Assembly: GCF_003018255.1 (NCBI RefSeq)
Contig: NZ_CP027440.1
From: Escherichia coli
GTDB taxonomy: Bacteria > Pseudomonadota > Gammaproteobacteria > Enterobacterales > Enterobacteriaceae
DNA length: 64,000 nucleotides
Direction: 5' to 3' (one strand)
The notes beneath the pieces are model-generated. The model worked only from the letters and a program-made list of their open reading frames with translations. It was not told the origin of the DNA and did not search any database. A program made the position numbers and the translations under genes. Positions within the stretch are counted from its first letter, which is position 1. Every line of letters starts with the position of its first letter. This document shows, piece after piece, positions 1 to 64,000 of the stretch.

Positions 1-107
1 TGCTCCTGACTTAAGCTGCGCACCGACGGCAATTTCTCCCCGTGACGATACAGCCCTTGCTCAATCCGCTCGGCAAGTAGAGTCGCCAGATGTTGATAAC
101 GCGTCAT
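1..107 (-). CDS. yjiR: GntR/MocR-type transcriptional regulator, N-terminal fragment; the gene continues left of the window
   Basis: The reverse complement starts with ATG at 107 and reads MTRYQHLATLLAERIEQGLYRHGEKLPSVRSLSQE, a GntR winged-helix N-terminus. It is divergent from yjiS as in K-12 (memory). Confidence 0.7.
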   Translation of the reverse strand, partial: MTRYQHLATLLAERIEQGLYRHGEKLPSVRSLSQE

Positions 108-283
108 GCTGTATTCCTTATTTGGACCATACAGAGAGAAAAACCGGTACAGATGAGGCTAAAAAACCGGATGCAGATGCTGTTTTAACCTGTCTGTATG
201 TTAAATAAAACTAATATTTGCATCTGTATTGTGAACTGCCAGAAGACGGATGATGAAGCCTCTGAAAGATGAGGAGGCAGCAG

Positions 284-448
284 ATGGAATTTCACGAAAA
301 CAAAGCTAAAGCACCGTTTATTGGACTTGTGCAACTCTGGCAGGCAGTGAGGCGTTGGCGGCGGCAAATGCAGGCCCGGCGGGTGTTACAGCAGATGAGT
401 GATGAGCGGTTGAGGGATATTGGGTTACGCAGGGAGGATGTGGAGTGA
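284..448 (+). CDS. yjiS: DUF1127 small protein (54 aa)
   Basis: Hand translation gives MEFHENKAKAPFIGLVQLWQAVRRWRRQMQARRVLQQMSDERLRDIGLRREDVE followed by TGA. A GAGGAGG Shine-Dalgarno lies at 270-277. The ORF is below the track cutoff. Confidence 0.8.
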   Translation: MEFHENKAKAPFIGLVQLWQAVRRWRRQMQARRVLQQMSDERLRDIGLRREDVE

Positions 449-544
449 TGGGGCAGTTCGTCGCGGATAAACAGGATTTCTCTATAACCTCCACAAGGAA
501 GTGGTTATTATTGCGAAATCATCGCTTCACGGAAAGACGTCAGA

Positions 545-2638
545 ATGAAAGCTACAGAAGCCCGCCTACTCGATTTTTTAAAACGTTCGCAGCAGTTTGT
601 TATTCCCATTTATCAACGGACTTATTCATGGACAGAACAACAATGTCGGCAACTTTGGGACGACATCATTCGTGCCGGAAAGCGTGACGATATATCAGCG
701 CATTTTATCGGTTCGGTTGTTTATATAGAGCAGGGATTGTATCAGGTTTCTGGTATTTCTCCGTTGCTGGTCATTGATGGTCAACAGCGGCTGACGACCG
801 CAATGTTGCTGATTGAGGCTTTATCACGCCATCTTGGCGAAGACGAAGTTTTTGATGGCTTTTCAGCAATGAAATTGCGTAATTATTATTTACTCAATCC
901 TTATGAGTCCGGCGAGAAAGGATTTAAATTACTGCTGACCGAGACTGATAAAGACAGTTTGCTGGCGTTAATAAAACAAAGACCAATGCCAGAAAACTAT
1001 TCCCATCGAATAATGGAAAACTTTACTTTCTTTGATGAACAAATTGCCAAACTCGGTGATGACTTGATCCCCTTATGTCGTGGGTTAGCAAAGTTATTAA
1101 TTGTCGATGTGGCGCTTAATCGTGGTCAGGATAATCCGCAACTGATTTTTGAAAGTATGAACTCCACCGGTAAGGCGTTAAGTCAGGCCGATCTGGTGCG
1201 CAATTTTATTCTGATGGGCCTCGAACCAGAGCATCAAACCCGGTTGTATGAAGATCACTGGCGTCCAATGGAAGTCGCTTTTGGTCAGCAAGGTTACAGC
1301 GAATATTTTGACAGCTTTATGCGTCATTATCTGACGGTAAAAACGGGGGAGATCCCTCGGACAGATGAAGTCTATGAGGCATTTAAACTCCATGCCCGCA
1401 GCCAGAGTGTTGCTGAAAAAGGCGTAGATCGGCTGGTTGAAGATATTCACATCTACGCGGAGTATTACTGTGCAATGGCATTGGGAAAAGAAAGTGACAA
1501 ATCGCTTGCTACGGCTTTTCAGGATTTGCGCGAGTTAAAGGTCGATGTGGCATATCCTTTCTTACTGGCGCTTTATCATGACTATAAAAATGGCGATTTG
1601 CCTCACGAAGATTTCCTGAGCATAATTCGTTTAATTGAATCTTATGTTTTCCGCCGTGCAGTATGTGCGATTCCGACGAATTCTCTTAACAAGACGTTTG
1701 CCACTTTTTATAAAGTCATTAATAAAGAAAAATATCTGGAAAGTATTCAGGTACATTTTCTGAATCTGCCTTCATATCGTCGTTTCCCCAACGATGATGA
1801 ATTTAAACGGGAATTAAAAGTTCGCGATCTCTATAACTTCCGTAGTCGCAGCTACTGGTTACGACGACTGGAAAACGATAAACGCAGAGAGCGCGTGGAA
1901 GAGTTTACGATTGAGCATATTATGCCGCAGAACGAAAATCTGTCGGCTAAATGGCGCGAAGAGTTGGGAAGCGACTGGCAGCGTGTGCATAAAGAATTGT
2001 TACATACGTTGGGGAATCTCACTTTAACGCGCTATAACTCCCGCTACAGTGACAGACCTTTCGCGGAAAAACGCGATATTGAAGACGGCTTTAAGCATAG
2101 CCCGCTTTATTTGAATATCGGTCTTGGACAGTGCGAAAAATGGGATGAAGCCGCCATTCACGCCCGAGCCGATCGTCTGGCCGATCTTGCGGTTCAGGTT
2201 TGGCAAGCGCCTGCTCTTCCTGAAGAGGTTTTAGCTGTTTATCGGGCGCAGCCGGAGAACAAAACCAGTTACAGCCTGAGTGATTATCCTTTTCTTGCTG
2301 ATGGTTCGCATAGCCGGGTGTTATTTGATCATCTTCGCGATGAAGTTATGCGCCTGGACGCAGGGATCACGCAGGAAGTATTGAAGCTCTATATTGCGTT
2401 TAAAGCTGAAACGAATTTTGTTGATGTTGTGCCGCAAAAAAGCCGACTGCGATTGTCGCTTAATATGCAGTTTCATGAACTGGTCGATCCGAAAGGTATT
2501 GCCAAAGATGTGACAAATGTTGGGCGATGGGGCAATGGCGATGTGGAAATTGGTTTCAGTGACCTCGCACAACTTCCTTACATTATGGGATTAATTCGTC
2601 AGGCATTTGAAAAACAGATGGAGAACGCGTTGGTATAA
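545..2638 (+). CDS. DUF262 (ParB-like NTPase) plus DUF1524 (His-Me finger) protein, a GmrSD-family type IV restriction enzyme candidate with an extra C-terminal domain
   Basis: 697 aa ORF. The N-terminal part has the motifs IPIYQRTYSW and VIDGQQRLTT, typical of DUF262. The central part has EHIMPQN ... GNLTLTRYNSRYSDRPF, typical of the DUF1524 HNH-like nuclease. It sits where K-12 has yjiT/yjiV/mcrBC (memory). Confidence 0.8.
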   Translation: MKATEARLLDFLKRSQQFVIPIYQRTYSWTEQQCRQLWDDIIRAGKRDDISAHFIGSVVYIEQGLYQVSGISPLLVIDGQQRLTTAMLLIEALSRHLGEDEVFDGFSAMKLRNYYLLNPYESGEKGFKLLLTETDKDSLLALIKQRPMPENYSHRIMENFTFFDEQIAKLGDDLIPLCRGLAKLLIVDVALNRGQDNPQLIFESMNSTGKALSQADLVRNFILMGLEPEHQTRLYEDHWRPMEVAFGQQGYSEYFDSFMRHYLTVKTGEIPRTDEVYEAFKLHARSQSVAEKGVDRLVEDIHIYAEYYCAMALGKESDKSLATAFQDLRELKVDVAYPFLLALYHDYKNGDLPHEDFLSIIRLIESYVFRRAVCAIPTNSLNKTFATFYKVINKEKYLESIQVHFLNLPSYRRFPNDDEFKRELKVRDLYNFRSRSYWLRRLENDKRRERVEEFTIEHIMPQNENLSAKWREELGSDWQRVHKELLHTLGNLTLTRYNSRYSDRPFAEKRDIEDGFKHSPLYLNIGLGQCEKWDEAAIHARADRLADLAVQVWQAPALPEEVLAVYRAQPENKTSYSLSDYPFLADGSHSRVLFDHLRDEVMRLDAGITQEVLKLYIAFKAETNFVDVVPQKSRLRLSLNMQFHELVDPKGIAKDVTNVGRWGNGDVEIGFSDLAQLPYIMGLIRQAFEKQMENALV

Positions 2639-2651
2639 CGTGGCGAATAAT

Positions 2652-2677
2652 ACCCGGTAGCACTGGCGCTACCGGGT
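2652..2677. terminator. Bidirectional hairpin between convergent genes
   Basis: ACCCGGTAGC (2652-2661) pairs with GCTACCGGGT (2668-2677) across a 6-nt loop. It lies between the stop codons of the DUF262 gene and symE. Confidence 0.6.
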
Positions 2678-2684
2678 CAATGTA

Positions 2685-3026
2685 TCAGGCGACTTTCTGT
2701 TTACCCGCAATCACCCCAATAAATTCCCGCACCTGCTTTTGTTTACGCGCCGACAGCTTGCACACCTGGCGCAGCGACTGCATTAGCTCGCTCTCTTCGG
2801 GGGCGGGTGGTTGGGCGGTGAGGACAATACAGCCTTCCATCACTTTGACAGCTATCGCCGTGCCGGTGGCAAAACCGGCGGCTTCCAGCCACTGACCTTT
2901 CAGGGTGATGGCGGGAATACGGCTGTAATCCGGGTAGCGACTCGCATAACTCACGGTTAATTGACGGTTATTTGCCGGGGAGACTTCTGCTTCGAACGGT
3001 TGTGCAATAGAATGCGTGTCAGTCAT
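2685..3026 (-). CDS. symE: SOS-induced toxin-like protein SymE (AbrB/SpoVT fold)
   Basis: From ATG at 3026 the translation is [52 protein letters not shown]..., 113 aa, matching K-12 SymE from memory. The longer track ORF (to 3083) is probably an upstream extension. Confidence 0.9.
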
Positions 3027-3097
3027 AACTGCTATTCCTTGAAAATAGTGATTGTGATGAGCGGTGCGGGTGTGTTGGCGCACATCCGCACCGCGCT
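3021..3097 (+). ncRNA. symR: SymR antisense sRNA (type I antitoxin-like), placed by analogy
   Basis: In K-12, SymR is a 77-nt RNA antisense to the symE start and 5' UTR, beginning a few nt inside the CDS (memory). A long hairpin, GCGGTGCGG (3061-3069) with CCGCACCGC (3086-3094), ends at the predicted 3' end. Confidence 0.45.
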
Positions 3098-3101
3098 AAA
3101 T

Positions 3102-3121
3102 ACCTGGATATATCATCAGTA
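3102..3121. promoter_or_regulatory. LexA (SOS) box upstream of symE
   Basis: The sequence acCTGgatatatcatCAGta has CTG-N10-CAG with an AT-rich core and lies about 80 bp upstream of the symE start. symE is known to be LexA-regulated. Confidence 0.65.
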
Positions 3122-3246
3122 AATACAGGGAAAGTCCAGCTAAAAATTAATGAAAATAAGATAGAAGTTAGCGTGAAATATAATTTTTGGTGATGTGAAT
3201 AAAGCGGCTATTGAGCCGCTTTATTGGTTTTATGAGGGCGAGAAAA

Positions 3247-4983
3247 TTAGTTTATCGCCGCGTTAGTCAGTGCGTCTGCAAGGTGCAGTTGGGTTTGTTG
3301 GGCGGTTTTTATACGAGTTTTAAGCTTATCGCATAGTTCATGAAGTAAACCTACTTGTGAAAATATTCTATATTGTTCAGTTAATGGTGGGCATGGGAAT
3401 GAATACAACATTACACTATTTGCTGATAGGTTGGGTTGTGCTGAGCCATTATCAAAGCGGTAAATCTGTGAGCGCCCAAATGGACTGGTTAAATAATTAT
3501 AAATATACCCTCCCATTTCTGTGATAAATGGTCTAATGATCATTAGTGATGAGGCAATAGCTCCTGTTTCATAGGGGGTTACAAAGGCAGTTTTACCAAA
3601 AGTTGCTCCTCGTAGGCAATAAACCAAATCACCTTTTTGAATTTTCCCACTTCTTAATTCATTAAATTTTCCTTCGGTTATAAAATTCATTTCTGTAACC
3701 GTAAGTGTACCATTTTTTTCTATATGTCCAGTATTGATCCAAGGAATACCTTGAGAAACATACTCATTTTTATTGGGATAATTACTTCCACGATCGCCAT
3801 TTATAAACTCTGATGTTAAACCAAATTTACACCACTCCCACCCTTCCGGCAGTTCAAACGGTTTTTCCTCATTGCTAATTGGCGGTAGTGGTTTTTGTTT
3901 TTTTATTTTCCCTTCTTTCACCAGTTGAGCTTTTTCCTGCGCAATTCGTTTGAGCAGTTCAGAGGCGGGTTCGTCATTCGGATCCTGCGGCACAAGTTTA
4001 CCCATTACGGCCAGTTGAAGAATGGTCTGTTTTAACGCATCCACGCTGGCTTCGGTGGTAAATAGGGTGTCGAAATGCTCGCTAATACGCGCCCAGTTTT
4101 CAGCCAGTTCCTCGGCGTTTTGGCTGTCTGTAAGCGTTCCCAACAGGGTTTCAACCAGTTGCTGATGTGCGTCCAGACTGGTCAGGGATTGCTGTTCCAG
4201 TTGGTCGCAGAGAACTGTAAGTTCTCTGATTTTTCTGACAATTTGTTGTTGTTCATTTATAGGCGGTAAAGCGATTATCTGTTGTTCCATTTTTTCTTTA
4301 GTCATATGGAGCATTGCAATACCGTTACCTTGCGATTTTATTTTATCTGTAATGGATAAAAGAAAATCATGTATAAAATATTTGTTTGAGTACTCTTCTG
4401 CAAATAAATTTAATTTCCATATATGGTAGTGATAAATTACTTTTTCTCCTGTCCAAATGAATGGCCCAAAAGATGCGGACCAAGCGTATATTAAATCACC
4501 ATTATTTATATATTTGTTTTCGTCTAATTGGAGGTCAGAGTAATACCACTCATTTGATGTGAATAGATTACCAACACGCAGCAAAGGAGTGCCTGTTTGA
4601 AGCATTTCATGTTTTTTATATGCTCGACCGTTAATAACCTCCATGAGATCTGCAACCCGCACCCACTCCCATCCCTCCGGCAATTCAAACGGCTTCTCTT
4701 CCTCGCTAATTCCTGGCAGTGGTTTTTGCTTTTTAATTTTACCTTGCTTCACCAGCTCTGCTTTTTCCGCAGCAATACGCTTCAGCAGCTCCGACGCCGG
4801 TTCATCATTCGGATCCTGCGGCACCAGTTTACCGCGCACCGCCAGTTCCAGAATCAGCTCACGCAATTTCTTAATGCCATACAAATCAATTTTACCGGAA
4901 CTGCCGCGCCCGGCGGTGGAACGGGTTTGCAACGCCGAGGTCCAGGTTTCCATATGATCAACGATCAGCTTTTCCACACTCAT
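3247..4983 (-). CDS. hsdS: Type I restriction-modification specificity subunit HsdS (578 aa, two TRDs)
   Basis: Two variable AT-rich target-recognition regions alternate with two near-identical conserved blocks (LAV.GKLVPQDPNDEPASELLKRIA.EKA.LVK.GKIKKQKPLP.IS.EEKPFELPEGWEW). The start ATG overlaps the hsdM stop by 1 nt (TGATG at 4981-4985). Confidence 0.92.
   Translation of the reverse strand: MSVEKLIVDHMETWTSALQTRSTAGRGSSGKIDLYGIKKLRELILELAVRGKLVPQDPNDEPASELLKRIAAEKAELVKQGKIKKQKPLPGISEEEKPFELPEGWEWVRVADLMEVINGRAYKKHEMLQTGTPLLRVGNLFTSNEWYYSDLQLDENKYINNGDLIYAWSASFGPFIWTGEKVIYHYHIWKLNLFAEEYSNKYFIHDFLLSITDKIKSQGNGIAMLHMTKEKMEQQIIALPPINEQQQIVRKIRELTVLCDQLEQQSLTSLDAHQQLVETLLGTLTDSQNAEELAENWARISEHFDTLFTTEASVDALKQTILQLAVMGKLVPQDPNDEPASELLKRIAQEKAQLVKEGKIKKQKPLPPISNEEKPFELPEGWEWCKFGLTSEFINGDRGSNYPNKNEYVSQGIPWINTGHIEKNGTLTVTEMNFITEGKFNELRSGKIQKGDLVYCLRGATFGKTAFVTPYETGAIASSLMIIRPFITEMGGYIYNYLTSPFGRSQIYRFDNGSAQPNLSANSVMLYSFPCPPLTEQYRIFSQVGLLHELCDKLKTRIKTAQQTQLHLADALTNAAIN
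3835..4016. repeat. hsdS internal direct repeat, copy 1 (conserved-region DNA)
   Basis: An imperfect direct repeat of about 180 bp matching 4664-4848, for example ...ttcggatcctgcggcac.agtttacc... . It encodes the duplicated HsdS conserved region. Confidence 0.8.
4664..4848. repeat. hsdS internal direct repeat, copy 2
   Basis: Partner of 3835-4016, offset by about 830 bp. Confidence 0.8.
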
Positions 4984-6452
4984 CAGTTAACCTCCTTGCC
5001 AGACAGCGCAGCGCCAAGAATATCGCGCAGTTGATTACGCAGCGTCTGGATCTCCGCCTGCTGTTTTGCATACTGCGCTAACAGTTCGTCCGGGTCATGG
5101 CTGACGGTTTCCGCCTGATGTGGGTTTTTAATATCCAGATTGAAGTTACGCGCAATCACGTCATCAATGCTGACTTTCCACGCTTGCTCATTCTCGATGC
5201 GGCTGGCAAAACCATCGGCCTCGTTACCCCACCAGTCAATCTCCGCCTGAAACTCTTCGAACTTCATCGGCTTGGTTTTACTGTAATTTTTCACGCCCGC
5301 CGGATACGGATGCTCATAGAACCAAATCTCTTTGGTTGGCTGACCTTTGGTAAAAAACAACAGGTTGGTTTTAATGCCGGTATAGGGGTTAAACACACCA
5401 TTCGGTAAACGCACGATGGTATGCAGATTGCACTCTTCGGTAAGCAGCTTTTTGATTTTGGTTTTAACGCCTTCGCCAAATAGCGTGCCATCCGGCAATA
5501 CCACCGCCGCGCGACCGTTTTTCGCCAGTACTTCCACAATCAGTTGCAGAAACAGATCCGCTGTTTCGCGGGTTTGCATCTCTGCCGGAAAGTTCTTCTC
5601 AATACCGTCTTCTTCCGTGCCACCAAACGGCGGGTTGGTAACAATGACATCCAGTTGCTCATCCCAGGAGGAAAGCGGTTTGTTCAGGGTGTTGTCGTGA
5701 CGAATTTGTACAGGCACTTCAATGCCGTGCAGCAGCATATTGGTGGTCGCCAGCAGGTGCGGAAGCTGTTTTTTCTCGACACCGTGGATCTGTTGTTGCA
5801 GCGTCTGATGATCGGCGACGCTCTTCACGTATTTGTTCTTTACATGATCGAACGCGCAGGCAAGAAAACCGCCCGTACCGCAGGCCGGGTCCATAATGGA
5901 TTCGCCGAGTTTCGGATCAACGCGATCCACCATAAAGCGAGTGACGGCGCGTGGCGTATAGAATTCGCCAGCATTGCCCGCAGATTGCAGATCTTTAAGG
6001 ATCTGTTCGTAAATATCACCAAACAGATGGCGTTCGCTGGCGCTGGTAAAGTCAATTTCGTTCAGCTTGTTGATCACCTGGCGCAGTAGCGTACCGTTTT
6101 TCATATAGTTATAGGCATCGCTGAACGCCTGCTTCACCACGTAGCCGCGTGGGTTTTTATCGATAGGCGCAGTGAGGTTTTTCAACGCCGGGAACAGATC
6201 ATCATTAACGAATTCCAGCAGGGAATCACCGGTAATGCCCTGAGCGTTTGCGGCCCAACTGCGCCATAAATAACGCTGTGGGATCGGATATTGATAGTTA
6301 TCCTGCTCCAGTTCCAGCGCCTCTTCCTGGGCATCGAAGATTTTCAAAAACAGCAGCCAGGAGAGCTGACCGAGACGCTGCGCATCGCCATCCACACCGG
6401 CATCTTTGCGCATAATATCTTGTAATGATTTGATTACTGAACTGATAGACAT
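4983..6452 (-). CDS. hsdM: Type I R-M N6-adenine DNA methyltransferase HsdM
   Basis: Contains the AdoMet motif I DPACGTGGFL and the catalytic motif IV NPPFGG. The N-terminus MSISSVIKSLQDIMRKDAGVDGDAQRLGQLSWLLFLK is typical of HsdM. I placed the start at ATG 6452 (alternative 6464), because the track start at 6488 lies inside a terminator hairpin. Confidence 0.92.
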   Translation of the reverse strand: MSISSVIKSLQDIMRKDAGVDGDAQRLGQLSWLLFLKIFDAQEEALELEQDNYQYPIPQRYLWRSWAANAQGITGDSLLEFVNDDLFPALKNLTAPIDKNPRGYVVKQAFSDAYNYMKNGTLLRQVINKLNEIDFTSASERHLFGDIYEQILKDLQSAGNAGEFYTPRAVTRFMVDRVDPKLGESIMDPACGTGGFLACAFDHVKNKYVKSVADHQTLQQQIHGVEKKQLPHLLATTNMLLHGIEVPVQIRHDNTLNKPLSSWDEQLDVIVTNPPFGGTEEDGIEKNFPAEMQTRETADLFLQLIVEVLAKNGRAAVVLPDGTLFGEGVKTKIKKLLTEECNLHTIVRLPNGVFNPYTGIKTNLLFFTKGQPTKEIWFYEHPYPAGVKNYSKTKPMKFEEFQAEIDWWGNEADGFASRIENEQAWKVSIDDVIARNFNLDIKNPHQAETVSHDPDELLAQYAKQQAEIQTLRNQLRDILGAALSGKEVN

Positions 6453-6473
6453 GTTGTATTCCATGAAAAACAA

Positions 6474-6503
6474 GGCCTTCTGCAACATGATGGTTGCAGA
6501 AGG
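6474..6503 (-). terminator. Perfect 12-bp-stem hairpin plus T-tract between hsdR and hsdM
   Basis: GCCTTCTGCAAC (6474-6485) pairs with GTTGCAGAAGGC (6492-6503) across the loop ATGATG. On the minus strand it is followed by TTGTTTTTC. Confidence 0.6.
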
Positions 6504-6518
6504 CGCAAAAGAGAGTTG

Positions 6519-8951
6519 TTAAGCAGAGCGGGGCGGTAATTGGTAGATTTCGTTTTCCAGCTCGCTGAGCGCCTGATTATACCCGTTACGGTCGCCAAAT
6601 CCGGTTTTAATAATCTCCGGTAAGGTGCCCATGCTGTCGAATGGTTTAAGTTTCAGCACCTGAATACTTTCGATCTCCTGTACGCCCGCATCGGCGTATT
6701 TATCCAGCAGATTATCGAGCACGGCTTGCGCTGCTTCAGAGTATTTTGTGAAGTAGTTCCGCTTGCGCACGTTCTCGGCGCGCTCTTTGCGGGTTAACGG
6801 CGGCTGACCATACACTACGTGGCAAAGCATGTCGAACGGGTCGAGATCTTTACCGACTTCTTCTGCCAGTACTTCCCAGATGATCCCCTGTTGTTCCAGC
6901 TCGTGAATGATCGCTTCTTTGCGATCGGCGTCCTGCCACTTGCGGGTAAAGTCATCCAGCGAGGCATATTCTTTGAGCAGTGTTTTGCGGGTGTAATCTT
7001 TAAAAGATTCGGTAACCAGTTTACCGTCGGCATCGTAATACTGAACACGCTGCGCAATAACGCCCACCGCTACACCGTTGACGTGAAACTTGCGGATTTT
7101 CTTCTCGTCTTCTTCCGGAAGTGGGCCGACATCATCGGTATCGGTAACCTGGTATGGTGGCGCAGGCGGTTCATCAACGCCTGTTACCTGTTCGTCGTCA
7201 TGTTCGCTGATTTCTTCGAGTTTCTCTTCAAAATCAGATTCTGGATCGGCGATATCCTCTGATGTGGTATCCATGACTTTTTCGGGAATGCCATCGAAAC
7301 GCTCATCGGCAAACAGTTCGGTGGCTTTTTTAAAGTCGAGGATGGTAAACCAGAGTTTGCCGTAACGTTCGTCGATGCGTGTACCACGACCGATAATTTG
7401 CTTGAATTTGGTCATCGACTGGATGTTCTGGTCCAGTACTACCAGTTTGCAGGTTTTAGCATCCACACCAGTGGTCATCAGCTCTGAAGTGGTCGCGATA
7501 ACCGGGTACGCTTTTTTCGGGTTGATGAAGTTATCCAACTGAGCTTTGCCAATTTCATCATCGCCGGTGATTTTCATGACGTATTTGTCGTTCTTTTTCA
7601 CCTGCTCCGGGTTGAGATTCACCAGGGCGCGGCGCATACGTTCTGCATGATCGATGTCGTTACAGAAGACGATGGTTTTATCCATCGGGTTGGTGCGCTT
7701 GAGGTAGTCGGTAATGGTTCTGGCAACCAGTTCTGTCCGTTCGTCGATTACCATCGTGCGATCGAAATCTTTCTGGTTATAGATACGATCGTCGATCACT
7801 TCGCCGTTTAAGTCAGTTTGCCCTTTGGTTGGGCGCCAGCCTTGCAGATCAACATCAATATCAACACGGACAACTTTATAAGGGGCGAGGAAGCCGTCTT
7901 CGATCCCTTCTTTTAGCGAGTAGACGTAAACCGGATCGCCGAAGTAATCCGTGCTGGAGACTTCATGCGTCTCTTTTGGCGTGGCGGTTAAGCCAATTTG
8001 GGTGGCGGAACTGAAATAATCAAGGATCTCTCGCCAGGCGCTGTCTTCGGATGCGCTGCCGCGATGGCATTCGTCGATCACGATCAGATCGAAGAAATCT
8101 GGTGCGACTTGTTTAAACGCTTTTTGGTCTTCCTCCGGGCCAGTTATAGCCTGATAGAGCGCGAGGTGAATTTCATAAGCGGGATCAATGGTGCGTCCGC
8201 TGACTTTGGTCATTGCCGTACCAAATGGCTGGAAATCATTATTTTTGGTTTGGTCGACCAGAATGTTGCGATCGGCAAGGAACAAAATGCGTTTTTTATT
8301 TTTTGATTTCCACAGGCGCCAGATGATCTGGAATGCGGTATAGGTTTTCCCTGTTCCGGTCGCCATGACCAGCAGAACGCGGTTTTGCCCGTTGGAGACG
8401 GCTTCAATGGTTTTGTTGATTGCCTGAAGCTGGTAATAACGAGGCGATTTGCCGCTGCCATCGTCGTAATAGTCCTGAGTAATCACCGGAAGCTGAGCTT
8501 GTGTGTATCCTTTCCAGAGGCAGAATTTTTGCCAGAGTTCAGCGGGGGAGGGGAAGTCATCCAGCGTTATTTGCTTTTCAAGGCATTCACCTTCAGCTGC
8601 GGTGGCATCGCGGAAGATAAAGCCATCACCGTTGGTGGCAAAAACAAAAGGAACGTCCAGCAGGCGCGCATATTCAATGCCCTGTTGCATCCCTTTGCCA
8701 ATTTCATGTTTGTTGGCTTTTGCTTCAATCACGGCTAAGGGAATGCCTGGTTTGTGATACAGCACGATGTCAGCAGATTTTACCGTTCTGCGTGCCGCAA
8801 CTTTACCACGTACGATGACTTTACCGTTCCGGAGTTTGACCTCCTGTCTGATTTGCGTTGTGTTGTCCCAGCCTGCATTGAGAATGGCTGGCATAACGCA
8901 TTTGGTAATGATGTCTGCTTCCGTCAGGTTACTTAGGTTCAGTTCCGCCAT
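6519..8951 (-). CDS. hsdR: Type I R-M restriction/translocase subunit HsdR (810 aa)
   Basis: The N-terminus has a PD-(D/E)xK-like region (ADIVLY ... VIEAKA). The helicase region has motif I MATGTGKT and motif II VIDECHR. The C-terminal region resembles the EcoEI_R_C domain of type IB enzymes (memory). Confidence 0.92.
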
Positions 8952-9091
8952 GGGGTGTTCTCATCTAAATGCGATGCGTAAATTCTACACAGAAAAATAG
9001 ATGAATTCATCTGTTCAAAGAGTATTATCAGCGTTAAGTCACTGTTTTAAAGGTATTCTTGAGTTTCATCAATAGCTGGATAAGGATTCAT

Positions 9092-10060
9092 ATGGAGAAT
9101 GTTCGGTTCTTGCAAGGAGTGAAACAATATTTTTGTACTAAGGCATTAGATGTCATTCTGCTAATTTATCTACTCCTTGGTTTTATACTTCTCCCTTATA
9201 AATATCTGTGGAAAGATATTATTTTATCTCTGTACTTTGTTGGTATTCTTCTTTATGCATTAGTGGAAGAAAATCGCATTGCAGAATATATGGGGTATTT
9301 TGTTAAGTTCAGTAATAAAAACAGGTTGAATAGTTGTGCTGCCTGGTGTTCACTTATTGCATGGTTTATATTTTTGTTTTTTGTGCTTTCAATTAATATT
9401 TTTCCAGTCAGTGCCTCTGTATATATTTTTAGTGCTTTTTCATTATTTGTTTTTCTGGGGGGTATTTTTATTATATTAGAGTTAGAGTTTAAAGAAAATA
9501 AAAAATTAATGATTATTAGGTCTGTGACTATAGCAGTCATGCCAATTATATATTTATTCACAAGTAGTTATGCTTCCAGTTTATTTTTAAGTTTGAGTAA
9601 TCTAAACATTACGCTAACTCCATGGGTTGAGTATTTCTGGAAAGGGATGGTTTTTATGTTGCTTTTCTTCATGTTAATGCAACTTATTATCTATTTTGCT
9701 TTTTTAACTCTGGGGACTAAATTAAGTGTGTATAGGTTGTTTATACTTGCCGGAGCATTTGTAGTATCTACTTTTTTAGTGGCTTTTGCTTTAAAAAATG
9801 TAGAAGGTATTTCGTACTACGTTTTAAAAAGCACCATAGATTTTGAATGGCGTAATCAGATTAAATGTGGCCAGTTGAATATTTCACGTTCGAATGAAAA
9901 GTATTTTGGGTTTAATACTGATAAATATACTGTATTTTATTCCGGCAGAGATGGTAAATGGGGCTTTGATGAGTTGAAATGTAAGAAAGGTTCTGACAGG
10001 AGAGATGCATATTCTATTGAGAATGTCTCAGAATATAACGTGCCTGGATGGCTGAAATAA
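9092..10060 (+). CDS. Orphan AT-rich polytopic membrane protein (about 7 TM) with a roughly 75-aa soluble C-terminal domain, function unknown
   Basis: ORF with AAGGA 5 nt upstream of ATG 9092; the track start at 9059 is TTG. It has seven hydrophobic stretches, then ...DFEWRNQIKCGQLNISRSNEKYFGFNTDKYTVFYSGRDGKWGFDELKCKKG... . Sampled lines are about 28-30% GC against about 50% in the flanks. It occupies the K-12 mrr position (memory). Confidence 0.7.
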   Translation: MENVRFLQGVKQYFCTKALDVILLIYLLLGFILLPYKYLWKDIILSLYFVGILLYALVEENRIAEYMGYFVKFSNKNRLNSCAAWCSLIAWFIFLFFVLSINIFPVSASVYIFSAFSLFVFLGGIFIILELEFKENKKLMIIRSVTIAVMPIIYLFTSSYASSLFLSLSNLNITLTPWVEYFWKGMVFMLLFFMLMQLIIYFAFLTLGTKLSVYRLFILAGAFVVSTFLVAFALKNVEGISYYVLKSTIDFEWRNQIKCGQLNISRSNEKYFGFNTDKYTVFYSGRDGKWGFDELKCKKGSDRRDAYSIENVSEYNVPGWLK

Positions 10061-10166
10061 GTCATCTTTATAAATTATATAGTAAAGGTTCTGGTCATAA
10101 ACGAGCATAGTTAAACATAAACGGGGCATACTCCACACACTTGATGTGCAGCAAGAAGTTGAACTC

Positions 10167-10292
10167 ATGGCTTTGGTTAATAAATCTGACGAAGATATTG
10201 ATTACAGCGACATTCCTGCGTCTGGTAGCGAAGCATGGGCTGACGCCACACGCGGCAATTTTTTGCCAGATCCAGGTATTCACGCGCAATAA
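10167..10292 (+). pseudogene. Truncated BrnA/DUF4415-like antitoxin fragment (41 codons)
   Basis: Hand translation gives MALVNKSDEDIDYSDIPASGSEAWADATRGNFLPDPGIHAQ followed by a stop. The motif DEDIDYSDIP...W..A.RG.F is as I remember DUF4415. There is no RHH C-terminus and no adjacent BrnT. Confidence 0.35.
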
Positions 10293-10293
10293 A

Positions 10294-10339
10294 ACTTAGC
10301 GGAGGGGAGCACGTCGTTCTGTTTCCCCCTCACTGCTAA
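10294..10339 (-). terminator. Probable yjiA terminator
   Basis: Imperfect inverted repeat CTTAGCGGAGGGG ... CCCCTCACTGCTAAG. On the minus strand it is followed by TTTTATT and lies just downstream of the yjiA stop. Confidence 0.5.
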
Positions 10340-10377
10340 GTGGGGCATTGGGTTGCTTTACACTCAACCTTTTACGA

Positions 10378-11334
10378 TTATTTCCTCAACCCCGCAAACG
10401 CCGCCCGAATCTTATCCTCCGGCAGCTGAATCCCGATAAACACCATTGTGCTATGCGGTGTTTCATCGCCCCACGGGCGGTCCCAGTCGGCGCTGTAGAG
10501 GCGTTGGACGCCCTGGAACAGCAGGCGGCTAGGTTCGCCGTCAATCCACAGCATCCCTTTGTAACGCAGTAGTTTATCCGCCGATTCCAGCAGCAGGTTT
10601 TCCATCACGCGGGAAACTTCGCTGATATCTACCGGGTAATCCAGTTCCACCACAATCGACGAAATATCGTTTTGTTTATCCGCGATAAAGTGGAAACGCG
10701 GTTTGGTGCTGACGACGTTTTCTTCCAGCATAAAACCGTTGGTGTTGAACAACAGGCCCAGGTCGATGTCACCGTGGGTGACGGTGTAGACCGGTGCGCG
10801 GGCGTTGATGCGCGCCAGGCGTTCACGCAGTTTCTCTACTTCGCCTGCGACGTCGGTTTTAGTCAGCAGAATACGGTCAGCGTAGCCCACCTGGGACTGG
10901 GCGATGGTGAACTGGTTCATCTGCTCATCGGCATGTACCGCATCCACCAGCGCAATCACGCCATCCAGCAGGTAACGCTGGCATAAAATCTCATGGGAGA
11001 AAAAGGTCTGAATAATCGGGCCGGGATCGGCCATGCCGGTGCATTCAATGACCAGACGGTCGAACTGAATATTGCCCTTGTCGAGATTGTCCAGCAGGTC
11101 GAGTAGCGCGTCCTCCAGCTCGTTGGAGCGCGAACAGCAGATGCAGCCGTTGGTCAGCGTTTTGATCTGCGTGGCGCGGTCGCCAATCAGTTGATCATCA
11201 ACGGAGACTTCGCCGAATTCGTTTTCAATCACGGCAATTTTGTAGCCGTGCTGTTCATTAAGAATATGGCGCAGCAGGGTGGTTTTGCCCGCGCCTAAAA
11301 AACCGGTGAGTAGGGTAACTGCAATCGGGTTCAT
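10378..11334 (-). CDS. yjiA: CobW/G3E-family metal-binding GTPase
   Basis: MNPIAVTLLTGFLGAGKTTLLRHIL (P-loop) and the CxCC motif GCICCS. 318 aa from ATG 11334, matching K-12 YjiA. Confidence 0.93.
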   Translation of the reverse strand: MNPIAVTLLTGFLGAGKTTLLRHILNEQHGYKIAVIENEFGEVSVDDQLIGDRATQIKTLTNGCICCSRSNELEDALLDLLDNLDKGNIQFDRLVIECTGMADPGPIIQTFFSHEILCQRYLLDGVIALVDAVHADEQMNQFTIAQSQVGYADRILLTKTDVAGEVEKLRERLARINARAPVYTVTHGDIDLGLLFNTNGFMLEENVVSTKPRFHFIADKQNDISSIVVELDYPVDISEVSRVMENLLLESADKLLRYKGMLWIDGEPSRLLFQGVQRLYSADWDRPWGDETPHSTMVFIGIQLPEDKIRAAFAGLRK

Positions 11335-11344
11335 GCTCTCTCCA

Positions 11345-11548
11345 TTAACAACAGCGCATACCGCCTTTACCATCGCCGCCGTAGCGCGCGTTCTGGCGTT
11401 CGCGGAAGAATTCTTCATAGCTCATGTACGGCTTGTCGGGATGGTTGGTCTTCATATGCTCGACGTAGTTGTCGTAGTCTGGAATGCCAATCAACATCTT
11501 CGCCGCCTGGCCGAGATATTTTTTTGCCTGTCCTAAGTTACCAAACAT
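11345..11548 (-). CDS. yjiX: DUF466 small protein, CstA-family partner
   Basis: The 67 aa product [58 protein letters not shown]... matches K-12 YjiX. Confidence 0.92.
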
Positions 11549-11597
11549 AGTTCACTCTGATAAGAACAAAGCCCCGCCGAAGCGGGGCTAAACACGG

Positions 11598-13748
11598 TTA
11601 GTGGTGCGAAGAGATCTTCACGCCGCCTTCCGGGATTGGAACGTACGGAGTTTCTTTGTCAGTACGTTTGTCGCTGTTACGCACCGCAAGCCAGGTTTTG
11701 AAACCGTAGAAGATGATGCTGTACACCACAATCAGGAACAGAATACTCAGACCCGCGTTAGTGTAGTTGTTCACAACGATGTGGTTCATGTTGGCAATCT
11801 GCTGTGCCGTCAGGTCAGTACCGTTAGCAATCTTCTCTTTGTACTGGCTTGCCATGTAGAAGAAGCCTTCCATCTGCGGGTTGGTGCTGAACAGTTTCAG
11901 GCCCAGCGCCCAGGTGGTGCAGATAAGCAGCCATACAGCCGGAACAACAGTTACCCAGATGTATTGGGTGCGCTTCATCTTAATCAGCACAACGGTGCCC
12001 AGTACCAGTGCTACGGCTGCCAGCATCTGGTTGGAAATACCGAACAGCGGCCACAGGCTCTTAACGCCGCCCAGCGGATCGACCACGCCCTGATACAGCA
12101 GGTAGCCCCACAGACCCACACAGCCCGCAGTACCGATGATACCAGCAACCAGAGAGTCGGTTTTTTTCAGGAACGGGATGAAGTTACCCAGCAGGTCTTG
12201 CAGCATAAAGCGGCCAGAACGGGTACCCGCATCCAGCGCGGTCAGGATGAACAGGGCTTCGAACAGAATACCGAAGTGATACCAGAAGCCCATGTCAGCC
12301 ATCGGCAGCACTTTGTGGAACACGTGCGCGATACCTACCGCCAGCGTCGGCGCACCACCTGCACGGTTCAGGACAGAAGGTTCACCAATGTCTTTCGCGG
12401 TTTGCAGGATCTGCTCTGGCGAAATCACGAAGCCCCAGGAGCTGACGGTCGCCGCCGCGTGTGCGGTAACGTCTTTCAACTGCGCCATGATGATCGGCGC
12501 GTTCTCGCCACCCATTTCATGCAGGTTAGGCATGGTGATGCCAAGGCCAGCAGGCGGGGTGTTCATCGCGAAGTAAAGACCCGGTTCGATGATGGACGCA
12601 GCAACCAGCGCCATAATCGCCACGAAGGACTCCATCAGCATTGCGCCGTAGCCAATGAAACGCGCGTCGGTTTCGTTAGCCAGCAGTTTCGGCGTCGTAC
12701 CGGAAGAGATCAGCGCGTGGAAGCCAGATACCGCACCACAGGCGATGGTGATGAACAGGAACGGGAACAGAGCGCCTTTCCACAGCGGGCCAGTACCGTC
12801 AATGTACTGGGTCATCGCAGGCATTTTCAGTTCCGGGTTCAGCACCACGATACCCAGCGCCAGGCCGACGATAACGCCGATTTTCAGGAAGGTTGCCAGA
12901 TAGTCGCGTGGTGCGAGGATCAGCCACACCGGCAGCAGCGCGGAAACAAACGCATAGCCAATCAGCGCGAAGGTAATGGTGGTGTCTTTAAAGGTCAGTG
13001 CCGGACCCCAGTACGGATCGTGAGCAATCACGCCACCGAAGTAGATAGAGGCAACCAGCAGCACGATACCAATGACAGAGACTTCACCCACACGCCCCGG
13101 ACGAATAAAGCGCATGTAGATACCCATAAACAGCGCAATCGGTACGGTTGAGCAAACGGTGAAGACACCCCACGGACTTTCGGCCAGGGCTTTAACCACA
13201 ATCAGCGCCAGGACGGCGAGGATGATGATCATGATTAAGAAACAGCCAAACAGCGCGATAGTCCCCGGTACTGGCCCCATCTCTTCTTTGATCATCTCAC
13301 CAAGAGATGCGCCATTACGGCGAGAGGAGATAAACAGCACCATAAAGTCCTGAACCGCACCGGCCAGCACGACCCCCGCCAGCAGCCACAGCGTGCCAGG
13401 CAGGTAGCCCATCTGCGCGGCGAGAACCGGACCCACCAGCGGACCTGCACCGGCGATAGCGGCGAAGTGGTGACCAAACAACACGTAACGGTTGGTCGGA
13501 ACGTAGTTCAGACCGTCGTTGTTAATAACCGCAGGCGTCGCGCGCGTGGGGTCGAGTTTCATCACCTTCTGGGCGATGTACAGACTGTAGTAGCGATAAG
13601 CCACCAGATACACCGACACAGAGGCGACCACGATCCACAGGGCGCTGACGTGCTCCCCCCGACGTAATGCAACTACCGCGAGGCAGAATGCACCGATGAT
13701 TCCGAGAATCACCCAGGGTATGTGCTTGAATATCTTTTTAGTATCCAT
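11598..13748 (-). CDS. btsT: CstA-family pyruvate/H+ symporter
   Basis: 716 aa polytopic protein starting MDTKKIFKHIPWVILG, matching K-12 YjiY/BtsT. Confidence 0.93.
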   Translation of the reverse strand: MDTKKIFKHIPWVILGIIGAFCLAVVALRRGEHVSALWIVVASVSVYLVAYRYYSLYIAQKVMKLDPTRATPAVINNDGLNYVPTNRYVLFGHHFAAIAGAGPLVGPVLAAQMGYLPGTLWLLAGVVLAGAVQDFMVLFISSRRNGASLGEMIKEEMGPVPGTIALFGCFLIMIIILAVLALIVVKALAESPWGVFTVCSTVPIALFMGIYMRFIRPGRVGEVSVIGIVLLVASIYFGGVIAHDPYWGPALTFKDTTITFALIGYAFVSALLPVWLILAPRDYLATFLKIGVIVGLALGIVVLNPELKMPAMTQYIDGTGPLWKGALFPFLFITIACGAVSGFHALISSGTTPKLLANETDARFIGYGAMLMESFVAIMALVAASIIEPGLYFAMNTPPAGLGITMPNLHEMGGENAPIIMAQLKDVTAHAAATVSSWGFVISPEQILQTAKDIGEPSVLNRAGGAPTLAVGIAHVFHKVLPMADMGFWYHFGILFEALFILTALDAGTRSGRFMLQDLLGNFIPFLKKTDSLVAGIIGTAGCVGLWGYLLYQGVVDPLGGVKSLWPLFGISNQMLAAVALVLGTVVLIKMKRTQYIWVTVVPAVWLLICTTWALGLKLFSTNPQMEGFFYMASQYKEKIANGTDLTAQQIANMNHIVVNNYTNAGLSILFLIVVYSIIFYGFKTWLAVRNSDKRTDKETPYVPIPEGGVKISSHH

Positions 13749-13904
13749 AGTAAAACCTGGCATGTATTGATTAATAGTTGGCCGAAGCCGTTCTAGGTTT
13801 GCGTTGCGTTTGAGGAGGTAAATTGACCGCTATCCTGCAGTGATGTTGCCAGAGTTACGCGCGCGTAAAGTAAGGTAAATAACTGAGTGGTTATTTTAGG
13901 GACG

Positions 13905-13932
13905 TAAGCGGTCAGGAATGGCGGTGAGCGGT
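13905..13932 (-). promoter_or_regulatory. Candidate BtsR (YehT, LytTR) binding direct repeat upstream of btsT
   Basis: The minus strand reads ACCGCTCA-N12-ACCGCTTA, which resembles the ACC[G/T]CT[C/T]A direct repeat reported for the yjiY promoter (memory; I recall a 13-bp spacer). Confidence 0.5.
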
Positions 13933-13960
13933 TGGGCAAGAATTATTCGTCGGGTGGATA

Positions 13961-13976
13961 TGTGATTGAGATCACA
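13961..13976. promoter_or_regulatory. Consensus CRP site upstream of btsT
   Basis: TGTGAttgagaTCACA has perfect half-sites. btsT (yjiY) is reported to be cAMP-CRP dependent. Confidence 0.6.
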
Positions 13977-14011
13977 ATAAAAATGCCCCTTCGATAATTA
14001 ACCGAAGGGGC
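13977..14011 (-). terminator. Rho-independent terminator of the PLP-enzyme gene
   Basis: GCCCCTTCG (13985-13993) pairs with CGAAGGGGC (14003-14011). On the minus strand it is followed by ATTTTT. Confidence 0.75.
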
Positions 14012-14015
14012 GTTC

Positions 14016-15236
14016 TTAGAAGAGAGTGTCTAATTCTGCCAGTACGTTGTAGTCGTCATCAGTCAATAACAACGTTTTCCATTTGTCGAAGGTCAGGCAC
14101 GGATGCGATGTGCCAAACACCAGAATATCCCCCACTTGCACGTCGCTATTAGCTGACAGTTGCAACATGCAGTGCTGATCCATAATACCTGTACTGCGAA
14201 TCGCCTGTGGATCAAATGCCAGTGATTTGCCGTTGCGGTAGTGGGCGACTGGTTGCGGCAGTCCGGCGTCGAAGGCGCAATCACGCTTACCAAAATTTAC
14301 CACCGCACGATCAGCTTCCGGCACCGATTGCACCATGGCGACCAGTTCCAGCGCAGATGTGAGATCGCCTGCCAGATCGCAGGCCACAGGATCACGGGCA
14401 AGCAACTGTTGTTGTGCCGCGTCGTAGATCCCGGTGTCGTGAGTGATGTAGCAGCCAGGGCGAATAACAATGCGGCAGTTATCAGGCTTTTCTGCCGCCA
14501 GCCAGATATTGCACACCACGTCATACCAGACCGTGCCTGCTCCGGTGAGAATAAACTCGCCATCAACCAGACTTGCCATATCACAGGCCAGTTGTGCGGC
14601 ATCCCGCAGCAGAGCTTCTACCTGCGGTTGTGGATCGTCACCGTGTAAAACGCCTTCATATAACTCAAGCCCCCGCAGGCGTAACCCCGGTAATTGGGCT
14701 GCCTGTTTAGCCAGTGTCAGTGCGGCATCCCTTGAGCGGCAACCACAGCGCCCGCCGGGGACACCCAACTCAATCATCACGTTCAGTGTCTGTTGCTGAC
14801 TGGCAAAAAAGGCAGACAAAGCGCGGGCGTTCTCAATGCTGTCGATACAGCAGATAAAATCGACCGTCGGGTAATGTCGTTGCAACTGGGCAATCAACTG
14901 CATATTCGCCTTGCCGACCAGCTGGTTAACCATCAGCACTCGCTGAATACCGCTCGCCATTGCCGCACCAGCCTGCCATGCGCTACCGACACCTATTGCC
15001 CAGGCGCCTGCCGCCTGCTGCGCCTGAAAAATCCACGGCGTCATGGTGGTTTTACCGTGCGGTGCCAGCGAAACGCCGCGCGCGTCAGCATAACGCTGCA
15101 TCCACGTAATGTTGTTCTCCAGGGCCTGCTTTTTAATGATCGCGGCAGGTAAACAGACATCTTCGGCAAGGAGATTTGCGGGCATTTGCATCAGGGCAGA
15201 TTTATGGGGAACCAGAGGTTCTGAGTGGTATTTCAT
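14016..15236 (-). CDS. PLP-dependent D-serine/D-threonine dehydratase or aldolase-like enzyme (alanine-racemase-N fold, DSD1 family)
   Basis: 406 aa. It has a PHGKT lysine motif (SLAPHGKTTM) and a C-terminal HPC motif (GTSHPCLTFDKW), as in the D-Ser dehydratase-like family. I remember it as absent from K-12 at this locus. Confidence 0.75.
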   Translation of the reverse strand: MKYHSEPLVPHKSALMQMPANLLAEDVCLPAAIIKKQALENNITWMQRYADARGVSLAPHGKTTMTPWIFQAQQAAGAWAIGVGSAWQAGAAMASGIQRVLMVNQLVGKANMQLIAQLQRHYPTVDFICCIDSIENARALSAFFASQQQTLNVMIELGVPGGRCGCRSRDAALTLAKQAAQLPGLRLRGLELYEGVLHGDDPQPQVEALLRDAAQLACDMASLVDGEFILTGAGTVWYDVVCNIWLAAEKPDNCRIVIRPGCYITHDTGIYDAAQQQLLARDPVACDLAGDLTSALELVAMVQSVPEADRAVVNFGKRDCAFDAGLPQPVAHYRNGKSLAFDPQAIRSTGIMDQHCMLQLSANSDVQVGDILVFGTSHPCLTFDKWKTLLLTDDDYNVLAELDTLF

Positions 15237-15436
15237 AACATTTACCTTTTAAGTTTTTCACCGTATCGGATGTGAGTATCACTTGTAACTAAATGAAATA
15301 TAAATATTTAGTTTATTTATCTTATTATTTATGAATAAAAGTATCATAAAATCATCTGGGTTTTGCGTAGTTTTCCACTGTTTTTCGTCCTTGTAAATGG
15401 TTAACTTGTCACCATTGCAGAAATGGAGTGACGAAC

Positions 15437-16879
15437 ATGCAGGTTGACTGGTTAATCAAAAATGTGACCGTTATCGACGGTAGCGGCGGCCCTGAATTTC
15501 GCGGTGACGTGGCAATAACAGGTGATCGGATTGTCGATATTGCCCCTGCGCTTAACGTTACGGCGCAGCAGGTCATTGACGGGGAAGGGCGGGTGCTGGC
15601 ACCCGGGTTTATCGACGTTCATACCCATGACGATATCAACGTTATTCGCATCCCGGAATATCTGCCAAAGATCAGCCAGGGGATCACTACGGTGATTGTC
15701 GGTAACTGCGGGATTAGTGCGGCGTCGGCGAAAATGAAAGGTGAAGTTCCTGACCCGATGAATCTGTTGGGGGAAGCAGAGCACTTTATTTATCCTACCG
15801 TTGAAAGCTATGCCCAGGCAGTGGAAGCAGCCAGGCCGTCACTGAACGTTGGCACGCTGATTGGTCATACGGCGCTGCGTAATAACCATATGGACGACCT
15901 GTTTCGCCCGGCGACGGTGGATGAAATTGCCGCTATGCGTGCCGACTTACGTCTGGCGTTGAGTCAGGGGGCGCTGGGGTTAAGTTCCGGGCTGGCCTAT
16001 GCAACGGCATTTCAGGCGACTACCGAAGAAGTCATGGCGCTGGCGGAAGAATTAGCCGGTGAGAAGGGCGTTTATACCACCCATCTGCGTTCTGAATTTG
16101 AACCGATTCTCGATGCCCTGGATGAGGCGTTTCGTATTGGGCGTCATGGCAAAGTGCCTGTCGTGGTTTCCCACCATAAATGTGCCGGGGCGAAAAACTG
16201 GGGGCGGACAAAAGAAACGTTGGCCTTTTTTGACCAAATGCGTCAACACCAGGAAATTGGCTGCGATGTCTACCCTTACTCAGCCAGCTCTTCAACGCTG
16301 GATCTCAAACAAGTCACCGACGAATTCGATATTGTGATCACCTGGTCACAAACACATCCGCAGCAGGCCGGGAAAACACTGGCGCAAATCGCCATCGACT
16401 GGCAGATGAGTATGCTGGAGGCCGCGAAGCTGCTAATGCCTGCCGGGGCTATCTATTACAACATGGACGAGCGCGACGTCCGCCGAGTGTTGAGTTATCC
16501 GGTCAGTATGATTGGCTCTGACGGCCTGCCCAATGATCCCATGCCGCATCCACGTTTATGGGGCGCCTTCCCTCGCGTGCTGGGCCACTATTGCCGTGAT
16601 GAAGGCTTATTCCCACTGACCACGGCTATCCACAAAATGACCGGGCTTTCTGCCAGCCGTTTTCGCCTGCCCCAGCGTGGACTGGTGAAAGTCGGTTATT
16701 TTGCGGACCTGGTGTTGTTCGATCCACAAACCATTCGTGATGTTGCCAGCTTTTCTGATCCCAAACGCCCGGCAGATGGCATTGAGGCGGTGATGGTGAA
16801 CGGCGTTATGAGCTATGGTCCCGATAAACATATTACAGGCCGTGCGGGACGCTTCCTGCGCCGGCAGACCTCACATTAA
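15437..16879 (+). CDS. N-acyl-D-amino-acid deacylase (D-aminoacylase), amidohydrolase superfamily
   Basis: WLIKNVTVIDGSG ... PGFIDVHTHDD (HxH metal site). GGAG lies 8 nt upstream of ATG 15437; the track start at 15428 is GTG. Confidence 0.8.
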   Translation: MQVDWLIKNVTVIDGSGGPEFRGDVAITGDRIVDIAPALNVTAQQVIDGEGRVLAPGFIDVHTHDDINVIRIPEYLPKISQGITTVIVGNCGISAASAKMKGEVPDPMNLLGEAEHFIYPTVESYAQAVEAARPSLNVGTLIGHTALRNNHMDDLFRPATVDEIAAMRADLRLALSQGALGLSSGLAYATAFQATTEEVMALAEELAGEKGVYTTHLRSEFEPILDALDEAFRIGRHGKVPVVVSHHKCAGAKNWGRTKETLAFFDQMRQHQEIGCDVYPYSASSSTLDLKQVTDEFDIVITWSQTHPQQAGKTLAQIAIDWQMSMLEAAKLLMPAGAIYYNMDERDVRRVLSYPVSMIGSDGLPNDPMPHPRLWGAFPRVLGHYCRDEGLFPLTTAIHKMTGLSASRFRLPQRGLVKVGYFADLVLFDPQTIRDVASFSDPKRPADGIEAVMVNGVMSYGPDKHITGRAGRFLRRQTSH

Positions 16880-16888
16880 GGAGTGAAT

Positions 16889-17278
16889 ATGAGCATTAAA
16901 CGTTACGGTACGGAAGGTGGAACAGGCACTGGCGGGCAGCATTTGCCTTTTGCCAGGGCGGTTGAGGCGGGCGGCTGGCTGTACGTCTCCGGGCAAACAC
17001 CCATGAAAAACGGTGAAGTGGTAGAAGGCGGAATCGTTGAACAGTCACGACTGGCGATCCAAAACTGTGTCGACATCATGACTGAAGCCGGTTATAGCCT
17101 GGCGGATGTGGTTCACGTGAAAGTGATCCTGACCGACGCCCGCTATTTCCAGTCATTTAATAAAGTATTCAGAGAATTTTTTGGCGAGAATCCGCCTGCA
17201 CGTATTTGTTGTGTGGCTGATCTGGTTGTCGATTGTAAAGTCGAAGTCGATGTGACCTGTTATAACGCGACCCGCTAA
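16889..17278 (+). CDS. RidA/YjgF-family enamine/imine deaminase
   Basis: 129 aa. AAGGAG lies 5 nt upstream of ATG 16889. The YjgF-like core is GWLYVSGQTP ... ARICCVADLVVDCKVEVDV. Confidence 0.8.
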   Translation: MSIKRYGTEGGTGTGGQHLPFARAVEAGGWLYVSGQTPMKNGEVVEGGIVEQSRLAIQNCVDIMTEAGYSLADVVHVKVILTDARYFQSFNKVFREFFGENPPARICCVADLVVDCKVEVDVTCYNATR

Positions 17279-17380
17279 TAAATTTAAGAATTAAAAAAAC
17301 AGACCGCAATTGAGTGCTGAATACATTCAGCACTCCGGGAACTCTTACATTAATTTCTCTCTACTGGCAGGATGTGAATT

Positions 17381-18850
17381 ATGAACAGTCATATCTTTTT
17401 AGTCGGCTTTATTATTTATGCCATCGCCATGATTTGGCTTGGTTGGTTTGTTTCTCGTAATCAGAAAAGCGGAGAAGATTTTCTGCTGGGCGGGCGTTCG
17501 CTGCCGCTGTTTCTGACGCTGGGGTCAACCGTTGCCACGATGGTTGGCACGGGTTCCAGTATGGGGGCAGTGGGCTTTGGCTACAGCAATGGCTGGGCCG
17601 GAATGCTTTATGGCGTCGGTGGAGCCGTAGGTATATTGCTGGTGGCGTGGCTGTTTGCACCGGTACGTAAATTACGTTTTATGACCATGAGTGAAGAACT
17701 CTCTTATTATACTGGCGGTAGTCATTTAATTAAAAATATTGTCGGCCTGATGATATTTATTGCCTCTATTGGCTGGCTGGGGGCGCATATATTAGGTGGA
17801 AGTATGTATCTTGCCTGGGCGACGGGTATTGATCTTACTGTGGCAAAATTAATTATCGCCTTAGCTTTTGCGATTTATGTTATTATCGGCGGTTATTCGG
17901 CGGTAGTGTGGACAGATACTATTCAGGCCCTAATTCTGTTCTTTGGCTTTATATTAATGGCTATTCTTGCCGTTGTTCACGTTGGCGGCTGGAGTGCGAT
18001 TGAGCAGGCGATGGACCCAAAAGCGATGAGCCTGTTTGCGATTGATAAAATGGGCGTGCTGCCTGCGCTTTCGCTGGCACTGGTTATTGGCGTAGGTGTG
18101 CTGGCAACACCGTCTTATCGCCAGCGTATTTACTCGGGTAAAGATGTTCCCTCTGTACGCCGTTCGTTTGTTATTACTGGGGTGTTATATCTGTTCTTCT
18201 CGATTTTGCCTGCCATTATCGGCATGGCGGCGTTCACCATGAACCCAAATCTGGAAAACAGCAACTACGCCTTCTTGTTCGCGACCAGTTTCTTACCTGC
18301 CATTCTTGGGCTGGTGGTGCTGATTGCCGGGCTTTCAGCCACCATGTCTTCTGCCAGCTCCGATGCCATCGCGGCGGTGGCGATTATGATGCGCGACGTC
18401 TACACCATGATTACCGGCAGAATGCCGCCGGAGGACAAGGCCATTACTTACTCACGCTGGATGTTGACCTTTGTTATTGGCCTGGCGCTGGTCTTTGCTC
18501 TGACCTCTAATGACATCATCAGCTACATTACCAAAATGATTTCGATGCTGATGTCCGGGCTGTTTATCTGCTCGATTCTCGGTCGCTTCTGGCTACGCTT
18601 TAACTGGCAGGGCGCGCTGGCGGTGTTAGTGAGCGGTATGGTGATGTCAATTGTGGTGCTGATGAATGCCGACTGGCTGGCTTACTGGGGTAACCCGTGT
18701 ATTCCGTCAGTGCTGGGCAGCCTGGTCGCTGGCGTACTGGTGACGTTGGTAACGCCAGCAAGTCAGGTCAGCCGGGAAGAAGCTTTGGCGATTATCACCA
18801 ATGAGCGTGAAAACCAGAGTGTCGTGATCACCAAACCTGAAGAAGCATAA
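17381..18850 (+). CDS. Sodium:solute symporter (SSS) family transporter
   Basis: 489 aa, about 13 TM, with the N-terminal motif EDFLLGGRSLP typical of PutP/PanF-type SSS carriers. Confidence 0.8.
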   Translation: MNSHIFLVGFIIYAIAMIWLGWFVSRNQKSGEDFLLGGRSLPLFLTLGSTVATMVGTGSSMGAVGFGYSNGWAGMLYGVGGAVGILLVAWLFAPVRKLRFMTMSEELSYYTGGSHLIKNIVGLMIFIASIGWLGAHILGGSMYLAWATGIDLTVAKLIIALAFAIYVIIGGYSAVVWTDTIQALILFFGFILMAILAVVHVGGWSAIEQAMDPKAMSLFAIDKMGVLPALSLALVIGVGVLATPSYRQRIYSGKDVPSVRRSFVITGVLYLFFSILPAIIGMAAFTMNPNLENSNYAFLFATSFLPAILGLVVLIAGLSATMSSASSDAIAAVAIMMRDVYTMITGRMPPEDKAITYSRWMLTFVIGLALVFALTSNDIISYITKMISMLMSGLFICSILGRFWLRFNWQGALAVLVSGMVMSIVVLMNADWLAYWGNPCIPSVLGSLVAGVLVTLVTPASQVSREEALAIITNERENQSVVITKPEEA

Positions 18851-18859
18851 CCAACAATG

Positions 18860-19765
18860 CTAATCGCCAAGTGGCTGGCGGTTAGCGCCCCCACGGTGGC
18901 TGTCTAACACCAGTTTTATCCGCCGCAGGCGATCTTTCGCCTGCGCTTTATTTGCCATTGCCAGTTCTGTTGCCAGTACATCGACCATGGCTAACATCGC
19001 GTAGCGGGAAGGGGTGGGCTTAAAGATGTAATCACTTTCCTGAACCAGTAACGGCAATACCAGATCCACCTGTTCCGCCAGCGGTGTTTGTGCTGGTGTA
19101 ATGGCAATAACACGCGCGCCATACTGACGGGCGATTGCCGCACTTTCGATGATTTCCGGTGTATAACCGCCCAGCGACAGTACAATCACCACATCCTGCG
19201 GCATCACTGCCGAGCACATCATTCTCATCATCAGGGCATCATTCTGACTGACCACCGGTAGCCCCAGACGGAATAAACGGTACTGAATCTCCTGTGAACA
19301 GATGGTGGAACCGCCGCCAGTTCCCAATGCAAGAATTTGCCGCGCCTGACTTAACCAGCTTACAGCCTGGCTGATGGCATTCATATCCAGCGAACGACGA
19401 TGCGTTTCCAGCACGCTAATAATCGCTTCGTAGATCCCCTGAACACCGTCAAGATCCGGTACATCGAGAATAAACCGCTGCCCGACAGCCAGTGACTGCG
19501 CCAGTTTGACTTTCAACTCGCGGACATCTTTGCACCCCAGTGCACGGGCAAAACGCGTCACCGACGCCTGACTGGTTTGCGTTAACCGCGCCAGCTCAGC
19601 AATGGGCAGTTCCACCGCGGCGGGGACATCATCAAGAATAAATTGTGCGATACGCTTTTCAGTGGCGGTTAACGCCATAAACCGTTCGGTAATACAGGAG
19701 ATGATATCGATGCTATAAGCCATAGGAGTATCACTGGTTCGAAGAAGATTGATACTTTGTACCAT
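18860..19765 (-). CDS. RpiR/MurR-family regulator (HTH plus SIS domain)
   Basis: LTATEKRIAQFILDD ... HTH_6-like N-terminus, with a SIS domain (ILALGTGGGSTICSQE). The start is uncertain: 19765, 19723 or 19678. Confidence 0.8.
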   Translation of the reverse strand: MVQSINLLRTSDTPMAYSIDIISCITERFMALTATEKRIAQFILDDVPAAVELPIAELARLTQTSQASVTRFARALGCKDVRELKVKLAQSLAVGQRFILDVPDLDGVQGIYEAIISVLETHRRSLDMNAISQAVSWLSQARQILALGTGGGSTICSQEIQYRLFRLGLPVVSQNDALMMRMMCSAVMPQDVVIVLSLGGYTPEIIESAAIARQYGARVIAITPAQTPLAEQVDLVLPLLVQESDYIFKPTPSRYAMLAMVDVLATELAMANKAQAKDRLRRIKLVLDSHRGGANRQPLGD

Positions 19766-19846
19766 AAACTGCCGCTATAGAGTGTGACCCTCACAAAAAA
19801 CGCAAGTTTGCTGCAACAAAAGCAGTGCCGACGCTTTTCCACAGCA

Positions 19847-19873
19847 TAAAGTTTTCCACCACCAGGCCGACAA
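19847..19873 (+). promoter_or_regulatory. Sigma-28 (FliA) promoter of tsr
   Basis: TAAAGTTT-N11-GCCGACAA against the consensus TAAAGTTT-N11-GCCGATAA, about 30 bp upstream of the tsr start. Confidence 0.75.
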
Positions 19874-19904
19874 CCAGTGTATCTGTCTAGTGGAAAGAGA
19901 AACC

Positions 19905-21569
19905 ATGTTAAAACGTATCAAGATCGTGACCAGCTTACTGCTGGTTTTGGCCGTTTTTGGCCTTTTACAACTGACATCAGGCGGTCTGTTCTTTAATGCC
20001 TTAAAGAATGACAAAGAAAATTTCACTGTTTTACAAACCATTCGCCAGCAGCAATCCACGCTGAATGGCAGCTGGGTTGCGTTGTTGCAGACGCGTAACA
20101 CCCTCAACCGCGCGGGTATCCGCTACATGATGGATCAGAATAATATTGGTAGCGGTTCAACCGTTGCTGAGCTGATGCAGAGTGCCAGTATTTCGCTGAA
20201 ACAGGCGGAAAAAAACTGGGCGGATTACGAAGCGTTGCCGCGTGACCCGCGTCAGAGCACCGCCGCAGCGTCAGAGATCAAACGTAATTACGATATTTAT
20301 CACAATGCGCTGGCGGAGCTGATCCAACTGTTAGGTGCAGGCAAAATCAACGAGTTCTTTGATCAACCGACCCAGGGATATCAGGACGGTTTCGAGAAGC
20401 AGTATGTGGCTTACATGGAGCAAAACGATCGGCTCTATGATATCGCCGTCAGCGATAACAATGCCTCCTACAGCCAGGCGATGTGGATTCTGGTAGGCGT
20501 GATGATCGTCGTACTGGCGGTCATCCTCGCCGTCTGGTTCGGTATTAAAGCCTCGCTGGTCGCGCCAATGAATCGCCTGATTGACAGCATTCGTCATATT
20601 GCAGGCGGCGATCTGGTGAAACCGATTGAGGTGGATGGCTCTAATGAGATGGGGCAACTGGCAGAGAGTTTGCGCCATATGCAGGGAGAGCTGATGCGTA
20701 CCGTCGGTGATGTGCGCAACGGGGCCAATGCCATCTATAGCGGTGCCAGCGAAATCGCCACCGGCAATAACGATCTCTCTTCGCGCACCGAGCAACAGGC
20801 CGCTTCGCTGGAAGAGACGGCAGCCAGCATGGAGCAACTGACCGCAACGGTGAAGCAGAACGCCGAAAATGCGCGTCAGGCCAGCCACCTGGCGTTAAGT
20901 GCTTCCGAAACGGCGCAACGCGGCGGCAAAGTGGTGGATAACGTGGTGCAGACTATGCGCGATATCTCCACCAGTTCGCAGAAAATCGCCGATATTATCA
21001 GCGTAATTGACGGTATTGCCTTCCAGACCAATATTCTGGCTTTGAACGCGGCGGTTGAAGCAGCGCGCGCGGGTGAGCAAGGGCGCGGTTTTGCGGTGGT
21101 TGCGGGAGAAGTGCGTAATCTGGCCCAGCGTAGCGCTCAGGCTGCTCGTGAAATTAAAAGCCTGATTGAAGACTCGGTGGGGAAAGTGGATGTTGGCTCT
21201 ACGCTGGTCGAAAGCGCCGGGGAAACAATGGCGGAGATTGTCAGTGCCGTGACCCGCGTGACGGACATTATGGGCGAAATTGCTTCTGCTTCTGATGAGC
21301 AGAGCCGTGGTATCGATCAGGTTGGCTTAGCGGTTGCTGAGATGGACCGGGTAACCCAACAAAACGCCGCGCTGGTGGAAGAATCTGCCGCTGCCGCCGC
21401 CGCGCTGGAAGAGCAGGCCAGTCGCCTGACCGAAGCAGTGGCAGTGTTCCGGATTCAGCAACAGCAGCAACAGCAGCGTGAAACATCGGCTGTAGTAAAA
21501 ACCGTGACGCCAGCTACGCCGCGTAAAATGGCCGTGGCAGATAGCGGCGAGAATTGGGAAACGTTTTAA
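19905..21569 (+). CDS. tsr: Serine chemoreceptor (MCP I)
   Basis: [22 protein letters not shown]..., with the HAMP and MCP signalling domains and a C-terminal NWETF pentapeptide. 554 aa from ATG 19905. Confidence 0.95.
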
Positions 21570-21580
21570 TCGCCATAAAA

Positions 21581-21610
21581 ATGCCCGATAAGCAAAATGT
21601 TATCGGGCAT
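21581..21610. terminator. Bidirectional terminator between tsr and lgoT
   Basis: ATGCCCGATAA pairs with TTATCGGGCAT across an 8-nt loop. It is flanked by A-runs upstream, between convergent genes. Confidence 0.7.
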
Positions 21611-21617
21611 AGGGAGT

Positions 21618-22979
21618 TTAATCTTTACGCGGGTCGTTGATCGGCTGACGAACCAGGAAGATGTACGCCAGTGCCCCCGCTGCGGTGACGCAACCGCAGA
21701 TGATTAGTGCCAGACGGAATGAGTGGGTGGTATCAACAATAAAACCAGTAATGATCGGCGCGAAAGAGGCGCAGATGAAGCTGGCAAAGTTCTGGATACT
21801 GCCCACCGACGCCGTCATGCGAGAAGCAACTGCGACGTGGATCAAGCCCCAGCAGGATGTTCCGGCAAAGTGAATACAAAACAGTGCCATGCCAATCAGC
21901 AGAACCGCTGTCATGGATGTTGTCGCTTGCGGTACGACCAGCGTAAAGGCGGCAGAACAGAACATCCCGGCAATAATGCAGATCTTACGGCTTTTAATCG
22001 GAGCCATTCCCCCTTTGACCAGCCAGTCGGTAACGTAACCGTTGACCAGCATCCCGGCAGCCCCAAACAGGAAAGGGATAGCCGCCATCAACCCTGTGCT
22101 TTTTAAATCCAGGTTATAGGCTGTTTGCAGGTAACCAGGAAGCCAGGCCAGATACAGCCACGCAGTGTAGTTGATGCCACTGAATCCGATCATCATTCCC
22201 CACATTGTGCGGTTACGGAACAGGCTGCGCCATTCGGCAAAACTGAGCGGATCTCGGCGGGCATTGACGCTACCAGCATTGAGGTAAGCTTGTTCAACGG
22301 CAGTCAGTTCTACGTGCTCGCGGTTGCGATAGAGCATATACCAGCCAATGGCGAGAAAAATCCCCAGCACACCAATGGTAATAAACATCCCACGCCAGCC
22401 CATCACCAGCATCATCGCCGCCAGAATCGGTGGGCTTACGGCAACGCCAATAGTAGAAGCTGCGTTGAAGAAGCCCATCGGGCGTCCGCGCTCTTTGATG
22501 TTGAACCAGTCGTTAATGACTTTTACACCGCATGGGTTCATCGGCGCTTCACCAATCCCCATACCGATACGCACCAACACGAACTGCGTAAAGCTGTGCA
22601 CCATGCCAGACATGGCCTGGAACAGTGACCAGAAGAACATCCCCAGTCCCAGCATCAGGCGTGGGCCTTTACGATCCAATAGTGGGCCGCAAGGAAGTTG
22701 CGCAATCCCGTAAGCGAGTGAAAACACGGAGAGCAAAGCGCCGATTTCGGTAGCACTTAATCCCAATTCTTCACGAATCGTTAAATTTGCAACCGACAGC
22801 GAACTGCGGTCGAGATAATTGATTACCGCCGCAAAAAATAATAACAACATGGCGGTGGTTTGAATGCGTTTAATTCGGGTACTGCGTTGAACTAATCCAT
22901 CTGGTGGCACGGGAATATCTGCCGACGAAGATGGAGTAAATGAAGAACGCGGATCGAGGGTGATATTTTCTTTTTCCAC
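21618..22979 (-). CDS. lgoT: MFS L-galactonate:H+ symporter
   Basis: 453 aa MFS protein matching K-12 YjjL/LgoT (memory), with the lgoR/lgoD context. Confidence 0.9.
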   Translation of the reverse strand: MEKENITLDPRSSFTPSSSADIPVPPDGLVQRSTRIKRIQTTAMLLLFFAAVINYLDRSSLSVANLTIREELGLSATEIGALLSVFSLAYGIAQLPCGPLLDRKGPRLMLGLGMFFWSLFQAMSGMVHSFTQFVLVRIGMGIGEAPMNPCGVKVINDWFNIKERGRPMGFFNAASTIGVAVSPPILAAMMLVMGWRGMFITIGVLGIFLAIGWYMLYRNREHVELTAVEQAYLNAGSVNARRDPLSFAEWRSLFRNRTMWGMMIGFSGINYTAWLYLAWLPGYLQTAYNLDLKSTGLMAAIPFLFGAAGMLVNGYVTDWLVKGGMAPIKSRKICIIAGMFCSAAFTLVVPQATTSMTAVLLIGMALFCIHFAGTSCWGLIHVAVASRMTASVGSIQNFASFICASFAPIITGFIVDTTHSFRLALIICGCVTAAGALAYIFLVRQPINDPRKD

Positions 22980-23193
22980 GCCGGACTCCTGTATTTATAA
23001 TTTTAATTGTTTACGTAATTGTGCATTACGCAAGGTTGACATTAACGGCAGGTTAAAGTTTTAGGACTTTACTACCGCTCACAAAAACATTTTTAGTCGA
23101 CTGATTGTGAGCATAGGTAAGCGGGAATTTCCCGGTATTTATCTTTTGATAAAACCGTGCACCCGCTAATAGTTTGCTGTTTTTAATCCGTAC

Positions 23194-24108
23194 TTAATGA
23201 GCATAACGCGTGTTCTCATTAATGGATCGAATCATTGATTGTTTAGCTGAATTCAAATGGTTACGGAGCGCAAGGGTGGCATCAAGGTCACTGCGGCAAA
23301 TCAGAGCACTGAGAATGGTCATATGCTCATCGACGGCAATGATATTGCGCTGTTTAAGATCGCTTTCGTCCCATTGATAGTGAAAATGAAAGATGACTGA
23401 GATGATCTCAAGCGATTGATCAAAAAAGATATTGTCGGCAGCTGAAAGCAGTAAGGAGTGAAAATCTCTGTCAAGTTGCGAGAACATGCGAAAGCTATTG
23501 CCGATGTTGTCACGCAGTAGCCGATGACGTTCGAGCATGGTTTTCGCCTGCAGCCAGCGGGGATCATGATCAGGCAGGTTGAGAAAGTGCTGAAGTGAAT
23601 GTGTTTCGAGCATTTCGCGTAGCTCAAACAGCTGCTCGGCGTAGGATTGATCGAATTGCTTCATGCTCCACTGGCCGCGCTTTTCGCTTTGAATAAGATT
23701 ATAACGGCCGAATTTTAAAAGATATTCTCTTACAACCACCGGGCTGACACCCGCGGCCCGCGCCAGTTGCAGTTCAGAAAAAGTTTCCCCAGGGCGTAAC
23801 TGACGCTGGTTTATCATCGTGAAAAAAGCCTGCTCAAACACTTTGTTTTGTTCACTCATTGAAGCGGTAGTACAGGCGAAACCGTCATCATGGTCAGGTT
23901 TACGCGCAATAACATAGTCGTTTCCAACCTGCGTTAAGACGCCGCATTCGCGTAAGTGGCTGAGAATATGACGCACTGTAGTGCGGCTGATGTTGTACAT
24001 TTCCGCCAGCGCACTTTGCGATGGAAGTGGGGAAGGGATATGACCCCGCGCCATATCATCAATGACCTGGTTAATCACATTGTGGCGTAAATTTTGTGAA
24101 CGACTCAT
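23194..24108 (-). CDS. lgoR: GntR-family regulator of L-galactonate catabolism
   Basis: 304 aa. Its N-terminal GntR HTH is LPSQSALAEMYNISRTTVRHIL. It matches K-12 YjjM. Confidence 0.9.
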   Translation of the reverse strand: MSRSQNLRHNVINQVIDDMARGHIPSPLPSQSALAEMYNISRTTVRHILSHLRECGVLTQVGNDYVIARKPDHDDGFACTTASMSEQNKVFEQAFFTMINQRQLRPGETFSELQLARAAGVSPVVVREYLLKFGRYNLIQSEKRGQWSMKQFDQSYAEQLFELREMLETHSLQHFLNLPDHDPRWLQAKTMLERHRLLRDNIGNSFRMFSQLDRDFHSLLLSAADNIFFDQSLEIISVIFHFHYQWDESDLKQRNIIAVDEHMTILSALICRSDLDATLALRNHLNSAKQSMIRSINENTRYAH

Positions 24109-24246
24109 ATTTTCCTCCTTGTGAGTCCATTAAAACCCGATTTAAAACATTTTTATGCGTGTGTTTTCACAAAACAGATTTTCCGTTCCGCTGCCATTTT
24201 TCATTTTCATTGATATCTAAGGCAACAAAAAATGGAGAGCCGAATC

Positions 24247-25269
24247 ATGTCTACGATGAATGTTTTAATTTGCCAGCAGCCGAAAGAATTAGTCTGGAAA
24301 CAACGCGAGATACCTATTCCGGGTGACAATGAAGCATTAATAAAAATTAAGTCTGTCGGGATTTGCGGTACCGATATACATGCCTGGGGTGGAAATCAAC
24401 CATTTTTTAGTTATCCACGTGTTTTAGGCCATGAAATATGTGGGGAGATTGTTGGGCTGGGTAAAAATATTGCTGATCTTAAAAATGGTCAGCAAGTTGC
24501 TGTGATCCCTTATGTTGCCTGTCAGCAATGCCCTGCATGTAAAAGCGGTCGTACCAATTGCTGTGAAAAAATTTCAGTTATTGGCGTGCATCAGGATGGT
24601 GGTTTTAGTGAGTATTTGAGCGTGCCGGTGGAGAACATTTTGCCCGCAGACGGTATTGACCCGCAGGCGGCAGCATTGATTGAACCTTTCGCTATTAGCG
24701 CTCATGCGGTGCGTCGCGCAGCCATTGCTCCCGGCGAGCAGGTGCTGGTGGTCGGGGCGGGGCCAATCGGTCTGGGCGCGGCGGCAATCGCTAAAGCCGA
24801 TGGCGCACAGGTGGTAGTGGCGGATACCAGTCCGGCGCGCCGTGAACATGTGGCAACGCGTCTGGAATTACCTGTACTGGACCCGTCAGCCGAAGATTTT
24901 GACGCGCAGCTGCGGGCGCAGTTTGGTGGTTCGCTGGCGCAGAAAGTGATCGACGCGACAGGTAATCAACATGCGATGAATAACACCGTAAATCTGATTC
25001 GTCACGGCGGCACGGTGGTATTTGTCGGTCTGTTTAAAGGTGAGTTGCAGTTCTCCGATCCGGAATTCCATAAAAAAGAAACGACGATGATGGGCAGCCG
25101 CAACGCCACGCCGGAAGATTTCGCTAAAGTCGGTCGATTGATGGCGGAAGGGAAAATCACTGCCGACATGATGTTAACCCATCGCTACCCGTTCGCCACG
25201 CTGGCAGAAACCTACGAACGTGATGTGATTAACAATCGTGAGTTGATTAAGGGTGTAATTACTTTCTGA
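24247..25269 (+). CDS. lgoD: L-galactonate-5-dehydrogenase (Zn-dependent MDR)
   Basis: MSTMNVLICQQPKELVW ... GICGTDIH ... GHE, 340 aa from ATG 24247, matching K-12 YjjN. Confidence 0.92.
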   Translation: MSTMNVLICQQPKELVWKQREIPIPGDNEALIKIKSVGICGTDIHAWGGNQPFFSYPRVLGHEICGEIVGLGKNIADLKNGQQVAVIPYVACQQCPACKSGRTNCCEKISVIGVHQDGGFSEYLSVPVENILPADGIDPQAAALIEPFAISAHAVRRAAIAPGEQVLVVGAGPIGLGAAAIAKADGAQVVVADTSPARREHVATRLELPVLDPSAEDFDAQLRAQFGGSLAQKVIDATGNQHAMNNTVNLIRHGGTVVFVGLFKGELQFSDPEFHKKETTMMGSRNATPEDFAKVGRLMAEGKITADMMLTHRYPFATLAETYERDVINNRELIKGVITF

Positions 25270-25296
25270 TAAGGCGAGATTATTAAAGTTGCCATG

Positions 25297-25331
25297 CAGC
25301 GTCCGGGGAAGTGTTGGGCGCTGTTTTTTTT
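25297..25331 (+). terminator. lgoD rho-independent terminator
   Basis: CAGCGTCC pairs with GGGCGCTG (one G-U pair), followed by T8-9. Confidence 0.65.
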
Positions 25332-25406
25332 GTTTCTTAATAGTGTGTTGTAAGCCGGAGAAGGCGTGTAGGCCGCACCTTATGCGACCTACACATCAGT
25401 CAGGAA

Positions 25407-27698
25407 TTACCCTTCACGTTCTACCACTTTAATCTCCACCATGCCGATCCCGAGCTTACGCGGCGAGTGTCCGAGGATATTCCCTTCGTTGGTTGAGACA
25501 GGTTCCGGCGGCACAATTACCAGCGTGTCGGCATCGGTTGGGTTATCGAAATGCAGCGTGGTGGTGGTCACTTCATTGCCCAGCACAAGAGTTTGTTCTT
25601 CATTGCCTACGCGTACCGGAATAGGACGGCTGGCGTTATTGCCGTATGCTTTGGCGGTAATCACCAGGTCAAATTTCTTCGGCAGCGGATGCTTGTACTC
25701 GATTTTTACTTCGTCGCCCAGTTGCGCGTTGGACCAGCGGCCCCACGACTCCGGACGGGAAATTCCGCTAAACTGTTTCACCTCTTCTGGCGCACCGGCG
25801 ACGTTAAAGATGAAACTGTCGGCTTTGTAGCGAATATCGTTATCAACAATCTTCAGCGTATCGACATTGCCTTTGTAACGCGCCATGTCGATGACCGTAT
25901 CTTTAAATGCCGTTTTGCCCTTCCATGTTGTTTTGTCAACATGCTGGACAATTTGCTGACCGCCAAGCTGCCCTTGCGAGACACACCAGTCGGTGGAAAG
26001 TGCCAGTTCCGGAGCCCAGAGTTGTGCCATCTTATAGCAACGGTCAACCCAGACGAAATTGTCGCGTGGAGCGAAATCGGCCAGCTGGAAACGCAGCGGT
26101 GCTGAGTATTCGCTTTCCGGCAGCGGTTCCACGCGTTTGTCTGAAACCCGCAACAGCAGCGGCAAACGGAAATGGCTACCCGAGAAGGCAATCATGTTTT
26201 TCTGCTGGTCGATGGTGAACTCTTTCATCTCTTTAGGGAATTTCCACAGGCGGATGATATCTGGCTTCCACGCCAATGTTTTCTCTTTGATATTGAGGAA
26301 GATTTCCGACATCGACTGCCCGGATAAACTGCTACGACCAAGTCCGAGATAGTTATCGCCACCGAGAATGTCCAGCACCGTCGCGCCGTTATCCATCGTG
26401 TTACGCTTCACTGCCAGCGTCTCTTGCTGCGGCTTGTCGCCACGGATGACAAAAAACAGGTTATTGCGATCCTGCTTATTGAGGTATTTCCACGCCGTGT
26501 TGTTCATCGCTAAATGGTCAGAAGAGACGACGATGACGGTATCTTTAAACCACGGTGACGCTTTGATTTTGTTGATAAACGTCGCGATATTCTCCTGACT
26601 GCAACTTACCGCGCTGAATGACTGATTCGGCTTACCGTCAAAATCATATTTTTTGCGGTTACAGGTACGCGAGATAAAACCATCCGGGTGATGGGTATCG
26701 ACTGTCAGGGTAAACAGTGAGAATCGCTGACCTGAGCGGGAAAGCTCTTCAAACTTTTTCCACGCTTCATCGAGAACGGTATCGTCGTAGAATCCCCAGT
26801 CGTTGCGATAGTGCGGGTCGGCCACCACGCTTTTCAGCTCTTCTGAGCCGTATAAGTTGTCGAAGCCGTGCGATTTCAGGAACACATCTTTACCGGCAAA
26901 ACGCAGATTCGCGCCCTGCACGAAATAGTTCTGATAACCCGAGTTTTTCAGGATATCGCCCAGACAGATGTTCTGCGGGAAGAAGCTGGAGACAGAGGCG
27001 GAGGCGTTGCCTTCAAAGGGGGCAAACAGCGGTATGCCACACTGAGAAGCCACCATGCCTGCAATCGTGTAATCCGTTCCCGGCAGCTGCTGCGTGTGGC
27101 TGAAATCCAGGCCTTCATTTTTCAACGCGCCCAGTTCAGGCGTGAGATCCGGGAAAGCTTCGTTATCAAAATAGGTCCGCTCGAGACTTTCGCCGTAGAT
27201 ATAAACCAGGTTGAGTTTCGGGTCAGGGATAGTTTTCGACGGCTCTTTATAATAAGCCGCAAAGTCCGGGTCGCCGTCGCGTGACTGGGATTTCACCAGT
27301 TCCGTTATCTGACGAAATGCCGGGCTGGCATCCACTGAACCCAGCGCCAGTAAGAGTGCCAGCAGGCTGTAACCAAAATGGTGCGGATGATGACGACGAC
27401 GGCGCAGGATCCAGCCCAGCGCACCGAACACTGCCGTCAGCCCCAGCACAATGCCGATACCAGGCAGGATGTATTTGCTGACACCAGCACCGGTCAGGCT
27501 GTTGGTTAAGGTATAGAGAACCGCGTCGTTAATACCATCGCCAGTAAAATAGTCGCTGGCAAACAGGGTGATATTTAAAACGACAAATAGCCCCAGTACC
27601 GTTAATGTGGCTGCAAACCACCAGGTGTTACGTCCCGCTTTCCATGCGTAAATCAGCACAGAGGCGAGAAAAAGGGCGAAAGAGAGTAGTTCTGACAA
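25407..27698 (-). CDS. opgB: Phosphoglycerol transferase I (OPG biosynthesis)
   Basis: 763 aa, [20 protein letters not shown]..., with a sulfatase-fold domain. It matches K-12 MdoB/OpgB. Confidence 0.95.
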
Positions 27699-27951
27699 CG
27701 GGCGATCCTCACTAAACCGGGCCGTTTAGCCAACGTTTAAGCTTTTTGAGAAGCACAATGTAATGGCGTCGCCATATTGCTGCAATTCTAGTGTCAAAAA
27801 AATGCGATGTTGTTAGGAATTAGTTTATAAACAGACTTTTTTGATTACGGTCGCTTCCCGTGTAACAGGGGGAAAACCGTCCAGGAGCAGGGAAAAGGGC
27901 AGGAGAGAGCCGCGTCAGCCGGGTAACAGCTAAAACGCGGCATTTCGCGGT

Positions 27952-28449
27952 TCAGGAAATGAAGTTCAGCCCCTGCTTTAACACCAGATCGCAGGCTTTG
28001 GTTTTCACCTTTTCTGCCAGCGGAGTCGTTCCAATATTATCCAGATTGAGTTGCTGACCATCTTTGGTTTTCAGCAAACCCTGAATGCCATCCAGATAGT
28101 TGGTGTCTTCTTTTTGCTCTTCACTGTTCAGGCCCAGTTTTTCCAGTACCTGATTCTTGATGTTTTCGACATCGGTTACCGAAGCCAGCTTTTGCTTCGC
28201 GCAGTATTGCAGAATGCCTGCGGCATTGTTCATGTTATCTGCGCTTAAGGCCTGGTTTCCGCTGCTAAGCAAGTTAGTTAATGACGCGAGCGACCAACCG
28301 CCTTCCTGTGTCGTGCTGTTTTGGTTGCCAAGTTCGCTGGCGGCGCTGGAGAGCGCATCTTTCCAGGACGCAGCATGCACCCCGGTGGAAATTAATGCGC
28401 TGGCGGCAATGGCACAGCACAGAAGATGTTTAATAGTTTTCATCATCAT
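27952..28449 (-). CDS. yjjA: DUF2501 periplasmic protein
   Basis: Signal peptide MKTIKHLLCCAIAASALISTGVHA. It matches K-12 YjjA. Three consecutive ATGs make the exact start ambiguous. Confidence 0.88.
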   Translation of the reverse strand: MMMKTIKHLLCCAIAASALISTGVHAASWKDALSSAASELGNQNSTTQEGGWSLASLTNLLSSGNQALSADNMNNAAGILQYCAKQKLASVTDVENIKNQVLEKLGLNSEEQKEDTNYLDGIQGLLKTKDGQQLNLDNIGTTPLAEKVKTKACDLVLKQGLNFIS

Positions 28450-28494
28450 TACTCAAGGTGGAATTGTGTCGCAGTATACCGCCAGAAACGGGGA

Positions 28495-29232
28495 TTAATA
28501 CTCTTTACCCGTTACCCGGCTACGGTAGCTATCCCAGTTGAAGATCACCCACAAACTGTTACCCAGGCGCATACGGTCCATCACGCGTTCGCCCAGCAAC
28601 TTGGTCATCTCTTCCATATTACTGTTGGTCAGCATCCCGGTTGGGCGTTTGGAAGAAGAGCGGCGATCGACGATCTGGTTGATGATCACTTTTTCGTATT
28701 TCGATTCGGTCTGCACGCCGATCTCATCGATCACCAGCAGATCAACGTTGCTCAGATCGTTAAGCAGTTGTTCTTCGCTGGTACCGCTATTCCTGAAGGT
28801 ATCTTTCATCGCCGACATAATATCGGCCACGGTGATGATCAATACGGATTTACCGCGTAGCAGCAGCTCGTTGCAGATTGCCGCCGCCAGATGGTTTTTG
28901 CCGGTTCCGGGCTTGCCAGAAAAGATGAAGCTGGCGATGTTGCCGTCAAACTCTTCGACATACTGGCGCGCTTTGCTTAACGCATTCATCTGCCCTTCAC
29001 ACTCAACGCGATAGTTCTCAAAGGAGCAGTTCTGATGCAGTGGACGAATACCGGAGCGGTTAAAGGTGCGCTGCATTTTCATCGCCCGATTTTCACGTTC
29101 GAGAGCGGCGGAGCGGATCGCTCCTTGTTCTTTCTGCCAGGCCAGTAGTTCTTCACCCGTTTTGAACGCAGGTTTGATATGGGCAGGCATCATTTTTTGC
29201 AGGCGTTGCATCAGGTCGCCAACGTTTTTCAT
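28495..29232 (-). CDS. dnaC: DNA replication helicase loader DnaC
   Basis: 245 aa, Walker A GKPGTGKNHL, identical in layout to K-12 DnaC. Confidence 0.96.
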   Translation of the reverse strand: MKNVGDLMQRLQKMMPAHIKPAFKTGEELLAWQKEQGAIRSAALERENRAMKMQRTFNRSGIRPLHQNCSFENYRVECEGQMNALSKARQYVEEFDGNIASFIFSGKPGTGKNHLAAAICNELLLRGKSVLIITVADIMSAMKDTFRNSGTSEEQLLNDLSNVDLLVIDEIGVQTESKYEKVIINQIVDRRSSSKRPTGMLTNSNMEEMTKLLGERVMDRMRLGNSLWVIFNWDSYRSRVTGKEY

Positions 29233-29234
29233 CG

Positions 29235-29774
29235 TTACCCTCTGAATCCTGGTGGAATTTGGCTGTCAGGTTCGCTGACCGTATTCACATCTCGTTTCGG
29301 CAGTCCGCCGTTGCTGGCACGGCCGATTTGCAGGCTGCGCGCCAGTTTTTGTTGCCACTGTACATGGTGAAAGACTTTACCTTCCGCCTGCCAGTAGGCA
29401 ATGAATGAGGCCAGTTCTTCGGTGGTCACCGGCTCTCTTAGCGCCACGCCCCATAGCGCCGCCAGGCGGATAAAGTCGGCATCGGGTTGCCAGTCCGGAT
29501 ACATGGCGAATTTCCCCATGGGTACAGCAACGGGAGCGGCTTGCGGTTCCTGATAGAGTTGATCGTCCAGAGCGACATCGCTTCCCGGACGCGCCAGCTT
29601 TTCTTCCAGCGCCAGCAGTTCAGCCAGGCGTGCAGGCGTGACGGCATAAAACGCCGGGGCGTTGTTGTCAAATACGGCAACCACACCGCCTTCAGCTTTT
29701 GCCAGAACGGTTTGGTGATCGTGTACCAGGGCGTCAATACCAACGACGTCCGGGGTCAAAACTCTGGAAGACAT
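29235..29774 (-). CDS. dnaT: Primosomal protein DnaT
   Basis: [30 protein letters not shown]..., 179 aa from ATG 29774. Confidence 0.95.
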
Positions 29775-29881
29775 ACTGTTTCTCAAATATGGAACGATGA
29801 ACGAGAAGGGAGATAACTTTTATAGTAACACACGGAGGAGAGGAGGCTGTCTCTCATCCGCGTGCTTTAAGTGAGGCAATT

Positions 29882-30355
29882 TTATACGCGAGGGCGCTTG
29901 CGGTACAACCATAATCCAGGAATGGAAAGACCGATGGATAACGCACCAACAATTGATGAAGCTGTAAGAAAGTTGGTTAACAGGGTAATCATCAACGGTT
30001 CGCTGTAACCTAGCTGGCTGATTTTTACCGCCGAAATCATTGCGGTATAAGCCGATATGCCAGGGAACATAGGAATAACAGCCGCCACGGTAAACACTTT
30101 CGGATGCGCCAGATACCAGCGCGACCATTGAATACCAATGGTGCCGACCAGCATAGAAGCCATAAAAGTTGACCACTCAATATTCAGCCCGCTGGTCATT
30201 AAGATCATTCGGGAACCATGACCTATCGAGCCAAGCAGCGCACACCAGCGTAACGCCCGCACGGGAACGTTGAACACCATCGCAAAGCCGACCGCAGGAA
30301 TGGCGGCGAGGATCATATCCTGCGCCAACGCTAACAGAAATTCGATCACACCCAT
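29882..30355 (-). CDS. yjjB: ThrE-family inner membrane protein (succinate exporter subunit)
   Basis: [24 protein letters not shown]..., 157 aa. It overlaps the yjjP stop by 10 nt. Confidence 0.9.
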
Positions 30356-31116
30356 CCGCGTAGCCCCCAAATCGTCAGTGCCATCACCACGCCGACGCAG
30401 GTAGCCAGTGTCAGCAGACTGGCGATCGCCCAGCGTGCCAGTCCGGTATTGATGTGGCCTTTAAACATATCGGCGACGGCATTAATCAACGGAAAACCCG
30501 GCACCAGCAGCAGAACGCTGGCGGCCATCGCGATAGTGGGTGTATTGCTGAAAGTGGGAAGTTGCAAAAGCAAACCGGAAATGGTGGTGGCGGCGAAAGC
30601 GGTGAGGCAAAAGTTGATCTGTGGATGAAGATGACGTTGTGCCAGCAGCTGGCGGATATACATCGCGACCGTACTGGCAAAGAAGGTGATGACGGCACCA
30701 TCCCAGCCACCTTTATTGAGTTTACAGAAACAGGCGCAAGAAAGGCCGACCATTAAGGCTACCAGCCATCTCGGGTAACGTAATGGCTGAATTTGGCTAA
30801 ATCGTTTCTCTACACCTTTGTAATCCAGCAGATGATGCTCCGCCAGAATCACAATGTGCTGGACTTCAGTCACCACATGCATATTAATGCCGCGATCGTG
30901 ATTTTTTCGTGTCGATGTCAGGCATTGCCCATCTTTAATGGTTGTCAGCACTATGGCGTTCGAAGAGATAGAACTTTCGACGCTGTCCATTCCCAACGCC
31001 CGACCCAGTCGTGAGGAAAGCTCATCAACCAACGCGCTTTCCGCACCATGTTGCAAAAGAAATAATCCACACTGGATACAAAGCCGTGTTACGGCTCGCT
31101 GTTGCTCAGTTTGCAT
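30346..31116 (-). CDS. yjjP: ThrE-family inner membrane protein
   Basis: [27 protein letters not shown]..., 256 aa from ATG 31116. Confidence 0.9.
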
Positions 31117-31734
31117 AACTCGCCCTTTGTCATAGACGTGCTGCGTATTGTTCAGATAATGAGAATCCATTTGTATCATGAAGCACGGTTGTTTTGCGGC
31201 AGGTTAAGATCAAAATTGCGCTGATTAATCCTGGTTATCGGGAGAAGCTCGGTGTTAAAAAGCGAATTATCTCTCGTCGCAAACAAATTATCGCATGAAT
31301 ATTATCACTATAATGAATTTATTGTTTAGCCCTTACGAATCAGGATAAAAGATAACTGGGCGCGTTTTTTAATTTTTACAAGTTAAAACTATCAGATTTT
31401 ATTGAATAAATATTGATTGTGTGATTTTGCATTCTGCTGGAAGGGATATCAGTTAATTATAAATTAAATGAATGAGAATTCTGTTTTTCATTAAGTATTT
31501 CTAACAACTTAATGTAGATATTTTAAATGTCTCCAGGCTATTTCACCAGGTTATCATTTGATGCTAACCTTCTGACACATGCAGTGGAGTTGTTGTGCAG
31601 CAGGAGTATGCTGATATGAAAGTGAATGCTAAGGATAATTTATTCGCTTAATCTATTAATTTGCTGGAAACATTTAAGGAATGAATATCCTGAATAAACC
31701 ATCATGATTTTTAGACAGTGGATGTGGAGGAAAT

Positions 31735-32460
31735 ATGTTGCCAGGATGCTGCAAAAATGGAATTGTTATCAGTAAAATACCTGTTATGCAAGCAGGGTTA
31801 AAAGAGGTCATGAGGACTCACTTCCCTGAATATGAAATAATATCCAGCGCCTCTGCGGAGGACCTTACCTTATTACAATTACGTCGTTCCGGATTAGTCA
31901 TTGCTGATTTAGCCGGTGAAAGTGAAGATCCACGTTCTGTTTGTGAACATTATTATTCTTTAATCTCACAATATCGGGAAATTCACTGGGTTTTCATGGT
32001 GTCACGCTCCTGGTATTCCCAGGCAGTAGAACTGCTTATGTGCCCTACGGCGACGTTATTGTCTGATGTTGAACCCATTGAGAATCTGGTCAAGACCGTA
32101 CGTTCCGGCAATACGCACGCAGAGCGTATCAGCGCCATGCTGACCTCTCCGGCAATGACTGAAACTCATGATTTTAGCTATCGCTCCGTCATTCTCACTC
32201 TTTCAGAGCGCAAGGTACTGCGGCTATTAGGTAAAGGATGGGGCATCAACCAGATAGCTTCATTGCTTAAGAAAAGTAATAAAACTATCAGCGCCCAAAA
32301 AAACAGTGCGATGCGTCGACTGGCAATTCACAGCAACGCTGAAATGTATGCATGGATAAATAGCGCGCAGGGTGCAAGAGAACTTAACTTGCCTTCTGTT
32401 TATGGAGATGCCGCAGAATGGAACACAGCCGAATTAAGAAGAGAAATGTCGCACTCATAG
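31735..32460 (+). CDS. yjjQ: LuxR/FixJ-type transcriptional regulator
   Basis: 241 aa with a C-terminal LuxR HTH ([34 protein letters not shown]). It is preceded by a 550-bp very AT-rich region, which is H-NS silenced in K-12. Confidence 0.93.
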
Positions 32461-33095
32461 AAAAATGCGTCATGAGCAGTATCGGTATTGAGAGTTTATT
32501 CAGAAAGTTTGCGGGTAACCCTTATAAGCTCCATACCTATACCAGTCAGGAGTCATTTCAGGATGCCATGTCGCGGATCTCGTTTGCGGCGGTCATTTTT
32601 TCTTTTTCTGCCATGAGAAGTGAGCGCAGAGAGGGATTATCTTGCCTGACTGAACTGGCGATTAAGTTTCCGCGTACCCGGCGTTTAGTTATTGCGGATG
32701 ATGATATTGAAGCTCGGCTGATTGGTTCATTGTCGCCATCACCGTTGGACGGTGTATTAAGTAAAGCGTCAACGCTGGAGATTTTTCATCAGGAACTCTT
32801 TTTGTCATTAAATGGTGTACGTCAGGCGACCGACCGACTGAACAATCAGTGGTACATTAATCAAAGCCGAACGCTAAGCCCGACGGAGAGAGAAATATTG
32901 CGCTTTATGTCGCGTGGCTACTCAATGACACAAATTGCCGAGCAGCTTAAACGCAATATCAAAACGATCCGTGCACATAAATTTAATGTGATGTCGAAAC
33001 TGGGCGTCAGTTCTGATGCAGGGTTGTTGGAGGCCGCAGATATTCTGTTATGTATGCGGCATTGCGAAGCAAGTAATGTGTTGCATCCCTATTAA
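32418..33095 (+). CDS. bglJ: LuxR-type activator BglJ (RcsB partner)
   Basis: 225 aa, [21 protein letters not shown]... . It overlaps yjjQ by 43 nt. Confidence 0.93.
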
Positions 33096-33131
33096 TCCAC
33101 ATGATGCCGGGTTTACTTCCCCGGCAGTGCT

Positions 33132-33920
33132 TCATTTCAGCGTACAATCGCCACATTGCTGCACATCCGGTAAGCGATAACGCTGGCAGCAAGTGCGGCG
33201 CACCAGCAGGCCGTCGCGCAGTACCACGGTACGCCAGAGTGGATTATCTTCACCGTTCGTGAGCATTTTCTCAAAAAAGAGGGCATGGCGCAGCGATTCA
33301 ACCGTCGCCTCGCCAAGCAGCTGTTTCATCTCAGTCAGATACCAGTTGATCAAATAACCGGTATTGCTCCAGATAAGTTTGCCGTTGATCTCTCCCGTCG
33401 CTTCTAATGCCTGCACTACCGGAACAAGCGCCTGGCTGATTAACGTTTCCATTCGCTGCTGCGGCGAATGTAGTGTTGCGTTTTTATCTTCACACACATC
33501 GACCCAGAAACAGGCGGCGCGTCCGGTTTCGTGAAACTCAACGTGGAAATGTTCCGGCGACACATCTAATGCTTTTTCCTGCGTCAGCAGCGCCAACATT
33601 AATGGTGGCACCATCAGGCCGATATACCATTGTGCCCATAGTGAGATCAGCGGTTTGTTCTCGCGGATCATCAAGGGTTGGTTGCGGTAGATATGATCGG
33701 AATAGACCGCCAGTTGAGAACTTAGCGTATTCGGTGATGACCATTGCGCCAGCGTCATGGCACGGAGCGGTGCGGGTTCATCCAGACGGATAAACTCCAG
33801 CAAATGTTCACGATGTTCGGCGATCGTCGCCCGTACGGCTTGTGCAAGCCCAGCATCCTGCGGCTGGAGATGCGTTCGCCAGATAACATCTTCATAGAGC
33901 GGTGCGGAACGATAGGCCAT
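33132..33920 (-). CDS. fhuF: Ferric-siderophore reductase (2Fe-2S)
   Basis: 262 aa with the C-terminal cluster motif CCQRYRLPDVQQCGDCTL. Confidence 0.95.
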   Translation of the reverse strand: MAYRSAPLYEDVIWRTHLQPQDAGLAQAVRATIAEHREHLLEFIRLDEPAPLRAMTLAQWSSPNTLSSQLAVYSDHIYRNQPLMIRENKPLISLWAQWYIGLMVPPLMLALLTQEKALDVSPEHFHVEFHETGRAACFWVDVCEDKNATLHSPQQRMETLISQALVPVVQALEATGEINGKLIWSNTGYLINWYLTEMKQLLGEATVESLRHALFFEKMLTNGEDNPLWRTVVLRDGLLVRRTCCQRYRLPDVQQCGDCTLK

Positions 33921-33937
33921 AATCGTGATAGTAATCT

Positions 33938-33958
33938 AAATGATAATGATTGCTAATC
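33938..33958. promoter_or_regulatory. Fur box at the fhuF promoter
   Basis: aaatGATAATGATTgCTAATC resembles the consensus GATAATGATAATCATTATC and lies 18 bp upstream of the fhuF start. Confidence 0.7.
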
Positions 33959-34000
33959 CTAGCGATAGGTTTACCCGATAGCAAGGGATTTCTCTGGCTT

Positions 34001-34042
34001 GCAAATGATAAAGATTATCATATGATATTGGTTATCATTATC
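34001..34042. promoter_or_regulatory. Tandem Fur-box-like sequence upstream of yjjZ
   Basis: gcaaATGATAAAGATTATCATATGATATTGGTTATCATTATC contains overlapping GATAAT/ATTATC hexamers. Confidence 0.6.
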
Positions 34043-34060
34043 AATGAAAGAGATGAAACC

Positions 34061-34297
34061 ATGTTGCAACGTACGCTGGGCAGTGGCTGGGGAGTGTTGC
34101 TGCCGGGATTGCTGATTGCAGGGCTGATGTATGCGGATTTATCGCCGGATCAATGGCGGATTATCATTCTGATGGGATTAGTATTGACGCCGGCGATGCT
34201 GTATCACAAACAGTTGCGGCATTACGTTTTGCTGCCATCGTGCCTGGCGCTTATTGCTGGCATCATGCTGATGATAATGAATTTGAAGCAGGGATGA
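34061..34297 (+). CDS. yjjZ: Small membrane protein (78 aa), Fur-regulon
   Basis: MLQRTLGSGWGVLLPGLLIAGLMYADLS... from ATG 34061. The longer track ORF is an upstream extension across the Fur boxes. Confidence 0.85.
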   Translation: MLQRTLGSGWGVLLPGLLIAGLMYADLSPDQWRIIILMGLVLTPAMLYHKQLRHYVLLPSCLALIAGIMLMIMNLKQG

Positions 34298-34335
34298 TAA
34301 AACAGGGAAGAAACAAGAAAGGAAGTAAAGATAAT

Positions 34336-34422
34336 TGGTGCGAGGGGGGGGACTTGAACCCCCACGTCCGTAAGGACACTAACACCTGAAGCTAGCGCGT
34401 CTACCAATTCCGCCACCTTCGC
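34336..34422 (-). tRNA. leuQ: tRNA-Leu(CAG)
   Basis: The reverse complement reads GCGAAGGTGGCGGAATTGGTAGACGCGCTAGCTTCAGGTGTTAGTGTCCTTACGGACGTGGGGGTTCAAGTCCCCCCCCTCGCACCA, 87 nt with an encoded CCA. Confidence 0.97.
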
Positions 34423-34456
34423 ACAGTCATCTTACTTTTTTTGATATTGCCTCGTT

Positions 34457-34543
34457 TGGTGCGAGGGGGGGGACTTGAACCCCCACGTCCGTAAGAACAC
34501 TAACACCTGAAGCTAGCGCGTCTACCAATTCCGCCACCTTCGC
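34457..34543 (-). tRNA. leuP: tRNA-Leu(CAG), variable-arm variant
   Basis: Same 87-nt sequence except plus-strand A at 34496 (G in the other two copies). In the tRNA this is a C to U change in the variable-arm stem, turning a G-C pair into G-U. Confidence 0.95.
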
Positions 34544-34571
34544 CCAGTGCGAGCAATATCAACGTGGTTTT

Positions 34572-34658
34572 TGGTGCGAGGGGGGGGACTTGAACCCCCA
34601 CGTCCGTAAGGACACTAACACCTGAAGCTAGCGCGTCTACCAATTCCGCCACCTTCGC
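34572..34658 (-). tRNA. leuV: tRNA-Leu(CAG)
   Basis: Identical to the 34336-34422 copy and first gene of the operon. The spacers of 28 and 34 nt match my memory of K-12. Confidence 0.97.
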
Positions 34659-34694
34659 ATACCGTCAATTCTTAAAAAGAATTGCTACCACGGA

Positions 34695-34730
34695 GGCGCA
34701 TTCTAGTGGTTTTCAGCTTTTCGTCAATAG
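34695..34730 (-). promoter_or_regulatory. leuV operon promoter
   Basis: The minus strand reads TTGACG (34727-34722), a 16-nt spacer, TAGAAT (34705-34700), then the GC-rich discriminator GCGCCTCC typical of stringently controlled stable-RNA promoters. Confidence 0.65.
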
Positions 34731-34794
34731 TTAATTATCGACAGAGGTGTAATTGCTGGAAAAATGTCCATCAGCGGATTGTGGATAATTCGTT

Positions 34795-34830
34795 TGTCGG
34801 TCAGATAAGGCGTGTACGCCGCATCCGACA
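34795..34830. repeat. Degenerate REP element
   Basis: tgtcggtcagataaggcgtgtacgccgcatccgaca resembles the REP consensus GCCGGATAAGGCGTTTACGCCGCATCCGGC. Confidence 0.6.
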
Positions 34831-34857
34831 CGGTATGCGGCGATATATATCAGATAC

Positions 34858-35889
34858 TCAACCTTTCTTCGCCTGGCGGGTCATAATGGCGCGATACACC
34901 TTGAAGCGCCCGGTTTGCGCGATCACTTCGTGGAAGCCAAATGTCTCATCCAGCACGTCCGGATAAGGCAGGAAGGCGTTCGCTACAATTCGCAGCTCGC
35001 CGCCGCTATTAAGATGACGCACCGCGCCGCGAATCAGCGTTTGCGCGGCATCCAGGCTGGTTTGCATCCCATCGTGGAACGGCGGGTTGGAGATGATCAT
35101 ATCAAAACGACCTTTCACCTCGGAAAAGACGTTACTGGCAAAGACTTCACCTTCAACACCGTTGGCCGCAAGTGTTGCGCGGCTGGCTTCTACCGCTGGT
35201 GCAGAGACATCGCACAGAGTGAGACGAATTTTCGGCGAATGGCGCGCAAAGGCAACCGAAAGTACGCCCGCGCCACAGCCGACATCCAGCACTTTACCTT
35301 TCGTGTGCGGGGTTAACGTCGAGAGCAGCAACTGGCTACCGACATCCAGACCGTCGCGGCTAAACACGCCAGGCAGCGTTTTGACCGTCAGGCCATCGAC
35401 GCTGTATTCGCCCCAGAATTTATCGGCATCAAATACTGGCTGTTTTTCCAGACGACCAAAATAGAGGCCACAGCGACGAGCGCTGTCCATTTTATTCAAC
35501 GGCGCATAATCTGACAGCATCTGCTCGGCGCTGCGCACGCCGCTGCGGTTCTCGCCAACGACAAAAATATCCGTGCCCACTGGCAGCAGAGAAAGTAAAT
35601 TCATCAACTGGAACTGGGCTTCCGGTTTGTTCTTCGGCCAGTAGTAAATCAGCGTATCGCAATCTGCGACATCATCCGCCGTGGCGACCAGACTAAAACG
35701 GGCGTTATCCCCCATCTGGCGGCTTAACACCTGCCAGTGGTGGAATTGCTGGGTATGAGCACGGCTGGCCGCGGTATCTAAACGCGCGGGCAGGTCATCC
35801 TGTAAGTCTCCGGCAAAAAGAATACGGCTTTGTTCGAAATCATCACTGTGACGCAGCAAGACTTCACTTGCCGGGGTAAATGCAGACAT
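34858..35889 (-). CDS. rsmC: 16S rRNA m2G1207 methyltransferase
   Basis: 343 aa with the motifs [11 protein letters not shown] and NPPFH. It matches K-12 RsmC. Confidence 0.95.
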
Positions 35890-35991
35890 GGAATGCTCCT
35901 CAATTAATACTGGCGGCGATTATAGCCATATGTTGGCGCGGTATCGACGAATTTGCTATATTTGCGCCCCTGACAACAGGAGCGATTCGCT

Positions 35992-36405
35992 ATGACATCC
36001 CGACGAGACTGGCAGTTACAGCAACTGGGCATTACCCAGTGGTCGCTGCGTCGCCCTGGCGCGTTGCAGGGGGAGATTGCCATTGCGATCCCGGCACACG
36101 TCCGTCTGGTGATGGTGGCAAACGATCTTCCCGCCCTGACCGATCCTATAGTGAGCGATGTTCTGCGCGCGTTAACCGTCAGCCCCGATCAAGTGCTGCA
36201 ACTGACGCCAGAAAAAATCGCGATGCTGCCGCAAGGCAGTCGCTGCAACAGCTGGCGGTTGGGTACTGACGAACCGCTATCACTGGAAGGCGCTCAGGTG
36301 GCATCACCGGCGCTCACCGAATTACGGGCAAACCCAACGGCACGCGCCGCGTTATGGCAACAAATTTGCACATATGAACACGATTTCTTCCCTCGAAACG
36401 ACTGA
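35992..36405 (+). CDS. holD: DNA polymerase III psi subunit
   Basis: 137 aa, MTSRRDWQLQQLGITQWSLRRPGALQGEIAI... . Confidence 0.95.
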   Translation: MTSRRDWQLQQLGITQWSLRRPGALQGEIAIAIPAHVRLVMVANDLPALTDPIVSDVLRALTVSPDQVLQLTPEKIAMLPQGSRCNSWRLGTDEPLSLEGAQVASPALTELRANPTARAALWQQICTYEHDFFPRND

Positions 36406-36820
36406 TTTACCAGCGGCTTACCACATTGAACAACGCGCCCACGCCTTTCCGTGGAGTGAAAAAACCTTTGCCAGCAACCAGGGCGAGCGTTATCTCAACT
36501 TTCAGTTAACGCAAAACGGCAAAATGGCGGCGTTTGCGATTACGCAAGTGGTGCTGGATGAAGCTACATTGTTCAATATTGCGGTCGATCCTGACTATCA
36601 GCGTCAGGGATTGGGAAGGGCGCTGCTGGAACATCTGATCGACGAACTGGAAAAACGCGGCGTGGCGACGCTATGGCTGGAAGTCCGTGCTTCAAACGCT
36701 GCCGCCATTGCCCTGTACGAAAGTTTAGGCTTTAACGAGGCGACAATTCGCCGCAATTACTACCCCACCACGGACGGTCGCGAAGACGCCATCATCATGG
36801 CGTTGCCAATCAGTATGTAA
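36374..36820 (+). CDS. rimI: Ribosomal protein S18 alanine N-acetyltransferase (GNAT)
   Basis: 148 aa with the GNAT motif [14 protein letters not shown]. It overlaps holD by 32 nt. Confidence 0.95.
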
Positions 36821-36834
36821 GACAAGGTGGAATA

Positions 36835-37512
36835 ATGAAGTGGGACTGGATTTTCTTTGATGCCGATGAAACGCTGTTTACCTTTGACTCATTCACCGGC
36901 TTGCAGCGGATGTTTCTTGATTACAGCGTCACCTTTACCGCTGAAGATTTTCAGGACTATCAGGCCGTTAACAAGCCACTGTGGGTGGATTATCAAAACG
37001 GCGCGATCACTTCATTACAGCTTCAGCACGGGCGGTTTGAGAGCTGGGCCGAACGGCTGAACGTCGAGCCGGGTAAACTCAACGAAGCCTTTATTAATGC
37101 GATGGCGGAAATCTGTACGCCACTGCCGGGCGCGGTTTCTCTGCTTAACGCCATTCGTGGCAACGCTAAAATTGGCATCATCACCAACGGCTTTAGCGCC
37201 TTGCAGCAAGTGCGTCTGGAACGCACGGGCCTGCGTGATTATTTCGATTTGCTGGTGATTTCCGAAGAAGTTGGCGTTGCCAAACCGAATAAGAAAATTT
37301 TCGATTATGCGCTGGAACAGGCAGGCAATCCTGACCGTTCACGTGTGCTGATGGTTGGCGACACAGCTGAGTCCGATATTCTCGGTGGCATCAACGCCGG
37401 GCTTGCGACCTGCTGGCTGAATGCGCACAATCGCGAGCAACCAGAAGGCATCGCGCCCACCTGGACCGTTTCTTCGTTGCACGAACTGGAGCAGCTCCTG
37501 TGTAAACACTGA
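36835..37512 (+). CDS. yjjG: HAD-family pyrimidine 5'-nucleotidase
   Basis: 225 aa with the HAD motif I FFDADETL. Confidence 0.94.
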
Positions 37513-37602
37513 TTGCCTCCCCCCCGTTGATGGGTAAAATAGCCGCAATTTTTCGTTTTCAACAAGCGCGGCGCGATGCCGCTTACTCAAGAAGAAAGAA
37601 TT

Positions 37603-39192
37603 ATGACGTTGTCTCCTTATTTGCAAGAGGTGGCGAAGCGCCGCACTTTTGCCATTATTTCTCACCCGGACGCCGGTAAGACTACCATCACCGAGAAGGT
37701 GCTGCTGTTCGGACAGGCCATTCAGACCGCCGGTACAGTAAAAGGCCGTGGTTCCAACCAGCACGCTAAGTCGGACTGGATGGAGATGGAAAAGCAGCGT
37801 GGGATCTCCATTACTACGTCTGTGATGCAGTTTCCGTATCACGATTGCCTGGTTAACCTGCTCGACACCCCGGGGCACGAAGACTTCTCGGAAGATACCT
37901 ATCGTACCCTGACGGCGGTGGACTGCTGCCTGATGGTTATCGACGCCGCAAAAGGTGTTGAAGATCGTACCCGTAAGCTGATGGAAGTTACCCGTCTGCG
38001 CGACACGCCGATCCTCACCTTTATGAACAAACTTGACCGTGATATCCGCGACCCGATGGAGCTGCTCGATGAAGTTGAGAACGAGCTGAAAATCGGCTGC
38101 GCACCGATCACCTGGCCGATTGGCTGCGGCAAGCTGTTTAAAGGCGTTTACCACCTTTATAAAGATGAAACCTATCTCTATCAGAGCGGTAAAGGCCACA
38201 CGATTCAGGAAGTCCGCATTGTTAAAGGGCTGAATAACCCGGATCTCGACGCTGCGGTTGGTGAAGATCTGGCACAGCAGCTACGTGACGAACTGGAGCT
38301 GGTGAAAGGCGCGTCTAACGAGTTCGACAAAGAGCTGTTCCTTGCGGGCGAAATCACTCCGGTATTCTTCGGTACTGCGCTGGGTAACTTCGGCGTTGAT
38401 CATATGCTGGATGGCCTGGTGGAGTGGGCTCCTGCGCCGATGCCGCGTCAGACTGATACCCGTACCGTAGAGGCGAGCGAAGACAAATTTACCGGCTTCG
38501 TATTTAAAATTCAGGCCAACATGGACCCGAAACACCGCGACCGCGTGGCGTTTATGCGTGTGGTGTCCGGTAAATATGAAAAAGGCATGAAGCTGCGCCA
38601 GGTGCGTACTGCGAAAGATGTGGTGATCTCCGACGCGCTGACCTTTATGGCGGGTGACCGTTCGCACGTTGAAGAAGCGTATCCTGGCGATATCCTTGGT
38701 CTGCACAACCACGGCACCATTCAGATCGGCGACACCTTTACCCAGGGTGAGATGATGAAGTTCACCGGTATTCCGAACTTCGCGCCAGAACTGTTCCGTC
38801 GTATCCGCCTGAAAGATCCGCTGAAGCAAAAACAGCTGCTTAAAGGGCTGGTACAGCTTTCCGAAGAGGGCGCGGTGCAGGTGTTCCGTCCGATCTCCAA
38901 CAACGATCTGATCGTTGGTGCGGTTGGTGTGCTGCAGTTTGATGTGGTGGTAGCGCGTCTGAAGAGCGAATACAACGTTGAAGCAGTGTATGAGTCAGTC
39001 AACGTTGCCACTGCCCGCTGGGTAGAATGTGCGGACGCGAAGAAATTCGAAGAGTTCAAGCGTAAGAACGAAAGCCAACTGGCGCTTGATGGCGGCGATA
39101 ACCTCGCTTACATCGCTACCAGCATGGTCAACCTGCGCCTGGCGCAGGAACGTTATCCAGACGTTCAGTTCCACCAGACCCGCGAGCATTAA
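37603..39192 (+). CDS. prfC: Peptide chain release factor 3 (GTPase)
   Basis: [28 protein letters not shown]..., with the G-domain motifs AGKT, DTPGH and NKLD. 529 aa from ATG 37603. Confidence 0.96.
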
Positions 39193-39584
39193 TTCTTGCC
39201 TCCAGGGCGCGGTAGCCGCTGCGCCCTGTCAATTTCCCTTCCTTATTAGCCGCTTACGGAATGTTCTTAAAACATTCACTTTTGCTTATGTTTTCGCTGA
39301 TATCCCGAGCGGTTTCAAAATTGTGATCTATATTTAACAAAGTAATGACATTTCTGACGGCGTTAAATACCGTTCAATGCGTAGATATCAGTATCTAAAG
39401 CCGTCGATTGTCATTCTACCGATATTAATAACTGATTCAGAGGCTGTAATGGTCGTTATTCATCACCCATCGCTTTTGTGATGGCGGCCATTGACTTCTG
39501 TAGAGGGTGAAGTCTCTCCCTATTCAGCAATGCAACCTCGTGTTGCCAGGCTCAAATTACGAGCAAACATACAGGAATAAATCG

Positions 39585-40191
39585 ATGACTATGACAAGAC
39601 TGAAGATTTCGAAAACTCTGCTGGCTGTAATGTTGACCTCTGCCGTCGCGACCGGCTCTGCCTACGCGGAAAACAACGCACAGACTACCAATGAAAGCGC
39701 AGGGCAAAAAGTCGATAGCTCTATGAATAAAGTCGGTAATTTCATGGATGACAGCGCCATCACCGCGAAAGTGAAGGCGGCGCTGGTGGATCATGACAAC
39801 ATCAAGAGCACCGATATCTCTGTCAAAACCGATCAAAAAGTCGTGACCCTGAGCGGTTTCGTTGAAAGCCAGGCTCAGGCCGAAGAGGCAGTGAAAGTGG
39901 CGAAAGGCGTTGAAGGGGTGACCTCTGTCAGCGACAAACTGCACGTTCGCGACGCTAAAGAAGGCTCGGTGAAGGGCTACGCGGGTGACACCGCCACCAC
40001 CAGTGAAATCAAAGCCAAACATGCTGGCGGACGATATCGTCCCTTCCCGTCATGTGAAAGTTGAAACCACCGACGGCGTGGTTCAGCTCTCCGGTACCGT
40101 CGATTCCCAGGCACAGAGCGACCGTGCTGAAAGTATCGCCAAAGCGGTAGATGGTGTGAAAAGCGTTAAAAATGATCTGAAAACTAAGTAA
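39585..40191 (+). pseudogene. osmY: osmY (periplasmic BON-domain stress protein) interrupted by a +1 frameshift
   Basis: Frame 1 reads [28 protein letters not shown]...TSEIKAK, then an out-of-frame tail that stops at 40064. The rest ([24 protein letters not shown]...NDLKTK) continues in the +1 frame to 40191. The total span is 607 nt, which is 202 codons plus 1. The extra base is near 40021 (aaacAtgctggcg). Confidence 0.8.
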
Positions 40192-40317
40192 TTCGTCGTA
40201 ATTCGTCCTCCCGAACTTTGTCGGGAGGCGCGATGTGCACCACACTAAAAATATCGCATTGAGTGATTTTCACGCTCATATCAAGCGGTGACATTAACTA
40301 TGGTAAAGGAGACGCTT

Positions 40318-40479
40318 ATGTTTCGTTGGGGCATCATATTTCTGGTTATCGCGTTAATCGCCGCCGCACTTGGGTTTGGTGGTCTGGCCGGTACCGCTGC
40401 AGGCGCAGCTAAAATTGTCTTTGTCGTCGGGATTATTCTGTTCCTGGTGAGTTTGTTCATGGGCCGAAAACGACCCTAG
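40318..40479 (+). CDS. ytjA: DUF1328 small membrane protein (53 aa)
   Basis: AAGGAG Shine-Dalgarno, then [53 protein letters not shown]. Confidence 0.88.
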
Positions 40480-40507
40480 ATTTCAGACCATTAAGAAAAT
40501 TTTATCC

Positions 40508-40533
40508 AAAGCCAGTCCAGCGGACTGGCTTTT
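40508..40533 (+). terminator. ytjA rho-independent terminator
   Basis: AAAGCCAGTCC-agcg-GGACTGGCTTT followed by TGCGGTTTT. Confidence 0.8.
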
Positions 40534-40600
40534 GCGGTTTTAGCGAATAATAAATTGCGTTACTTTGTCATTCTTTCACAACAAAAACAGGAAGGCAGAG

Positions 40601-41674
40601 GTGGGGCAGCGAATACCTGTAACGCTTGGTAATATTGCGCCGTTGTCGCTAAGGCCGTTCCAGCCTGGACGAATAGCTCTGGTGTGCGAAGGCGGCGGAC
40701 AGCGTGGAATTTTCACGGCTGGCGTGCTGGATGAGTTTATGCGCGCGCAGTTTAATCCTTTCGATCTTTATCTCGGCACATCTGCCGGGGCGCAGAACCT
40801 CTCGGCGTATATCTGCAATCAGCCCGGTTACGCGCGCAAAGTCATCATGCGCTATACCACAAAACGCGAATTTTTCGATCCATTGCGCTTTGTCCGTGGA
40901 GGAAATCTTATCGATCTCGACTGGCTGGTGGAGGCCACTGCAAGCCAGATGCCGTTGCAAATGGATACCGCCGCGCGGTTGTTTGACAGCGGCAAATCGT
41001 TTTATATGTGCGCCTGTCGTCAGGATGACTATGCGCCGAATTACTTTTTACCAACCAAACAAAACTGGCTGGATGTGATTCGCGCCTCCAGTGCGATACC
41101 TGGCTTTTATCGTAGCGGAGTGTCGCTGGAAGGCATTAACTACCTGGATGGCGGGATCAGTGATGCGATTCCGGTTAAAGAGGCGGCAAGGCAGGGAGCA
41201 AAAACCTTGGTCGTCATCCGCACCGTGCCGTCGCAAATGTACTACACGCCGCAGTGGTTCAAACGCATGGAACGCTGGCTGGGTGACAGTAGCCTGCAGC
41301 CGCTGGTCAATCTGGTGCAGCATCATGAAACCAGCTATCGTGACATTCAGCAATTTATTGAGAAACCACCGGGCCAGCTGCGGATATTCGAAATTTATCC
41401 GCCGAAGCCGTTGCATAGTATCGCGCTTGGCAGTCGGATTCCGGCGCTGCGTGAAGACTATAAACTTGGGCGTTTATGCGGTCGTTATTTTCTGGCAACG
41501 GTCGGTAAGTTATTGACTGAAAAAGCGCCGCTTACCCGCCATCTGGTGCCGGTGGTGACGCCGGAATCGATTGTCATTCCGCCTGCGCCAGTCGCCAACG
41601 ATACGCTGGTTGCCGAAGTGATCGACGCTCCGCAGGCGAACGACCCGACATTTAACAATGAGGATCTGGCTTGA
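40601..41674 (+). CDS. yjjU: Patatin-like phospholipase family protein
   Basis: GTG start at 40601. It has the oxyanion motif GGGQRG and the nucleophile elbow GTSAG. 357 aa. Confidence 0.9.
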   Translation: MGQRIPVTLGNIAPLSLRPFQPGRIALVCEGGGQRGIFTAGVLDEFMRAQFNPFDLYLGTSAGAQNLSAYICNQPGYARKVIMRYTTKREFFDPLRFVRGGNLIDLDWLVEATASQMPLQMDTAARLFDSGKSFYMCACRQDDYAPNYFLPTKQNWLDVIRASSAIPGFYRSGVSLEGINYLDGGISDAIPVKEAARQGAKTLVVIRTVPSQMYYTPQWFKRMERWLGDSSLQPLVNLVQHHETSYRDIQQFIEKPPGQLRIFEIYPPKPLHSIALGSRIPALREDYKLGRLCGRYFLATVGKLLTEKAPLTRHLVPVVTPESIVIPPAPVANDTLVAEVIDAPQANDPTFNNEDLA

Positions 41675-42450
41675 TTTGCCGTTTTATCGACACCCACTGC
41701 CATTTTGATTTCCCGCCTTTTAGTGGTGATGAAGAGGCCAGCCTGCAACGCGCGGCACAAGCGGGCGTAGGCAAGATCATTGTTCCGGCGACAGAGGCGG
41801 AAAATTTTGCCCGCGTGCAGGCGTTAGCGGAAAAATATCAACCGCTGTATGCCGCATTGGGCTTGCATCCTGGTATGTTGAAAAAACATAGCGATGTGTC
41901 TCTTGATCAGCTACAGCAGGCGCTGGAAAGGCGTCCGGCGAAGGTGGTGGCGGTGGGGGAGATCGGTCTGGATCTCTTCGGCGACGATCCGCAATTTGAG
42001 AGGCAGCAGTGGTTACTCGACGAACAACTGAAACTGGCGAAACGCTACGATCTGCCGGTGATCCTGCATTCACGGCGCACACACGACAAACTGGCGATGC
42101 ATCTTAAACGCCACGATTTGCCACGCACTGGCGTGGTTCACGGTTTTTCCGGCAGCCTGCAACAGGCCGAAAGGTTTGTACTGCTGGGCTACAAAATCGG
42201 CGTAGGCGGTACTATCACCTATCCACGCGCCAGTAAAACCCGCGATGTCATCGCAAAATTACCGCTGGCATCGTTGTTGCTGGAAACCGACGCGCCGGAT
42301 ATGCCGCTCAACGGCTTTCAGGGGCAGCCTAACCGCCCGGAACAGGCTGCGCGGGTGTTTGACGTACTTTGCGAGTTACGCCCGGAACCAGAAGATGAGA
42401 TTGCCGAAGTGTTGCTAAATAATACGTATACGTTGTTTAACGTGCCGTAG
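41671..42450 (+). CDS. yjjV: TatD-family metal-dependent deoxyribonuclease
   Basis: The TTG start overlaps the yjjU stop. The N-terminus is FIDTHCHFD, 259 aa. Confidence 0.9.
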   Translation: MICRFIDTHCHFDFPPFSGDEEASLQRAAQAGVGKIIVPATEAENFARVQALAEKYQPLYAALGLHPGMLKKHSDVSLDQLQQALERRPAKVVAVGEIGLDLFGDDPQFERQQWLLDEQLKLAKRYDLPVILHSRRTHDKLAMHLKRHDLPRTGVVHGFSGSLQQAERFVLLGYKIGVGGTITYPRASKTRDVIAKLPLASLLLETDAPDMPLNGFQGQPNRPEQAARVFDVLCELRPEPEDEIAEVLLNNTYTLFNVP

Positions 42451-42668
42451 GCCGGATAAGGCGTTCACGCCGCATCCGGCAGTTGGCGCACAATGCCTGA
42501 TGCGACGCTTGACGCGTCTTATCATGCCTACAAGTCTGTGCCGAACCGTAGGCCGGATAAGGCGTTCACGCCGCATCCGGCAGCTGGCGCACAATGCCTG
42601 ATGCGACGCTTGACGCATCTTATCATGCCTACAGGTCTGTGCCGATCCGTAGGCCGTATCCGGCATGT
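42447..42668. repeat. BIME: about 2.2 tandem copies of a 101-bp unit, each holding two REP elements
   Basis: gtaggccggataaggcgttcacgccgcatccggca ... gcctgatgcgacgcttgacgcgtcttatcatgcctac recurs at 42447, 42548 and, partially, 42649. Confidence 0.9.
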
Positions 42669-43531
42669 CACAAATATAGCGCCGGAAATATTAACCGGCT
42701 CACCCCGCGCTCCCATAACGCATCAGCCAGTTGTTCCACATCCTCCGGCGTGGCGCTCGGCCAGCTTTGCGCCTCGCCATACACGCCGTGGGCATGAAAC
42801 GCGTTCAGGCGTACCGGAACATCGCCAAGTCCCTTGATTAACGCCGCCAGTTCTTCGATGTGTTGCAAATAATCCACCTGGCCAGGGATTACCAGCAAAC
42901 GCAGTTCCGCCAGCTTACCGCGCTCTGCCAGCAAACAGATGCTGCGCTTGATCTGCTGATTATCGCGTCCGGTTAATTGCTGATGACATTCGCTCCCCCA
43001 CGCTTTGAGATCGAGCATTGCGCCGTCGCACACCGGAAGCAATTTTTCCCAGCCGGTTTCGCTCAACATGCCATTACTGTCCACCAGACAGGTGAGGTGG
43101 CGCAGTTGCGGATCGTTTTTGATAGCAGTAAACAGCGCCACCACAAACGGTAGCTGGGTCGTGGCTTCGCCGCCGCTTACCGTTATCCCTTCGATAAACA
43201 GCACTGCTTTGCGGATATGGCTAAGCACCTCATCCACGCTCATGGACTGCGCCATTGGCGTGGCATGTTGCGGACACATCTTCAGGCAGGTATCACATTG
43301 CTCGCAGACCACAGCGTTCCACACCACTTTGCCGTCGACAATCTGCAACGCCTGATGCGGACACTGCGGCACGCACTCTCCGCAATCATTACAGCGCCCC
43401 ATCGTCCACGGATTGTGACAGTTTTTGCAGCGCAGATTGCAGCCCTGCAAAAACAGAGCCAGACGACTGCCTGGCCCGTCAACGCAGGAGAAGGGGATAA
43501 TCTTACTGACTAAAGCGCATCTGCTGTTCAT
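42668..43531 (-). CDS. yjjW: Glycyl-radical enzyme activating protein (radical SAM)
   Basis: 287 aa with the radical SAM motif CNLRCKNC (Cx3Cx2C) plus two ferredoxin-like clusters ([24 protein letters not shown]). Confidence 0.92.
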
Positions 43532-45053
43532 GGCTTATCACGCGCGGCTGGCGTTCCAGAATACGAGTGTTGCGTGCGGCTTCTTCTCCCAGCCAGGTGG
43601 TGTTGGTGCGTGAACCTTCGGCGCGATATTTTTCTAAATCCGACAAACGCACCATATAACCGGTAACGCGAACCAGATCGTTACCGCTGACATTGGCGGT
43701 AAATTCACGCATTCCGGCTTTAAAGGCACCGAGGCAAAGCTGTACCAGCGCCTGCGGATTACGTTTGATGGTTTCGTCGAGCGTCAGAATGTCGCTGATG
43801 CCGGAATAATAATAAGCATGATGCGGGGCGACAGTTTGCAGATGGGTAATCGGATCTGGCTCATCACCATACGGCAAGCGTGCGCCAGGCGTGGTGCCGA
43901 TATCGGAACTGATCCCCGACTGTGCGTGTAGCATGGCGCGTTTTTGCCAGCCATATTTCACGGGGGTATTGGCGACAAACTCCGCCAGTTGTGCGCTGAT
44001 GCGATAACCCACTTCATTTGCGGCGGCTTCTTTACCGTAGCGCGCGGCAATCCCTTCTTTCTCACACAGCAAGTTAACTGCTTCCGCCAATCCGTACATG
44101 CCAAACATTGGCACAAAACGTTCAGGGTTAATCAGCCCTTCTTTCACCAGGAAGCTATTCTCAAAGAAGTGTGATTGTTGATAGAGGAATTCACACCGCG
44201 CATCGATGATGGCGATCTGCTGCTGGCAGTAGTGCGGTAGAGTGCGTGTAAAGAAGTCATCCAGCGATTCACTGCGCTCGGCAATGGCTTTCAGGTTAAG
44301 GCGTACCAGCGTGCTGCCACCACCCGCCAGCGGCAGTGAGTTGTAACAGCTCACAATCCCGTAGCCCCCTTTTGTGAAAATTTTATCATGCACCGGACCG
44401 TTGGCGATGTGCGGTTTGCTACATTCACAGAGGTTCTTCGCCACTTCCAGCAGTAGGTCATCAGGGGTGATTTCAGGATCGTAGATAAAGGTCAGGTTCG
44501 GTGAAACCTGCTTCAACTCTGCGTCTGCACGTAAGATCGCGCGGGTAATGGGCGAATCAGACGGGCCGATATTGGCGTGCATAAAGGCGTCTGGCAGGGT
44601 TCTGTCGAGGTAACGCCAGAAACGTTTTATTCGAATATCGATCTCGTCTTGTGTTAGAATTCTAACATACGGTTGCAACAACGCATCCAGTTGCCCCAGG
44701 TAGACCGGCATCGATGTGACCGATGGTACGTGGTGGTAAAGAATGGTCAGCAGAGAGAGTGCATCATCAAGATCTTTCGCGCCTTCCAGCTCCAGCCATT
44801 CGGAACCGTTCGCCAGAAAACGGGCGTAATCGGGTAAGACATAGCGCGGTTTGTACGGCGCATGACCTTCAAACATATCGCAGATTACACCTTCATCCAG
44901 CGCGCGGCGGGCTTCGGCAGGAAGCTGTGGGTAAGGCAGATTGTTTTCTGCTTCCAGTGCCAGAAAATGGCGCTTCTGCTCCGGGCTAAGTACCGGGCTG
45001 GTGACAATTTGCTGGCAACGTTGTTGCAGTGCATTTTCATGAGAAGTGGGCAT
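43503..45053 (-). CDS. yjjI: YjjI-family short glycyl-radical enzyme, substrate unknown
   Basis: 516 aa with a C-terminal glycyl radical fingerprint RVTGY (…[13 protein letters not shown]…). It overlaps yjjW by 29 nt. Confidence 0.9.
44373..44388. promoter_or_regulatory. DeoR operator O_E
   Basis: TGTGAAAATTTTATCA matches the 16-bp DeoR palindrome at 12 of 16 positions. It lies exactly 279 bp upstream of O1, as I remember for K-12. Confidence 0.6.
44652..44667. promoter_or_regulatory. DeoR operator O1 (deoP1)
   Basis: Perfect palindrome TGTTAGAATTCTAACA, 599 bp upstream of O2 (the published O1-O2 spacing, from memory). It lies inside the yjjI coding sequence. Confidence 0.8.
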
Positions 45054-45164
45054 CTTCTTTTCCTTTTATGCCGAAGGTGATGCGCCATTGTAAGAAGTTT
45101 CGTGATGTTCACTTTGATCCTGATGCGTTTGCCACCACTGACGCATTCATTTGAAAGTGAATTA

Positions 45165-45237
45165 TTTGAACCAGATCGCATTACAGTGATGCAAACTTGT
45201 AAGTAGATTTCCTTAATTGTGATGTATATCGAAGTGT
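45165..45237 (+). promoter_or_regulatory. deoP2 CRP/CytR regulatory region (two CRP-like sites about 52 bp apart)
   Basis: TTTGAaccagaTCGCA (45165-45180) and TGTGAtgtataTCGAA (45218-45233). The tandem CRP sites that flank CytR binding are a known feature of deoP2. Confidence 0.55.
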
Positions 45238-45250
45238 GTTGCGGAGTAGA

Positions 45251-45266
45251 TGTTAGAATACTAACA
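45251..45266. promoter_or_regulatory. DeoR operator O2 (deoP2)
   Basis: TGTTAGAATACTAACA, a near-perfect palindrome 45 bp upstream of the deoC start. Confidence 0.8.
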
Positions 45267-45310
45267 AACTCGCAAGGTGAATTTTATTGGCGACAAGCCA
45301 GGAGAATGAA

Positions 45311-46090
45311 ATGACTGATCTGAAAGCAAGCAGCCTGCGTGCACTGAAATTGATGGACCTGACCACCCTGAATGACGACGACACCGACGAGAAAGTAATT
45401 GCTCTGTGTCATCAGGCCAAAACTCCGGTCGGCAATACCGCCGCTATCTGTATCTATCCTCGCTTTATCCCAATTGCTCGCAAAACGCTGAAAGAGCAGG
45501 GTACCCCGGAAATCCGTATCGCTACGGTAACCAACTTCCCACACGGTAACGACGACATCGAAATCGCGCTGGCAGAAACCCGTGCGGCAATCGCCTACGG
45601 TGCTGATGAAGTTGACGTTGTGTTCCCGTACCGCGCGCTGATGGCGGGTAACGAGCAGGTTGGTTTTGACCTGGTGAAAGCCTGTAAAGAGGCTTGCGCG
45701 GCAGCGAATGTACTGCTGAAAGTGATCATCGAAACCGGCGAACTAAAAGACGAAGCGCTGATCCGTAAAGCGTCTGAAATCTCCATCAAAGCGGGTGCGG
45801 ACTTCATCAAAACCTCTACCGGTAAAGTGGCTGTGAACGCGACGCCGGAAAGCGCGCGCATCATGATGGAAGTGATCCGTGATATGGGCGTAGAAAAAAC
45901 CGTTGGTTTCAAACCGGCGGGCGGCGTGCGTACTGCGGAAGATGCGCAGAAATATCTCGCCATCGCCGATGAACTGTTCGGTGCTGACTGGGCTGATGCG
46001 CGTCACTACCGCTTTGGTGCTTCCAGCCTGCTGGCAAGCCTGCTGAAAGCTCTGGGCCACGGCGACGGTAAGAGCGCCAGCAGCTACTAA
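45311..46090 (+). CDS. deoC: Deoxyribose-phosphate aldolase
   Basis: AGGAGAA Shine-Dalgarno, then [29 protein letters not shown]..., 259 aa. Confidence 0.97.
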
Positions 46091-46167
46091 GGCTTGATTT
46101 GCCGGATGATGCAGCGATGCTCATCCGGTTCCCCGATTACCTCGTCTCTTTTCCACGGGAGGTTACC

Positions 46168-47490
46168 TTGTTTCTCGCACAAGAAATTATTCGTAAAAAA
46201 CGTGATGGTCATGCGCTGAGCGATGAAGAAATTCGTTTCTTTATCAACGGTATTCGCGACAACACTATCTCCGAAGGGCAGATTGCCGCCCTCGCGATGA
46301 CCATTTTCTTCCACGATATGACAATGCCTGAGCGTGTCTCGCTGACCATGGCTATGCGAGATTCAGGAACCGTTCTCGACTGGAAAAGCCTGCATCTGAA
46401 TGGCCCGATTGTTGATAAACACTCGACCGGCGGCGTCGGCGATGTCACTTCGCTGATGTTGGGGCCGATGGTCGCAGCCTGCGGCGGCTATATTCCGATG
46501 ATCTCCGGTCGCGGCCTCGGTCATACTGGCGGTACGCTCGACAAACTGGAATCCATCCCTGGCTTCGACATTTTCCCGGATGACAACCGTTTCCGCGAAA
46601 TTATTAAAGACGTCGGCGTGGCGATTATCGGCCAGACCAGCTCACTGGCTCCGGCGGATAAACGTTTCTACGCGACCCGTGATATTACCGCAACCGTGGA
46701 CTCCATCCCGCTGATCACTGCCTCTATTCTGGCGAAGAAACTGGCGGAAGGTCTGGACGCGCTGGTGATGGACGTGAAAGTAGGTAGCGGCGCGTTTATG
46801 CCGACCTACGAACTCTCTGAAGCCCTTGCCGAAGCGATTGTTGGCGTGGCTAACGGCGCTGGCGTGCGCACCACCGCGCTGCTCACCGATATGAATCAGG
46901 TACTGGCCTCCAGTGCAGGTAACGCGGTTGAAGTTCGTGAAGCGGTGCAGTTCCTGACGGGTGAATATCGTAACCCGCGTCTGTTTGATGTCACGATGGC
47001 ACTGTGCGTGGAGATGCTGATCTCCGGCAAACTGGCGAAAAATGACGCCGAAGCGCGCGCGAAATTGCAGGCGGTGCTGGACAACGGTAAAGCGGCAGAA
47101 GTCTTTGGTCGTATGGTCGCGGCACAAAAAGGCCCGACCGACTTCGTTGAGAACTACGCGAAGTATCTGCCGACAGCGATGCTGACGAAAGCAGTCTATG
47201 CTGATACCGAAGGGTTTGTCAGTGAAATGGATACCCGCGCACTGGGGATGGCAGTGGTTGCAATGGGCGGCGGACGCCGTCAGGCATCTGACACCATCGA
47301 TTACAGCGTCGGCTTTACTGATATGGCGCGTCTGGGCGACCAGGTAGACGGTCAGCGTCCGCTGGCAGTTATCCACGCGAAAGACGAAAACAGCTGGCAG
47401 GAAGCGGCGAAAGCGGTGAAAGCGGCAATTAAACTTGCCGATAAAGCACCGGAAAGCACACCAACTGTCTATCGCCGTATCAGCGAATAA
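46168..47490 (+). CDS. deoA: Thymidine phosphorylase
   Basis: TTG start at 46168 after a GGGAGG Shine-Dalgarno. The product begins (M)[21 protein letters not shown]..., 440 aa. Confidence 0.95.
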
Positions 47491-47520
47491 CGGTATACTG
47501 ATCTGATCATTTAAATTTGA

Positions 47521-48765
<1,245 letters not shown>

Positions 48766-48821
48766 TGGATTTGGGCGGAGCAGTGACTCCGCCTTTAATA
48801 TGTCACAAAAAGGATAAAACG

Positions 48822-49541
48822 ATGGCTACTCCACACATTAATGCAGAAATGGGCGATTTTGCTGACGTAGTTTTGATGCCAGGCGACCCGCTGCGTGCGA
48901 AGTATATTGCTGAAACTTTCCTTGAAGATGCCCGTGAAGTGAACAACGTTCGCGGTATGCTGGGCTTCACCGGTACTTATAAAGGCCGCAAAATTTCCGT
49001 AATGGGTCACGGTATGGGTATCCCGTCCTGCTCCATCTACACCAAAGAACTGATCACCGATTTCGGCGTGAAGAAAATTATCCGCGTAGGTTCCTGTGGT
49101 GCTGTTCTGCCGCACGTAAAACTGCGTGACGTCGTTATCGGTATGGGTGCCTGCACCGATTCCAAAGTTAACCGCATCCGTTTTAAAGACCATGACTTTG
49201 CCGCTATCGCTGACTTCGACATGGTGCGTAACGCGGTAGACGCGGCAAAAGCACTGGGCGTTGATGCTCGCGTTGGTAACCTGTTCTCCGCTGACCTGTT
49301 CTACTCTCCGGACGGCGAAATGTTCGACGTGATGGAAAAATACGGCATCCTCGGCGTGGAAATGGAAGCGGCTGGTATCTACGGCGTCGCTGCAGAATTT
49401 GGCGCGAAAGCCCTGACCATCTGCACCGTGTCTGACCACATCCGCACTCACGAGCAGACCACTGCCGCTGAGCGTCAGACCACCTTCAACGACATGATCA
49501 AAATCGCGCTGGAATCCGTTCTGCTGGGCGATAAAGAGTAA
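48822..49541 (+). CDS. deoD: Purine nucleoside phosphorylase
   Basis: [31 protein letters not shown]..., 239 aa from ATG 48822. Confidence 0.97.
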
Positions 49542-49572
49542 TTGTGTTTTGCTGAAAGGCGATTGTCGTGTG

Positions 49573-49603
49573 AAGCCGGAGTGGGAGACTGCTCCGGCTT
49601 TTT
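49573..49603 (+). terminator. deo operon rho-independent terminator
   Basis: AAGCCGGAG-tgggagactg-CTCCGGCTT followed by TTT. Confidence 0.85.
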
Positions 49604-49701
49604 AGTATTTATTCATCAATAGCAACTGATTTATAGATTTACTATTATTTTTCATATGGATAGAAAATAAAATCCATTCAAGTATCTATTCACGAATCTA
49701 T

Positions 49702-49965
49702 TCATTTATGTTCAGCCGTCATCCAGGAAGGGCATATCAGCAACTCTGGTGGACAACCATAAATTCCTGCCATTTTGCTTTTGATGTTTGAACTAAGCCG
49801 TTCCGTCTTTTCGATCTGTTTTAGAGAATTAATGGAGATACCTAACATTTTACTTACTTCAGCAAGTGATAGTTTATGCCTGATACGCACGGCGGTTAGC
49901 CAGGATATACCCTGGCTGAACATTAAATTGATAATCTCCCGTTCCTGGTTTTCCAGATCGATCAT
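49702..49965 (-). CDS. Small XRE-family helix-turn-helix protein (87 aa), orphan
   Basis: The HTH reads LSLAEVSKMLGISINSLKQIEKTE. A GGAAGGA Shine-Dalgarno precedes ATG 49965. The gene is AT-rich and lies 31 bp downstream of lplA on the same strand. I remember K-12 carrying the hipA-like yjjJ on the opposite strand here. Confidence 0.65.
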   Translation of the reverse strand: MIDLENQEREIINLMFSQGISWLTAVRIRHKLSLAEVSKMLGISINSLKQIEKTERLSSNIKSKMAGIYGCPPELLICPSWMTAEHK

Positions 49966-49996
49966 ATTTCCTTCCCTGGATATTTTAATCAGCGAG

Positions 49997-51013
49997 TTAC
50001 CTTACCGCCCCTGCCATCCACGCTGACAACTCCCGTAGCTCTTTTTCCTGTTCCGGGAAGTCAACCAGCAGCGCTTCGCACTCCTGTTGCAGCATATCCG
50101 CGCGGTACAGACAGCCTTGCAGTCGCCCGGCGAGGGCTTCCAGCGGCGCGGGGTTGAGACTGTCGGTAAACACCTGGGCGCGGGTGATATGGCCTTTTTC
50201 AACGTCGAAATGCAGTTCCACGCCGCCCCAGGTAAAGCGTTCATCCAGCAGATGCGAGAATGCCGGAGCCTGACCGAAGTTCCATTCCCAGCTACTCTGG
50301 CGGGCAAAGGTTTCGGCGAAGTTTGGCAAGTCTGGCGTTTTGTCCGGGGAGATGATTTCCGCTTCCACGCGCTCGCCATAATGGGCGAAAAAGGCCTCGG
50401 TTATGGCCTCGCAAACCTGCTCATGGGTGATCCCCGGTAGCAATTCGGTCAGATTGGTCACGCGGGAACGCACTGAGGTAATGCCTTTCGCCGCCAGTTT
50501 CTTTTTATCCGGATTGAGATAGTTTGCCAGGCGGCTAAGGTCGGAATTGAGCAGCAAAGTGCCGTGGTGGAAGCCACGATCTTTGGTTTCGCGATAGGCC
50601 GAGCCTGAGACTTTGCGATCGCCTTCGGCGGTTTTCACCACCAGATCGTTACGCCCGGAAGCTTCGGCGCTGACGCCGAGCGCGTTCAGCGCATTGAGCA
50701 CAATCGACGTGGAGATGGTTTTATCGTACTCCGGCTTGCCAGCCATAAAGGTAAAACAGGTATTGCCGAGATCGTGGAACACTGCGCCGCCACCGCTACT
50801 GCGCCGCGCCAGGCGGACGTTATCTTCTTCCATCCGCCGGGTATTACACTCTTTCCACGGGTTCTGCGCGCGACCAATCACTACCGTGTCGGCATTGCGC
50901 CAGAGAAACAGAACGCGCTGCGTAGCCGGCATCTGGCGAAAAATACACTCCTCTACCGCCAGGTTAAACCACGGGTCGTAAGAGTCAGAGATGAGCAGGC
51001 GTAATGTGGACAT
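49997..51013 (-). CDS. lplA: Lipoate-protein ligase A
   Basis: 338 aa, [29 protein letters not shown]... . Confidence 0.97.
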
Positions 51014-51040
51014 AACGATTTCCTTTCTTGTAGTAATGGG

Positions 51041-51685
51041 TCACTCTTTTTTCTCGCTTTCTTCCTCTTCCGGCACCGGTTTACTGGCGGTTAACAGGAA
51101 GGGCGATTGCTGCCAGCGGGTGCGTTTACCCTGTAGCAGCGTGCGGGTCAGCACTACGCCGATTGCCAGTGAGAGCAGCAACATCAGGCGTAAAATGTTA
51201 GTGGTGTTATCCACCTGTTGGGCTTCGGTGGCGAGCGTATGGGTGTCGAGCGTAAGGCGCAGATAGCCGAGCGGTCCGTTTTTCCCGGCAATAGGTTCGA
51301 CAATCTGCTGGTTAAAATAGCCGCCCGCTTTTTTGCCGTCGAGCGCCAACCGGTCGCGCACTTCGACGCTTTCGCCAGAACGGGCGATAAGATCGCCTTG
51401 TTCGTCATACACGCCCGCGTCGAGGATACGGCCTTCATCCGTTAACTGATCAAGGATCGCCTGAATGCGTTTTTCATCCGGTGAGTCGGTACGCATCAGC
51501 GGTGCAACGTTCAGCGTCACCTGACGCGCCAGGGTGCGGGCCAGTTCTTCCAGCTGTGGATTACGCTGTCGCTGGTGGTTTTGACTAAACCATGACGCTC
51601 CCTGCATCAGCGCCACTAACAAGGCAAGACAGAACAGGACAATCACTGCCCGATGCAGCCGGAATTTCAGTTTTGTGCGAGCCAT
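51041..51685 (-). CDS. ytjB: Smp-family inner membrane protein
   Basis: 214 aa, MARTKLKFRLHRAVIVLFCLALLVALMQG... . Confidence 0.9.
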   Translation of the reverse strand: MARTKLKFRLHRAVIVLFCLALLVALMQGASWFSQNHQRQRNPQLEELARTLARQVTLNVAPLMRTDSPDEKRIQAILDQLTDEGRILDAGVYDEQGDLIARSGESVEVRDRLALDGKKAGGYFNQQIVEPIAGKNGPLGYLRLTLDTHTLATEAQQVDNTTNILRLMLLLSLAIGVVLTRTLLQGKRTRWQQSPFLLTASKPVPEEEESEKKE

Positions 51686-51790
51686 CTTCCACCCTTTGAA
51701 AATTTGAGACTTAATGTTGCCAGAAGCAATGGATACAAGGTAGCCTCATGCGTTATTTTCCCTGCTTCGAACGATTTTACAGGAGCCTTA

Positions 51791-52759
51791 ATGCCTAACA
51801 TTACCTGGTGCGACCTGCCTGAAGATGTCTCTTTATGGCCGGGTCTGCCTCTTTCATTAAGTGGTGATGAAGTGATGCCACTGGATTACCACGCAGGTCG
51901 TAGCGGCTGGCTGCTGTATGGTCGTGGACTGGATAAACAACGTCTGACCCAATACCAGAGCAAACTGGGCGCGGCGATGGTGATTGTTGCCGCCTGGTGC
52001 GTGGAAGATTATCAGGTGATTCGTCTGGCAGGTTCACTCACCGCGCGGGCTACGCGCCTGGCCCACGAAGCGCAGCTGGATGTCGCGCCGCTGGGGAAAA
52101 TCCCGCACCTGCGCACGCCGGGTTTGCTGGTGATGGACATGGATTCCACCGCCATCCAGATTGAATGTATTGATGAAATTGCCAAACTGGCCGGAACGGG
52201 CGAGAGGGTGGCGGAGGTAACCGAACGGGCGATGCGCGGCGAACTCGATTTTACCGCCAGCCTGCGCAGCCGCGTGGCGACGCTGAAAGGCGCTGACGCC
52301 AATATTCTGCAACAGGTGCGTGAAAATCTGCCGCTGATGCCAGGCTTAACGCAGCTGGTACTCAAGCTGGAAACGCTGGGCTGGAAAGTGGCGATTGCCT
52401 CCGGCGGCTTTACTTTCTTTGCTGAATACCTGCGCGACAAGCTGCGCCTGACAGCAGTGGTAGCCAATGAACTGGAGATCATGGACGGTAAATTTACCGG
52501 CAATGTGATCGGCGACATCGTTGACGCGCAATATAAAGCGAAAACCCTGACCCGCCTCGCGCAGGAGTATGAAATCCCGCTGGCGCAGACCGTGGCGATT
52601 GGCGATGGAGCCAATGACCTGCCGATGATCAAAGCGGCAGGGCTGGGGATTGCCTACCATGCCAAGCCAAAAGTGAATGAAAAGACGGAAGTCACCATCC
52701 GTCACGCTGACCTGATGGGGGTATTCTGCATCCTCTCTGGCAGCCTGAATCAGAAGTAA
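51791..52759 (+). CDS. serB: Phosphoserine phosphatase
   Basis: AGGAG Shine-Dalgarno, then MPNITWCDLPEDVSLWPGLPL..., with the HAD motif DMDSTAI. 322 aa. Confidence 0.96.
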   Translation: MPNITWCDLPEDVSLWPGLPLSLSGDEVMPLDYHAGRSGWLLYGRGLDKQRLTQYQSKLGAAMVIVAAWCVEDYQVIRLAGSLTARATRLAHEAQLDVAPLGKIPHLRTPGLLVMDMDSTAIQIECIDEIAKLAGTGERVAEVTERAMRGELDFTASLRSRVATLKGADANILQQVRENLPLMPGLTQLVLKLETLGWKVAIASGGFTFFAEYLRDKLRLTAVVANELEIMDGKFTGNVIGDIVDAQYKAKTLTRLAQEYEIPLAQTVAIGDGANDLPMIKAAGLGIAYHAKPKVNEKTEVTIRHADLMGVFCILSGSLNQK

Positions 52760-52807
52760 TTGCCTGCCCGTCATCCTGCGGGCGGCACAGCATTAACGAG
52801 GTACACC

Positions 52808-54190
52808 GTGGCAAAAGCTCCAAAACGCGCCTTTGTTTGTAATGAATGCGGGGCCGATTATCCGCGCTGGCAGGGGCAGTGCAGCGCCTGTCATGCCTGG
52901 AACACCATCACCGAGGTGCGTCTTGCTGCGTCGCCAACGGTGGCGCGTAACGAGCGTCTCAGTGGCTATGCCGGTAGCGCCGGAGTGGCAAAAGTCCAGA
53001 AACTTTCCGACATCAGCCTTGAGGAGCTGCCGCGTTTTTCCACCGGATTTAAAGAGTTCGACCGCGTATTAGGCGGCGGGGTGGTGCCGGGAAGCGCCAT
53101 TCTGATTGGCGGTAACCCAGGTGCGGGGAAATCCACGCTGTTGCTGCAAACGCTGTGCAAACTGGCGCAGCAGATGAAAACGCTGTATGTCACTGGCGAA
53201 GAGTCGCTGCAACAGGTGGCAATGCGCGCTCATCGCCTTGGCCTGCCGACTGACAATCTTAATATGCTGTCGGAAACCAGCATCGAGCAGATCTGCCTGA
53301 TTGCCGAAGAAGAGCAACCGAAGCTGATGGTAATTGACTCCATCCAGGTGATGCATATGGCGGATGTTCAGTCATCGCCTGGCAGCGTGGCGCAGGTGCG
53401 TGAAACGGCGGCTTATCTGACGCGCTTCGCCAAAACGCGCGGCGTGGCGATTGTCATGGTTGGGCACGTAACCAAAGATGGCTCGCTGGCTGGCCCTAAA
53501 GTGCTGGAACACTGTATCGACTGTTCGGTGCTTCTGGATGGCGATGCCGACTCTCGTTTTCGCACCTTACGCAGCCATAAAAACCGCTTCGGCGCGGTGA
53601 ATGAGCTGGGCGTCTTCGCGATGACCGAACAGGGGCTGCGTGAAGTTAGCAACCCTTCCGCCATCTTTTTAAGCCGCGGTGATGAAGTGACCTCCGGTAG
53701 CTCAGTGATGGTAGTGTGGGAAGGAACGCGTCCACTGTTGGTGGAGATCCAGGCGCTGGTCGATCACTCGATGATGGCGAACCCACGCCGCGTCGCAGTA
53801 GGGCTGGAGCAAAACCGTCTGGCAATCCTGCTGGCGGTGCTGCACCGTCACGGTGGGTTGCAAATGGCCGATCAGGATGTATTTGTTAACGTGGTCGGCG
53901 GCGTGAAGGTAACGGAAACCAGCGCCGACTTAGCGTTACTGCTGGCGATGGTTTCCAGCCTGCGCGACAGACCGCTGCCGCAGGATCTGGTGGTGTTTGG
54001 TGAAGTCGGGCTGGCAGGGGAGATCCGCCCGGTGCCCAGCGGCCAGGAACGAATTTCTGAAGCGGCGAAACACGGTTTTCGCCGGGCGATTGTTCCGGCG
54101 GCTAACGTGCCGAAAAAAGCGCCGGAAGGGATGCAGATTTTTGGCGTTAAAAAACTCTCCGACGCGCTTAGCGTGTTCGACGACTTATAA
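52808..54190 (+). CDS. radA: DNA repair protein RadA/Sms
   Basis: GTG start. It has a zinc finger CNECGADYPRWQGQCSAC, Walker A GNPGAGKST, and a Lon-like C-terminus. 460 aa. Confidence 0.96.
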   Translation: MAKAPKRAFVCNECGADYPRWQGQCSACHAWNTITEVRLAASPTVARNERLSGYAGSAGVAKVQKLSDISLEELPRFSTGFKEFDRVLGGGVVPGSAILIGGNPGAGKSTLLLQTLCKLAQQMKTLYVTGEESLQQVAMRAHRLGLPTDNLNMLSETSIEQICLIAEEEQPKLMVIDSIQVMHMADVQSSPGSVAQVRETAAYLTRFAKTRGVAIVMVGHVTKDGSLAGPKVLEHCIDCSVLLDGDADSRFRTLRSHKNRFGAVNELGVFAMTEQGLREVSNPSAIFLSRGDEVTSGSSVMVVWEGTRPLLVEIQALVDHSMMANPRRVAVGLEQNRLAILLAVLHRHGGLQMADQDVFVNVVGGVKVTETSADLALLLAMVSSLRDRPLPQDLVVFGEVGLAGEIRPVPSGQERISEAAKHGFRRAIVPAANVPKKAPEGMQIFGVKKLSDALSVFDDL

Positions 54191-54210
54191 TGAGAGATAC
54201 GGAGGGAGAT

Positions 54211-55443
54211 ATGTCGTCATTTGATTACCTGAAAACTGCCATCAAGCAACAGGGCTGCACGCTACAGCAGGTCGCTGATGCCAGCGGTATGACCAAAGGG
54301 TATTTAAGCCAGTTACTGAATGCCAAAATTAAAAGCCCCAGCGCGCAAAAGCTGGAGGCGTTGCACCGTTTTTTGGGGCTTGAATTTCCCCGACAGAAGA
54401 AAACCATTGGTGTCGTATTCGGTAAGTTCTACCCGCTGCATACCGGACATATCTACCTTATCCAGCGCGCCTGTAGCCAGGTTGACGAGCTGCATATCAT
54501 TATGGGCTTTGACGATACCCGCGACCGCGCGTTGTTCGAAGACAGCGCCATGTCGCAGCAGCCCACGGTGCCGGATCGTCTGCGCTGGTTATTGCAAACC
54601 TTTAAATATCAGAAAAATATCCGTATTCATGCTTTCAATGAAGAGGGCATGGAGCCATATCCGCACGGCTGGGATGTATGGAGCAACGGCATCAAAAAGT
54701 TTATGGCTGAAAAGGGGATCCAGCCGGACCTGATCTACACCTCGGAAGAAGCCGATGCGCCACAGTATATGGAACATCTGGGGATCGAAACGGTGCTGGT
54801 CGATCCGAAACGCACCTTTATGAGTATCAGCGGTGCGCAGATCCGCGAAAACCCGTTCCGCTACTGGGAATATATCCCCACTGAAGTGAAGCCGTTTTTT
54901 GTGCGTACCGTGGCGATCCTTGGCGGCGAGTCGAGCGGTAAATCCACCCTGGTAAACAAACTTGCCAATATCTTCAATACCACCAGTGCGTGGGAATATG
55001 GTCGCGATTATGTCTTTTCACACCTCGGCGGTGATGAGATCGCATTGCAGTATTCCGACTACGATAAAATCGCGCTGGGACACGCACAATACATTGATTT
55101 TGCAGTGAAATATGCCAATAAAGTGGCGTTTATCGACACTGATTTTGTCACTACCCAGGCGTTCTGCAAAAAGTACGAAGGGCGGGAGCATCCGTTCGTG
55201 CAGGCGCTGATCGATGAATACCGTTTTGATCTGGTTATCTTGCTGGAGAACAACACCCCTTGGGTGGCGGATGGTTTACGCAGCCTCGGCAGTTCGGTGG
55301 ATCGCAAAGAGTTCCAGAACTTGCTGGTGGAGATGCTGGAAGAGAACAATATCGAATTTGTGCGGGTTGAAGAAGACGATTATGACAGCCGTTTCCTGCG
55401 CTGCGTGGAGCTGGTGCGGGAGATGATGGGGGAGCAAAGATAA
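54211..55443 (+). CDS. nadR: Trifunctional NAD regulator / NMN adenylyltransferase / RN kinase
   Basis: MSSFDYLKTAIKQQGCTLQQVADASGMTKGYLSQLL (HTH), with the motifs GKFYPLHTGH and GGESSGKST. 410 aa. Confidence 0.96.
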   Translation: MSSFDYLKTAIKQQGCTLQQVADASGMTKGYLSQLLNAKIKSPSAQKLEALHRFLGLEFPRQKKTIGVVFGKFYPLHTGHIYLIQRACSQVDELHIIMGFDDTRDRALFEDSAMSQQPTVPDRLRWLLQTFKYQKNIRIHAFNEEGMEPYPHGWDVWSNGIKKFMAEKGIQPDLIYTSEEADAPQYMEHLGIETVLVDPKRTFMSISGAQIRENPFRYWEYIPTEVKPFFVRTVAILGGESSGKSTLVNKLANIFNTTSAWEYGRDYVFSHLGGDEIALQYSDYDKIALGHAQYIDFAVKYANKVAFIDTDFVTTQAFCKKYEGREHPFVQALIDEYRFDLVILLENNTPWVADGLRSLGSSVDRKEFQNLLVEMLEENNIEFVRVEEDDYDSRFLRCVELVREMMGEQR

Positions 55444-55485
55444 TCATCTTTATAAGATGTTGAGTGGGATTACTGATTCAAAAGT

Positions 55486-55518
55486 GTACTTAGTACTCCA
55501 TTTTGGTGTACAATGTAC
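55486..55518. promoter_or_regulatory. Paired GTAC-N3-GTAC palindromes in the TA cassette promoter, a candidate antitoxin operator
   Basis: GTACttaGTAC (55486-55496) and GTACaatGTAC (55508-55518), 22 bp centre to centre. The second overlaps a TACAAT -10-like hexamer 17-27 bp upstream of the toxin start. Confidence 0.5.
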
Positions 55519-55534
55519 CTTCCAGGGAGGGGTA

Positions 55535-55867
55535 ATGGGTAAGGCGATAATATTTATAGAGACGCCAATGTTTACGCGTCAGATCAAGCAGATTGCAACC
55601 GATGATGAATTAAAGGAATTACAAAAAGAACTCATCGGAACTCCCGATAAAGGTGATCTCATTCAGCAGACTGGTGGATTGCGTAAAGTCCGAATGGCTG
55701 CGGGTTCACAGGGAAAAAGTGGCAGTGTCAGAATAATTTACTTTCTGGCGACGGAAGAGATTATTTATTTGATTATGGCCTATCCGAAAAATGCCAAAGA
55801 TAGTCTGACAGATACGGAAAAAGCTCAACTAAAGAAGTTGACGAAACTGCTCAAAGGCGAGATATAA
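55535..55867 (+). CDS. RelE/ParE-superfamily (HigB-like) toxin, 110 aa
   Basis: GGGAGGGG Shine-Dalgarno, then MGKAIIFIETPMFTRQIKQIATDDELKELQKELIGTPDKGDLIQQTGGLRKVRMAAGSQGKSGSVRIIYF... . This is the pattern of COG4737/RelE-fold toxins that pair with a downstream HTH antitoxin (memory). Confidence 0.7.
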   Translation: MGKAIIFIETPMFTRQIKQIATDDELKELQKELIGTPDKGDLIQQTGGLRKVRMAAGSQGKSGSVRIIYFLATEEIIYLIMAYPKNAKDSLTDTEKAQLKKLTKLLKGEI

Positions 55868-55868
55868 A

Positions 55869-56153
55869 ATGAGTTTTTTTGATGAGTTGAAAACCTCTCT
55901 GGAAGAGGCTGTCGAGATTAAACAAGGTTTAAAAGAACCTGCACGGGTGACCCGCTACGAAATTGCGGATGTTAAAGCTATTCGTGAGCAACTCAACGTT
56001 TCGCAAAGTGAGATGGCAAAAGCTCTGGGAACCAGTGTGGATACCATTAAAAGCTGGGAATCGAAGCGAAGAAATCCTACGGGATTGGCTGCAAAAGTAC
56101 TTGCCACAATTAAAGAAAATCCTGACTTTTTCCGGGAACTTGCCTCCCATTAA
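55869..56153 (+). CDS. XRE/MqsA-C-terminal-like HTH antitoxin, 94 aa
   Basis: The start is 1 nt after the toxin stop. The HTH reads IREQLNVSQSEMAKALGTSVDTIKSWESKRRNPTGLAAKVL. Confidence 0.7.
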   Translation: MSFFDELKTSLEEAVEIKQGLKEPARVTRYEIADVKAIREQLNVSQSEMAKALGTSVDTIKSWESKRRNPTGLAAKVLATIKENPDFFRELASH

Positions 56154-56167
56154 TCATTTAACTAATA

Positions 56168-56197
56168 CCGGATGCGATGCTGGCGCGCCGCATCCGG
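56168..56197. terminator. REP-like hairpin / bidirectional terminator between the TA cassette and ettA
   Basis: CCGGATGCG ... CGCATCCGG followed by CATTTTAC, between convergent genes. Confidence 0.5.
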
Positions 56198-56208
56198 CAT
56201 TTTACGCA

Positions 56209-57876
56209 TTACTTCGCAATACGCTTGTACTTGATACGCTTCGGCTCCAGCGCGTCTGCGCCCAGCGTGCGTTTCTTGTACTCTTCGTACTCGGTAAAGT
56301 TACCTTCGAAGAACTCAACTTTACCCTCATCCTGGTAATCCAGGATGTGCGTGGCGATACGGTCGAGGAACCAACGGTCGTGCGAGATAACCATCGCGCA
56401 GCCCGGGAACTCCAGCAGGGCGTTTTCCAGCGCGCGCAGGGTTTCGATATCCAGGTCGTTGGTTGGTTCGTCGAGCAGCAGCATGTTGCCGCCAACTTGC
56501 AGCAACTTCGCCAGATGCAGACGACCGCGCTCACCGCCGGAGAGTTCGCCAACGCGTTTACCCTGATCAACCCCTTTAAAGTTAAAGCGGCCAACGTAGG
56601 CGCGGCTTGGCATCTCGGTGTTGCCGATTTTCATGATATCCAGCCCGCCGGAAACTTCTTCCCAAACGGTTTTGCTGTTATCCATTGAGTCACGGAACTG
56701 ATCAACCGATGCCAGTTTCACCGTTTCACCCAAAGTGATGGTGCCGCTGTCCGGCTGTTCCTGACCAGAGATCATACGGAACAGCGTCGATTTACCCGCA
56801 CCGTTCGGACCGATGATCCCGACGATCGCCCCTTTCGGGATCGAGAAACTCAGGGAGTCAATCAGCAGACGATCGCCATAGGATTTACGCAGATTGCTGA
56901 CTTCCAGCACTTTGTCGCCCAGACGCGGTCCAGGTGGAATAAACAGTTCGTTGGTTTCGTTACGTTTCTGATATTCGGTGCTGTTCAGTTCTTCAAAGCG
57001 CGCCAGACGTGCTTTACCTTTCGACTGACGGCCTTTAGTACCTTGACGTACCCACTCCAGCTCTTTCTCAATCGACTTACGACGCGCAGCTTCTTGTGAA
57101 GCTTCCTGCGCCAGACGCTGATCTTTCTGCTCCAGCCAGGAGGAGTAGTTACCTTCCCACGGAATACCTTCACCGCGGTCCAGTTCGAGGATCCAGCCCG
57201 CAACGTTATCGAGGAAGTAACGGTCGTGGGTAATCGCCACAACGGTGCCTTCGAAGTCGTGCAGGAAGCGTTCCAGCCAGGCCACGGATTCGGCATCCAG
57301 GTGGTTGGTCGGTTCGTCGAGCAGCAGCATGTCTGGTTTTTCCAGCAGCAGGCGGCACAACGCCACGCGACGACGCTCACCACCGGAGAGGTTAGCGATT
57401 TTCGCGTCCCAATCCGGCAGACGCAGCGCATCCGCCGCACGCTCCAGCTGAACGTTCAGGTTGTGACCGTCGTGAGCCTGAATGATCTCTTCCAGACGGC
57501 CCTGTTCAGCGGCCAGTTTGTCAAAATCGGCATCCGGATCGGCGTACAGTGCATACACTTCATCCAGGCGTTTCAGGGCGTTAACCACTTCAGAAACCGC
57601 TTCTTCAATGGACTCACGCACGGTGTGTTCCGGGTTCAACTGCGGTTCCTGCGGCAGATAACCAATCTTGATATCCGGTTGCGGACGCGCTTCGCCTTCG
57701 ATGTCTTTATCAATGCCCGCCATAATGCGCAGCAGGGTGGACTTACCCGCGCCGTTCAGACCCAGGACACCAATTTTTGCCCCAGGGAAGAAACTCAGAG
57801 AGATGTTTTTCAAAATATGACGTTTCGGCGGAACAACTTTGCCGACACGATGCATGGTATAAACGAATTGAGCCAC
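56209..57876 (-). CDS. ettA: ABC-F energy-dependent translational throttle protein
   Basis: 555 aa with two ABC cassettes (GLNGAGKST and GPNGAGKST; LSGGERRR and LSGGERGR). Confidence 0.97.
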   Translation of the reverse strand: MAQFVYTMHRVGKVVPPKRHILKNISLSFFPGAKIGVLGLNGAGKSTLLRIMAGIDKDIEGEARPQPDIKIGYLPQEPQLNPEHTVRESIEEAVSEVVNALKRLDEVYALYADPDADFDKLAAEQGRLEEIIQAHDGHNLNVQLERAADALRLPDWDAKIANLSGGERRRVALCRLLLEKPDMLLLDEPTNHLDAESVAWLERFLHDFEGTVVAITHDRYFLDNVAGWILELDRGEGIPWEGNYSSWLEQKDQRLAQEASQEAARRKSIEKELEWVRQGTKGRQSKGKARLARFEELNSTEYQKRNETNELFIPPGPRLGDKVLEVSNLRKSYGDRLLIDSLSFSIPKGAIVGIIGPNGAGKSTLFRMISGQEQPDSGTITLGETVKLASVDQFRDSMDNSKTVWEEVSGGLDIMKIGNTEMPSRAYVGRFNFKGVDQGKRVGELSGGERGRLHLAKLLQVGGNMLLLDEPTNDLDIETLRALENALLEFPGCAMVISHDRWFLDRIATHILDYQDEGKVEFFEGNFTEYEEYKKRTLGADALEPKRIKYKRIAK

Positions 57877-57975
57877 GTTGGACTTCGCCTCTATGTTTAT
57901 CGTGATGATGAGTTTTCAAAGGCGAAGTGTAGCCTGTTTCCTTATCTAATCCCAGCCGGTCGATCACCCTCGCAG

Positions 57976-58102
57976 TATACTCGTCATACTTCAAGTTGCA
58001 TGTGCTGCGCTTACGCTCGCTCACCCCAGTCACTTACTTCTGTAAGCTCCTGGGGACTCACTCACTTATCGCCTTCCTGCAACTCGAATTATTTAGAGTA
58101 TA
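57976..58102. repeat. ERIC (IRU) element, 127 bp
   Basis: TATACTCGTCATACTTCAAGTTGCA ... CGCTCACCCCAGTCACTTACTTCTGTAAGCTCCTGGGGACTCAC ... TGCAACTCGAATTATTTAGAGTATA matches the ERIC consensus from memory, with terminal inverted repeats. Confidence 0.85.
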
Positions 58103-58211
58103 AAAGTAAAAAAGTGTCCGTAACGTGGCGTAAACGGCAATGACTGGTTAGCATAAATCTATTACGCGGCATGACGCTGCATTGATGTATTTACACTTAG
58201 AGGATGCGCTT

Positions 58212-60149
58212 GTGGAAAAAGCCAAACAAGTTACCTGGCGGCTGTTGGCTGCCGGTGTCTGTCTGCTGACGGTCAGCAGCGTGGCGCGAGCCGACTCACT
58301 GGATGAGCAGCGTAGCCGCTACGCCCAAATCAAGCAGGCCTGGGATAATCGACAAATGGATGTGGTCGAACAAATGATGCCTGGACTGAAAGATTATCCG
58401 CTTTATCCCTACCTGGAATACCGTCAGATCACCGATGACCTGATGAATCAACCGGCGGTGACGGTCACTAACTTTGTTCGCGCTAACCCCACGCTTCCTC
58501 CCGCTCGCACGCTGCAATCTCGTTTCGTCAATGAACTGGCGCGGCGTGAAGACTGGCGTGGCTTGTTAGCCTTTAGCCCGGAAAAGCCCGGAACTACCGA
58601 AGCGCAATGTAATTACTACTATGCGAAATGGAACACCGGGCAGAGTGAAGAAGCCTGGCAAGGGGCGAAAGAGCTGTGGCTAACCGGCAAGAGCCAGCCT
58701 AACGCCTGTGACAAGTTATTTAGCGTCTGGCGTGCGTCAGGTAAACAAGATCCGCTGGCGTATTTAGAGCGTATCCGTCTGGCGATGAAAGCGGGTAACA
58801 CTGGACTCGTAACAGTGCTGGCAGGGCAGATGCCTGCCGATTACCAGACTATCGCCTCGGCAATCATTTCACTGGCGAACAACCCTAATACGGTACTGAC
58901 CTTCGCGCGTACAACCGGAGCGACCGATTTTACCCGTCAAATGGCGGCGGTGGCGTTTGCCAGTGTGGCGCGGCAGGATGCTGAAAATGCACGGCTGATG
59001 ATCCCGTCGCTTGCCCAGGCGCAGCAGCTTAATGAAGATCAGATTCAGGAGCTGCGCGATATCGTCGCCTGGCGTTTGATGGGCAATGATGTCACCGATG
59101 AGCAGGCGAAATGGCGCGATGACGCCATTATGCGTTCGCAATCTACTTCGCTTATTGAACGGCGCGTGCGAATGGCGCTTGGCACCGGCGATCGTCGCGG
59201 CCTGAATACCTGGCTGGCGCGTTTGCCGATGGAGGCGAAAGAGAAAGATGAATGGCGTTACTGGCAGGCGGATTTACTGCTGGAACGCGGACGTGAAGCT
59301 GAAGCAAAAGAGATTTTGCATCAACTCATGCAACAGCGTGGTTTCTACCCGATGGTTGCAGCACAACGCATCGGTGAAGAGTATGAGCTGAAGATTGATA
59401 AAGCGCCGCAGAATGTTGACAGCGCCCTGACTCAGGGGCCGGAGATGGCGCGCGTGCGCGAGTTGATGTACTGGAATCTCGATAATACCGCGCGTAGCGA
59501 GTGGGCCAATCTGGTGAAGAGCAAGTCAAAAACAGAGCAGGCGCAACTGGCTCGGTATGCTTTCAATAACCAATGGTGGGAACTTAGCGTTCAGGCAACG
59601 ATCGCCGGGAAGCTTTGGGATCATCTGGAAGAGAGATTCCCGCTGGCCTACAACGATCTTTTCAAACGTTACACCAGTGGGAAGGAGATCCCGCAAAGCT
59701 ATGCGATGGCGATTGCCCGTCAGGAGAGCGCCTGGAATCCGAAAGTGAAATCACCGGTAGGGGCCAGCGGCCTGATGCAGATTATGCCGGGCACGGCGAC
59801 CCATACGGTGAAGATGTTCTCTATTCCTGGTTATAGCAGCCCTGGGCAATTGCTGGATCCGGAAACGAACATCAACATTGGCACCAGTTACCTGCAATAT
59901 GTTTATCAGCAGTTTGGCAATAACCGTATTTTCTCCTCAGCAGCTTATAACGCCGGACCTGGACGGGTGCGAACCTGGCTTGGCAACAGCGCCGGGCGTA
60001 TCGACGCTGTGGCATTTGTCGAGAGTATTCCGTTCTCCGAGACGCGCGGTTATGTGAAGAACGTGCTGGCTTATGACGCTTACTACCGCTATTTCATGGG
60101 GGATAAACCGACGTTGATGAGCGCCACGGAATGGGGACGTCGTTACTGA
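58212..60149 (+). CDS. slt: Soluble lytic murein transglycosylase Slt70
   Basis: GTG start after an AGAGGA Shine-Dalgarno. The product begins (M)EKAKQVTWRLLAAGVCLLTVSSVARA, and the catalytic motif is ESAWNP. 645 aa. Confidence 0.96.
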   Translation: MEKAKQVTWRLLAAGVCLLTVSSVARADSLDEQRSRYAQIKQAWDNRQMDVVEQMMPGLKDYPLYPYLEYRQITDDLMNQPAVTVTNFVRANPTLPPARTLQSRFVNELARREDWRGLLAFSPEKPGTTEAQCNYYYAKWNTGQSEEAWQGAKELWLTGKSQPNACDKLFSVWRASGKQDPLAYLERIRLAMKAGNTGLVTVLAGQMPADYQTIASAIISLANNPNTVLTFARTTGATDFTRQMAAVAFASVARQDAENARLMIPSLAQAQQLNEDQIQELRDIVAWRLMGNDVTDEQAKWRDDAIMRSQSTSLIERRVRMALGTGDRRGLNTWLARLPMEAKEKDEWRYWQADLLLERGREAEAKEILHQLMQQRGFYPMVAAQRIGEEYELKIDKAPQNVDSALTQGPEMARVRELMYWNLDNTARSEWANLVKSKSKTEQAQLARYAFNNQWWELSVQATIAGKLWDHLEERFPLAYNDLFKRYTSGKEIPQSYAMAIARQESAWNPKVKSPVGASGLMQIMPGTATHTVKMFSIPGYSSPGQLLDPETNINIGTSYLQYVYQQFGNNRIFSSAAYNAGPGRVRTWLGNSAGRIDAVAFVESIPFSETRGYVKNVLAYDAYYRYFMGDKPTLMSATEWGRRY

Positions 60150-60173
60150 TCCGCACGTTTATGATATGCTATC

Positions 60174-60191
60174 GTACTCTTTAGCGAGTAC
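60174..60191. promoter_or_regulatory. Trp repressor operator (trpR autoregulation)
   Basis: GTACTCTTTAGCGAGTAC is a palindrome related to the trp operator consensus GTACTAGTTAACTAGTAC, 48 bp upstream of trpR. Confidence 0.8.
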
Positions 60192-60223
60192 AACCGGGGG
60201 AGGCATTTTGCTTCCCCCGCTAA

Positions 60224-60565
<342 letters not shown>

Positions 60566-60569
60566 TTTT

Positions 60570-61177
<608 letters not shown>

Positions 61178-61216
61178 TCAGAAAATTAACGTTACAGCAG
61201 TATACGGAAAAAAAGC

Positions 61217-61864
61217 ATGTTACAGGTATACCTAGTCCGCCACGGTGAAACGCAGTGGAACGCCGAGCGACGTATTCAGGGCCAGTCTGACAGCCCGCTG
61301 ACAGCCAAAGGTGAGCAACAGGCGATGCAGGTGGCAACCCGTGCCAAAGAGCTTGGCATTACGCATATCATCAGTAGCGATTTAGGACGGACCCGGCGCA
61401 CGGCGGAAATCATCGCCCAGGCCTGCGGCTGTGACATCATCTTTGATTCTCGCCTGCGTGAATTAAATATGGGTGTACTGGAAACAAGAAATATCGATTC
61501 ACTCACCGAAGAAGAAGAGAACTGGCGTCGGCAACTGGTCAATGGCACCGTTGACGGGCGTATTCCTGAAGGCGAGTCAATGCAGGAGCTCAGCGATCGC
61601 GTTAATGCGGCACTGGAATCTTGCCGGGACTTACCGCAGGGAAGCCGACCGCTACTGGTGAGCCATGGTATTGCACTGGGATGCCTGGTGAGTACGATTC
61701 TCGGATTACCAGCATGGGCAGAGCGCCGCTTACGTCTGCGTAACTGTTCTATTTCGCGCGTGGATTATCAGGAAAGCTTGTGGCTGGCGTCTGGCTGGGT
61801 GGTTGAAACCGCAGGGGACATCTCGCATCTGGACGCCCCTGCATTAGATGAGCTGCAGCGTTAA
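61217..61864 (+). CDS. gpmB: Histidine-phosphatase family protein (probable phosphoglycerate mutase GpmB)
   Basis: 215 aa, MLQVYLVRHGETQWN (RHG catalytic motif). Confidence 0.95.
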   Translation: MLQVYLVRHGETQWNAERRIQGQSDSPLTAKGEQQAMQVATRAKELGITHIISSDLGRTRRTAEIIAQACGCDIIFDSRLRELNMGVLETRNIDSLTEEEENWRRQLVNGTVDGRIPEGESMQELSDRVNAALESCRDLPQGSRPLLVSHGIALGCLVSTILGLPAWAERRLRLRNCSISRVDYQESLWLASGWVVETAGDISHLDAPALDELQR

Positions 61865-62730
61865 CGACGGATCGGAATCAGCAGTTCACAGCGCAGATTA
61901 ATTGGGCGATCTCCCGCTTTGGCATCTTCTGCCGGGTAGTATCGCTCAATATCCTGACCTTTACGGCGCGTCAAGTTAAGCATTGGCATGCACGTTCCGT
62001 ATACCGTCAGGATAAACTCCTGCACGCCGGTTCCCAGACCTTCATAGGTAAACATCACATATTCGCCGCCCTGCAACATCACCGGATGCCCAGTCAGTAC
62101 ATAGCCATCTGCCTGATCCTGAGCTAACGCGGTGGTGTAGAACACCTCTTGTTCGTCGTCTTTATCCTGGCTCGGACGTGTTTCGTTCAAACCGTAAAGC
62201 ACTGGTGGAATGGTTGGCGAGTTGCCGAGAAAATCGTGCCAGAACTGGTAGCGCATTTCATGGCGGAAATCAGAGATTTGCTCCAGCGAACAGGAGTAGC
62301 TCTGGGTAACACCAATCAGCGGCGTATCTTCCAGGGTGACAAATTTGTGCTCTGGCATAGTGAATTCACCCAGACGCAGCGGCGGGCGAATACCAAAGGC
62401 GCTCCATTCAGGAGAACGGCGGTAAAGTGCAGGAGTCTGGGCAAACTGCTTCTTGAAAGCGCGGGTAAATGTCTGTTGAGAGTCGAAGCGGTATTGCAGC
62501 GCGATGTCCAGAATCGGACGCGCAGTCAGGCGTAGTGCGACCGCCGATTTCGACAAACGACGAGCACGAATATACGCGCCAATAGCATGGCCAGTGACAT
62601 CTTTAAACATTCTCTGTAAGTGCCACTTGGAATAACCTGCTTTCGCCGCTACATTGTCGAGCGACAGGGGCTGATCCAGATGACCTTCCAGCCAGATTAA
62701 AAGGTCGCGAATAATGCCGGCCTGATCCAT
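61861..62730 (-). CDS. rob: AraC/XylS-family right-origin-binding protein
   Basis: 289 aa with an N-terminal double HTH (…AAKAGYSKWHLQRMFKDVTG…). Its stop overlaps the gpmB stop inside GTTAAC. Confidence 0.96.
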   Translation of the reverse strand: MDQAGIIRDLLIWLEGHLDQPLSLDNVAAKAGYSKWHLQRMFKDVTGHAIGAYIRARRLSKSAVALRLTARPILDIALQYRFDSQQTFTRAFKKQFAQTPALYRRSPEWSAFGIRPPLRLGEFTMPEHKFVTLEDTPLIGVTQSYSCSLEQISDFRHEMRYQFWHDFLGNSPTIPPVLYGLNETRPSQDKDDEQEVFYTTALAQDQADGYVLTGHPVMLQGGEYVMFTYEGLGTGVQEFILTVYGTCMPMLNLTRRKGQDIERYYPAEDAKAGDRPINLRCELLIPIRR

Positions 62731-62940
62731 AAAATATCCTCATCCTTTCAACAACGAGCACCTGACATCAGGTAATTGGATAATAGCATTTTTTGCTGTT
62801 TTAGCATTCAGTGTTTTTTTCTTAGTAGAGTATGTTTTAGGGCTTGACGGAAATAAAAGTATTGAGATTTTGTTCTTAATCAATATGTTATTTACCGTGA
62901 CGAACTAATTGCTCGTGTAATAGATAAAAATGGTAACAAT

Positions 62941-63414
62941 ATGAAATACAAGCATTTGATCCTGTCTTTAAGCCTGATAATGCTGGGGCCATTGGCTCAT
63001 GCAGAAGAGATTGGTTCGGTCGACACCGTATTTAAAATGATCGGCCCGGATCACAAAATTGTTGTGGAAGCCTTTGACGATCCCGATGTGAAAAATGTCA
63101 CCTGTTATGTGAGTCGGGCGAAAACCGGTGGTATTAAAGGGGGATTGGGCCTGGCAGAAGATACCTCCGATGCGGCCATTTCTTGTCAACAAGTCGGGCC
63201 GATTGAACTGTCGGATCGTATTAAAAACGGCAAAGCTCAGGGCGAGGTAGTATTCAAAAAACGCACGTCCCTGGTCTTTAAGTCGTTACAGGTCGTGCGC
63301 TTTTATGACGCTAAACGCAACGCGCTCGCTTATCTGGCTTACTCCGACAAAGTTGTAGAAGGTTCGCCGAAAAACGCGATTAGCGCGGTTCCTGTCATGC
63401 CGTGGCGGCAATAA
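62941..63414 (+). CDS. creA: CreA periplasmic protein
   Basis: 157 aa with the signal peptide [21 protein letters not shown]. Confidence 0.93.
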
Positions 63415-63426
63415 CAGAGGCGATTT

Positions 63427-64000
63427 ATGCAACGGGAAACGGTCTGGTTAGTCGAAGACGAGCAAGGGATAGCCGATACGCTGGTCTACATGTTGCAACA
63501 GGAAGGTTTTGACGTCGAGGTCTTTGAGCGAGGCTTGCCAGTGCTGGATAAAGCTCGCCAGCAGGTTCCCGATGTCATGATTCTCGATGTTGGTTTGCCT
63601 GATATCAGCGGCTTTGAATTGTGCCGCCAGTTACTGGCGCTCCATCCGGCGTTACCTGTACTGTTCCTGACGGCCCGAAGTGAAGAGGTCGATCGCCTGC
63701 TTGGGCTGGAAATTGGCGCTGACGACTACGTGGCTAAACCGTTTTCACCTCGCGAAGTGTGCGCCAGAGTGCGCACCTTACTGCGTCGGGTGAAGAAGTT
63801 CTCGACGCCGTCTCCCGTTATCCGTATTGGTCATTTTGAATTGAATGAACCTGCGGCGCAGATCAGCTGGTTTGACACGCCATTAACGCTGACGCGGTAT
63901 GAGTTTTTATTGCTGAAGACGTTACTCAAGTCGCCGGGCCGCGTCTGGTCCCGCCAGCAACTGATGGATAGCGTGTGGGAAGATGCGCAGGACACCTACG
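63427..64000 (+). CDS. creB: Response regulator CreB (OmpR family), 3'-truncated by the window edge
   Basis: MQRETVWLVEDEQGIADTLVYMLQQEGF... contains the receiver domain with the phospho-acceptor region MILDVGLPD. The frame is open to 64000. Confidence 0.93.
   Translation, partial: MQRETVWLVEDEQGIADTLVYMLQQEGFDVEVFERGLPVLDKARQQVPDVMILDVGLPDISGFELCRQLLALHPALPVLFLTARSEEVDRLLGLEIGADDYVAKPFSPREVCARVRTLLRRVKKFSTPSPVIRIGHFELNEPAAQISWFDTPLTLTRYEFLLLKTLLKSPGRVWSRQQLMDSVWEDAQDTY

Follow-up and report, generated by a model that had tools for sequence, protein, structure and literature searches.

The window analysed here, a 64,000-nt stretch of Escherichia coli DNA (NZ_CP027440.1), carries a run of restriction and toxin-antitoxin genes at positions 449–10377, and raises the question of what this interval is and how its genes turn over with no mobility gene in sight. 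Very probably the interval is a copy of the immigration control region (ICR) of E. coli, listed as defence hotspot #36, with a gene set that is common and already catalogued. It extends from the first base past the yjiS stop codon (449) to the last base ahead of the yjiA stop (10377). The left framework gene is yjiS (269/284–448, +; Pfam DUF1127, 2.8e-12; annotated at 284–448 in the nearest genome) and the right one is yjiA, encoding a CobW-family GTPase (10378–11334, −; NF008578, 679.7 bits), and the neighbouring genes as annotated in related genomes agree with the ICR site. In the literature the ICR is the interval from yjiS to yjiA, with reported contents of type IA, IB and ID hsd systems, Mrr, McrBC, GmrSD homologues and the toxin-antitoxin systems brnAT, symER and rpn, and it is described as being without mobilising activity, in contrast to the leuX hotspot (PMC12707154 section 60, PMC3874165, PMC2481252, PMC4437046, PMC10121019). 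Cassette-like variation between yjiS and yjiA without a mobilising gene has been known since 2004, according to Sibley & Raleigh 2004 as relayed in PMC3874165 and PMC2481252; the region is also covered in a 2025 review (PMC12707154 section 60) and listed as hotspot #36 by Hochhauser et al. 2023 (PMC10121019). The ICR interpretation given in a preliminary description of this DNA is therefore correct but ordinary, a rediscovery of what was already published. Every item that it listed between yjiS and yjiA was found by Pfam, NCBIfam, Rfam and BLAST searches, and the K-12 content that it gave (yjiT, yjiV, mcrCB, symE, type IA hsdSMR, mrr) agrees with the K-12 genome. The flanks, described as conserved, are matched in 5,394 of 5,426 complete E. 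coli genomes, and at least 80% of window positions 1–12000 is matched in 801 of them.

The island is best read as three independently replaceable slots between conserved framework sequences, in the order yjiS, slot 1 (GmrSD family), a symE/SymR anchor, slot 2 (hsdS-hsdM-hsdR), slot 3 (an uncharacterised membrane protein gene, here X7TM, and a brnA remnant, brnA′) and yjiA. Slot 1 (545–2638, +) holds a 697-codon gene whose product is assigned by domains and motifs as a single-chain GmrSD-family type IV (modification-dependent) restriction enzyme. It has GmrSD_N (6e-35) and GmrSD_C (9e-27) domains, as expected of the GmrSD-like DUF262/DUF1524 enzyme described initially, followed by a C-terminal DUF5655 (1e-13), with intact catalytic motifs (DGQQR at residue 78, EHIMP at 457) and PADLOC matches to Orf5 (3.8e-223), HEC-06 and mREase_IV. 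The reading frame is uninterrupted here and in three reference genomes, though PGAP splits the gene. Judged by family membership and intact catalytic motifs, the enzyme would cut DNA bearing phage-type base modifications. Its closest relatives are the ICR-type GmrSD homologues APECO1_2080, ECP_4674 and UTI89_C5048 (Fig. 8 of PMC4437046), with which it shares a DUF262 NTPase domain with DGQQR, a DUF1524 His-Me nuclease with EHxxP and a position in place of mcrBC. The wider family includes Eco94GmrSD, BrxU and SspE; ICR-type GmrSD is only 24% identical to Eco94GmrSD (PMC4437046), and the present enzyme lies very far from characterised members, carries DUF5655 as an extra domain and finds its best solved-structure match over the N-terminal domain only (6e-13).

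The internal anchor (2689–3147) is 93.5% identical to K-12 at the nucleotide level by blastn. It spans most of symE (2685–3026, −; PF08845, 3.3e-21; NF010128, 224.6 bits against a cutoff of 132), the toxin gene of a type I toxin-antitoxin pair, whose product is 92.9% identical in amino acids to K-12 SymE, and the gene for the antisense RNA antitoxin SymR (3021–3097, +), a full-length match to Rfam RF01809 (91.7 bits, gathering score 61) that overlaps the symE start with the same geometry as in K-12. A LexA-box-like site at 3104–3119 reads CTGGATATATCATCAG here and CTGTATATATCATCAG in K-12, and by family membership the pair would be an SOS-linked type I toxin-antitoxin system.

Slot 2 encodes a type I restriction-modification system on the minus strand: hsdS (3247–4983; 578 aa, type IB layout; Methylase_S, PADLOC Specificity_I 2.3e-267), hsdM (4983–6452, with a possible extension of the frame to 6488), encoding an N6-adenine DNA methyltransferase subunit of 489 aa from the annotated start (N6_Mtase 1.1e-93, HsdM_N; motifs NPPF and DPACGTG), and hsdR (6519–8951), encoding an 810-aa EcoAI-family (type IB) translocase-nuclease subunit (ResIII, EcoEI_R_C 6e-37, HSDR_N; motifs GTGKT, DECH and QxxGRxxR). 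The proposal that the operon is type IB, not IA, holds: HsdR matches the NCBIfam equivalog NF046051, “EcoAI/FtnUII family”, at 1191.8 bits (cutoff 550), and HsdR and HsdM are 99.8% and 99.6% identical to their counterparts in UPEC 536 as against 26.6% and 28.6% to those of EcoKI. An identity of 99% has been reported between the UPEC 536 system and EcoAO83I, an enzyme typed as IB by experiment (PMC2481252). Known type IB relatives are EcoAI, EcoEI and EcoAO83I/Eco377I (GGA N8 ATGC), of which EcoAO83I has a reported isoschizomer in UPEC 536, and slot 2 shares with EcoAI, EcoEI and EcoAO83I the EcoEI_R_C tail of HsdR and an HsdS with a long conserved N-terminal region. A regional identity profile against four other type IB HsdS proteins resolves conserved regions at residues 1–105, 256–380 and 554–578, which are 95–100% identical among the compared proteins, and differing target-recognition domains at approximately 106–255 and 381–553; hsdS also contains an internal 192-nt repeat. 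Both recognition domains differ from those of UPEC 536 and O157:H7 (0–35% identity across the variable regions), and therefore the target sequence differs from theirs. This hsdS allele occurs in 7 of the 5,426 complete genomes, both recognition domains being common only to those seven, and on 569 contigs. By family membership and motifs, the two recognition domains of HsdS would define a bipartite target in which HsdM2S methylates adenines, and HsdR would translocate and then cut DNA without that mark. With full-length reading frames and all catalytic motifs, both the slot 1 and the hsd enzymes look functional.

Slot 3 begins with X7TM (9092–10060, +; 322 aa, 30% G+C), which has no match in Pfam, NCBIfam or PADLOC or by fold. 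Hydropathy and the positive-inside rule (12 vs 2 K+R) predict seven transmembrane helices with the N-terminus inside. After them comes a beta-rich C-terminal domain of 85 aa that carries two invariant cysteines and would lie in the periplasm; AF2 pLDDT values are 68 and 72. The protein is not the orphan that it had been taken for, since it is a member of a small family in the Enterobacterales, with 41 representatives in a set of 1.84 billion proteins, and one cluster of 322-aa sequences has 1,464 members. That cluster and dN/dS values of 0.29–0.37 indicate that X7TM is a genuine gene under purifying selection. It is a small, fast-evolving membrane protein and the sole unexplained part of the island, and the argument that every uncharacterised ORF here is a defence candidate by association reduces to this one. 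In other strains its slot is filled by Mrr or by an enzyme of the DUF262/HNH kind; like Mrr and the 550-aa DUF262/HNH protein, X7TM occupies the hsdR-yjiA slot divergently to hsdR, but it is polytopic in the membrane and lacks any signature of a nuclease or of DNA binding. The most likely guess, made from position alone, is an envelope-level phage-exclusion or abortive-infection protein, and if X7TM acts in defence its site of action must be the envelope.

Next to yjiA lies brnA′ (10101/10146–10292, +), the remnant of a BrnA antitoxin gene, reduced to its N-terminal ~54 codons. It aligns with a BrnA of the Klebsiella ICR over the N-terminal half of that protein (BLASTP, 53% over 53 aa, 3e-19) and with codons 2–54 of E. 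coli brnA (blastn, 75% nucleotide identity), which upholds the BrnA-like remnant of the preliminary description. Its start codon is ACG, the C-terminal DNA-binding half is missing, there is no Pfam match, and tblastn found no trace of BrnT in the island. An intact brnTA adjoins yjiA in 1,780 genomes; brnA′ shares with that module its first ~54 codons and the site beside yjiA, but, lacking brnT, the C-terminal half, an ATG and any Pfam match, it is a scar and no longer a module. Being 75% identical to the resident allele and cut at both ends, it implies at least one illegitimate junction.

The claim of cassette swapping stands, since alternative gene sets could be counted among the 5,426 complete genomes, but a single cassette does not, three separately exchangeable slots being the better reading; “re-tooled” likewise took K-12 wrongly as the starting state. 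The GmrSD-like gene occurs in 1,360 genomes and mcrBC in 582; hsdR is of type IB in 945, type IA in 935 and a third family in 863; and the right-hand module of X7TM and brnA remnant occurs in 409. By these gene counts slots 1 and 2 vary independently. Homology to K-12 is limited by blastn to 1–453, 2689–3147 and 10378 onward. Slot 3 holds mrr in K-12, the 550-aa DUF262/HNH protein in UPEC 536 and O157:H7 (572 genomes), and a restriction endonuclease with brnTA in strain WP3-S18-ESBL-08. The same GmrSD-symE-hsdSMR-X7TM block occurs in Klebsiella, on the opposite side of yjiR-yjiS.

The reported lack of an integrase, transposase or tRNA was reproduced: no tRNA was found in the nearest 34 kb, tblastn detected no integrase, BrnT or Mrr remnants in the island, no direct repeats flank it, and the intergenic gaps (96, 46, 149, 30, 140, 40 and 85 bp) are all at most 149 bp and therefore leave no room for an unseen gene. 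Homologous recombination through the flanks is supported by K-12 homology that ends at 453 and resumes at the yjiA stop codon (10378, 97.8% identity), by the internal symE/symR anchor and by a discrete SNP patch. Strain 2014C-3338 is the nearest complete genome; over the first 13.1 kb it differs from the window at 58 positions, every one of them within a 4.2-kb patch (6725–10963) that has its ends inside hsdR and yjiA, with 6,724 identical bases before it and 2,140 after it. Position by position, the mosaic of differences reads 0/58/0/13/0. Incoming DNA would arrive by conjugation or transduction and undergo ordinary homologous recombination, with crossovers probably in the framework (yjiPRS, symE/symR, yjiAXY), in conserved hsdR/hsdM or in the conserved parts of hsdS; with crossovers in conserved sequence, whole slots or single recognition domains would thus be exchanged without an island-encoded recombinase.

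Such recombination accounts for allele exchange between framework-sharing strains, not for the first entry of the cassettes, and the Klebsiella block beyond yjiR-yjiS would not be expected from flank-guided recombination alone. It is conceivable, if unlikely, that an integrase-bearing island first delivered the hsd(IB)-X7TM block, X7TM being the surviving integrase-proximal gene and a mobility fossil. In Pectobacterium, Serratia, Cedecea and Enterobacteriaceae bacterium RIT693 a P4-type tyrosine integrase, 91–99% identical across them, is followed after 47–50 bp by the start of an X7TM homologue; in Lonsdalea and Pectobacterium versatile the same integrase precedes partial matches to X7TM by a few hundred bp, and in three of these loci it sits at the lptG-side hotspot. 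In Kosakonia X7TM is overlapped by a truncated integrase, and an Mrr-like gene, symE and type IA hsdSMR come next. X7TM always lies at an island edge, beside yjiA in E. coli and Salmonella and beside yjiR in Klebsiella. The window, however, shows no integrase remnant, att-like repeat or tRNA, 572 type IB loci are without X7TM, and the ICR-type and integrase-linked proteins are only 30–33% identical, so that any link is old.

A border recombination function that helps or targets replacement, beyond RecA-dependent recombination alone, is distinctly unlikely; the candidate is the Rpn-family PD-(D/E)xK nuclease RpnD/YjiP. In the three related E. coli genomes with annotation reaching that far, rpnD/yjiP is labelled “recombination-promoting nuclease/putative transposase” and is found ~1.5 kb to the left of the equivalent of the window start, beyond the DNA available to the preliminary description. 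It directly adjoins yjiR on the left in the related E. coli genomes that were compared. YjiP has been shown to raise RecA-independent recombination, about five-fold on induction, and replacements confined to the ICR were about 100-fold enriched over expectation, but in the same work nothing indicated that YjiP directs events to the ICR (PMC4498929). The K-12 breakpoints lie exactly at gene ends (blastn), and according to Hochhauser et al. a transposable element flanks hotspot #36 (PMC10121019); the SNP patch, on the other hand, ends within coding sequence away from the island borders, no border repeats were found, and rpnD is disrupted both in K-12, where it is a pseudogene, and in the closest genome, by a frameshift. 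There is almost no probability that the arrangement is an ancestral, fixed state of the species with K-12 as the exception, for which the conserved flanks speak and nothing more. Just 7.5% of complete genomes have the full arrangement, at least three hsd families are each found in ~16–17% of them, and cassette DNA has 30–40% G+C against about 50%; the cassette counts (GmrSD-like, mcrBC, hsdR families, X7TM with brnA′) refute the ancestral, invariant arrangement that the preliminary description had itself named as contrary to its reading.

Exchange of slots by homologous recombination remains the preferred account. The locus and the published ICR share the chromosomal site, the framework genes yjiR, yjiS, yjiA, yjiX and btsT, a content of type I restriction-modification, type IV enzymes and symE/SymR, and the lack of an integrase. 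There is no difference in kind; what sets this copy apart is the segment 6725–10963, which is 1.4% off every complete genome searched, and the rarity of its hsdS allele.

The window begins inside yjiR of the E. coli chromosome, and its flanks are matched in 5,394 of the 5,426 complete E. coli genomes, with strain 2014C-3338, the nearest of them, matching the first 12 kb at 99.5%. The segment between the framework genes yjiS (269/284-448) and yjiA (10378-11334) is the immigration control region (ICR), as it is a variable segment of the serB-linked locus, with serB in the same window context, and as other strains hold non-homologous alternative gene sets at this site. From left to right it contains an intact GmrSD-like gene encoding 697 aa with GmrSD_N, GmrSD_C and DUF5655 domains (545-2638, plus strand), the toxin gene symE (2685-3026, minus strand) with the antisense RNA SymR (3021-3097, plus strand; Rfam 91.7 bits against a gathering score of 61), the minus-strand genes hsdS (3247-4983), hsdM (4983-6452) and hsdR (6519-8951), an ORF of 322 aa and 30% G+C for a membrane protein, here called X7TM (9092-10060, plus strand), and a brnA remnant of 48-63 codons, brnA′ (10101/10146-10292, plus strand). 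The preliminary description had listed all of these features with their correct coordinates, and the K-12 gene content that it gave for comparison was likewise accurate.

The intergenic gaps are at most 149 bp throughout (96, 46, 149, 30, 140, 40, and 85 bp), and this dense packing leaves no room for a recombinase gene. Remnants of an integrase, BrnT or Mrr, searched for in the island, were not detectable, and no tRNA lies within 34 kb of it, which bears out the earlier claim that integrase, transposase and tRNA are absent from the edges. The locus therefore lacks the features of an integrative mobile island: there is no recombinase of the tyrosine or serine type, no transposase, no tRNA as a target and no direct repeat at the flanks. 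Scans of the borders for direct and inverted repeats returned only short pairs at chance level, with no outstanding flanking repeats, and promoter and terminator scans gave no excess over the shuffled expectation. An imperfect inverted repeat of 20 nt (454-473 / 10673-10692, 85% complementary), the left arm of which begins at the left homology breakpoint and the right arm of which lies within yjiA, was considered as a border signal and judged to be a chance pairing, since 11.5 kb contain 19 pairs of this kind.

The gene content of the site varies extensively. Counted at ≥80% query coverage in the 5,426 complete E. coli genomes, the GmrSD-like cassette occurs in 1,360 and mcrBC in 582; the type IB, type IA and a third family of hsdR are found in 945, 935 and 863 genomes, respectively; K-12 mrr is present in 944, a 550-aa DUF262/HNH protein between the IB hsdR and yjiA in 572, X7TM with brnA′ in 409, and an intact brnTA in 1,780. 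Homology to K-12 is restricted to 1-453, 2689-3147 (symE/SymR, 93.5%) and 10378 onward, and the combinations of the variable parts differ among strains. Since conserved anchors stand between these parts, the island consists of three slots, which in the window hold the GmrSD-like gene, the type IB hsdSMR, and X7TM with brnA′, with symE/SymR as the anchor between the first two. The proposal of a “cassette-swapped” island thus stands as far as the alternative gene sets are concerned, which are real, and has to be revised in that there is not one cassette. To the right of the ICR there is a second replaceable segment of 5.9 kb between btsT and tsr (13932-19844), with genes for an amino-acid deaminase, an N-acyl-D-amino-acid deacylase, RidA, a sodium:solute symporter and a MurR/RpiR regulator; the same interval is empty in K-12 and holds the hpa operon in other strains.

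In the first slot, the GmrSD-like gene encodes a fusion of DUF262 (ParB-like NTPase, DGQQR) to DUF1524 (His-Me finger, (D/E/H)HxxP), which is the architecture of the GmrSD family, with its DGQQR and EHIMP motifs intact, and its product is predicted from sequence to be a type IV restriction enzyme of that family, in which cleavage depends on DNA modifications such as hmC and glc-hmC. In several genomes the RefSeq/PGAP annotation splits this gene into a DUF262 “pseudogene” and a separate 387-aa GmrSD-domain protein. The pseudogene reading was rejected, as none of the copies examined has an interrupted frame: the 697 codons are uninterrupted in the window (545-2638) and in three reference loci (L001, 3545-5638; L002, 2701-4794; L003, 8606-10699), which identifies the split as an annotation artefact, one that could lead defence-system surveys to undercount this enzyme. 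The ICR-type GmrSD homologues shown in Figure 8 of PMC4437046 occupy the same position, where they replace mcrBC beside symE. Such a homologue is approximately 24% identical to the characterised Eco94GmrSD (PMC4437046), and its own characterisation is not reported in PMC4437046 or PMC12373910; GmrSD homologues are described as accompanying type I systems (PMC4619093).

The assignment of hsdRMS to the type IB (EcoAI/EcoEI) family, made earlier from the HsdR tail and the HsdM N-terminus, is upheld by several lines of comparison. HsdR carries the EcoEI_R_C tail (PF08463, 6e-37, residues 648-803) and scores 1191.8 bits against the NCBI “EcoAI/FtnUII family” equivalog NF046051, which has a cutoff of 550. 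With their UPEC 536 counterparts HsdR and HsdM share 99.8% and 99.6% identity; for the UPEC 536 system, 99% identity was reported to EcoAO83I, an enzyme whose family was established by complementation and antibody tests (PMC2481252). Identity to the EcoKI proteins is 26.6% for HsdR and 28.6% for HsdM, which is within the range of about 17-33% published for HsdR and HsdM between type I families (PMC2481252). The regional identity profile of HsdS gives the domain order D2-S1-D1-S2 (long conserved N-terminal region, TRD, conserved region, TRD), the layout described for type IB (PMC3874165), with residues 1-105, 256-380 and 554-578 being 80-100% identical to other E. coli IB HsdS, save at indels in one of them, and with variable blocks at approximately 106-255 and 381-553. 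The hsd genes are accordingly classified, on these sequence comparisons, as type IB (EcoAI family, a family also marked by complementation of and antibody cross-reaction with EcoAI and by methylated adenines 9 bp from each other), and the motifs of HsdR (Walker A, DECH, QxxGRxxR) and of HsdM (NPPF, DPACGTG) are intact. Neither recognition domain of HsdS matches that of UPEC 536 (GGA N8 ATGC) or of O157:H7, which points to a different target sequence, and the allele with both of these domains occurs in 7 of the complete genomes; strains that have it include 2014C-3338 (NZ_CP027452), SCU-171 and JNE120442. A large protein search and a cluster look-up gave generic names for this HsdS, none of them labelled EcoAI, EcoEI or CfrAI. 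Within hsdS there is a direct repeat of 192 nt with 80% identity (3832-4023 and 4663-4854), whose copies probably represent the pair of conserved regions in type IB HsdS and, if so, would offer a substrate for the shuffling of recognition domains.

Two toxin-antitoxin loci, one of them a scar, complete the inventory. The symE gene and the SymR RNA, which is cis-antisense to the 5′ end of the gene, form a type I toxin-antitoxin system in a geometry identical to that of K-12; upstream of symE, at 3104-3119, lies a LexA-box-like site, CTGGATATATCATCAG, with a single-base difference from CTGTATATATCATCAG in K-12. Next to yjiA, brnA′ shows 53% identity to the N-terminal half of a Klebsiella ICR BrnA, and its nucleotide sequence shares 75% identity with codons 2-54 of brnA as found beside yjiA in the 1,780 E. 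coli genomes. The similarity stops at approximately residue 54 of the 100 of BrnA, and the remnant, which has no ATG, no C-terminal DNA-binding half and no Pfam (BrnA_antitoxin) match at E≤10, is not a full-length BrnA; nor is it part of a BrnTA pair, there being only 40 bp upstream of it and no tblastn match to BrnT.

How the parts are exchanged can be followed in the comparison with the nearest genome, which shows 58 SNPs in 6725-10963 and 13 in 13104-13903, with 1-6724, 10964-13103 and everything beyond 13903 free of differences. The ends of the 58-SNP patch lie inside hsdR and yjiA, and no complete E. coli genome matches the X7TM allele within it at more than 97.9% identity; this pattern is the signature of imported patches that end in conserved coding sequence. 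Homologous recombination through the framework genes and conserved hsd sequence would exchange parts of the island, and replacement by homologous recombination, previously proposed to run through the flanks, is supported by the SNP patches, the gene-end breakpoints and the lack of a recombinase, from which we infer the step itself. It has to be noted that homologous recombination cannot be the whole story, because the brnA scar, truncated on either side, shares no more than 75% identity with the resident allele, and because in Klebsiella (L005, L006, L007, L008, and L021) the symE-hsdSMR(IB)-X7TM block sits on the opposite side of yjiR-yjiS with respect to E. coli, preceded in L021 by the GmrSD-like gene and accompanied in L005-L007 by an intact brnTA at the far end. 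Recombination guided simply by the flanks does not account for such a location. The gene rpnD/yjiP lies just beyond the window; its product raises RecA-independent recombination, with targeting of the ICR not found (PMC4498929).

A profile search against 1.84 billion proteins retrieved the X7TM family alone, with 41 representatives, and the family occurs in 10 GTDB species, nearly all of them Enterobacterales. Searches of Pfam, NCBIfam and PADLOC gave no match and PHROGs only a marginal one to a membrane protein (E=0.0076), and the AF2 models, which are of moderate confidence (pLDDT 68 and 72), match no known fold, so that X7TM matches none of the known anti-phage defence families represented there. 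Hydropathy and the positive-inside rule (12 vs 2 K+R in alternate loops) indicate seven helices with the N-terminus inside, and the 85-aa C-terminal domain is therefore predicted to be periplasmic. This domain is the most conserved part of the protein (EW..CG.L.I...E.YFGFNTDKYTV...KWGF.E..C) and includes two invariant cysteines. With a dN/dS of 0.29-0.37 vs 0.05-0.17 in its neighbours, X7TM is under purifying but relaxed selection, and the E. coli and Klebsiella proteins are 42% identical, compared with 92% for the adjacent HsdR, 97% for HsdM and 84% for GmrSD.

In E. coli, E. ruysiae, Salmonella and Klebsiella, X7TM is always divergent from the type IB hsdR at the island edge, and in Pectobacterium, Serratia, Cedecea and Enterobacteriaceae bacterium RIT693 it begins 47-50 bp after a P4-type integrase. 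This integrase is 91-99% identical across these four and Lonsdalea, at least three of the integrase-X7TM loci lie at the lptG-side hotspot, within elements that contain toxin-antitoxin and defence-type genes as well; what is seen looks like a satellite- or island-type element common to several genera. The order of integrase, X7TM homologue and variable cargo was observed in L009, L010, L012 and L022-L027, with HigB/HigA-like pairs, a TIR-domain protein, an OLD-like nuclease and DUF6119 among the cargo. In Kosakonia a truncated integrase overlaps X7TM, and an Mrr-like gene, symE and a type IA hsd follow.

Since 572 type IB loci are without X7TM, the protein is not part of the restriction enzyme, and its slot is occupied in other strains by type IV nucleases. 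A role in envelope-level defence or exclusion is our best guess, and a doubtful one. In its full form, which we likewise consider improbable, X7TM would be the founder of a hitherto unrecognised single-gene, envelope-acting defence or exclusion family, whose conserved, disulfide-bonded periplasmic beta domain would either keep phage DNA from entering or set off abortive infection at the membrane level. In Escherichia, Salmonella and Klebsiella this family would accompany type IB hsd cassettes as an accessory gene, and in Pectobacterium, Serratia and Cedecea it would follow a P4-type integrase as its first cargo. An alternative, compatible with this, is that X7TM is the integrase-proximal relic of the element that delivered it. 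Should X7TM be a defence gene, it would constitute a new single-gene system in about 7-8% of the complete E. coli genomes, including the O26 and O111 EHEC lineages. X7TM is a modest lead; the observation of the island as such is confirmed and its interpretation overall supported.

The ICR as a whole is a known system. It is treated as a highly divergent yjiS-yjiA locus that acts as a replaceable cassette in the passages on it in PMC3874165 and in PMC2481252, the latter citing Sibley & Raleigh 2004, and it is hotspot #36 of Hochhauser et al. (PMC10121019). A 2025 review (PMC12707154, section 60) places in it type I systems of the families IA, IB and ID together with Mrr, McrBC and GmrSD, names brnAT, symER and rpn as its toxin-antitoxin systems, and describes it as being without mobilising activity at an anchor, unlike the leuX hotspot. 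As all of this has been published, the finding is a correct rediscovery, which as stated adds nothing to the knowledge of the ICR. Set against this textbook defence island, which turns over by recombination between conserved flanks, the value of the window lies in an hsdS allele flagged as a distinct type IB specificity and in a small, fast-evolving membrane-protein family found in a slot that type IV restriction enzymes otherwise occupy.

Follow-up and report, generated by a model that had tools for sequence, protein, structure and literature searches.

At positions 545–2638 (+ strand) of the window, by which we mean the entire 64,000-nucleotide stretch of Escherichia coli DNA that was analyzed, lies a single uninterrupted open reading frame (ORF) that starts with ATG, encodes 697 amino acids, and contains no internal stop codon, as seen in the ORF list and on retranslation. 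The start codon is backed by an N-terminus (MKATEA) that is kept across phyla in the alignment of homologues. The gene neighbors yjiS, symE, and hsdSMR: it is convergent with symE and lies on the strand opposite hsdSMR, with symE in between. No second, DUF262-only partner gene stands beside it, and a promoter and terminator scan of window positions 1–3300 gave counts equal to those in shuffled sequence.

When window positions 1–3300 are compared by blastn with the K-12 locus, homology is found at 1–453 and 2689–3147 only, breaking off at 453 and restarting at 2689. The cassette between yjiS and symE thus stands in for yjiT-yjiV'-mcrC-mcrB of K-12 (7.6 kb), and a preliminary description of this DNA was right in placing the gene where McrBC would otherwise be. 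Its further suggestion that the gene could be the intact form of K-12 yjiT has to be abandoned, as does the same idea for yjiV, for there is no sequence similarity: the BLASTP comparison with YjiT gave E = 0.19, no tblastn match over the entire K-12 region was better than E = 0.2, and YjiT is without Pfam domains. The features of the locus are as follows.

454–2688, no strand: cassette of 2.2 kb differing from K-12, with its own 5' leader, gene, and 3' spacer (blastn; annotation of K-12 and of an identical strain)
545–2638, + strand: GmrSD-DUF5655 coding sequence, intact, 697 aa, stop codon included (ORF list; identical DNA and protein elsewhere)
569–1210, + strand: GmrSD_N/DUF262, ParB-like NTPase/sensor domain, residues 9–222 (Pfam PF03235, E = 6e-35)
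776–790, + strand: DGQQR nucleotide-hydrolysis motif, D78–R82 (read from the sequence)
1211–1786, + strand: alpha-helical linker region, residues 223–414 (full-length AF2 model)
1345–1349, + strand: G5 homopolymer, G4 in O157:H7 (alignment with EDL933)
1787–2185, + strand: GmrSD_C/DUF1524 His-Me finger nuclease domain, residues 415–547 (Pfam PF07510, E = 9e-27)
1913–1933, + strand: EHIMPQN catalytic motif with E457 and H458 (read from the sequence)
2210–2314, + strand: variable hinge of about 35 aa, residues 556–590 (identity 40–49%, vs 65–85% in the flanking domains)
2315–2614, + strand: DUF5655 domain, residues 591–690 (helix, four-stranded sheet, loop with GRWGNGD, fifth strand, long C-terminal helix)

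The two-domain core

All three Pfam domains (GmrSD_N, GmrSD_C, and DUF5655) exceed their curated cut-offs. What characterizes the GmrSD family is found here in one chain, namely a DUF262 with DGQQR, a DUF1524 with (D/E)H...N...N, and a long helical linker. The first motif reads VIDGQQRLTT, and the second is made up of EHIMPQN (E457–N463) and GNLTLTRYN (G490–N498). Across 56 homologues, there is no variation in DGQQR, E457, H458, or, further downstream, N491 and N498; the catalytic motifs are thus not degenerate on alignment. Purifying selection is strong in every domain, with amino acid identities of 71–77% although synonymous sites are saturated. Insofar as its sequence can tell, the assignment of the gene to an intact GmrSD-family (DUF262-DUF1524) protein, already made in the preliminary description, is confirmed. 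Glucosyl-hmC, hmC, and phosphorothioate-associated DNA, which were mentioned there, are substrates of other members of the family.

In the full-length AF2 model, the linker forms continuous helices over residues 228–426 (pLDDT mostly 80–96). The N-terminal domain is modeled poorly, with pLDDT below 50 over residues 1–28, 55–79, 116–134, and 187–211, and we therefore make no claim on the packing of DUF5655 against the core.

The hinge and the DUF5655 domain

The additional C-terminal region of about 140 residues is indeed separate from the core, with its own Pfam match and its own modeled fold, and consists of the variable hinge (556–590) and a folded domain of about 107 residues. The preliminary description had regarded it as a domain that the two cores do not explain, which holds as far as its separateness goes; it is, however, neither unexplained nor unusual, as it corresponds to DUF5655 (PF18899; residues 591–690, E = 1e-13, 51.6 bits vs a cut-off of 24). 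Searched alone, the tail matches DUF5655 at 55.2 bits (gathering cut-off 24). DUF5655 is a known domain and a fixed part of a very large, highly conserved subfamily. The hinge shows up in the models as well, where low pLDDT at residues 570–574 of the full-length model agrees with a low block at residues 11–20 of the domain model.

DUF5655 itself is under strong constraint (amino acid identity 73–81% with saturated synonymous sites; dN/dS 0.03–0.08 where estimable). K620, W662, N664, and Y679 are invariant, and the conserved basic residues K614, K620, R634, R636, R661, and R685 occur alongside many conserved acidic ones. With a pI of 5.6, the domain is mildly acidic, and many of its conserved positions are acidic or aromatic, a pattern that does not point to a generic binder of the DNA backbone.

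The domain models confidently as a YdhG/YjbR-like alpha/beta fold that can be superposed on YjbR, YdhG, and the C-terminal domain of T4 MotA. Its best structural matches are YdhG-like proteins (DUF1801), DR2400, and YjbR (DUF419, MmcQ/YjbR), joined by the MotA domain; sequence identity to these is 3–15%, their functions are heterogeneous, and they have no established active or binding residues in common with DUF5655. YjbR and the MotA C-terminal domain have been described as "double-wing" DNA binders. The fold family also takes in frataxin/CyaY, secretion chaperones, and an immunity protein, and since it is so broad, no function can be assigned from the fold alone. The idea of the preliminary description that the extra domain may be a specificity or sensor module is reasonable as a tentative proposal.

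DUF5655 also terminates other defense-type proteins, namely PDC-S18, a SLOG-cluster3 fusion, and a homologue with three tandem copies (P0245). A few phage proteins carry it too (BFVD search). With the tail alone as query, a homology search yielded nothing but short proteins, most of them fragments of family members or ORFs called from an internal Met (e.g., 188-aa "MKGGF..." ORFs), and is thus uninformative on architecture. Proteins that appear to join HsdS to DUF5655, or HsdM to GmrSD_C-DUF5655, were considered as Rosetta-stone evidence of an interaction between DUF5655 and Hsd subunits and were rejected. Deletions in M|G|S operons (G being the GmrSD-type gene) gave rise to these chimeras, since their junctions carry a GmrSD_C tail or begin mid-motif ("NYTIEHIMPQN").

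Alleles, neighborhoods, and known relatives

About a quarter of complete E. coli genomes (some 1360 of 5426) carry an orthologue. The DNA of E. coli 2014C-3338 is 100% identical to the window gene, and the exact protein is public (e.g., BDW62173.1) and occurs on 546 contigs. In O157:H7, the change from G5 to G4 causes a frameshift near codon 268, leaving two ORFs of 293 and 387 aa. Counts of 63-mers place G5 in 923 genomes and G4 in 298, and the form that is in frame at the O157 site is found in some 17% of complete E. coli genomes. In some genomes, 75–327 nt of the gene are all that remains. RefSeq splits even intact copies into a pseudogene fragment and a shorter coding sequence (387 aa); because the DNA concerned is 100% identical to the open frame, this is an annotation artifact, and given such splitting, gene-content surveys will under-call the gene.

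Homologues at least 62% identical and with the same three domains occur in many bacterial phyla and some archaea. For 49 homologous loci, 3 kb or more of flanking sequence was available on both sides; 32 of them have type I restriction-modification (R-M) genes within 8 kb and 17 do not. The homologue is adjacent to and co-oriented with such genes in 23 of the 49 and sandwiched between hsd genes in 12, often with 4-nt overlaps. Translational coupling of homologues within type I R-M operons (hsdM|G|hsdS and hsdS|G|hsdR) is thus frequent. Other loci adjoin Hma-like, type III R-M, C5-methylase, or Schlafen genes. A single conserved partner gene was sought in 36 loci without type I R-M genes and none was found; only small recurring groups came up (the four just named and polA).

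The gene is already known and well catalogued, whereas its tail is known as a domain only. He et al. (2015) listed the orthologue among GmrSD homologues, as one that takes the place of mcrBC in the immigration control region, and Silas et al. (2025; PMC12373910) place it in their cluster CLS_001. Listed there as members are WP_106423460, the two O157 halves, and a 699-aa paralogue (WP_000648214); WP_106423460 is the 387-aa piece annotated in a strain with DNA identical to that of the window. In both studies, the family and the locus are those described here, with mcrBC replaced beside the hsd genes, and nothing essential differs. Silas et al. assayed representatives of the GmrSD groups that are common in enterobacteria, CLS_001 being the largest of these, on phages T2, T4, and T6, and their text reports five further systems as active. 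The two sources treat the family as DUF262 plus DUF1524 and do not discuss the DUF5655 tail, and the term DUF5655 is absent from the supplementary files of Silas et al. that were searched. A full-text literature search found DUF5655 in one unrelated paper only and the role of the tail discussed in none.

Within PADLOC, the core fits the Orf5 model (PDLC02693, 3.8e-223, residues 10–553) far better than HEC-06 (PDLC04155, 2.3e-67, residues 8–555). HEC-06, which is Hma-embedded, has DGQQR and EHxxP in common with the window protein, and its phage defense requires both motifs, E471A/H472A abolishing it (Payne et al. 2024, preprint). Some homologues of the window protein likewise adjoin Hma-like genes, but the HEC-06 models stop at about 560 aa and lack DUF5655.

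The closest solved structure is that of DndI from Salmonella (PDB 9JFL; sequence E = 6e-13, Foldseek fold E = 6e-13 over about 620 aligned columns), an ATPase-regulated, phosphorothioate-sensing GmrSD-family nickase in which the residues equivalent to DGQQR are required. It acts on unmodified DNA and reads the host phosphorothioate mark to spare self, rather than reading a phage modification. Both proteins have a DUF262 with DGQQR, a helical body, a His-Me nuclease, and an N-terminal P-x-Y-Q-R motif. DndI, however, is only about 17–18% identical, is 596 aa long, has no DUF5655, and works with dndBCDE, which are absent at the window locus.

Eco94GmrSD/CT596 GmrSD and BrxU belong to the same two-domain family and are single-gene defenses, with NTP-stimulated, modification-dependent cleavage on their part. 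They are very distant (He et al. 2015 give 24% identity between Eco94GmrSD and APECO1_2080, the homologue in the immigration control region), lack DUF5655, occur in prophage or BREX contexts, and are not among the PDB sequence matches to the window protein. As for context, TgvAB (Vibrio cholerae VPI-2) and RloF (Campylobacter) are GmrSD-like/DUF262 genes inside hsd operons, as are many homologues of the window protein. TgvAB requires two proteins, whereas the window protein is one chain plus DUF5655 and its embedded homologues are single genes; moreover, the window gene lies beside an hsd operon, not inside it.

A proposed role and its rivals

Starting from what was observed (domain identities, conserved motifs, purifying selection, a separate tail fold, the position, and the association with R-M genes), we favor a single-chain, NTP-regulated defense nuclease of the GmrSD family. 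The ParB-like DUF262 would bind and hydrolyze NTP via DGQQR and act as a switch or sensor; the helical linker would join it to the DUF1524 His-Me finger (E457/H458, N491, N498), which would nick or cut DNA. The flexible hinge would tether DUF5655, with its YjbR/YdhG-like fold, as an accessory module that selects or holds the target, its ligand being most likely a nucleic acid or modified base and less likely a protein partner. In E. coli, the gene forms a cassette of its own within the immigration control region, in the slot of K-12 yjiT-yjiV'-mcrCB, while elsewhere the same protein travels inside or beside R-M operons that contain methyltransferases. Its most probable task there would be the attack on incoming foreign DNA against which classical restriction fails, e.g., hypermodified phage DNA.

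We hold this explanation as a whole to be probable. That the protein is a defense nuclease is very likely, its nuclease activity and NTP control being predicted; that modified DNA is the target is about an even bet; and that DUF5655 binds a nucleic acid or modified base is a tentative proposal, with a chance somewhat short of even. Further support for the explanation comes from the PADLOC matches to Orf5 and HEC-06, from DndI as the closest solved structure, from the occurrence of DUF5655 at the end of other defense-type proteins, and from the placement of the gene by He et al. and Silas et al. Several points count against the favored explanation: DUF5655 is acidic, its fold family is functionally mixed, the N-terminal domain is poorly modeled, a conservation of at least 62% identity across phyla is unusual for an arms-race enzyme, and DndI, the closest solved relative, acts on unmodified DNA and reads a host mark. 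No other GmrSD-type gene is as common in Enterobacteria. Because it occupies the slot used by K-12 for McrBC, it probably influences the range of phages and of modified DNA that its carriers admit, which matters for phage therapy and for cloning in wild strains.

With the same nuclease core, DUF5655 could instead be a protein-interaction or regulatory module, serving autoinhibition, oligomerization, docking to R-M subunits, or the sensing of phage proteins, much as PrrC is restrained by EcoprrI. A fold group that includes secretion chaperones, frataxin/CyaY, and an immunity protein would suit such a role, as would an acidic domain with conserved aromatic and acidic patches on a flexible hinge, and the embedding in type I R-M operons parallels PrrC. 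Yet the apparent Hsd fusions are deletion chimeras rather than evolved fusions, many loci have no type I R-M genes, the best structural matches are YdhG-like, DR2400, and YjbR together with the MotA domain, and tandem triplication as in P0245 is more typical of ligand- or DNA-binding repeats. We regard this role as possible, though the less probable one. A host mark could also be what is read: in the manner of DndI/SspE, the protein would scan DNA, be switched by the mark of a neighboring methyltransferase (e.g., m6A from HsdMS) read by DUF5655 or DUF262, and attack unmarked foreign DNA. The way in which DndI spares self speaks for this, as do the homologues coupled within hsd operons or otherwise tending to adjoin other methyltransferases, and very high conservation would be in keeping with a target that is not co-evolving with phage inhibitors. 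Several observations nevertheless make it unlikely. Type I genes are missing within 8 kb in 17 of the 49 well-flanked loci; HsdS specificities vary while the window protein hardly does; and the window gene is on the strand opposite hsdSMR, with symE intervening. E. coli ATCC 8739 retains the ORF intact (7 aa differences) despite the truncation of hsdM and the loss of hsdR through IS3, so the nuclease is tolerated without the neighboring methylase, and no dnd or ssp genes (dndBCDE, sspABCD) are annotated across the matching 64 kb of a near-identical strain.

A bolder version, to which we give slightly less credence still, would make DUF5655 an unrecognized reader of a DNA mark or modified base that couples the nuclease to the methyltransferase-containing R-M operon in which it travels, as a second restriction effector; self and non-self would be told apart by the neighbor's methylation or by hypermodified bases, not by sequence, and the E. 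coli copy would be a free-standing derivative. Finally, the gene could be in decay and no longer functional in this strain, as the O157:H7 frameshift in 298 genomes, the 75–327-nt relics, and the RefSeq calls of a pseudogene fragment plus a shorter coding sequence might suggest. This is very improbable, since the RefSeq split is an artifact, the ORF is complete with all catalytic residues intact, the in-frame G5 is kept in 923 genomes, the exact protein recurs on hundreds of contigs, and purifying selection acts strongly on every domain.

Architecture of the GmrSD-DUF5655 protein

The gene at window 545-2638 (+) is a single open reading frame of 697 codons with an ATG start and 0 internal stops, as established by ORF listing and retranslation. 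Its product combines two sets of catalytic motifs with three Pfam domains, none of which overlap:

Residues 9-222: GmrSD_N/DUF262 (Pfam, E = 6e-35)
Residues D78-R82, in GmrSD_N: VIDGQQRLTT motif
Residues 415-547: GmrSD_C/DUF1524 (Pfam, E = 9e-27)
Residues 457-463: EHIMPQN motif
Residues 490-498: GNLTLTRYN motif
Residues 591-690: DUF5655 (PF18899; Pfam, E = 1e-13, 51.6 bits)

Across 56 aligned full-length homologues, D78, G79, Q80, Q81, R82, E457, and H458 are invariant, and likewise P461, Q462, N463, N491, and N498. With an open frame, three Pfam domains, and invariant motifs, the preliminary description of an intact GmrSD-family gene carrying DGQQR and His-Me motifs is therefore correct. Its observation was accurate and its interpretation mostly right, with the exception of a suggestion concerning yjiT (discussed below).

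We propose that this GmrSD-family protein would serve genome defense as a His-Me nuclease gated by NTP, with DUF5655 as a putative accessory binding module on a hinge (residues 556-590). Both the catalysis and its control by NTP are presumed, and that modified DNA is the substrate is a prediction we consider evenly balanced. The best match among solved structures is DndI (9JFL; E = 6e-13 by sequence and E = 6e-13 by Foldseek), an ATPase/nickase of DUF262-DUF1524 architecture that leaves self DNA uncut when it bears phosphorothioate marks, with SspE coming next. In PADLOC, the core matches "Orf5" (3.8e-223) and HEC-06 (2e-67). The latter loses its phage defense in the Q79A/R80A and E471A/H472A mutants, and these residues correspond to Q81/R82 and E457/H458.

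The C-terminal DUF5655 domain

The additional C-terminal stretch of about 140 residues noted in the preliminary description is real and consists of the variable hinge and a domain of about 107 residues, the latter already catalogued by Pfam. The DUF5655 match exceeds the curated Pfam cut-off of 24 bits and scores 55.2 bits with the tail (the part after GmrSD_C) as sole query. Modeling residues 556-697 with AlphaFold2 on 96 sequences (mean pLDDT 87.7) gives the domain its own fold, in which a helix is followed by four strands, then by a long loop that holds the near-invariant GRWGNGD, and finally by one more strand and a long C-terminal helix. The structural matches to this model are the following (scores in parentheses):

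YdhG-like protein 9t2w (9.9)
DR2400 (DUF419) 2a1v (9.0)
E. coli YjbR 2fki (9.0)
Frataxin/CyaY (about 6.5)
T4 MotA C-terminal domain (6.4)
Type III secretion chaperones (about 5-6)

For YjbR and the C-terminal domain of MotA, a "double-wing" DNA-binding fold has been described. DUF5655 itself is mildly acidic (pI 5.6), with numerous conserved aromatic and acidic residues next to the conserved basic residues K614, K620, R634, R636, R661, and R685. The modeled fold suggests a binding module, whose ligand it does not specify. Tentatively, the domain could be a reader of nucleic acids or bases; that it is a protein-interaction or regulatory module seems somewhat less likely.

In a comparison of four homologues, DUF5655 retains 73-81% amino-acid identity despite saturated synonymous change and is under purifying selection (dN/dS 0.03-0.08 where estimable), whereas identity in the hinge falls to 40-49%. 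The tail is therefore a functional unit that is flexibly tethered.

The domain is also found at the end of a SLOG-cluster3 protein (P0335) and of a D5_N-like protein (P0386), and in three tandem copies behind GmrSD_C in one homologue (P0245). The PADLOC candidate PDC-S18 likewise ends in DUF5655, and its C-terminus is the PADLOC match of our tail (1e-25 with the tail alone). Machnicka et al. (2015) reported that some GmrSD homologues carry additional domains at the C-terminus (DUF4268, DUF4357), a list in which DUF5655 is absent, and a full-text literature search for "DUF5655" returned one, unrelated, paper.

Relatives and type I restriction-modification genes

The three-domain architecture of about 700 residues is fixed and highly conserved: the best 120 database hits share the same three Pfam domains at 69-98% identity. 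Scanning a single genome per species yielded 588 confirmed relatives, with at least 62% identity among the best 80 of the 588. These 80 span Gamma-, Alpha-, and Deltaproteobacteria, Cyanobacteria, Planctomycetota, Acidobacteriota, Actinomycetota, Chloroflexota, Bacillota, Spirochaetota, Bacteroidota, Gemmatimonadota, and Atribacteria, and archaeal relatives occur in Methanosaeta and Methanococcoides MAGs. Full-length copies are also carried by cyanobacterial and roseobacter plasmids and, rarely, appear in phage records.

ORFs were called in all fetched loci and searched with HMMs from HsdM, HsdS, and HsdR. The counts cover the 49 loci flanked by 3 kb or more on each side (G, homologue of the gene under study):

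Type I gene within 8 kb: 32/49
Type I gene adjacent and co-oriented: 23/49
hsdM-G-hsdS sandwich: 8/49
hsdS-G-hsdR sandwich: 4/49

Among the fetched loci, the first sandwich is seen in L025, L032, L038, L052, L056, L058, L061, L070, and L082 and the second in L005 (8001-10103), L048, L062, L069, and L077. The sandwiched genes often overlap their neighbors by 4 nt. Embedding in type I operons, at two positions, is seen for homologues with 62% identity or more in many bacterial phyla and in two methanogen MAGs, typically with this overlap at both start and stop; the Kiritimatiella copy sits between hsdS and hsdR, stop and start codons overlapping. The literature already describes GmrSD-like genes within type I operons (TgvAB, RloF, "guilt by embedding"). 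In four chimeric metagenomic ORFs (P0326, P0328, P0332, and P0275), HsdS or HsdM is fused to the rear of GmrSD-DUF5655, or there are internal deletions; judging from their sequences, they appear to be scars left by deletions in embedded loci, not designed fusions.

A more adventurous reading is that of a DndI-like effector for which the methylation by its neighbor would be the self mark. Similarity to DndI, operon coupling, and unusual conservation speak for it, but many loci lack type I genes, the window gene lies on the strand opposite hsdSMR, and the ORF in ATCC 8739 is intact though IS3 destroyed hsdM and hsdR was removed. No single conserved partner gene was found in the loci lacking type I genes, which often hold further methyltransferase-based systems or defense genes, namely DUF499+DUF1156 (Hma-like), type III Mod/Res, C5-methylase, or Schlafen/AlbA_2 genes.

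The locus in E. coli

The gene is 100% identical in DNA to that of E. coli 2014C-3338, where the order is as follows:

yjiR, yjiS, GmrSD-DUF5655 gene, symE, hsdS, hsdM, hsdR, two hypothetical genes, yjiA

HsdR belongs to the EcoAI family, with an EcoEI_R_C domain. K-12 has yjiT, yjiV', mcrC, and mcrB at this place. Homology to K-12 stops at window 453 and restarts at 2689, thus delimiting a 2.2-kb cassette (gene, leader, and spacer) that replaces 7.6 kb of K-12 DNA, mcrC and mcrB included, as the preliminary placement "in place of McrBC" had it. The suggestion that the gene is the intact form of yjiT had to be rejected: BLASTP against YjiT, which has no Pfam domain, gives E = 0.19, and tblastn across the whole K-12 locus, yjiV included, gives nothing better than E = 0.2. 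[quoted passage not shown] (2015) and again in a 2025 EcoSal review.

Among 5426 complete E. coli genomes, 1480 match the gene, 1360 of them over 80% or more of its length. One base is missing from the O157:H7 allele (EDL933), which has G4 in place of the G5 run (window 1345-1349), so that the frame breaks near codon 268 and separate 293-aa "DUF262" and 387-aa "GmrSD" proteins are annotated. The gene is thereby inactivated in the O157:H7 lineage. At 99% identity or more, a 63-mer with G5 matches 923 complete genomes and its G4 version 298; strain TR01, whose record is labeled O157:H7, has G5. A second allele, 699 aa long and sharing 76% amino-acid identity, occupies another site in the region, directly adjoining another type I system. 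In E. coli 1002W03 (locus L004, 7001-10319), hsdM of that system is divergent, and a Fic-family gene and a BrnA antitoxin gene follow the 699-aa paralogue.

The gene, its locus arrangement, and its domain architecture are already in databases and literature. The exact protein is public (e.g., BDW62173.1, "DUF262 domain-containing protein") and present in 546 contigs, its 90%-identity cluster holding 3852 sequences. Silas et al. (2025; PMC12373910) report a clustering of enterobacterial DUF262 proteins whose largest cluster, CLS_001, includes both O157 halves, WP_000648214, and WP_106423460, the last being the annotated piece of 2014C-3338; they also report that representatives of 15 groups were synthesized and tested on T2, T4, and T6, with 5 further systems active.

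RefSeq/PGAP splits the intact ORF into a DUF262 "pseudo, missing C-terminus" (first 606 nt) and a 387-aa CDS from M311, leaving about 320 nt mid-gene unannotated (window 1151-1474). This split, apparently derived from the frameshifted O157 protein models, is present in 2014C-3338 and ATCC 8739, and the annotation of five further genomes has no feature at the mid-gene 63-mer site. ATCC 8739 (locus L087, 13460-17225), with hsdM truncated by IS3 and no hsdR, has a different DUF262 protein of 551 aa beside yjiA.

Two neighboring genes deserve mention:

Window 2685-3026 (-): symE, with a SymE_toxin domain
Window 9059-10060 (+; ATG 9092): predicted hypothetical protein of 322-333 aa

symE is convergent with the GmrSD-DUF5655 gene; the 46 nt separating the stop codons yielded no terminator-like site. 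At the 5' end of symE, the symR antisense RNA would be expected. The hypothetical protein is largely very hydrophobic, less so in its C-terminal part, and has no Pfam or PADLOC match. Its gene lies in a 30% GC island between hsdR and yjiA, at the position of K-12 mrr, and may be another uncharacterized cargo gene of the immigration control region. A 63-aa hypothetical protein is annotated directly downstream (window 10101-10292).

Follow-up and report, generated by a model that had tools for sequence, protein, structure and literature searches.

The cassette between hsdR and yjiA

The window, the whole 64,000-nt stretch of Escherichia coli DNA to which all coordinates refer, holds an orphan gene on the plus strand (9092..10060, stop codon included) that encodes a 322-aa protein with seven hydrophobic segments, hereafter the 7-TM protein. 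The frame is intact from its ATG start codon, RefSeq records a 969-nt CDS of identical span, also in the same place in related strains, and AAGGA (9082..9086, plus strand), read from the sequence as a Shine-Dalgarno, lies 5 nt before the ATG, in keeping with the first-pass annotation, which had described a 322-aa ORF with a credible Shine-Dalgarno. Both the ATG and the upstream AAGG are kept in Klebsiella and Salmonella.

The gene is markedly AT-rich. Its GC content is 31.4% compared with 51.0% for the whole window, with 300-nt windows down to 28%, close to the earlier estimate of 28–30% against about 50% in the flanks. This composition accompanies the family in all hosts, where the genes have 28–42% GC and their flanks 39–60%. 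Acquired AT-rich genes are frequently silenced, and the 7-TM gene may therefore be poorly expressed. A simple scan found no sigma-70 consensus promoter for the gene on the plus strand of 8952..9091, nor an intrinsic terminator.

The left border of the locus is hsdR of a type IB (EcoAI family) restriction system on the minus strand (6519..8951; PADLOC REase_I, 1704 bits, in agreement with the RefSeq name), and the right border is the yjiA GTPase gene, also on the minus strand (10378..11334), which has been named as an anchor of the immigration control region (PMC12707154). The 7-TM gene is divergent from hsdR and convergent with yjiA. Between the start codons of hsdR and the 7-TM gene lies a 140-nt intergenic region (8952..9091), presumed to hold the promoters of both genes, which is about 80% conserved among E. 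coli, Klebsiella, and Salmonella and contains long invariant blocks. Similarity to strains that carry the type IV enzyme GmrSD at this position (O157:H7, clone D i2) stops at 8962, where the junction probe ends at its query position 511, and restarts at 10378, the point at which similarity to K-12 restarts as well. These breakpoints delimit a replaceable immigration control region cassette (8963..10377) made up of hsdR-proximal intergenic sequence, the 7-TM gene, a brnA remnant, and a yjiA-proximal spacer.

In K-12 the same slot is filled by mrr, in the same orientation, so that the first-pass annotation had placed the gene correctly in the mrr slot of the immigration control region. GmrSD fills the slot in other type IB E. 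coli, as seen in three genomes that we examined. The hsdR–yjiA slot of E. coli thus has at least three alternative occupants (7-TM, Mrr, and GmrSD), and the 7-TM gene travels as AT-rich cargo in a cassette of one gene. All other immigration control region genes in the window are known defence or toxin–antitoxin genes.

The 7-TM gene is linked to the neighboring restriction operon but does not depend on it. All full-length E. coli copies examined adjoin a type IB hsdR. Of 980 E. coli genomes of type IB, just 399 (41%) have the gene beside hsdR, and it is missing there from the other 581. Because only this minority carries it, the 7-TM gene does not belong to the type IB restriction system. Obligatory co-occurrence with hsdRMS, as for a fourth component of the system, was not observed, and relatives exist without restriction–modification genes nearby.

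The small ORF downstream (10101..10292, plus strand; ACG start here) corresponds to the N-terminal part of the antitoxin BrnA, as judged against the 100-aa Klebsiella BrnA and a 63-aa RefSeq "antitoxin". We considered whether it could be a functional BrnA, which would be some 100 aa long, end in a ribbon-helix-helix domain, and be encoded directly downstream of brnT. Only the N-terminal ~60 residues align with the Klebsiella protein, and the ORF has no ribbon-helix-helix DNA-binding domain, brnT partner, or Pfam match; we consequently regard it as a remnant, brnA'.

Conservation and predicted architecture of the 7-TM protein

The 7-TM ORF is a real, maintained gene, because its dN/dS is about 0.35 (range 0.21–0.39) and because 409 of 443 carrier genomes (92%) among complete E. 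coli genomes have it in full length. Carriers make up about 8% of complete E. coli genomes and include ST95 ExPEC and O26/O111 EHEC lineages. A decaying, frameshifted pseudogene, which the first-pass annotation had named as a possible outcome, is excluded by the proportion of intact copies, by the dN/dS, and by the origin of the truncated copies, since those checked are products of IS1 deletion. The reading frame is maintained over some 30 diverged homologues; from Providencia to Escherichia, the frame and a 70-residue domain are retained at 24–44% overall identity. The family is found only in Enterobacterales and is distributed sporadically, and its description as orphan, AT-rich, and sporadic was borne out by the family searches, the GC content in every host, and the genome counts.

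Constraint on the gene is nonetheless looser than on hsdR and yjiA, whose dN/dS values of 0.01–0.17 it exceeds 5- to 10-fold. The substitutions are unevenly spread: the transmembrane helices have a dN/dS of 0.5–0.7 and exchange one hydrophobic residue for another, whereas loop 5 and the C-terminal domain have lower values. Overall positive selection was rejected, as dN/dS is below 1 everywhere except in one transmembrane comparison with small counts. The E. coli and Klebsiella proteins are only 42% identical. Allelic replacement from an unrelated source was considered for this divergence and rejected since alignment persists across the intergenic region and at the 3' end; with dS saturated, a dN/dS of about 0.35 is enough to explain it.

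The hydropathy profile (Kyte–Doolittle), the AlphaFold model, and the distribution of Lys and Arg all indicate a seven-helix bundle of aa 18–236 (9143..9799, plus strand, as for all features of the protein), predicted to be N-in, with AlphaFold helices at 18–32, 39–58, 78–103, 106–133, 137–169, 177–210, and 213–235. Across the whole family, K+R is 13.5 in predicted cytoplasmic segments against 1.9 in predicted periplasmic loops. From this we infer that the 7-TM protein is an inner-membrane protein of N-in/C-out topology. A hydrophilic C-terminal part of 86 residues (aa 237–322) follows the bundle; the first-pass annotation had seen seven helices and a hydrophilic tail of about 75 aa with two Cys, and hydropathy and AlphaFold agree, the tail being somewhat longer. 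According to alignment and model, it begins with a linker helix (aa 237–252; 9800..9847) that leads up to an invariant E252–W253 pair and continues as a six-stranded beta domain (aa 253–322; 9848..10057; alignments A1/A2 and AlphaFold), predicted to be periplasmic, whose strands span aa 256–316 with a pLDDT of about 90.

Where does conservation concentrate? In the family alignments it peaks at this C-terminal domain and at the predicted periplasmic loop 5 (aa 161–181; 9572..9634; S163, F165, S169, N170, P177, and E180), which has a mean majority frequency of 0.64 and zero K/R, while the cytoplasmic loops are weakly conserved. The C-terminal domain carries the motif Y271-FGFNTDKYT-280 and two cysteines, C259 (TGT at 9866–9868, in NQIKCGQLN) and C297 (TGT at 9980–9982, in DELKCKKG), which are present in 30/30 family members and are the sole invariant Cys of the protein. 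Invariant residues are largely aromatic or structural, Cys and Pro among them; the alignment of about 30 homologues shows neither an invariant His/Asp catalytic set nor a His/Asp/Arg set.

Database searches leave the protein without a named family. Pfam, NCBIfam, and PADLOC (PADLOC-DB v2.0.0, 5027 profile HMMs) gave zero matches at E<=10, as anticipated by the earlier statement that no catalytic or family motif could be recognized. The same searches found what they should: PADLOC strongly matched HsdR, HsdM, HsdS, and GmrSD in the window, and Pfam detected GmrSD_N and GmrSD_C at window 545–2638 and Mrr_cat in a Kosakonia neighbor. When all 30 members were compared with Pfam and PHROGs, only single-member noise appeared, no PHROGs family being matched by more than 1/30 members (best E-value 0.008). 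A profile of the family against PDB sequences gave a best E-value of 1.1, and Foldseek with the whole protein against viral structures gave nothing at E<=0.001. No housekeeping transporter family matched over most of the protein in sequence or fold, nor did the Pfam, NCBIfam, and PDB-profile searches place the protein with confidence in a family of housekeeping transporters or enzymes, an outcome that had been named as evidence against a defence role. As the fold search used the whole protein, a distant structural relative may have been missed.

Phage genomes contain no relatives (0/50,697 records), and the single relative among 2.9 million IMG/VR viral contigs lies in a leuX island of the Kosakonia type, next to a P4-like element; the 7-TM gene is thus not a prophage gene, unlike the genes of classical exclusion proteins. 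The only plasmid match is a 373-kb non-mobilizable E. coli record. We found no paper that mentions the RefSeq accessions of the protein, and the defence-hotspot paper gave no text match for "yjiA", "leuX", or "membrane". No defence island has been known longer or studied better than the immigration control region. A recent review of its contents spans 9,040 enterobacterial genomes, and in it we found no mention of the 7-TM gene (PMC12707154).

Genomic contexts and candidate functions

The family recurs in two defence hotspots, one of them leuX, where distant relatives are found. Clade B relatives lie downstream of lptG, tRNA-Leu(CAA), and an integrase, which is the leuX "hotspot 37" termed dedicated to defence by Hochhauser et al. 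(PMC10121019; PMC12707154). The Kosakonia copy is flanked by an integrase remnant on one side and by Mrr, SymE, a type I restriction–modification system, and Zorya on the other, and Providencia copies form the end of a CP4-like element near type IB restriction–modification, SLATT, NACHT, or HNH genes. Several relatives are solitary between housekeeping genes. Across the contexts compared (E. coli, Klebsiella, Salmonella, and other genera), the 7-TM gene has no conserved partner. The protein is stand-alone: because relatives follow the leuX integrase, end CP4-like elements, or sit alone, the gene works alone.

We propose, drawing solely on genomic association and protein anatomy, that the 7-TM protein is a candidate stand-alone inner-membrane exclusion or defence factor, a reading to which we assign a probability of roughly 40%. 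The first-pass annotation had likewise favored a defence or exclusion function; the contextual part of that argument is strengthened by the exact cassette, the alternation with GmrSD, and the relatives in the leuX hotspot, while the tie to the hsd operon has been reduced to linkage. On this proposal, the protein would act from the periplasmic side of the inner membrane rather than on cytoplasmic DNA, and most likely by a non-enzymatic mechanism. Its periplasmic domain and loop 5 might bind a conserved envelope component, or the inner-membrane conduit of a phage or of mobile DNA, and genome entry would be blocked as it is by P22 SieA, T4 Imm, or HK97 gp15; in all three cases, one inner-membrane protein suffices for superinfection exclusion and keeps phage DNA from being injected. 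The neighboring type IB restriction system would not be needed. Several findings count against an exclusion role: the Pantoea, Rouxiella, and Enterobacter copies have no defence genes nearby, the family is nearly absent from phages, and a protein of 322 aa and seven TM helices far exceeds known exclusion proteins in size. The conserved periplasmic face would fit an enzyme or an immunity protein too.

Could the 7-TM gene instead be a hitch-hiker without host function, or have a physiological role unrelated to conflict, such as stress or signaling, and be kept by linkage to a mobile cassette? As an orphan with no assignable function, elevated dN/dS relative to its neighbors, solitary insertions in several genera, and no consensus promoter in a simple scan, it has some of the features of such cargo. 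Against this stand a dN/dS well under 1, the retention of frame and 70-residue domain between Providencia and Escherichia, the intactness of most E. coli copies, and the recurrence in two defence hotspots, so that we consider this explanation unlikely.

Membrane effectors are common among defence systems, and a membrane protein that stands alone, has what may be a sensor domain, and is found in the very island contexts on which the exclusion proposal draws could also be an abortive-infection effector. The seven-helix bundle would then be a latent pore or channel, which would depolarize the inner membrane once its periplasmic domain detects phage entry or damage to the envelope, and the cell would die before phage release. 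However, conservation extends to no separate partner, whether sensor or antitoxin, the helices that would line the pore are the least constrained part of the protein, and the SLATT, 2TM/4TM, and other effector models of PADLOC are unmatched, which makes a pore-forming effector quite improbable.

We give similarly little credence to an envelope-modifying or flippase-like enzyme whose changes to LPS, enterobacterial common antigen, or peptidoglycan on the periplasmic side would affect the cell surface, possibly including phage receptors, as lysogenic-conversion genes do. Genes of the wzy, wzx, and gtrC type are typically AT-rich and divergent, as is the 7-TM gene; the family is limited to Enterobacterales, some hosts place the gene among ordinary metabolic genes, and conserved polar residues cluster at the periplasmic interface (S163, S169, N170, E180, Q197, E252, K278, and E294). 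Yet none of the 30 members matches the polytopic envelope enzymes in Pfam or NCBIfam (Acyl_transf_3/OafA acyltransferases, GT-C, Wzy/WaaL, MBOAT, and flippases), the invariant positions, chiefly aromatic, Cys, and Pro, are not those of a catalytic set, and no gtrAB-like or sugar-pathway genes are linked.

A conserved periplasmic face with a predicted disulfide would also suit toxin binding by an orphan immunity protein against an interbacterial toxin (a colicin or an effector of CDI or T6SS) that works in the inner membrane or the periplasm. Some relatives do have toxin-related genes in their vicinity, namely CdiI_5 and a Tlde1-domain protein in Serratia, Hcp, PAAR, and DUF1240 in Providencia, and DUF6389 and Fic in Pantoea coffeiphila, but these are not adjacent and vary by host. 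Neither a toxin gene nor a toxin remnant adjoins the gene in E. coli, Klebsiella, Salmonella, Pectobacterium, or Pantoea, and the protein is much bigger than typical immunity proteins; the odds of this reading are poor.

Finally, an accessory subunit that tethers or regulates EcoAI-family HsdR at the site of DNA entry through the membrane is very improbable: the divergent layout and shared intergenic region are kept in Escherichia, Salmonella, and Klebsiella, and type IB hsdRMS genes lie a few kb off in several Providencia loci, but most type IB E. coli genomes do without the gene beside hsdR, many relatives have no restriction–modification genes nearby, and the cytoplasmic loops that would contact HsdR are the poorly conserved ones.

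Taking the exclusion proposal further, and more tentatively, the 7-TM protein may be the founding member of a new, Enterobacterales-specific family of single-protein defence systems, in which a disulfide-bonded periplasmic domain halts phage or other foreign DNA as it crosses the inner membrane. Besides having relatives in the leuX hotspot, it would join Mrr and GmrSD in the classical immigration control region as a third option, one without a nuclease. If the protein is such a DNA-entry barrier, a membrane-level, non-nuclease module would be added to a slot that was supposed to contain type IV restriction enzymes only, part of the strain-specific resistance to phages in lineages of clinical importance could be explained, and a new fold would be available for the study of how phage genomes cross the inner membrane.

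Comparison with known systems

How does the 7-TM protein relate to defence systems already described? Membrane-embedded components are found in the same islands, and among ZorAB of Zorya, KwaA of Kiwa, SLATT, and the 2TM/4TM effectors, Zorya adjoins the Kosakonia copy and a SLATT protein is part of the Providencia element. These proteins use cytoplasmic partners from the same operon, in contrast to the 7-TM gene, which has no conserved partner and no PADLOC match.

The concept of defence at the inner-membrane site of genome entry is shared with SNIPE, a membrane-bound nuclease that cuts phage DNA during injection, is constitutively localized to the membrane, and is found in association with entry proteins of the host and tape-measure proteins of phages (PMC13190303). 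The 7-TM protein has no nuclease and no homology to SNIPE, and its conserved domain, predicted to be periplasmic, would have no access to cytoplasmic DNA.

Closer in kind is SieA, likewise a single gene for an integral inner-membrane protein, carried as accessory cargo and occurring in very divergent sequence types (<30% identical; PMC10883804), and the sufficiency of one protein is proposed for the 7-TM gene as well. If the proposal holds, both would also act while the genome enters, at the inner membrane and in the periplasm. SieA of P22, however, has 162–164 aa (about 160–200 aa for the type), 3–4 TM helices, and a conserved cytoplasmic motif, FxRYPxEAxxFNK (PMC10883804), whereas the conserved parts of the larger, seven-helix protein are predicted to be periplasmic. 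A SieA-type assignment finds no support in sequence comparison or in PHROGs, neither of which shows similarity, nor in the 7-TM translation, in which the motif was not seen on reading. SieA is encoded by prophages, unlike the 7-TM family, and its exclusion activity has been demonstrated, whereas that of the 7-TM protein is a prediction.

The occupants of the same slot offer the last comparison. The 7-TM gene is a sporadic, single-gene insertion, as the genes for Mrr and GmrSD are, and it lies between hsdR and yjiA in the same place and direction as they do. Those two enzymes are soluble nucleases, marked by Mrr_cat or DUF262/HNH domains; the 7-TM protein is polytopic and has no nuclease or DNA-binding domain, the type IV domains (Mrr_cat PD-(D/E)xK and DUF262/HNH/DUF1524) being absent in Pfam searches at E<=10. 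The relationship of the 7-TM gene to the type IV enzymes is one of position, not of homology.

A single AT-rich gene in an exchangeable defence slot

The 7-TM gene (window 9092–10060, + strand) is an intact open reading frame of 322 codons with an ATG start and an AAGGA 5 nt upstream; both the start codon and an AAGG are kept in its Klebsiella and Salmonella orthologues. In related strains, this 969-nt coding sequence carries the RefSeq product name "hypothetical protein". The hydropathy of the protein shows seven hydrophobic segments followed by a hydrophilic C-terminal part with cysteines at 259 and 297, and the GC content of the reading frame is 31.4% (29% at third positions) versus 51.0% for the window, with a profile that dips to 28% within the gene and is back at about 50% at either end. 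The reading frame, Shine–Dalgarno sequence, helix count, two-cysteine tail and low GC content described in the first-pass annotation are thus all borne out.

The gene is divergent from the type IB (EcoAI-family) hsdR and convergent with yjiA. Similarity of the window to O157:H7 and clone D i2 stops at 8962, 11 nt beyond the hsdR start codon, and restarts, for K-12 likewise, exactly at 10378, the yjiA stop; the exchangeable cassette is therefore window 8963–10377. K-12 has mrr in this slot, in the same orientation as the 7-TM gene, and O157:H7, O104:H4 and clone D i2 have a DUF262/HNH GmrSD-type enzyme, so that the 7-TM gene and two restriction enzymes, each encoded by one gene, are alternative occupants of this position. 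The earlier proposal of a defence slot beside hsdR, at the mrr position of K-12, is thereby sharpened to an exact cassette with GmrSD as a further occupant. The remaining genes of the immigration control region (ICR) in the window, encoding GmrSD, SymE, HsdS, HsdM and HsdR, are all recognised defence or toxin–antitoxin genes. On the yjiS side, the GmrSD-type enzyme (545–2638, + strand; 697 aa, with GmrSD_N, GmrSD_C and DUF5655) is intact; RefSeq annotates its orthologue as a pseudogene plus fragment in both of the closest records inspected.

Downstream of the 7-TM gene lies a remnant of a BrnA antitoxin (10101–10292, + strand), comprising the N-terminal ~60 residues without the ribbon-helix-helix domain or brnT, its start codon mutated from ATG to ACG in the window. 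A 63-aa version is named "antitoxin" or "hypothetical protein" by RefSeq, and brnAT is among the toxin–antitoxin systems of the ICR (PMC12707154). The hsdR-proximal intergenic region (8952–9091), which has long invariant blocks common to Klebsiella and Salmonella, is part of the exchanged cassette, and the DNA upstream of type IB hsdR, presumably its promoter, consequently differs between 7-TM-type and GmrSD-type strains. An identical copy of the cassette (8952–10377) occurs in none of the complete E. coli genomes searched; the best match is strain 2014C-3338 (97.9% over the cassette, 98.2% over the gene), whose HsdS and HsdM are 100% identical to those of the window. The region past btsT (14016–16879 and beyond) is likewise variable: the window and 2014C-3338 carry an amino-acid deaminase, an N-acyl-D-amino-acid deacylase, RidA and a sodium:solute symporter, K-12 carries tsr and lgoT, and an ST95 strain a frameshifted tsr and a TRAP transporter.

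Maintenance in E. coli and recurrence across Enterobacterales

The 7-TM gene is present in 443 of 5,426 complete E. coli genomes, in three allele groups whose nucleotide identity with the window is ~97.6%, 93.4% and 92.2%. Pairwise dN/dS is 0.21–0.39, apart from 0.78 for one low-count pair of near-identical alleles, compared with 0.02–0.17 for hsdR and 0.01–0.07 for yjiA; selection is therefore purifying, yet 5–10 times more relaxed than on these neighbours. A decaying, frameshifted remnant, one of the outcomes that the first-pass annotation named as fatal to its proposal, is ruled out by these values and by the 409 full-length copies among the 443. The one truncated copy examined (E. coli SY3626) is the product of an IS1A-associated deletion (equivalent to window ~3000–9620) that took hsdS, hsdM and hsdR along with the gene's 5′ half and left a 137-aa 3′ reading frame; the same breakpoint (query 529–969) was found again in several genomes.

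The family is very small, with 43 relatives in a word-indexed search of 5.8 billion proteins, 41 matches (~16 full-length) when 1.84 billion cluster representatives were searched exhaustively with a profile, and 15 loci in a scan of 185,579 species, one genome each. Named sources are Enterobacterales throughout (Escherichia, Salmonella, Klebsiella, Enterobacter, Kosakonia, Cedecea, Buttiauxella, Serratia, Pectobacterium, Lonsdalea, Rouxiella, Pantoea, Erwinia, Proteus, Providencia and Morganella), apart from stray labels in cluster listings and a "Bacillota MAG" copy sharing 89% identity with the E. coli gene, which look like contamination.

The Klebsiella (42% identity) and Salmonella (44%) copies are also divergent from type IB hsdR, next to HsdR proteins 92% and 81% identical and HsdM proteins 97% and 91% identical, respectively. 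Because this arrangement is shared and the intergenic region and 3′ end still align as DNA, they are probably positional orthologues that diverged in place, and 42–44% identity would be the divergence predicted by a dN/dS of ~0.35 with dS saturated. In Enterobacter soli and E. roggenkampii, the gene lies within the ICR (yjiN to yjiA) without a restriction–modification system. Elsewhere it occupies the leuX locus: Pectobacterium, Serratia, Cedecea, Lonsdalea and isolate RIT693 share the order lptG, tRNA-Leu(CAA), P4-type integrase, 50 nt, 7-TM gene, then toxin–antitoxin modules, TIR, OLD-type and Mrr-like genes, and the Kosakonia locus runs leuX, integrase remnant, 7-TM gene, Mrr, SymE, type I hsdSMR and Zorya. 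The ICR and the leuX locus correspond to "hotspot 36" and "hotspot 37" of Hochhauser et al., who describe the latter as dedicated to defence (PMC10121019; PMC12707154), so that the gene recurs in two defence hotspots. In Providencia and Proteus, it is the final gene of a CP4-like element (AlpA, YfjJ-like, GTPase, KlcA-type antirestriction, DUF932, IrmA) with SLATT, NACHT or TerB genes at the other end, and the variable DNA past it often carries type IB hsdRMS or an HNH enzyme. In the Morganellaceae loci (L036–L041, Providencia, 9465–9926), a gene of the IrmA (interleukin receptor mimic protein A) family always precedes it. In Pantoea and Rouxiella, it stands alone as an AT-rich insertion flanked by housekeeping genes; in Pantoea coffeiphila, it adjoins DUF6389 and Fic genes. 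It is AT-rich in every host (28–42% GC versus 39–60% in the flanks), in support of the horizontal origin suggested earlier. As no neighbour is conserved across these contexts, the 7-TM gene is a single-gene module: stand-alone, maintained and mobile. Known defence genes lie within 10 kb in roughly half of the independent contexts.

Predicted architecture and conserved surface

The 7-TM protein has no match among Pfam, NCBIfam and PADLOC models even at E ≤ 10, in support of its orphan status, and a Pfam and PHROGs scan of all 30 aligned family members returned single-member noise only. The confident AlphaFold model (30 sequences; pLDDT 87, pTM 0.77, five models concordant) comprises seven long transmembrane helices, a linker helix (aa 237–252) and a six-stranded beta domain (aa 256–316), the C-domain. 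Family-wide, Lys and Arg number ~13.5 in the N-terminus and loops 2, 4 and 6 versus ~1.9 in loops 1, 3 and 5, which by the positive-inside rule predicts an N-in, C-out inner-membrane protein with loop 5 (aa 161–181) and the C-domain toward the periplasm. These are its two most conserved regions. C259 and C297, both in the C-domain, are the sole invariant cysteines (30/30 members) and fit a disulfide formed in the periplasm. Regional dN/dS, from small counts, is 0.5–0.7 for the helices, 0.03–0.24 for the periplasmic loops and ~0.2–0.25 for the C-domain.

Family alignments reveal the C-domain motifs E252-W253, Y271-FGFNTDKYT-280 and W290-G-F292. Since invariant positions are chiefly aromatic, Cys and Pro, with no invariant His, Asp or Arg among the aligned members, they seem to suit binding better than catalysis. 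The O26:H11 allele examined (L029) carries F292V; as this residue is invariant in all 30 members, function may be altered or reduced.

A candidate exclusion factor and its relation to known systems

What could the role of the 7-TM protein be? Its genomic associations and anatomy suggest that it acts in defence or exclusion, on the periplasmic side of the inner membrane. As the outward face is its most conserved part, the partner bound there might itself be conserved, either a component of the host envelope or a feature of the DNA-entry conduit, and not a phage protein that evolves fast. Such binding could prevent genome entry, much as P22 SieA does by interfering with the ejection-protein conduit (PMC10883804). 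We give this reading a probability of roughly 0.4. That the gene is a hitch-hiker with no role in conflict is unlikely, as sequence constraint and repeated occurrence count against it. Somewhat less probable is an abortive-infection pore, whose transmembrane helices would here be the least constrained part of the protein, and equally so an envelope-modifying enzyme, given neither a family nor a fold match and no catalytic-type invariants. An orphan immunity protein against an interbacterial toxin is slightly more doubtful still, as in most hosts no linked toxin was found. An accessory role in type IB restriction is very improbable: a junction probe found type IB hsdR in 980 genomes with the 7-TM gene next to it in only 399, so that system has no obligate need of the gene and the co-occurrence raised in the first-pass annotation is not consistent.

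The 7-TM gene is a well-defined candidate at a historically important locus, present in ~8% of complete E. coli genomes. With Mrr and GmrSD, the protein has only the genomic slot in common. That E. coli can mount a defence where a genome is injected is shown by SNIPE (PMC13190303), which however is a nuclease unrelated to the 7-TM protein. In its proposed mode of working, the candidate factor would be closest to the single-protein inner-membrane factors SieA, Imm and gp15. It belongs to none of these, differing in size, transmembrane number, conserved membrane side and sequence, and its family is essentially absent from phages; this family is new and uncharacterised and, if our inference holds, would serve in single-gene membrane exclusion or defence.

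Follow-up and report, generated by a model that had tools for sequence, protein, structure and literature searches.

A five-gene segment between btsT and tsr in Escherichia coli is probably a minimal ong cluster for catabolism of N-acetylated 2-amino-2-deoxy-hexonic acids

The window analyzed here is a 64,000-nucleotide stretch of E. coli DNA, in which a block of five genes is flanked by btsT and tsr. The block comprises ongC, encoding a PLP enzyme (14016-15236, minus strand; Pfam PF01168 and PF14031); ongB, encoding a deacylase (15437-16879, plus strand; PF07969; with a GTG at 15428 as an alternative start); ongD, encoding a RidA protein (16889-17278, plus strand; PF01042); ongIT, encoding an SSS symporter (17381-18850, plus strand; PF00474); and ongR, encoding an RpiR/SIS regulator (18860-19723, minus strand; PF01418 and PF01380; with an alternative upstream start at 19765). 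ORF calls, together with the annotation in RefSeq of a genome 99.5% identical to this one, confirm the genes, and the motifs and the CRP and sigma-28 sites beside the block are likewise real. An earlier note on this DNA had named the same five gene types, and the ORFs, the RefSeq annotation and the Pfam matches bear it out. Both of its motifs were found: PHGKT spans residues 59-63 in the PLP enzyme, and DVHTHDD spans residues 63-69 in the deacylase when numbered from the GTG. The strands also agree with its description of a deacylase divergent from the PLP enzyme and a regulator convergent with the symporter, the stops of the latter two genes being 9 bp apart.

The left boundary is marked by a perfect CRP palindrome, TGTGATTGAGATCACA (13961-13976), which was read in the btsT control region and lies outside the island. 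In a multi-allele alignment, the K-12, O157, and ong alleles all keep this site, and the hydroxyproline+ong allele keeps it with a single change (ATCACG); the extract of the WAT hpa allele stopped short of it. Divergence from the other alleles begins at 13977, and a terminator scan placed an intrinsic terminator of ongC at 13985-14011 (minus strand), with an 11-bp G+C-rich stem and then a T-run adjoining the CRP site. On the right, the marker outside the island is the sigma-28 promoter of tsr (19847-19873, plus strand), identified from sequence and alignment as TAAAGTTT at 19847-19854, a spacer of 11 nt, and GCCGACAA at 19866-19873; in ong alleles, the tsr leader (19866-19893) has a diverged haplotype. 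When six alleles were aligned, homology to the island-free K-12, O157, and hpa alleles resumed only at CATAAAGTTTT (19845/19846). Therefore, the island-specific DNA spans 13977-19844, including a right end at 19724-19844 that holds the ongR promoter region. The earlier placement of the island at 13972-19796 was right to start it just after the CRP site and to end it before the sigma-28 promoter, but its end fell about 50 bp short. A microhomology junction had also been suggested as possible from the hexamer TCACAA, which does occur at both edges. The hexamer is no evidence for such a junction: it is present at chance frequency (34 copies in the window versus 36.6 expected), and the right copy (19791-19796) lies inside the island, off the junction; the left copy is a CRP half-site.

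The divergent genes ongC and ongB are separated by a control region (15237-15436) that was examined in a six-genus alignment. Three blocks in it, TGAATAAAAGTATCA (15332-15346), TTTTGCGTAGTTTTCCACTGTTTTT (15361-15385), and CTTGTAAATGGTTAACTT (15390-15407), are invariant across five enterobacterial genera, which makes them candidate OngR operator or promoter elements. The AT-rich inverted repeats at 15286-15332 vary between genera, and a scan of 15237-15436 for a strong sigma-70 consensus found none.

The five genes correspond to the core of the ong cluster of Pseudoalteromonas prydzensis ACAM 620, which has been proven genetically and biochemically (Jiang et al. 2022, Nat Commun 13:5899; PMC9537276). 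Both clusters have OngC, OngB, OngD, OngIT, and OngR. The P. prydzensis cluster additionally has the TonB-dependent receptor OngOT-1, a PfkB KDG kinase, and the GH20 hexosaminidase OngA, whereas E. coli has none of these and no LPMO; gene order differs as well, with ongR between ongC and ongB in P. prydzensis but at the far end, convergent with ongIT, in E. coli. Supplementary Data 3 of Jiang 2022 lists 13 E. coli strains with consecutive ongC/R/B/D/IT, exactly the same five-gene set, and also lists E. fergusonii and one Escherichia sp. with it. Thus, both the kind of cluster and this instance of it were already known. Among 80 loci from many phyla, OngC, OngB, and OngD occur together in 49 and all five proteins in 13; a canonical Vibrio cluster, which also has KdgK, Eda, and the GH20 OngA, encodes proteins 47, 61, 85, 69, and 53% identical to the five of E. 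coli. Altogether, we consider it likely, from sequence comparison, that the segment is a minimal five-gene E. coli ong cluster for the catabolism of an N-acetylated 2-amino-2-deoxy-hexonic acid, with N-acetyl-D-glucosaminic acid (GlcNAc1A) as the leading candidate. The literature contains no experiment on any enterobacterial ong cluster, which counts against this reading.

E. coli OngB, the deacetylase, is 54% identical to the crystallized PpOngB (9KB1; E = 4e-167) and 84% identical to K. pneumoniae KleDacyl (PDB 9G5M). It belongs to the amidohydrolase subtype in which Cys/His/His bind the catalytic metal (subtype V), and the DVHTHDD motif contains the HxH of the alpha metal site, which is usually empty. 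When the residues with assigned roles in PpOngB (PMC12017989) were compared, 19 of the 20 metal, catalytic, and substrate-contact residues were kept, with metal ligands C91/H216/H246, catalytic D362, and specificity residues S286/Q292 in E. coli (ATG numbering). The last two match the PpOngB pair Ser292/Gln298, which mutagenesis has shown to set specificity for GlcNAc1A versus N-acetyl-D-amino acids (PMC12017989). The sole changed pocket residue, Gly348 of PpOngB, which is Asn in E. coli, counts against the assignment. The D-aminoacylases AfDam and BbDam are also similar to E. coli OngB (E = 4e-136 and 3e-116), but they have Thr plus Leu and Thr plus Arg, respectively, where E. coli has Ser plus Gln, and the Phe and Met positions of AfDam hold small residues, leaving a polar A/A/S/Q pocket; these two enzymes have no GlcNAc1A activity (PMC12017989). 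The earlier note had named clustering with dihydroorotases or hydantoinases as a result that would speak against its reading; matches to these enzymes were far weaker (E of about 1e-9 or weaker), and the deacylase groups instead with OngB, the D-aminoacylases coming next. We predict that OngB is a GlcNAc1A-type N-acetyl-hexosaminate de-N-acetylase.

The remaining products are predicted to fit the same route. OngC is a fold-type III, D-Ser dehydratase-like PLP enzyme and a putative 2-amino-2-deoxy-aldonate ammonia-lyase, yielding 2-keto-3-deoxy-hexonate and NH3. Its PLP lysine (Lys62) and His378-Pro-Cys380 motif were located, the K/H/C residues are conserved in 51 of 52 homologues, and it matches PDB 3gwq, a "D-serine deaminase" (E = 1e-106); its identity to Vibrio OngC, only 47%, weighs against the ong assignment. 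OngD, a RidA-family protein that would hydrolyze the 2-imino/enamine product of OngC, has the RidA catalytic Arg (PPAR) in alignments to archetypal RidA structures and is 84-95% identical to enterobacterial and 75-87% identical to marine OngD. OngIT is a predicted sodium:solute symporter for N-acetyl-hexosaminate, 69% identical to the Vibrio ong-cluster symporter. OngR, a MurR/RpiR (HTH_6 plus SIS) protein whose best NCBIfam match is the HexR subfamily, under its cut-off, is a predicted repressor of ongC and ongB-ongD(-ongIT). In P. prydzensis, OngC is a PLP deaminase, OngD is essential in vivo, OngIT is needed for growth on GlcNAc1A, and OngR is a repressor that is relieved during growth on GlcNAc1A (PMC9537276).

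Following these assignments, OngIT would import the acid, and OngB would cleave the acetyl group, using the Cys/His/His-bound metal and Asp362 (residues checked), to give acetate and the free D-2-amino-aldonate. With PLP on Lys62, OngC would then remove the amino group and the hydroxyl at C3, giving 2-keto-3-deoxy-hexonate and NH3, with OngD speeding enamine/imine hydrolysis. OngR would repress the divergently transcribed ongC and ongB-ongD(-ongIT), with release once the substrate or a phospho-intermediate further down the pathway appears. Since the island holds neither a kinase nor an aldolase, its product must go to core-genome enzymes: breakdown of KDG would be completed by KdgK and Eda, that of KDGal by DgoK and DgoA; kdgK is found in 5,421 of 5,426 genomes and dgoKA in 5,020. 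A related logic is known from Salmonella, whose D-glucosaminate pathway (dgaABCDEF; MetaCyc PWY-7310) uses PTS uptake, D-glucosaminate-6-phosphate ammonia-lyase, and KDPG aldolase. Like the route proposed here, it turns a 2-amino-2-deoxy-aldonate into a keto-deoxy sugar acid intermediate by PLP-dependent elimination, but the Salmonella pathway starts with PTS phosphorylation, uses an unrelated lyase and sigma-54/EBP regulation, and has no deacetylase; none of its components is homologous to those of the island. The sequence of uptake, deacylation, PLP elimination, and RidA action in the earlier note is the route shown experimentally for ong, the exact role of OngD excepted (PMC9537276), and its guess that an RpiR/SIS regulator hinted at an amino-sugar-derived substrate was correct.

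Two other substrates deserve consideration. Treating the locus as a general module, in which N-acetyl-D-Ser, -Thr, -Ala, or other N-acyl-D-amino acids lose their acyl group and are turned into 2-oxo acids by dehydration or deamination, is very unlikely to be right. In its favor, KleDacyl hydrolyzes N-acetyl-D-Met, -Phe, -Trp, and -aminobutyrate with enantiospecificity (PMC12149444), and OngC of P. prydzensis accepts D-Ser and D-Thr for deamination as well (PMC9537276). Yet KleDacyl is very inefficient, with a Km of 19-32 mM and a kcat/Km of 2.8 per min per mM (about 47 per M per s) in 1 mM Co2+ (PMC12149444), which is about 30-fold below that of PpOngB on GlcNAc1A (1.6 per mM per s; PMC12017989), and D-Met, D-Phe, and D-Trp lack a leaving group at the beta carbon and are thus unusable by a partner PLP eliminase. 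Moreover, the characterized OngB enzymes deacetylate GlcNAc1A alone: PpOngB, PaOngB, and PfOngB were inactive on every N-acetyl-D-amino acid tried, including N-acetyl-D-Ser and N-acetyl-D-Glu (PMC9537276, PMC12017989); the E. coli pocket is of the OngB type; and an RpiR/SIS regulator, together with sugar-acid kinase and aldolase genes in relatives' clusters, also argues against a general module. The substrates N-acetyl-D-Ser, -Thr, and -Ala suggested earlier are therefore probably wrong, although GlcNAc1A is formally an N-acetyl-D-alpha-amino acid, so that the chemistry of the note was right. The publication on KleDacyl (PDB 9G5M/9GV8) presents it as a D-acylase of use in making D-amino acids and draws no connection to the ong pathway (PMC12149444). 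Its characterization is the sole enzymology on a close orthologue of E. coli OngB and covered D-acylase substrates, with GlcNAc1A outside the assay set, a point that we count against the ong reading.

The second substrate, N-acetyl-D-galactosaminic acid, is suggested by the nearest relatives of the island, the seven-gene clusters of Klebsiella, Raoultella, Buttiauxella, and Dryocola (ongC; ongB-ongD-ongIT-dgoK-dgoA; ongR). These share 73-95% protein identity with E. coli, and the five common genes have identical order and orientation, with the control-region blocks conserved; GC3 is 0.68-0.77 in these relatives versus 0.52-0.58 in E. coli. In two Raoultella, K. oxytoca, Dryocola, Buttiauxella, and K. 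pneumoniae, the stretch between ongIT and ongR also encodes a kinase of the DgoK family (PF05035) and a KDPGal aldolase of the DgoA type; E. coli has neither, nor a remnant. For the kinase, the match to KDGal kinase 3R1X has E = 6e-92, and identity to E. coli DgoK is 51%. The aldolase, with 302 bits, exceeds the NF006600 cut-off of 207 bits and shares 69% identity with E. coli DgoA; its match to the E. coli KDPGal aldolase 2V81 has E = 5e-86, as against about 1e-26 for KDPG aldolases. Marine clusters embed PfkB KdgK and Eda instead. The presence of DgoK and DgoA rather than these enzymes in the nearest relatives hints at a galacto-configured substrate; it fits such a product better than KDG and so counts against GlcNAc1A. 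The whole enterobacterial branch, E. coli included, might then be tuned to this C4 epimer, with 2-keto-3-deoxy-galactonate passing through the lower De Ley-Doudoroff pathway of DgoK and DgoA and with E. coli, having lost the in-cluster dgoKA, relying on the chromosomal dgo operon; 92.5% of its genomes have dgoKA. We regard this as possible but doubtful, since the C4-hydroxyl contact of OngB (Glu226 in PpOngB) and every other sugar contact are unchanged, the Asn at PpOngB position 348 is also seen in clusters without DgoK, and the literature offers nothing on galactosaminate catabolism or a natural galactosaminate source. In addition, D-galactonate rather than KDGal is the inducer of the chromosomal dgo operon, whereas kdgK and eda respond to KDG through KdgR; an island without its own dgoKA would be poorly served if dgo induction needs D-galactonate. 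Jiang et al. also handled the Klebsiella cluster as a GlcNAc1A cluster (PMC9537276). It is also conceivable, though very improbable, that the five genes, without kinase, aldolase, hexosaminidase, and outer-membrane receptor, are a decaying remnant no longer useful in E. coli. The segment, which is chromosomal, is found in only 194 of 5,426 complete genomes (3.6%), dgoKA is cleanly absent compared with all other enterobacterial relatives, and there are one IS3-interrupted and one truncated copy. Against decay, 193 of the 194 carriers keep it at full length, all five genes have a dN/dS of 0.00-0.11 across alleles that differ by a dS of up to 0.10, the control region is conserved across genera, and the core genome provides the absent lower-pathway enzymes.

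The island is under purifying selection and has co-diverged with its flanks (dS 0.015-0.10 versus 0.05-0.15). Its GC content is 51.6% versus 51.0% for the window, with E. coli-like GC3, and the K. oxytoca cluster has the same chromosomal neighbors, hpa genes on one side and lgoT-lgoR-lgoD on the other. Together, these dS values, this composition, and this shared neighborhood indicate that the segment has long resided in the multi-allelic btsT-tsr hotspot, as an old presence/absence allele under selection rather than a recent mobile insertion.

GlcNAc1A is the monomer from chitin oxidized at C1 by LPMOs, and E. coli lacks every upstream chitin-oxidizing function, which counts against the ong reading. 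Having no LPMO, TonB receptor, or OngA, E. coli would instead scavenge free monomer that other organisms produce or that arises through oxidation, whether chemical or enzymatic. The island is a real, selected accessory module of an already described kind rather than a new type of system.

The open reading frames between btsT and tsr, the RefSeq annotation, and Pfam agree on five genes: ongC, encoding a fold-type III PLP enzyme (14016-15236, minus strand; PF01168 and PF14031); ongB, a deacylase (15437-16879, plus strand); ongD, a RidA protein (16889-17278, plus strand); ongIT, an SSS symporter (17381-18850, plus strand); and ongR, an RpiR/SIS regulator (18860-19723, minus strand). When the gene calls were checked against a 99.5%-identical genome annotated in RefSeq, the gene set was identical. 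The content and arrangement described in the earlier note are thus borne out, and the PHGKT and DVHTHDD motifs that it had reported are both found in the sequence. ongC adjoins ongB divergently, and the stop codons of ongIT and ongR lie 9 bp apart. A 102-bp gap (17279-17380) separates ongD from ongIT; in Pseudoalteromonas prydzensis, ongIT is part of a separate, OngR-independent operon.

These five protein types match exactly the OngC, OngB, OngD, OngIT, and OngR proteins of the P. prydzensis ong cluster, which was defined by transcriptomics, knock-outs, and enzymology (PMC9537276). In that system, OngIT takes up N-acetyl-D-glucosaminic acid (GlcNAc1A), which LPMO-treated chitin releases as a C1-oxidised monomer; OngB removes its acetyl group, and the fold-type III PLP enzyme OngC then eliminates ammonia to yield 2-keto-3-deoxygluconate (KDG). 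OngD is essential in vivo, and the MurR/RpiR protein OngR is a repressor (PMC9537276). Jiang et al. recognise an ong cluster by at least four co-occurring homologues at above 30% identity (PMC9537276). In the E. coli segment, homologues of OngD, OngIT, and OngR are all present beside ongB and ongC (Pfam), and OngC, OngB, OngD, OngIT, and OngR share 47, 61, 85, 69, and 53% identity, respectively, with the canonical Vibrio cluster, which stands in for P. prydzensis in all but the direct OngB comparison, since the genome of that species was not among the best 80 loci. The Vibrio cluster additionally holds the PfkB kinase KdgK, Eda, and the GH20 enzyme OngA.

The association of these genes extends well beyond E. 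coli. OngC is linked to OngB in 51 of the best 80 loci; OngD accompanies them in 49, spanning Gammaproteobacteria, Burkholderiales, and Acidobacteria, and all five genes occur in 13. The PLP lysine and the His-Pro-Cys motif of OngC are kept in 51/52 linked homologues. The conserved active-site arginine of RidA proteins is Arg105 (Salmonella/E. coli RidA numbering), in a PxR context. OngD retains this arginine, its “PPAR” aligning with the “KPAR” of PH0854 as expected of an archetypal RidA, and it matches TdcF, YjgF, and 2-iminobutanoate deaminases. Its TIGR00004 score of 82 falls below the cut-off of 106, and OngD is therefore a diverged member of the RidA family.

In contrast to the full pathway of P. 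prydzensis, the E. coli island lacks an LPMO, the TonB receptor OngOT, the GH20 enzyme OngA, and an in-cluster KDG kinase. Because these components are missing from the island, E. coli carries the cytoplasmic core rather than the whole oxidative-chitin pathway. In Supplementary Data 3 of Jiang et al., the ong-positive entries include 13 strains of E. coli together with E. fergusonii ECD227 and one Escherichia sp.; these have ongC, ongB, ongD, ongIT, and ongR as consecutive genes and lpmo, ongOT-1, kdgK, and ongA scored “-”. E. coli is nowhere discussed in the main text (PMC9537276). Our literature search found no study testing any enterobacterial ong cluster. The segment is therefore an already described kind of system, and its E. 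coli instance is already tabulated, with a predicted function. The D-glucosaminate pathway of ExPEC STc95 was considered as a link and rejected, as it is an unrelated dga PTS pathway; published Biolog work on Klebsiella and D-glucosaminic acid yielded nothing usable.

The identity of the deacylase bears most directly on the substrate. E. coli OngB is 84% identical to KleDacyl, a D-acylase of K. pneumoniae (9G5M/9GV8; WP_002887553.1), and 54% identical to P. prydzensis OngB (PpOngB; 9KB1/9KB3; E = 4e-167), while classical D-aminoacylases rank below both (E = 4e-136 and 3e-116). Kinship with dihydroorotases or hydantoinases, which the earlier note had named as an outcome that would speak against its reading, was rejected, as only the N-terminal beta-sandwich matches (E 1e-9 or weaker). 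The residues of PpOngB have been grouped into a Cys/His/His metal site with a catalytic Asp, anchors of the acetamido and carboxylate groups, and sugar-hydroxyl contacts (PMC12017989, JBC 2025). Mutagenesis further showed that Ser292 and Gln298 (PpOngB numbering) separate GlcNAc1A deacetylases from D-aminoacylases, in which the pocket is hydrophobic or charged, with Thr at position 292, Leu or Arg at 298, and a lining of Phe and Met (PMC12017989). In an ungapped alignment, E. coli OngB keeps 19/20 of the listed residues, the exception being G348, which is replaced by Asn. It has the C91/H216/H246 subtype V metal site, the catalytic D362, the S286/Q292 specificity pair, and a small polar pocket, with Ser, Gln, Ala, and Ala at the positions that define the D-aminoacylase pocket. 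Among the best 80 related loci, in data with one genome per species, Gln298 is invariant and Ser292 is found in 78/80.

We regard GlcNAc1A as the substrate of the segment with belief and doubt about evenly balanced, and consider ordinary N-acyl-D-amino acids highly improbable in that role. PpOngB and two homologues act on GlcNAc1A only and are inactive on the N-acetyl-D-amino acids tried, including N-acetyl-D-Ser and N-acetyl-D-Glu (PMC9537276, PMC12017989). The 2025 paper on KleDacyl presents it as a D-acylase for producing D-amino acids; N-acetyl-D-amino acids were the only assay substrates, and its activity on them is weak (Km 19-32 mM; kcat/Km 1.5-2.8 per min per mM) (PMC12149444). Its kcat/Km on N-acetyl-D-Met in 1 mM Co2+, 2.8 per min per mM (PMC12149444), corresponds to ~47 per M per s, about one thirtieth of the value for PpOngB on GlcNAc1A. 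Moreover, the partner eliminase could not use the D-Met, D-Phe, or D-Trp released by KleDacyl, since these have no beta leaving group. In the Klebsiella ong/dgoKA cluster, KleDacyl is the counterpart (orthologue) of OngB, and we read its activity on N-acetyl-D-amino acids as promiscuity. The pathway drawn in the earlier note, an N-acyl-D-amino-acid catabolic module, agrees with the P. prydzensis route in its chemistry and logic; its substrate class was too generic, and the N-acetyl-D-amino acids it proposed for assay are probably the wrong ones. Its hint of an amino-sugar origin was right: GlcNAc1A fits, since in formal terms it is an N-acetyl-D-alpha-amino acid that bears a beta-hydroxyl.

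The closest relatives of the segment raise the question of which epimer is degraded. The clusters of Raoultella, K. oxytoca, K. pneumoniae, Dryocola, and Buttiauxella share 73-95% protein identity with it in unchanged gene order, but they have a kinase and an aldolase gene inserted between ongIT and ongR that the E. coli segment lacks. The extra kinase belongs to the DgoK family (PF05035; E = 6e-92 to the 2-keto-3-deoxy-galactonate (KDGal) kinase 3R1X; 51% identical to E. coli DgoK). The extra aldolase is DgoA-type (NF006600, 302 bits vs a 207-bit cut-off; 69% identical to E. coli DgoA), with E = 5e-86 to the KDPGal aldolase 2V81 vs ~1e-26 to KDPG aldolases. This embedding is seen at loci L004-L008 of those compared (e.g., L006, 13428-14889) and in the K. 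pneumoniae genome-search records H91 and H92. The marine clusters of Vibrio and Photobacterium embed the PfkB kinase KdgK and Eda instead.

Elimination converts glucosaminate to KDG and galactosaminate to KDGal. Because the lower pathway embedded in the relatives is DgoK/DgoA, the enterobacterial branch, including the E. coli segment, may be specialised for the galacto epimer of GlcNAc1A (GalNAc1A) or take both epimers; GalNAc1A would be deacetylated to D-galactosaminate and converted to KDGal, on which DgoK and DgoA would then act. The kinase and aldolase genes of the Klebsiella cluster were named kdgK/kdgA by Jiang et al. (PMC9537276). The sugar contacts of OngB are, however, unchanged, and our literature search found nothing on galactosaminate catabolism. 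The residue at position 348 shows no clean correlation with kinase type, as Asn also occurs in clusters without DgoK. We consider a galacto-specialised or dual-epimer branch rather unlikely. E. coli, without an in-cluster kinase and aldolase, would rely on chromosomal kdgK or dgoKA, which are present in 99.9% and 92.5% of E. coli genomes, respectively.

The limits of the segment were defined by aligning six alleles of the btsT-tsr interval (the window, SMS-3-5, an ETEC O6:H16 strain, a K-12-like strain, an O157 strain, and strain WAT). The flanks are as the earlier note described them: btsT with a perfect CRP palindrome (13961-13976) on the left, and tsr with the sigma-28 promoter TAAAGTTT-N11-GCCGACAA (19847-19873) on the right, both evident in the sequence. 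Divergence begins at 13977, directly after the CRP site, in the K-12, O157, ong, and hydroxyproline+ong alleles (the WAT extract stopped short of the CRP site), and homology of all six resumes only at CATAAAGTTTT (19845/19846). The island-specific DNA is therefore 13977-19844. The end given in the earlier note, 19796, lies ~50 bp before this limit and leaves out the promoter region of ongR. The hexamer TCACAA, proposed there as a microhomology junction, occurs 34 times in the window vs 36.6 expected; the left copy is a CRP half-site and the right copy lies 50 bp inside the island, ruling it out as a junction signature.

Within the island, a strong ongC terminator (13985-14011) abuts the btsT CRP site. 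In the ongC-ongB intergenic region, three blocks (15332-15346, 15361-15385, and 15390-15407) show no variation among five genera, and this conservation makes them candidate OngR operators or promoter elements. Consensus scans of this region for CRP and sigma-70 sites gave nothing convincing, leaving these blocks as the only strong signals, and the interval has no Rfam match to a non-coding RNA. The ong-bearing alleles have a distinct tsr leader haplotype (19866-19893, ~10 differences in 28 nt), with a -10 element of GCCGACAA vs GCCGAAAA in K-12. Their sequence immediately before the CRP site (13917-13960) is likewise a distinct haplotype, one that they have in common with the hpa allele. These edge haplotypes suggest old linked variation at the edges of the hotspot. 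Strain WAT has a ~120-nt insertion right at the btsT start (locus L084, ~16250-16370) that none of the other five aligned alleles has.

E. coli has several alternative alleles of the btsT-tsr interval, a catabolic hotspot (window 13977-19844; interval loci L002, L003, L084 at 16642-27819, and L086 at 5893-15923). The interval is empty in K-12, and contains a 180-aa hypothetical ORF in O157, an 11-kb hpa 4-hydroxyphenylacetate cluster in strain WAT, ong alone in the window and SMS-3-5, and a nine-gene hydroxyproline-like module together with ong in ETEC O6:H16. This module comprises a 4-Hyp epimerase, FAD oxidoreductases, a 2Fe-2S protein, an AraC regulator, a DHDPS-family enzyme, an aldehyde dehydrogenase, an APC permease, and an Ldh-family oxidoreductase. 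ong sits on the tsr side in every allele that carries it.

Of 5,426 complete E. coli genomes, 194 have the segment, each as one chromosomal copy (97.2-99.4% identity), and it is full-length in 193 of the 194; no E. coli plasmid was found to carry it. In one carrier, an IS3-family element lies within the segment, and another keeps the ongC-ongB part only, 40% of the query (records H84, H90). Chickens, poultry, or wild birds were the source of 16/60 carriers among the matches listed, a count that takes no account of how the collection is composed and may be due to lineage rather than ecology.

The composition and divergence of the island resemble those of its surroundings. Its GC content is 51.6% vs 51.0% for the window, and its GC3 of 0.52-0.58 is E. 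coli-like, whereas K. oxytoca orthologues have a GC3 of 0.68-0.77. Between divergent alleles, dN/dS is 0.00-0.11, and the island dS of 0.015-0.10 is similar to the 0.05-0.15 of btsT, tsr, and lgoT. ORFs and RefSeq annotation reveal no mobility genes in the segment. In K. oxytoca, the ong cluster is directly flanked by hpa genes and by lgoT-lgoR-lgoD, so the ong neighbourhood is common to E. coli and K. oxytoca. Composition, dS, the missing mobility genes, and Klebsiella synteny, together with the absence of E. coli plasmid copies, lead us to reject a recent horizontal insertion or mobile island, and the microhomology-mediated insertion envisaged in the earlier note is not supported, TCACAA occurring by chance. 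Altogether, the E. coli alleles resemble an old arrangement that was differentially retained or exchanged by recombination, rather than a fresh insertion.

Because this kind of system is already described and its E. coli instance already tabulated, the gain is a refinement rather than a discovery. What remains of value is the gluco-vs-galacto question, together with the re-annotation of KleDacyl and of RefSeq product names. The assignment ties the published structure 9G5M to a likely physiological pathway, and the split between DgoK/DgoA and KdgK/Eda poses a simple question on substrate stereochemistry in enterobacteria. If GalNAc1A were the substrate, the segment would represent an undescribed catabolic pathway for oxidised GalNAc; mucin O-glycans, or other glycans rich in GalNAc, that undergo oxidation in the gut or the environment would be one example of a source. 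KleDacyl (9G5M) would then have been characterised on non-physiological substrates. If the assignment holds, ~4% of E. coli strains and most Klebsiella and Raoultella would be able to use an oxidised amino sugar that is out of reach for K-12; such a nutrient niche, varying between strains, may be tied to chitin-rich diets or oxidative environments.
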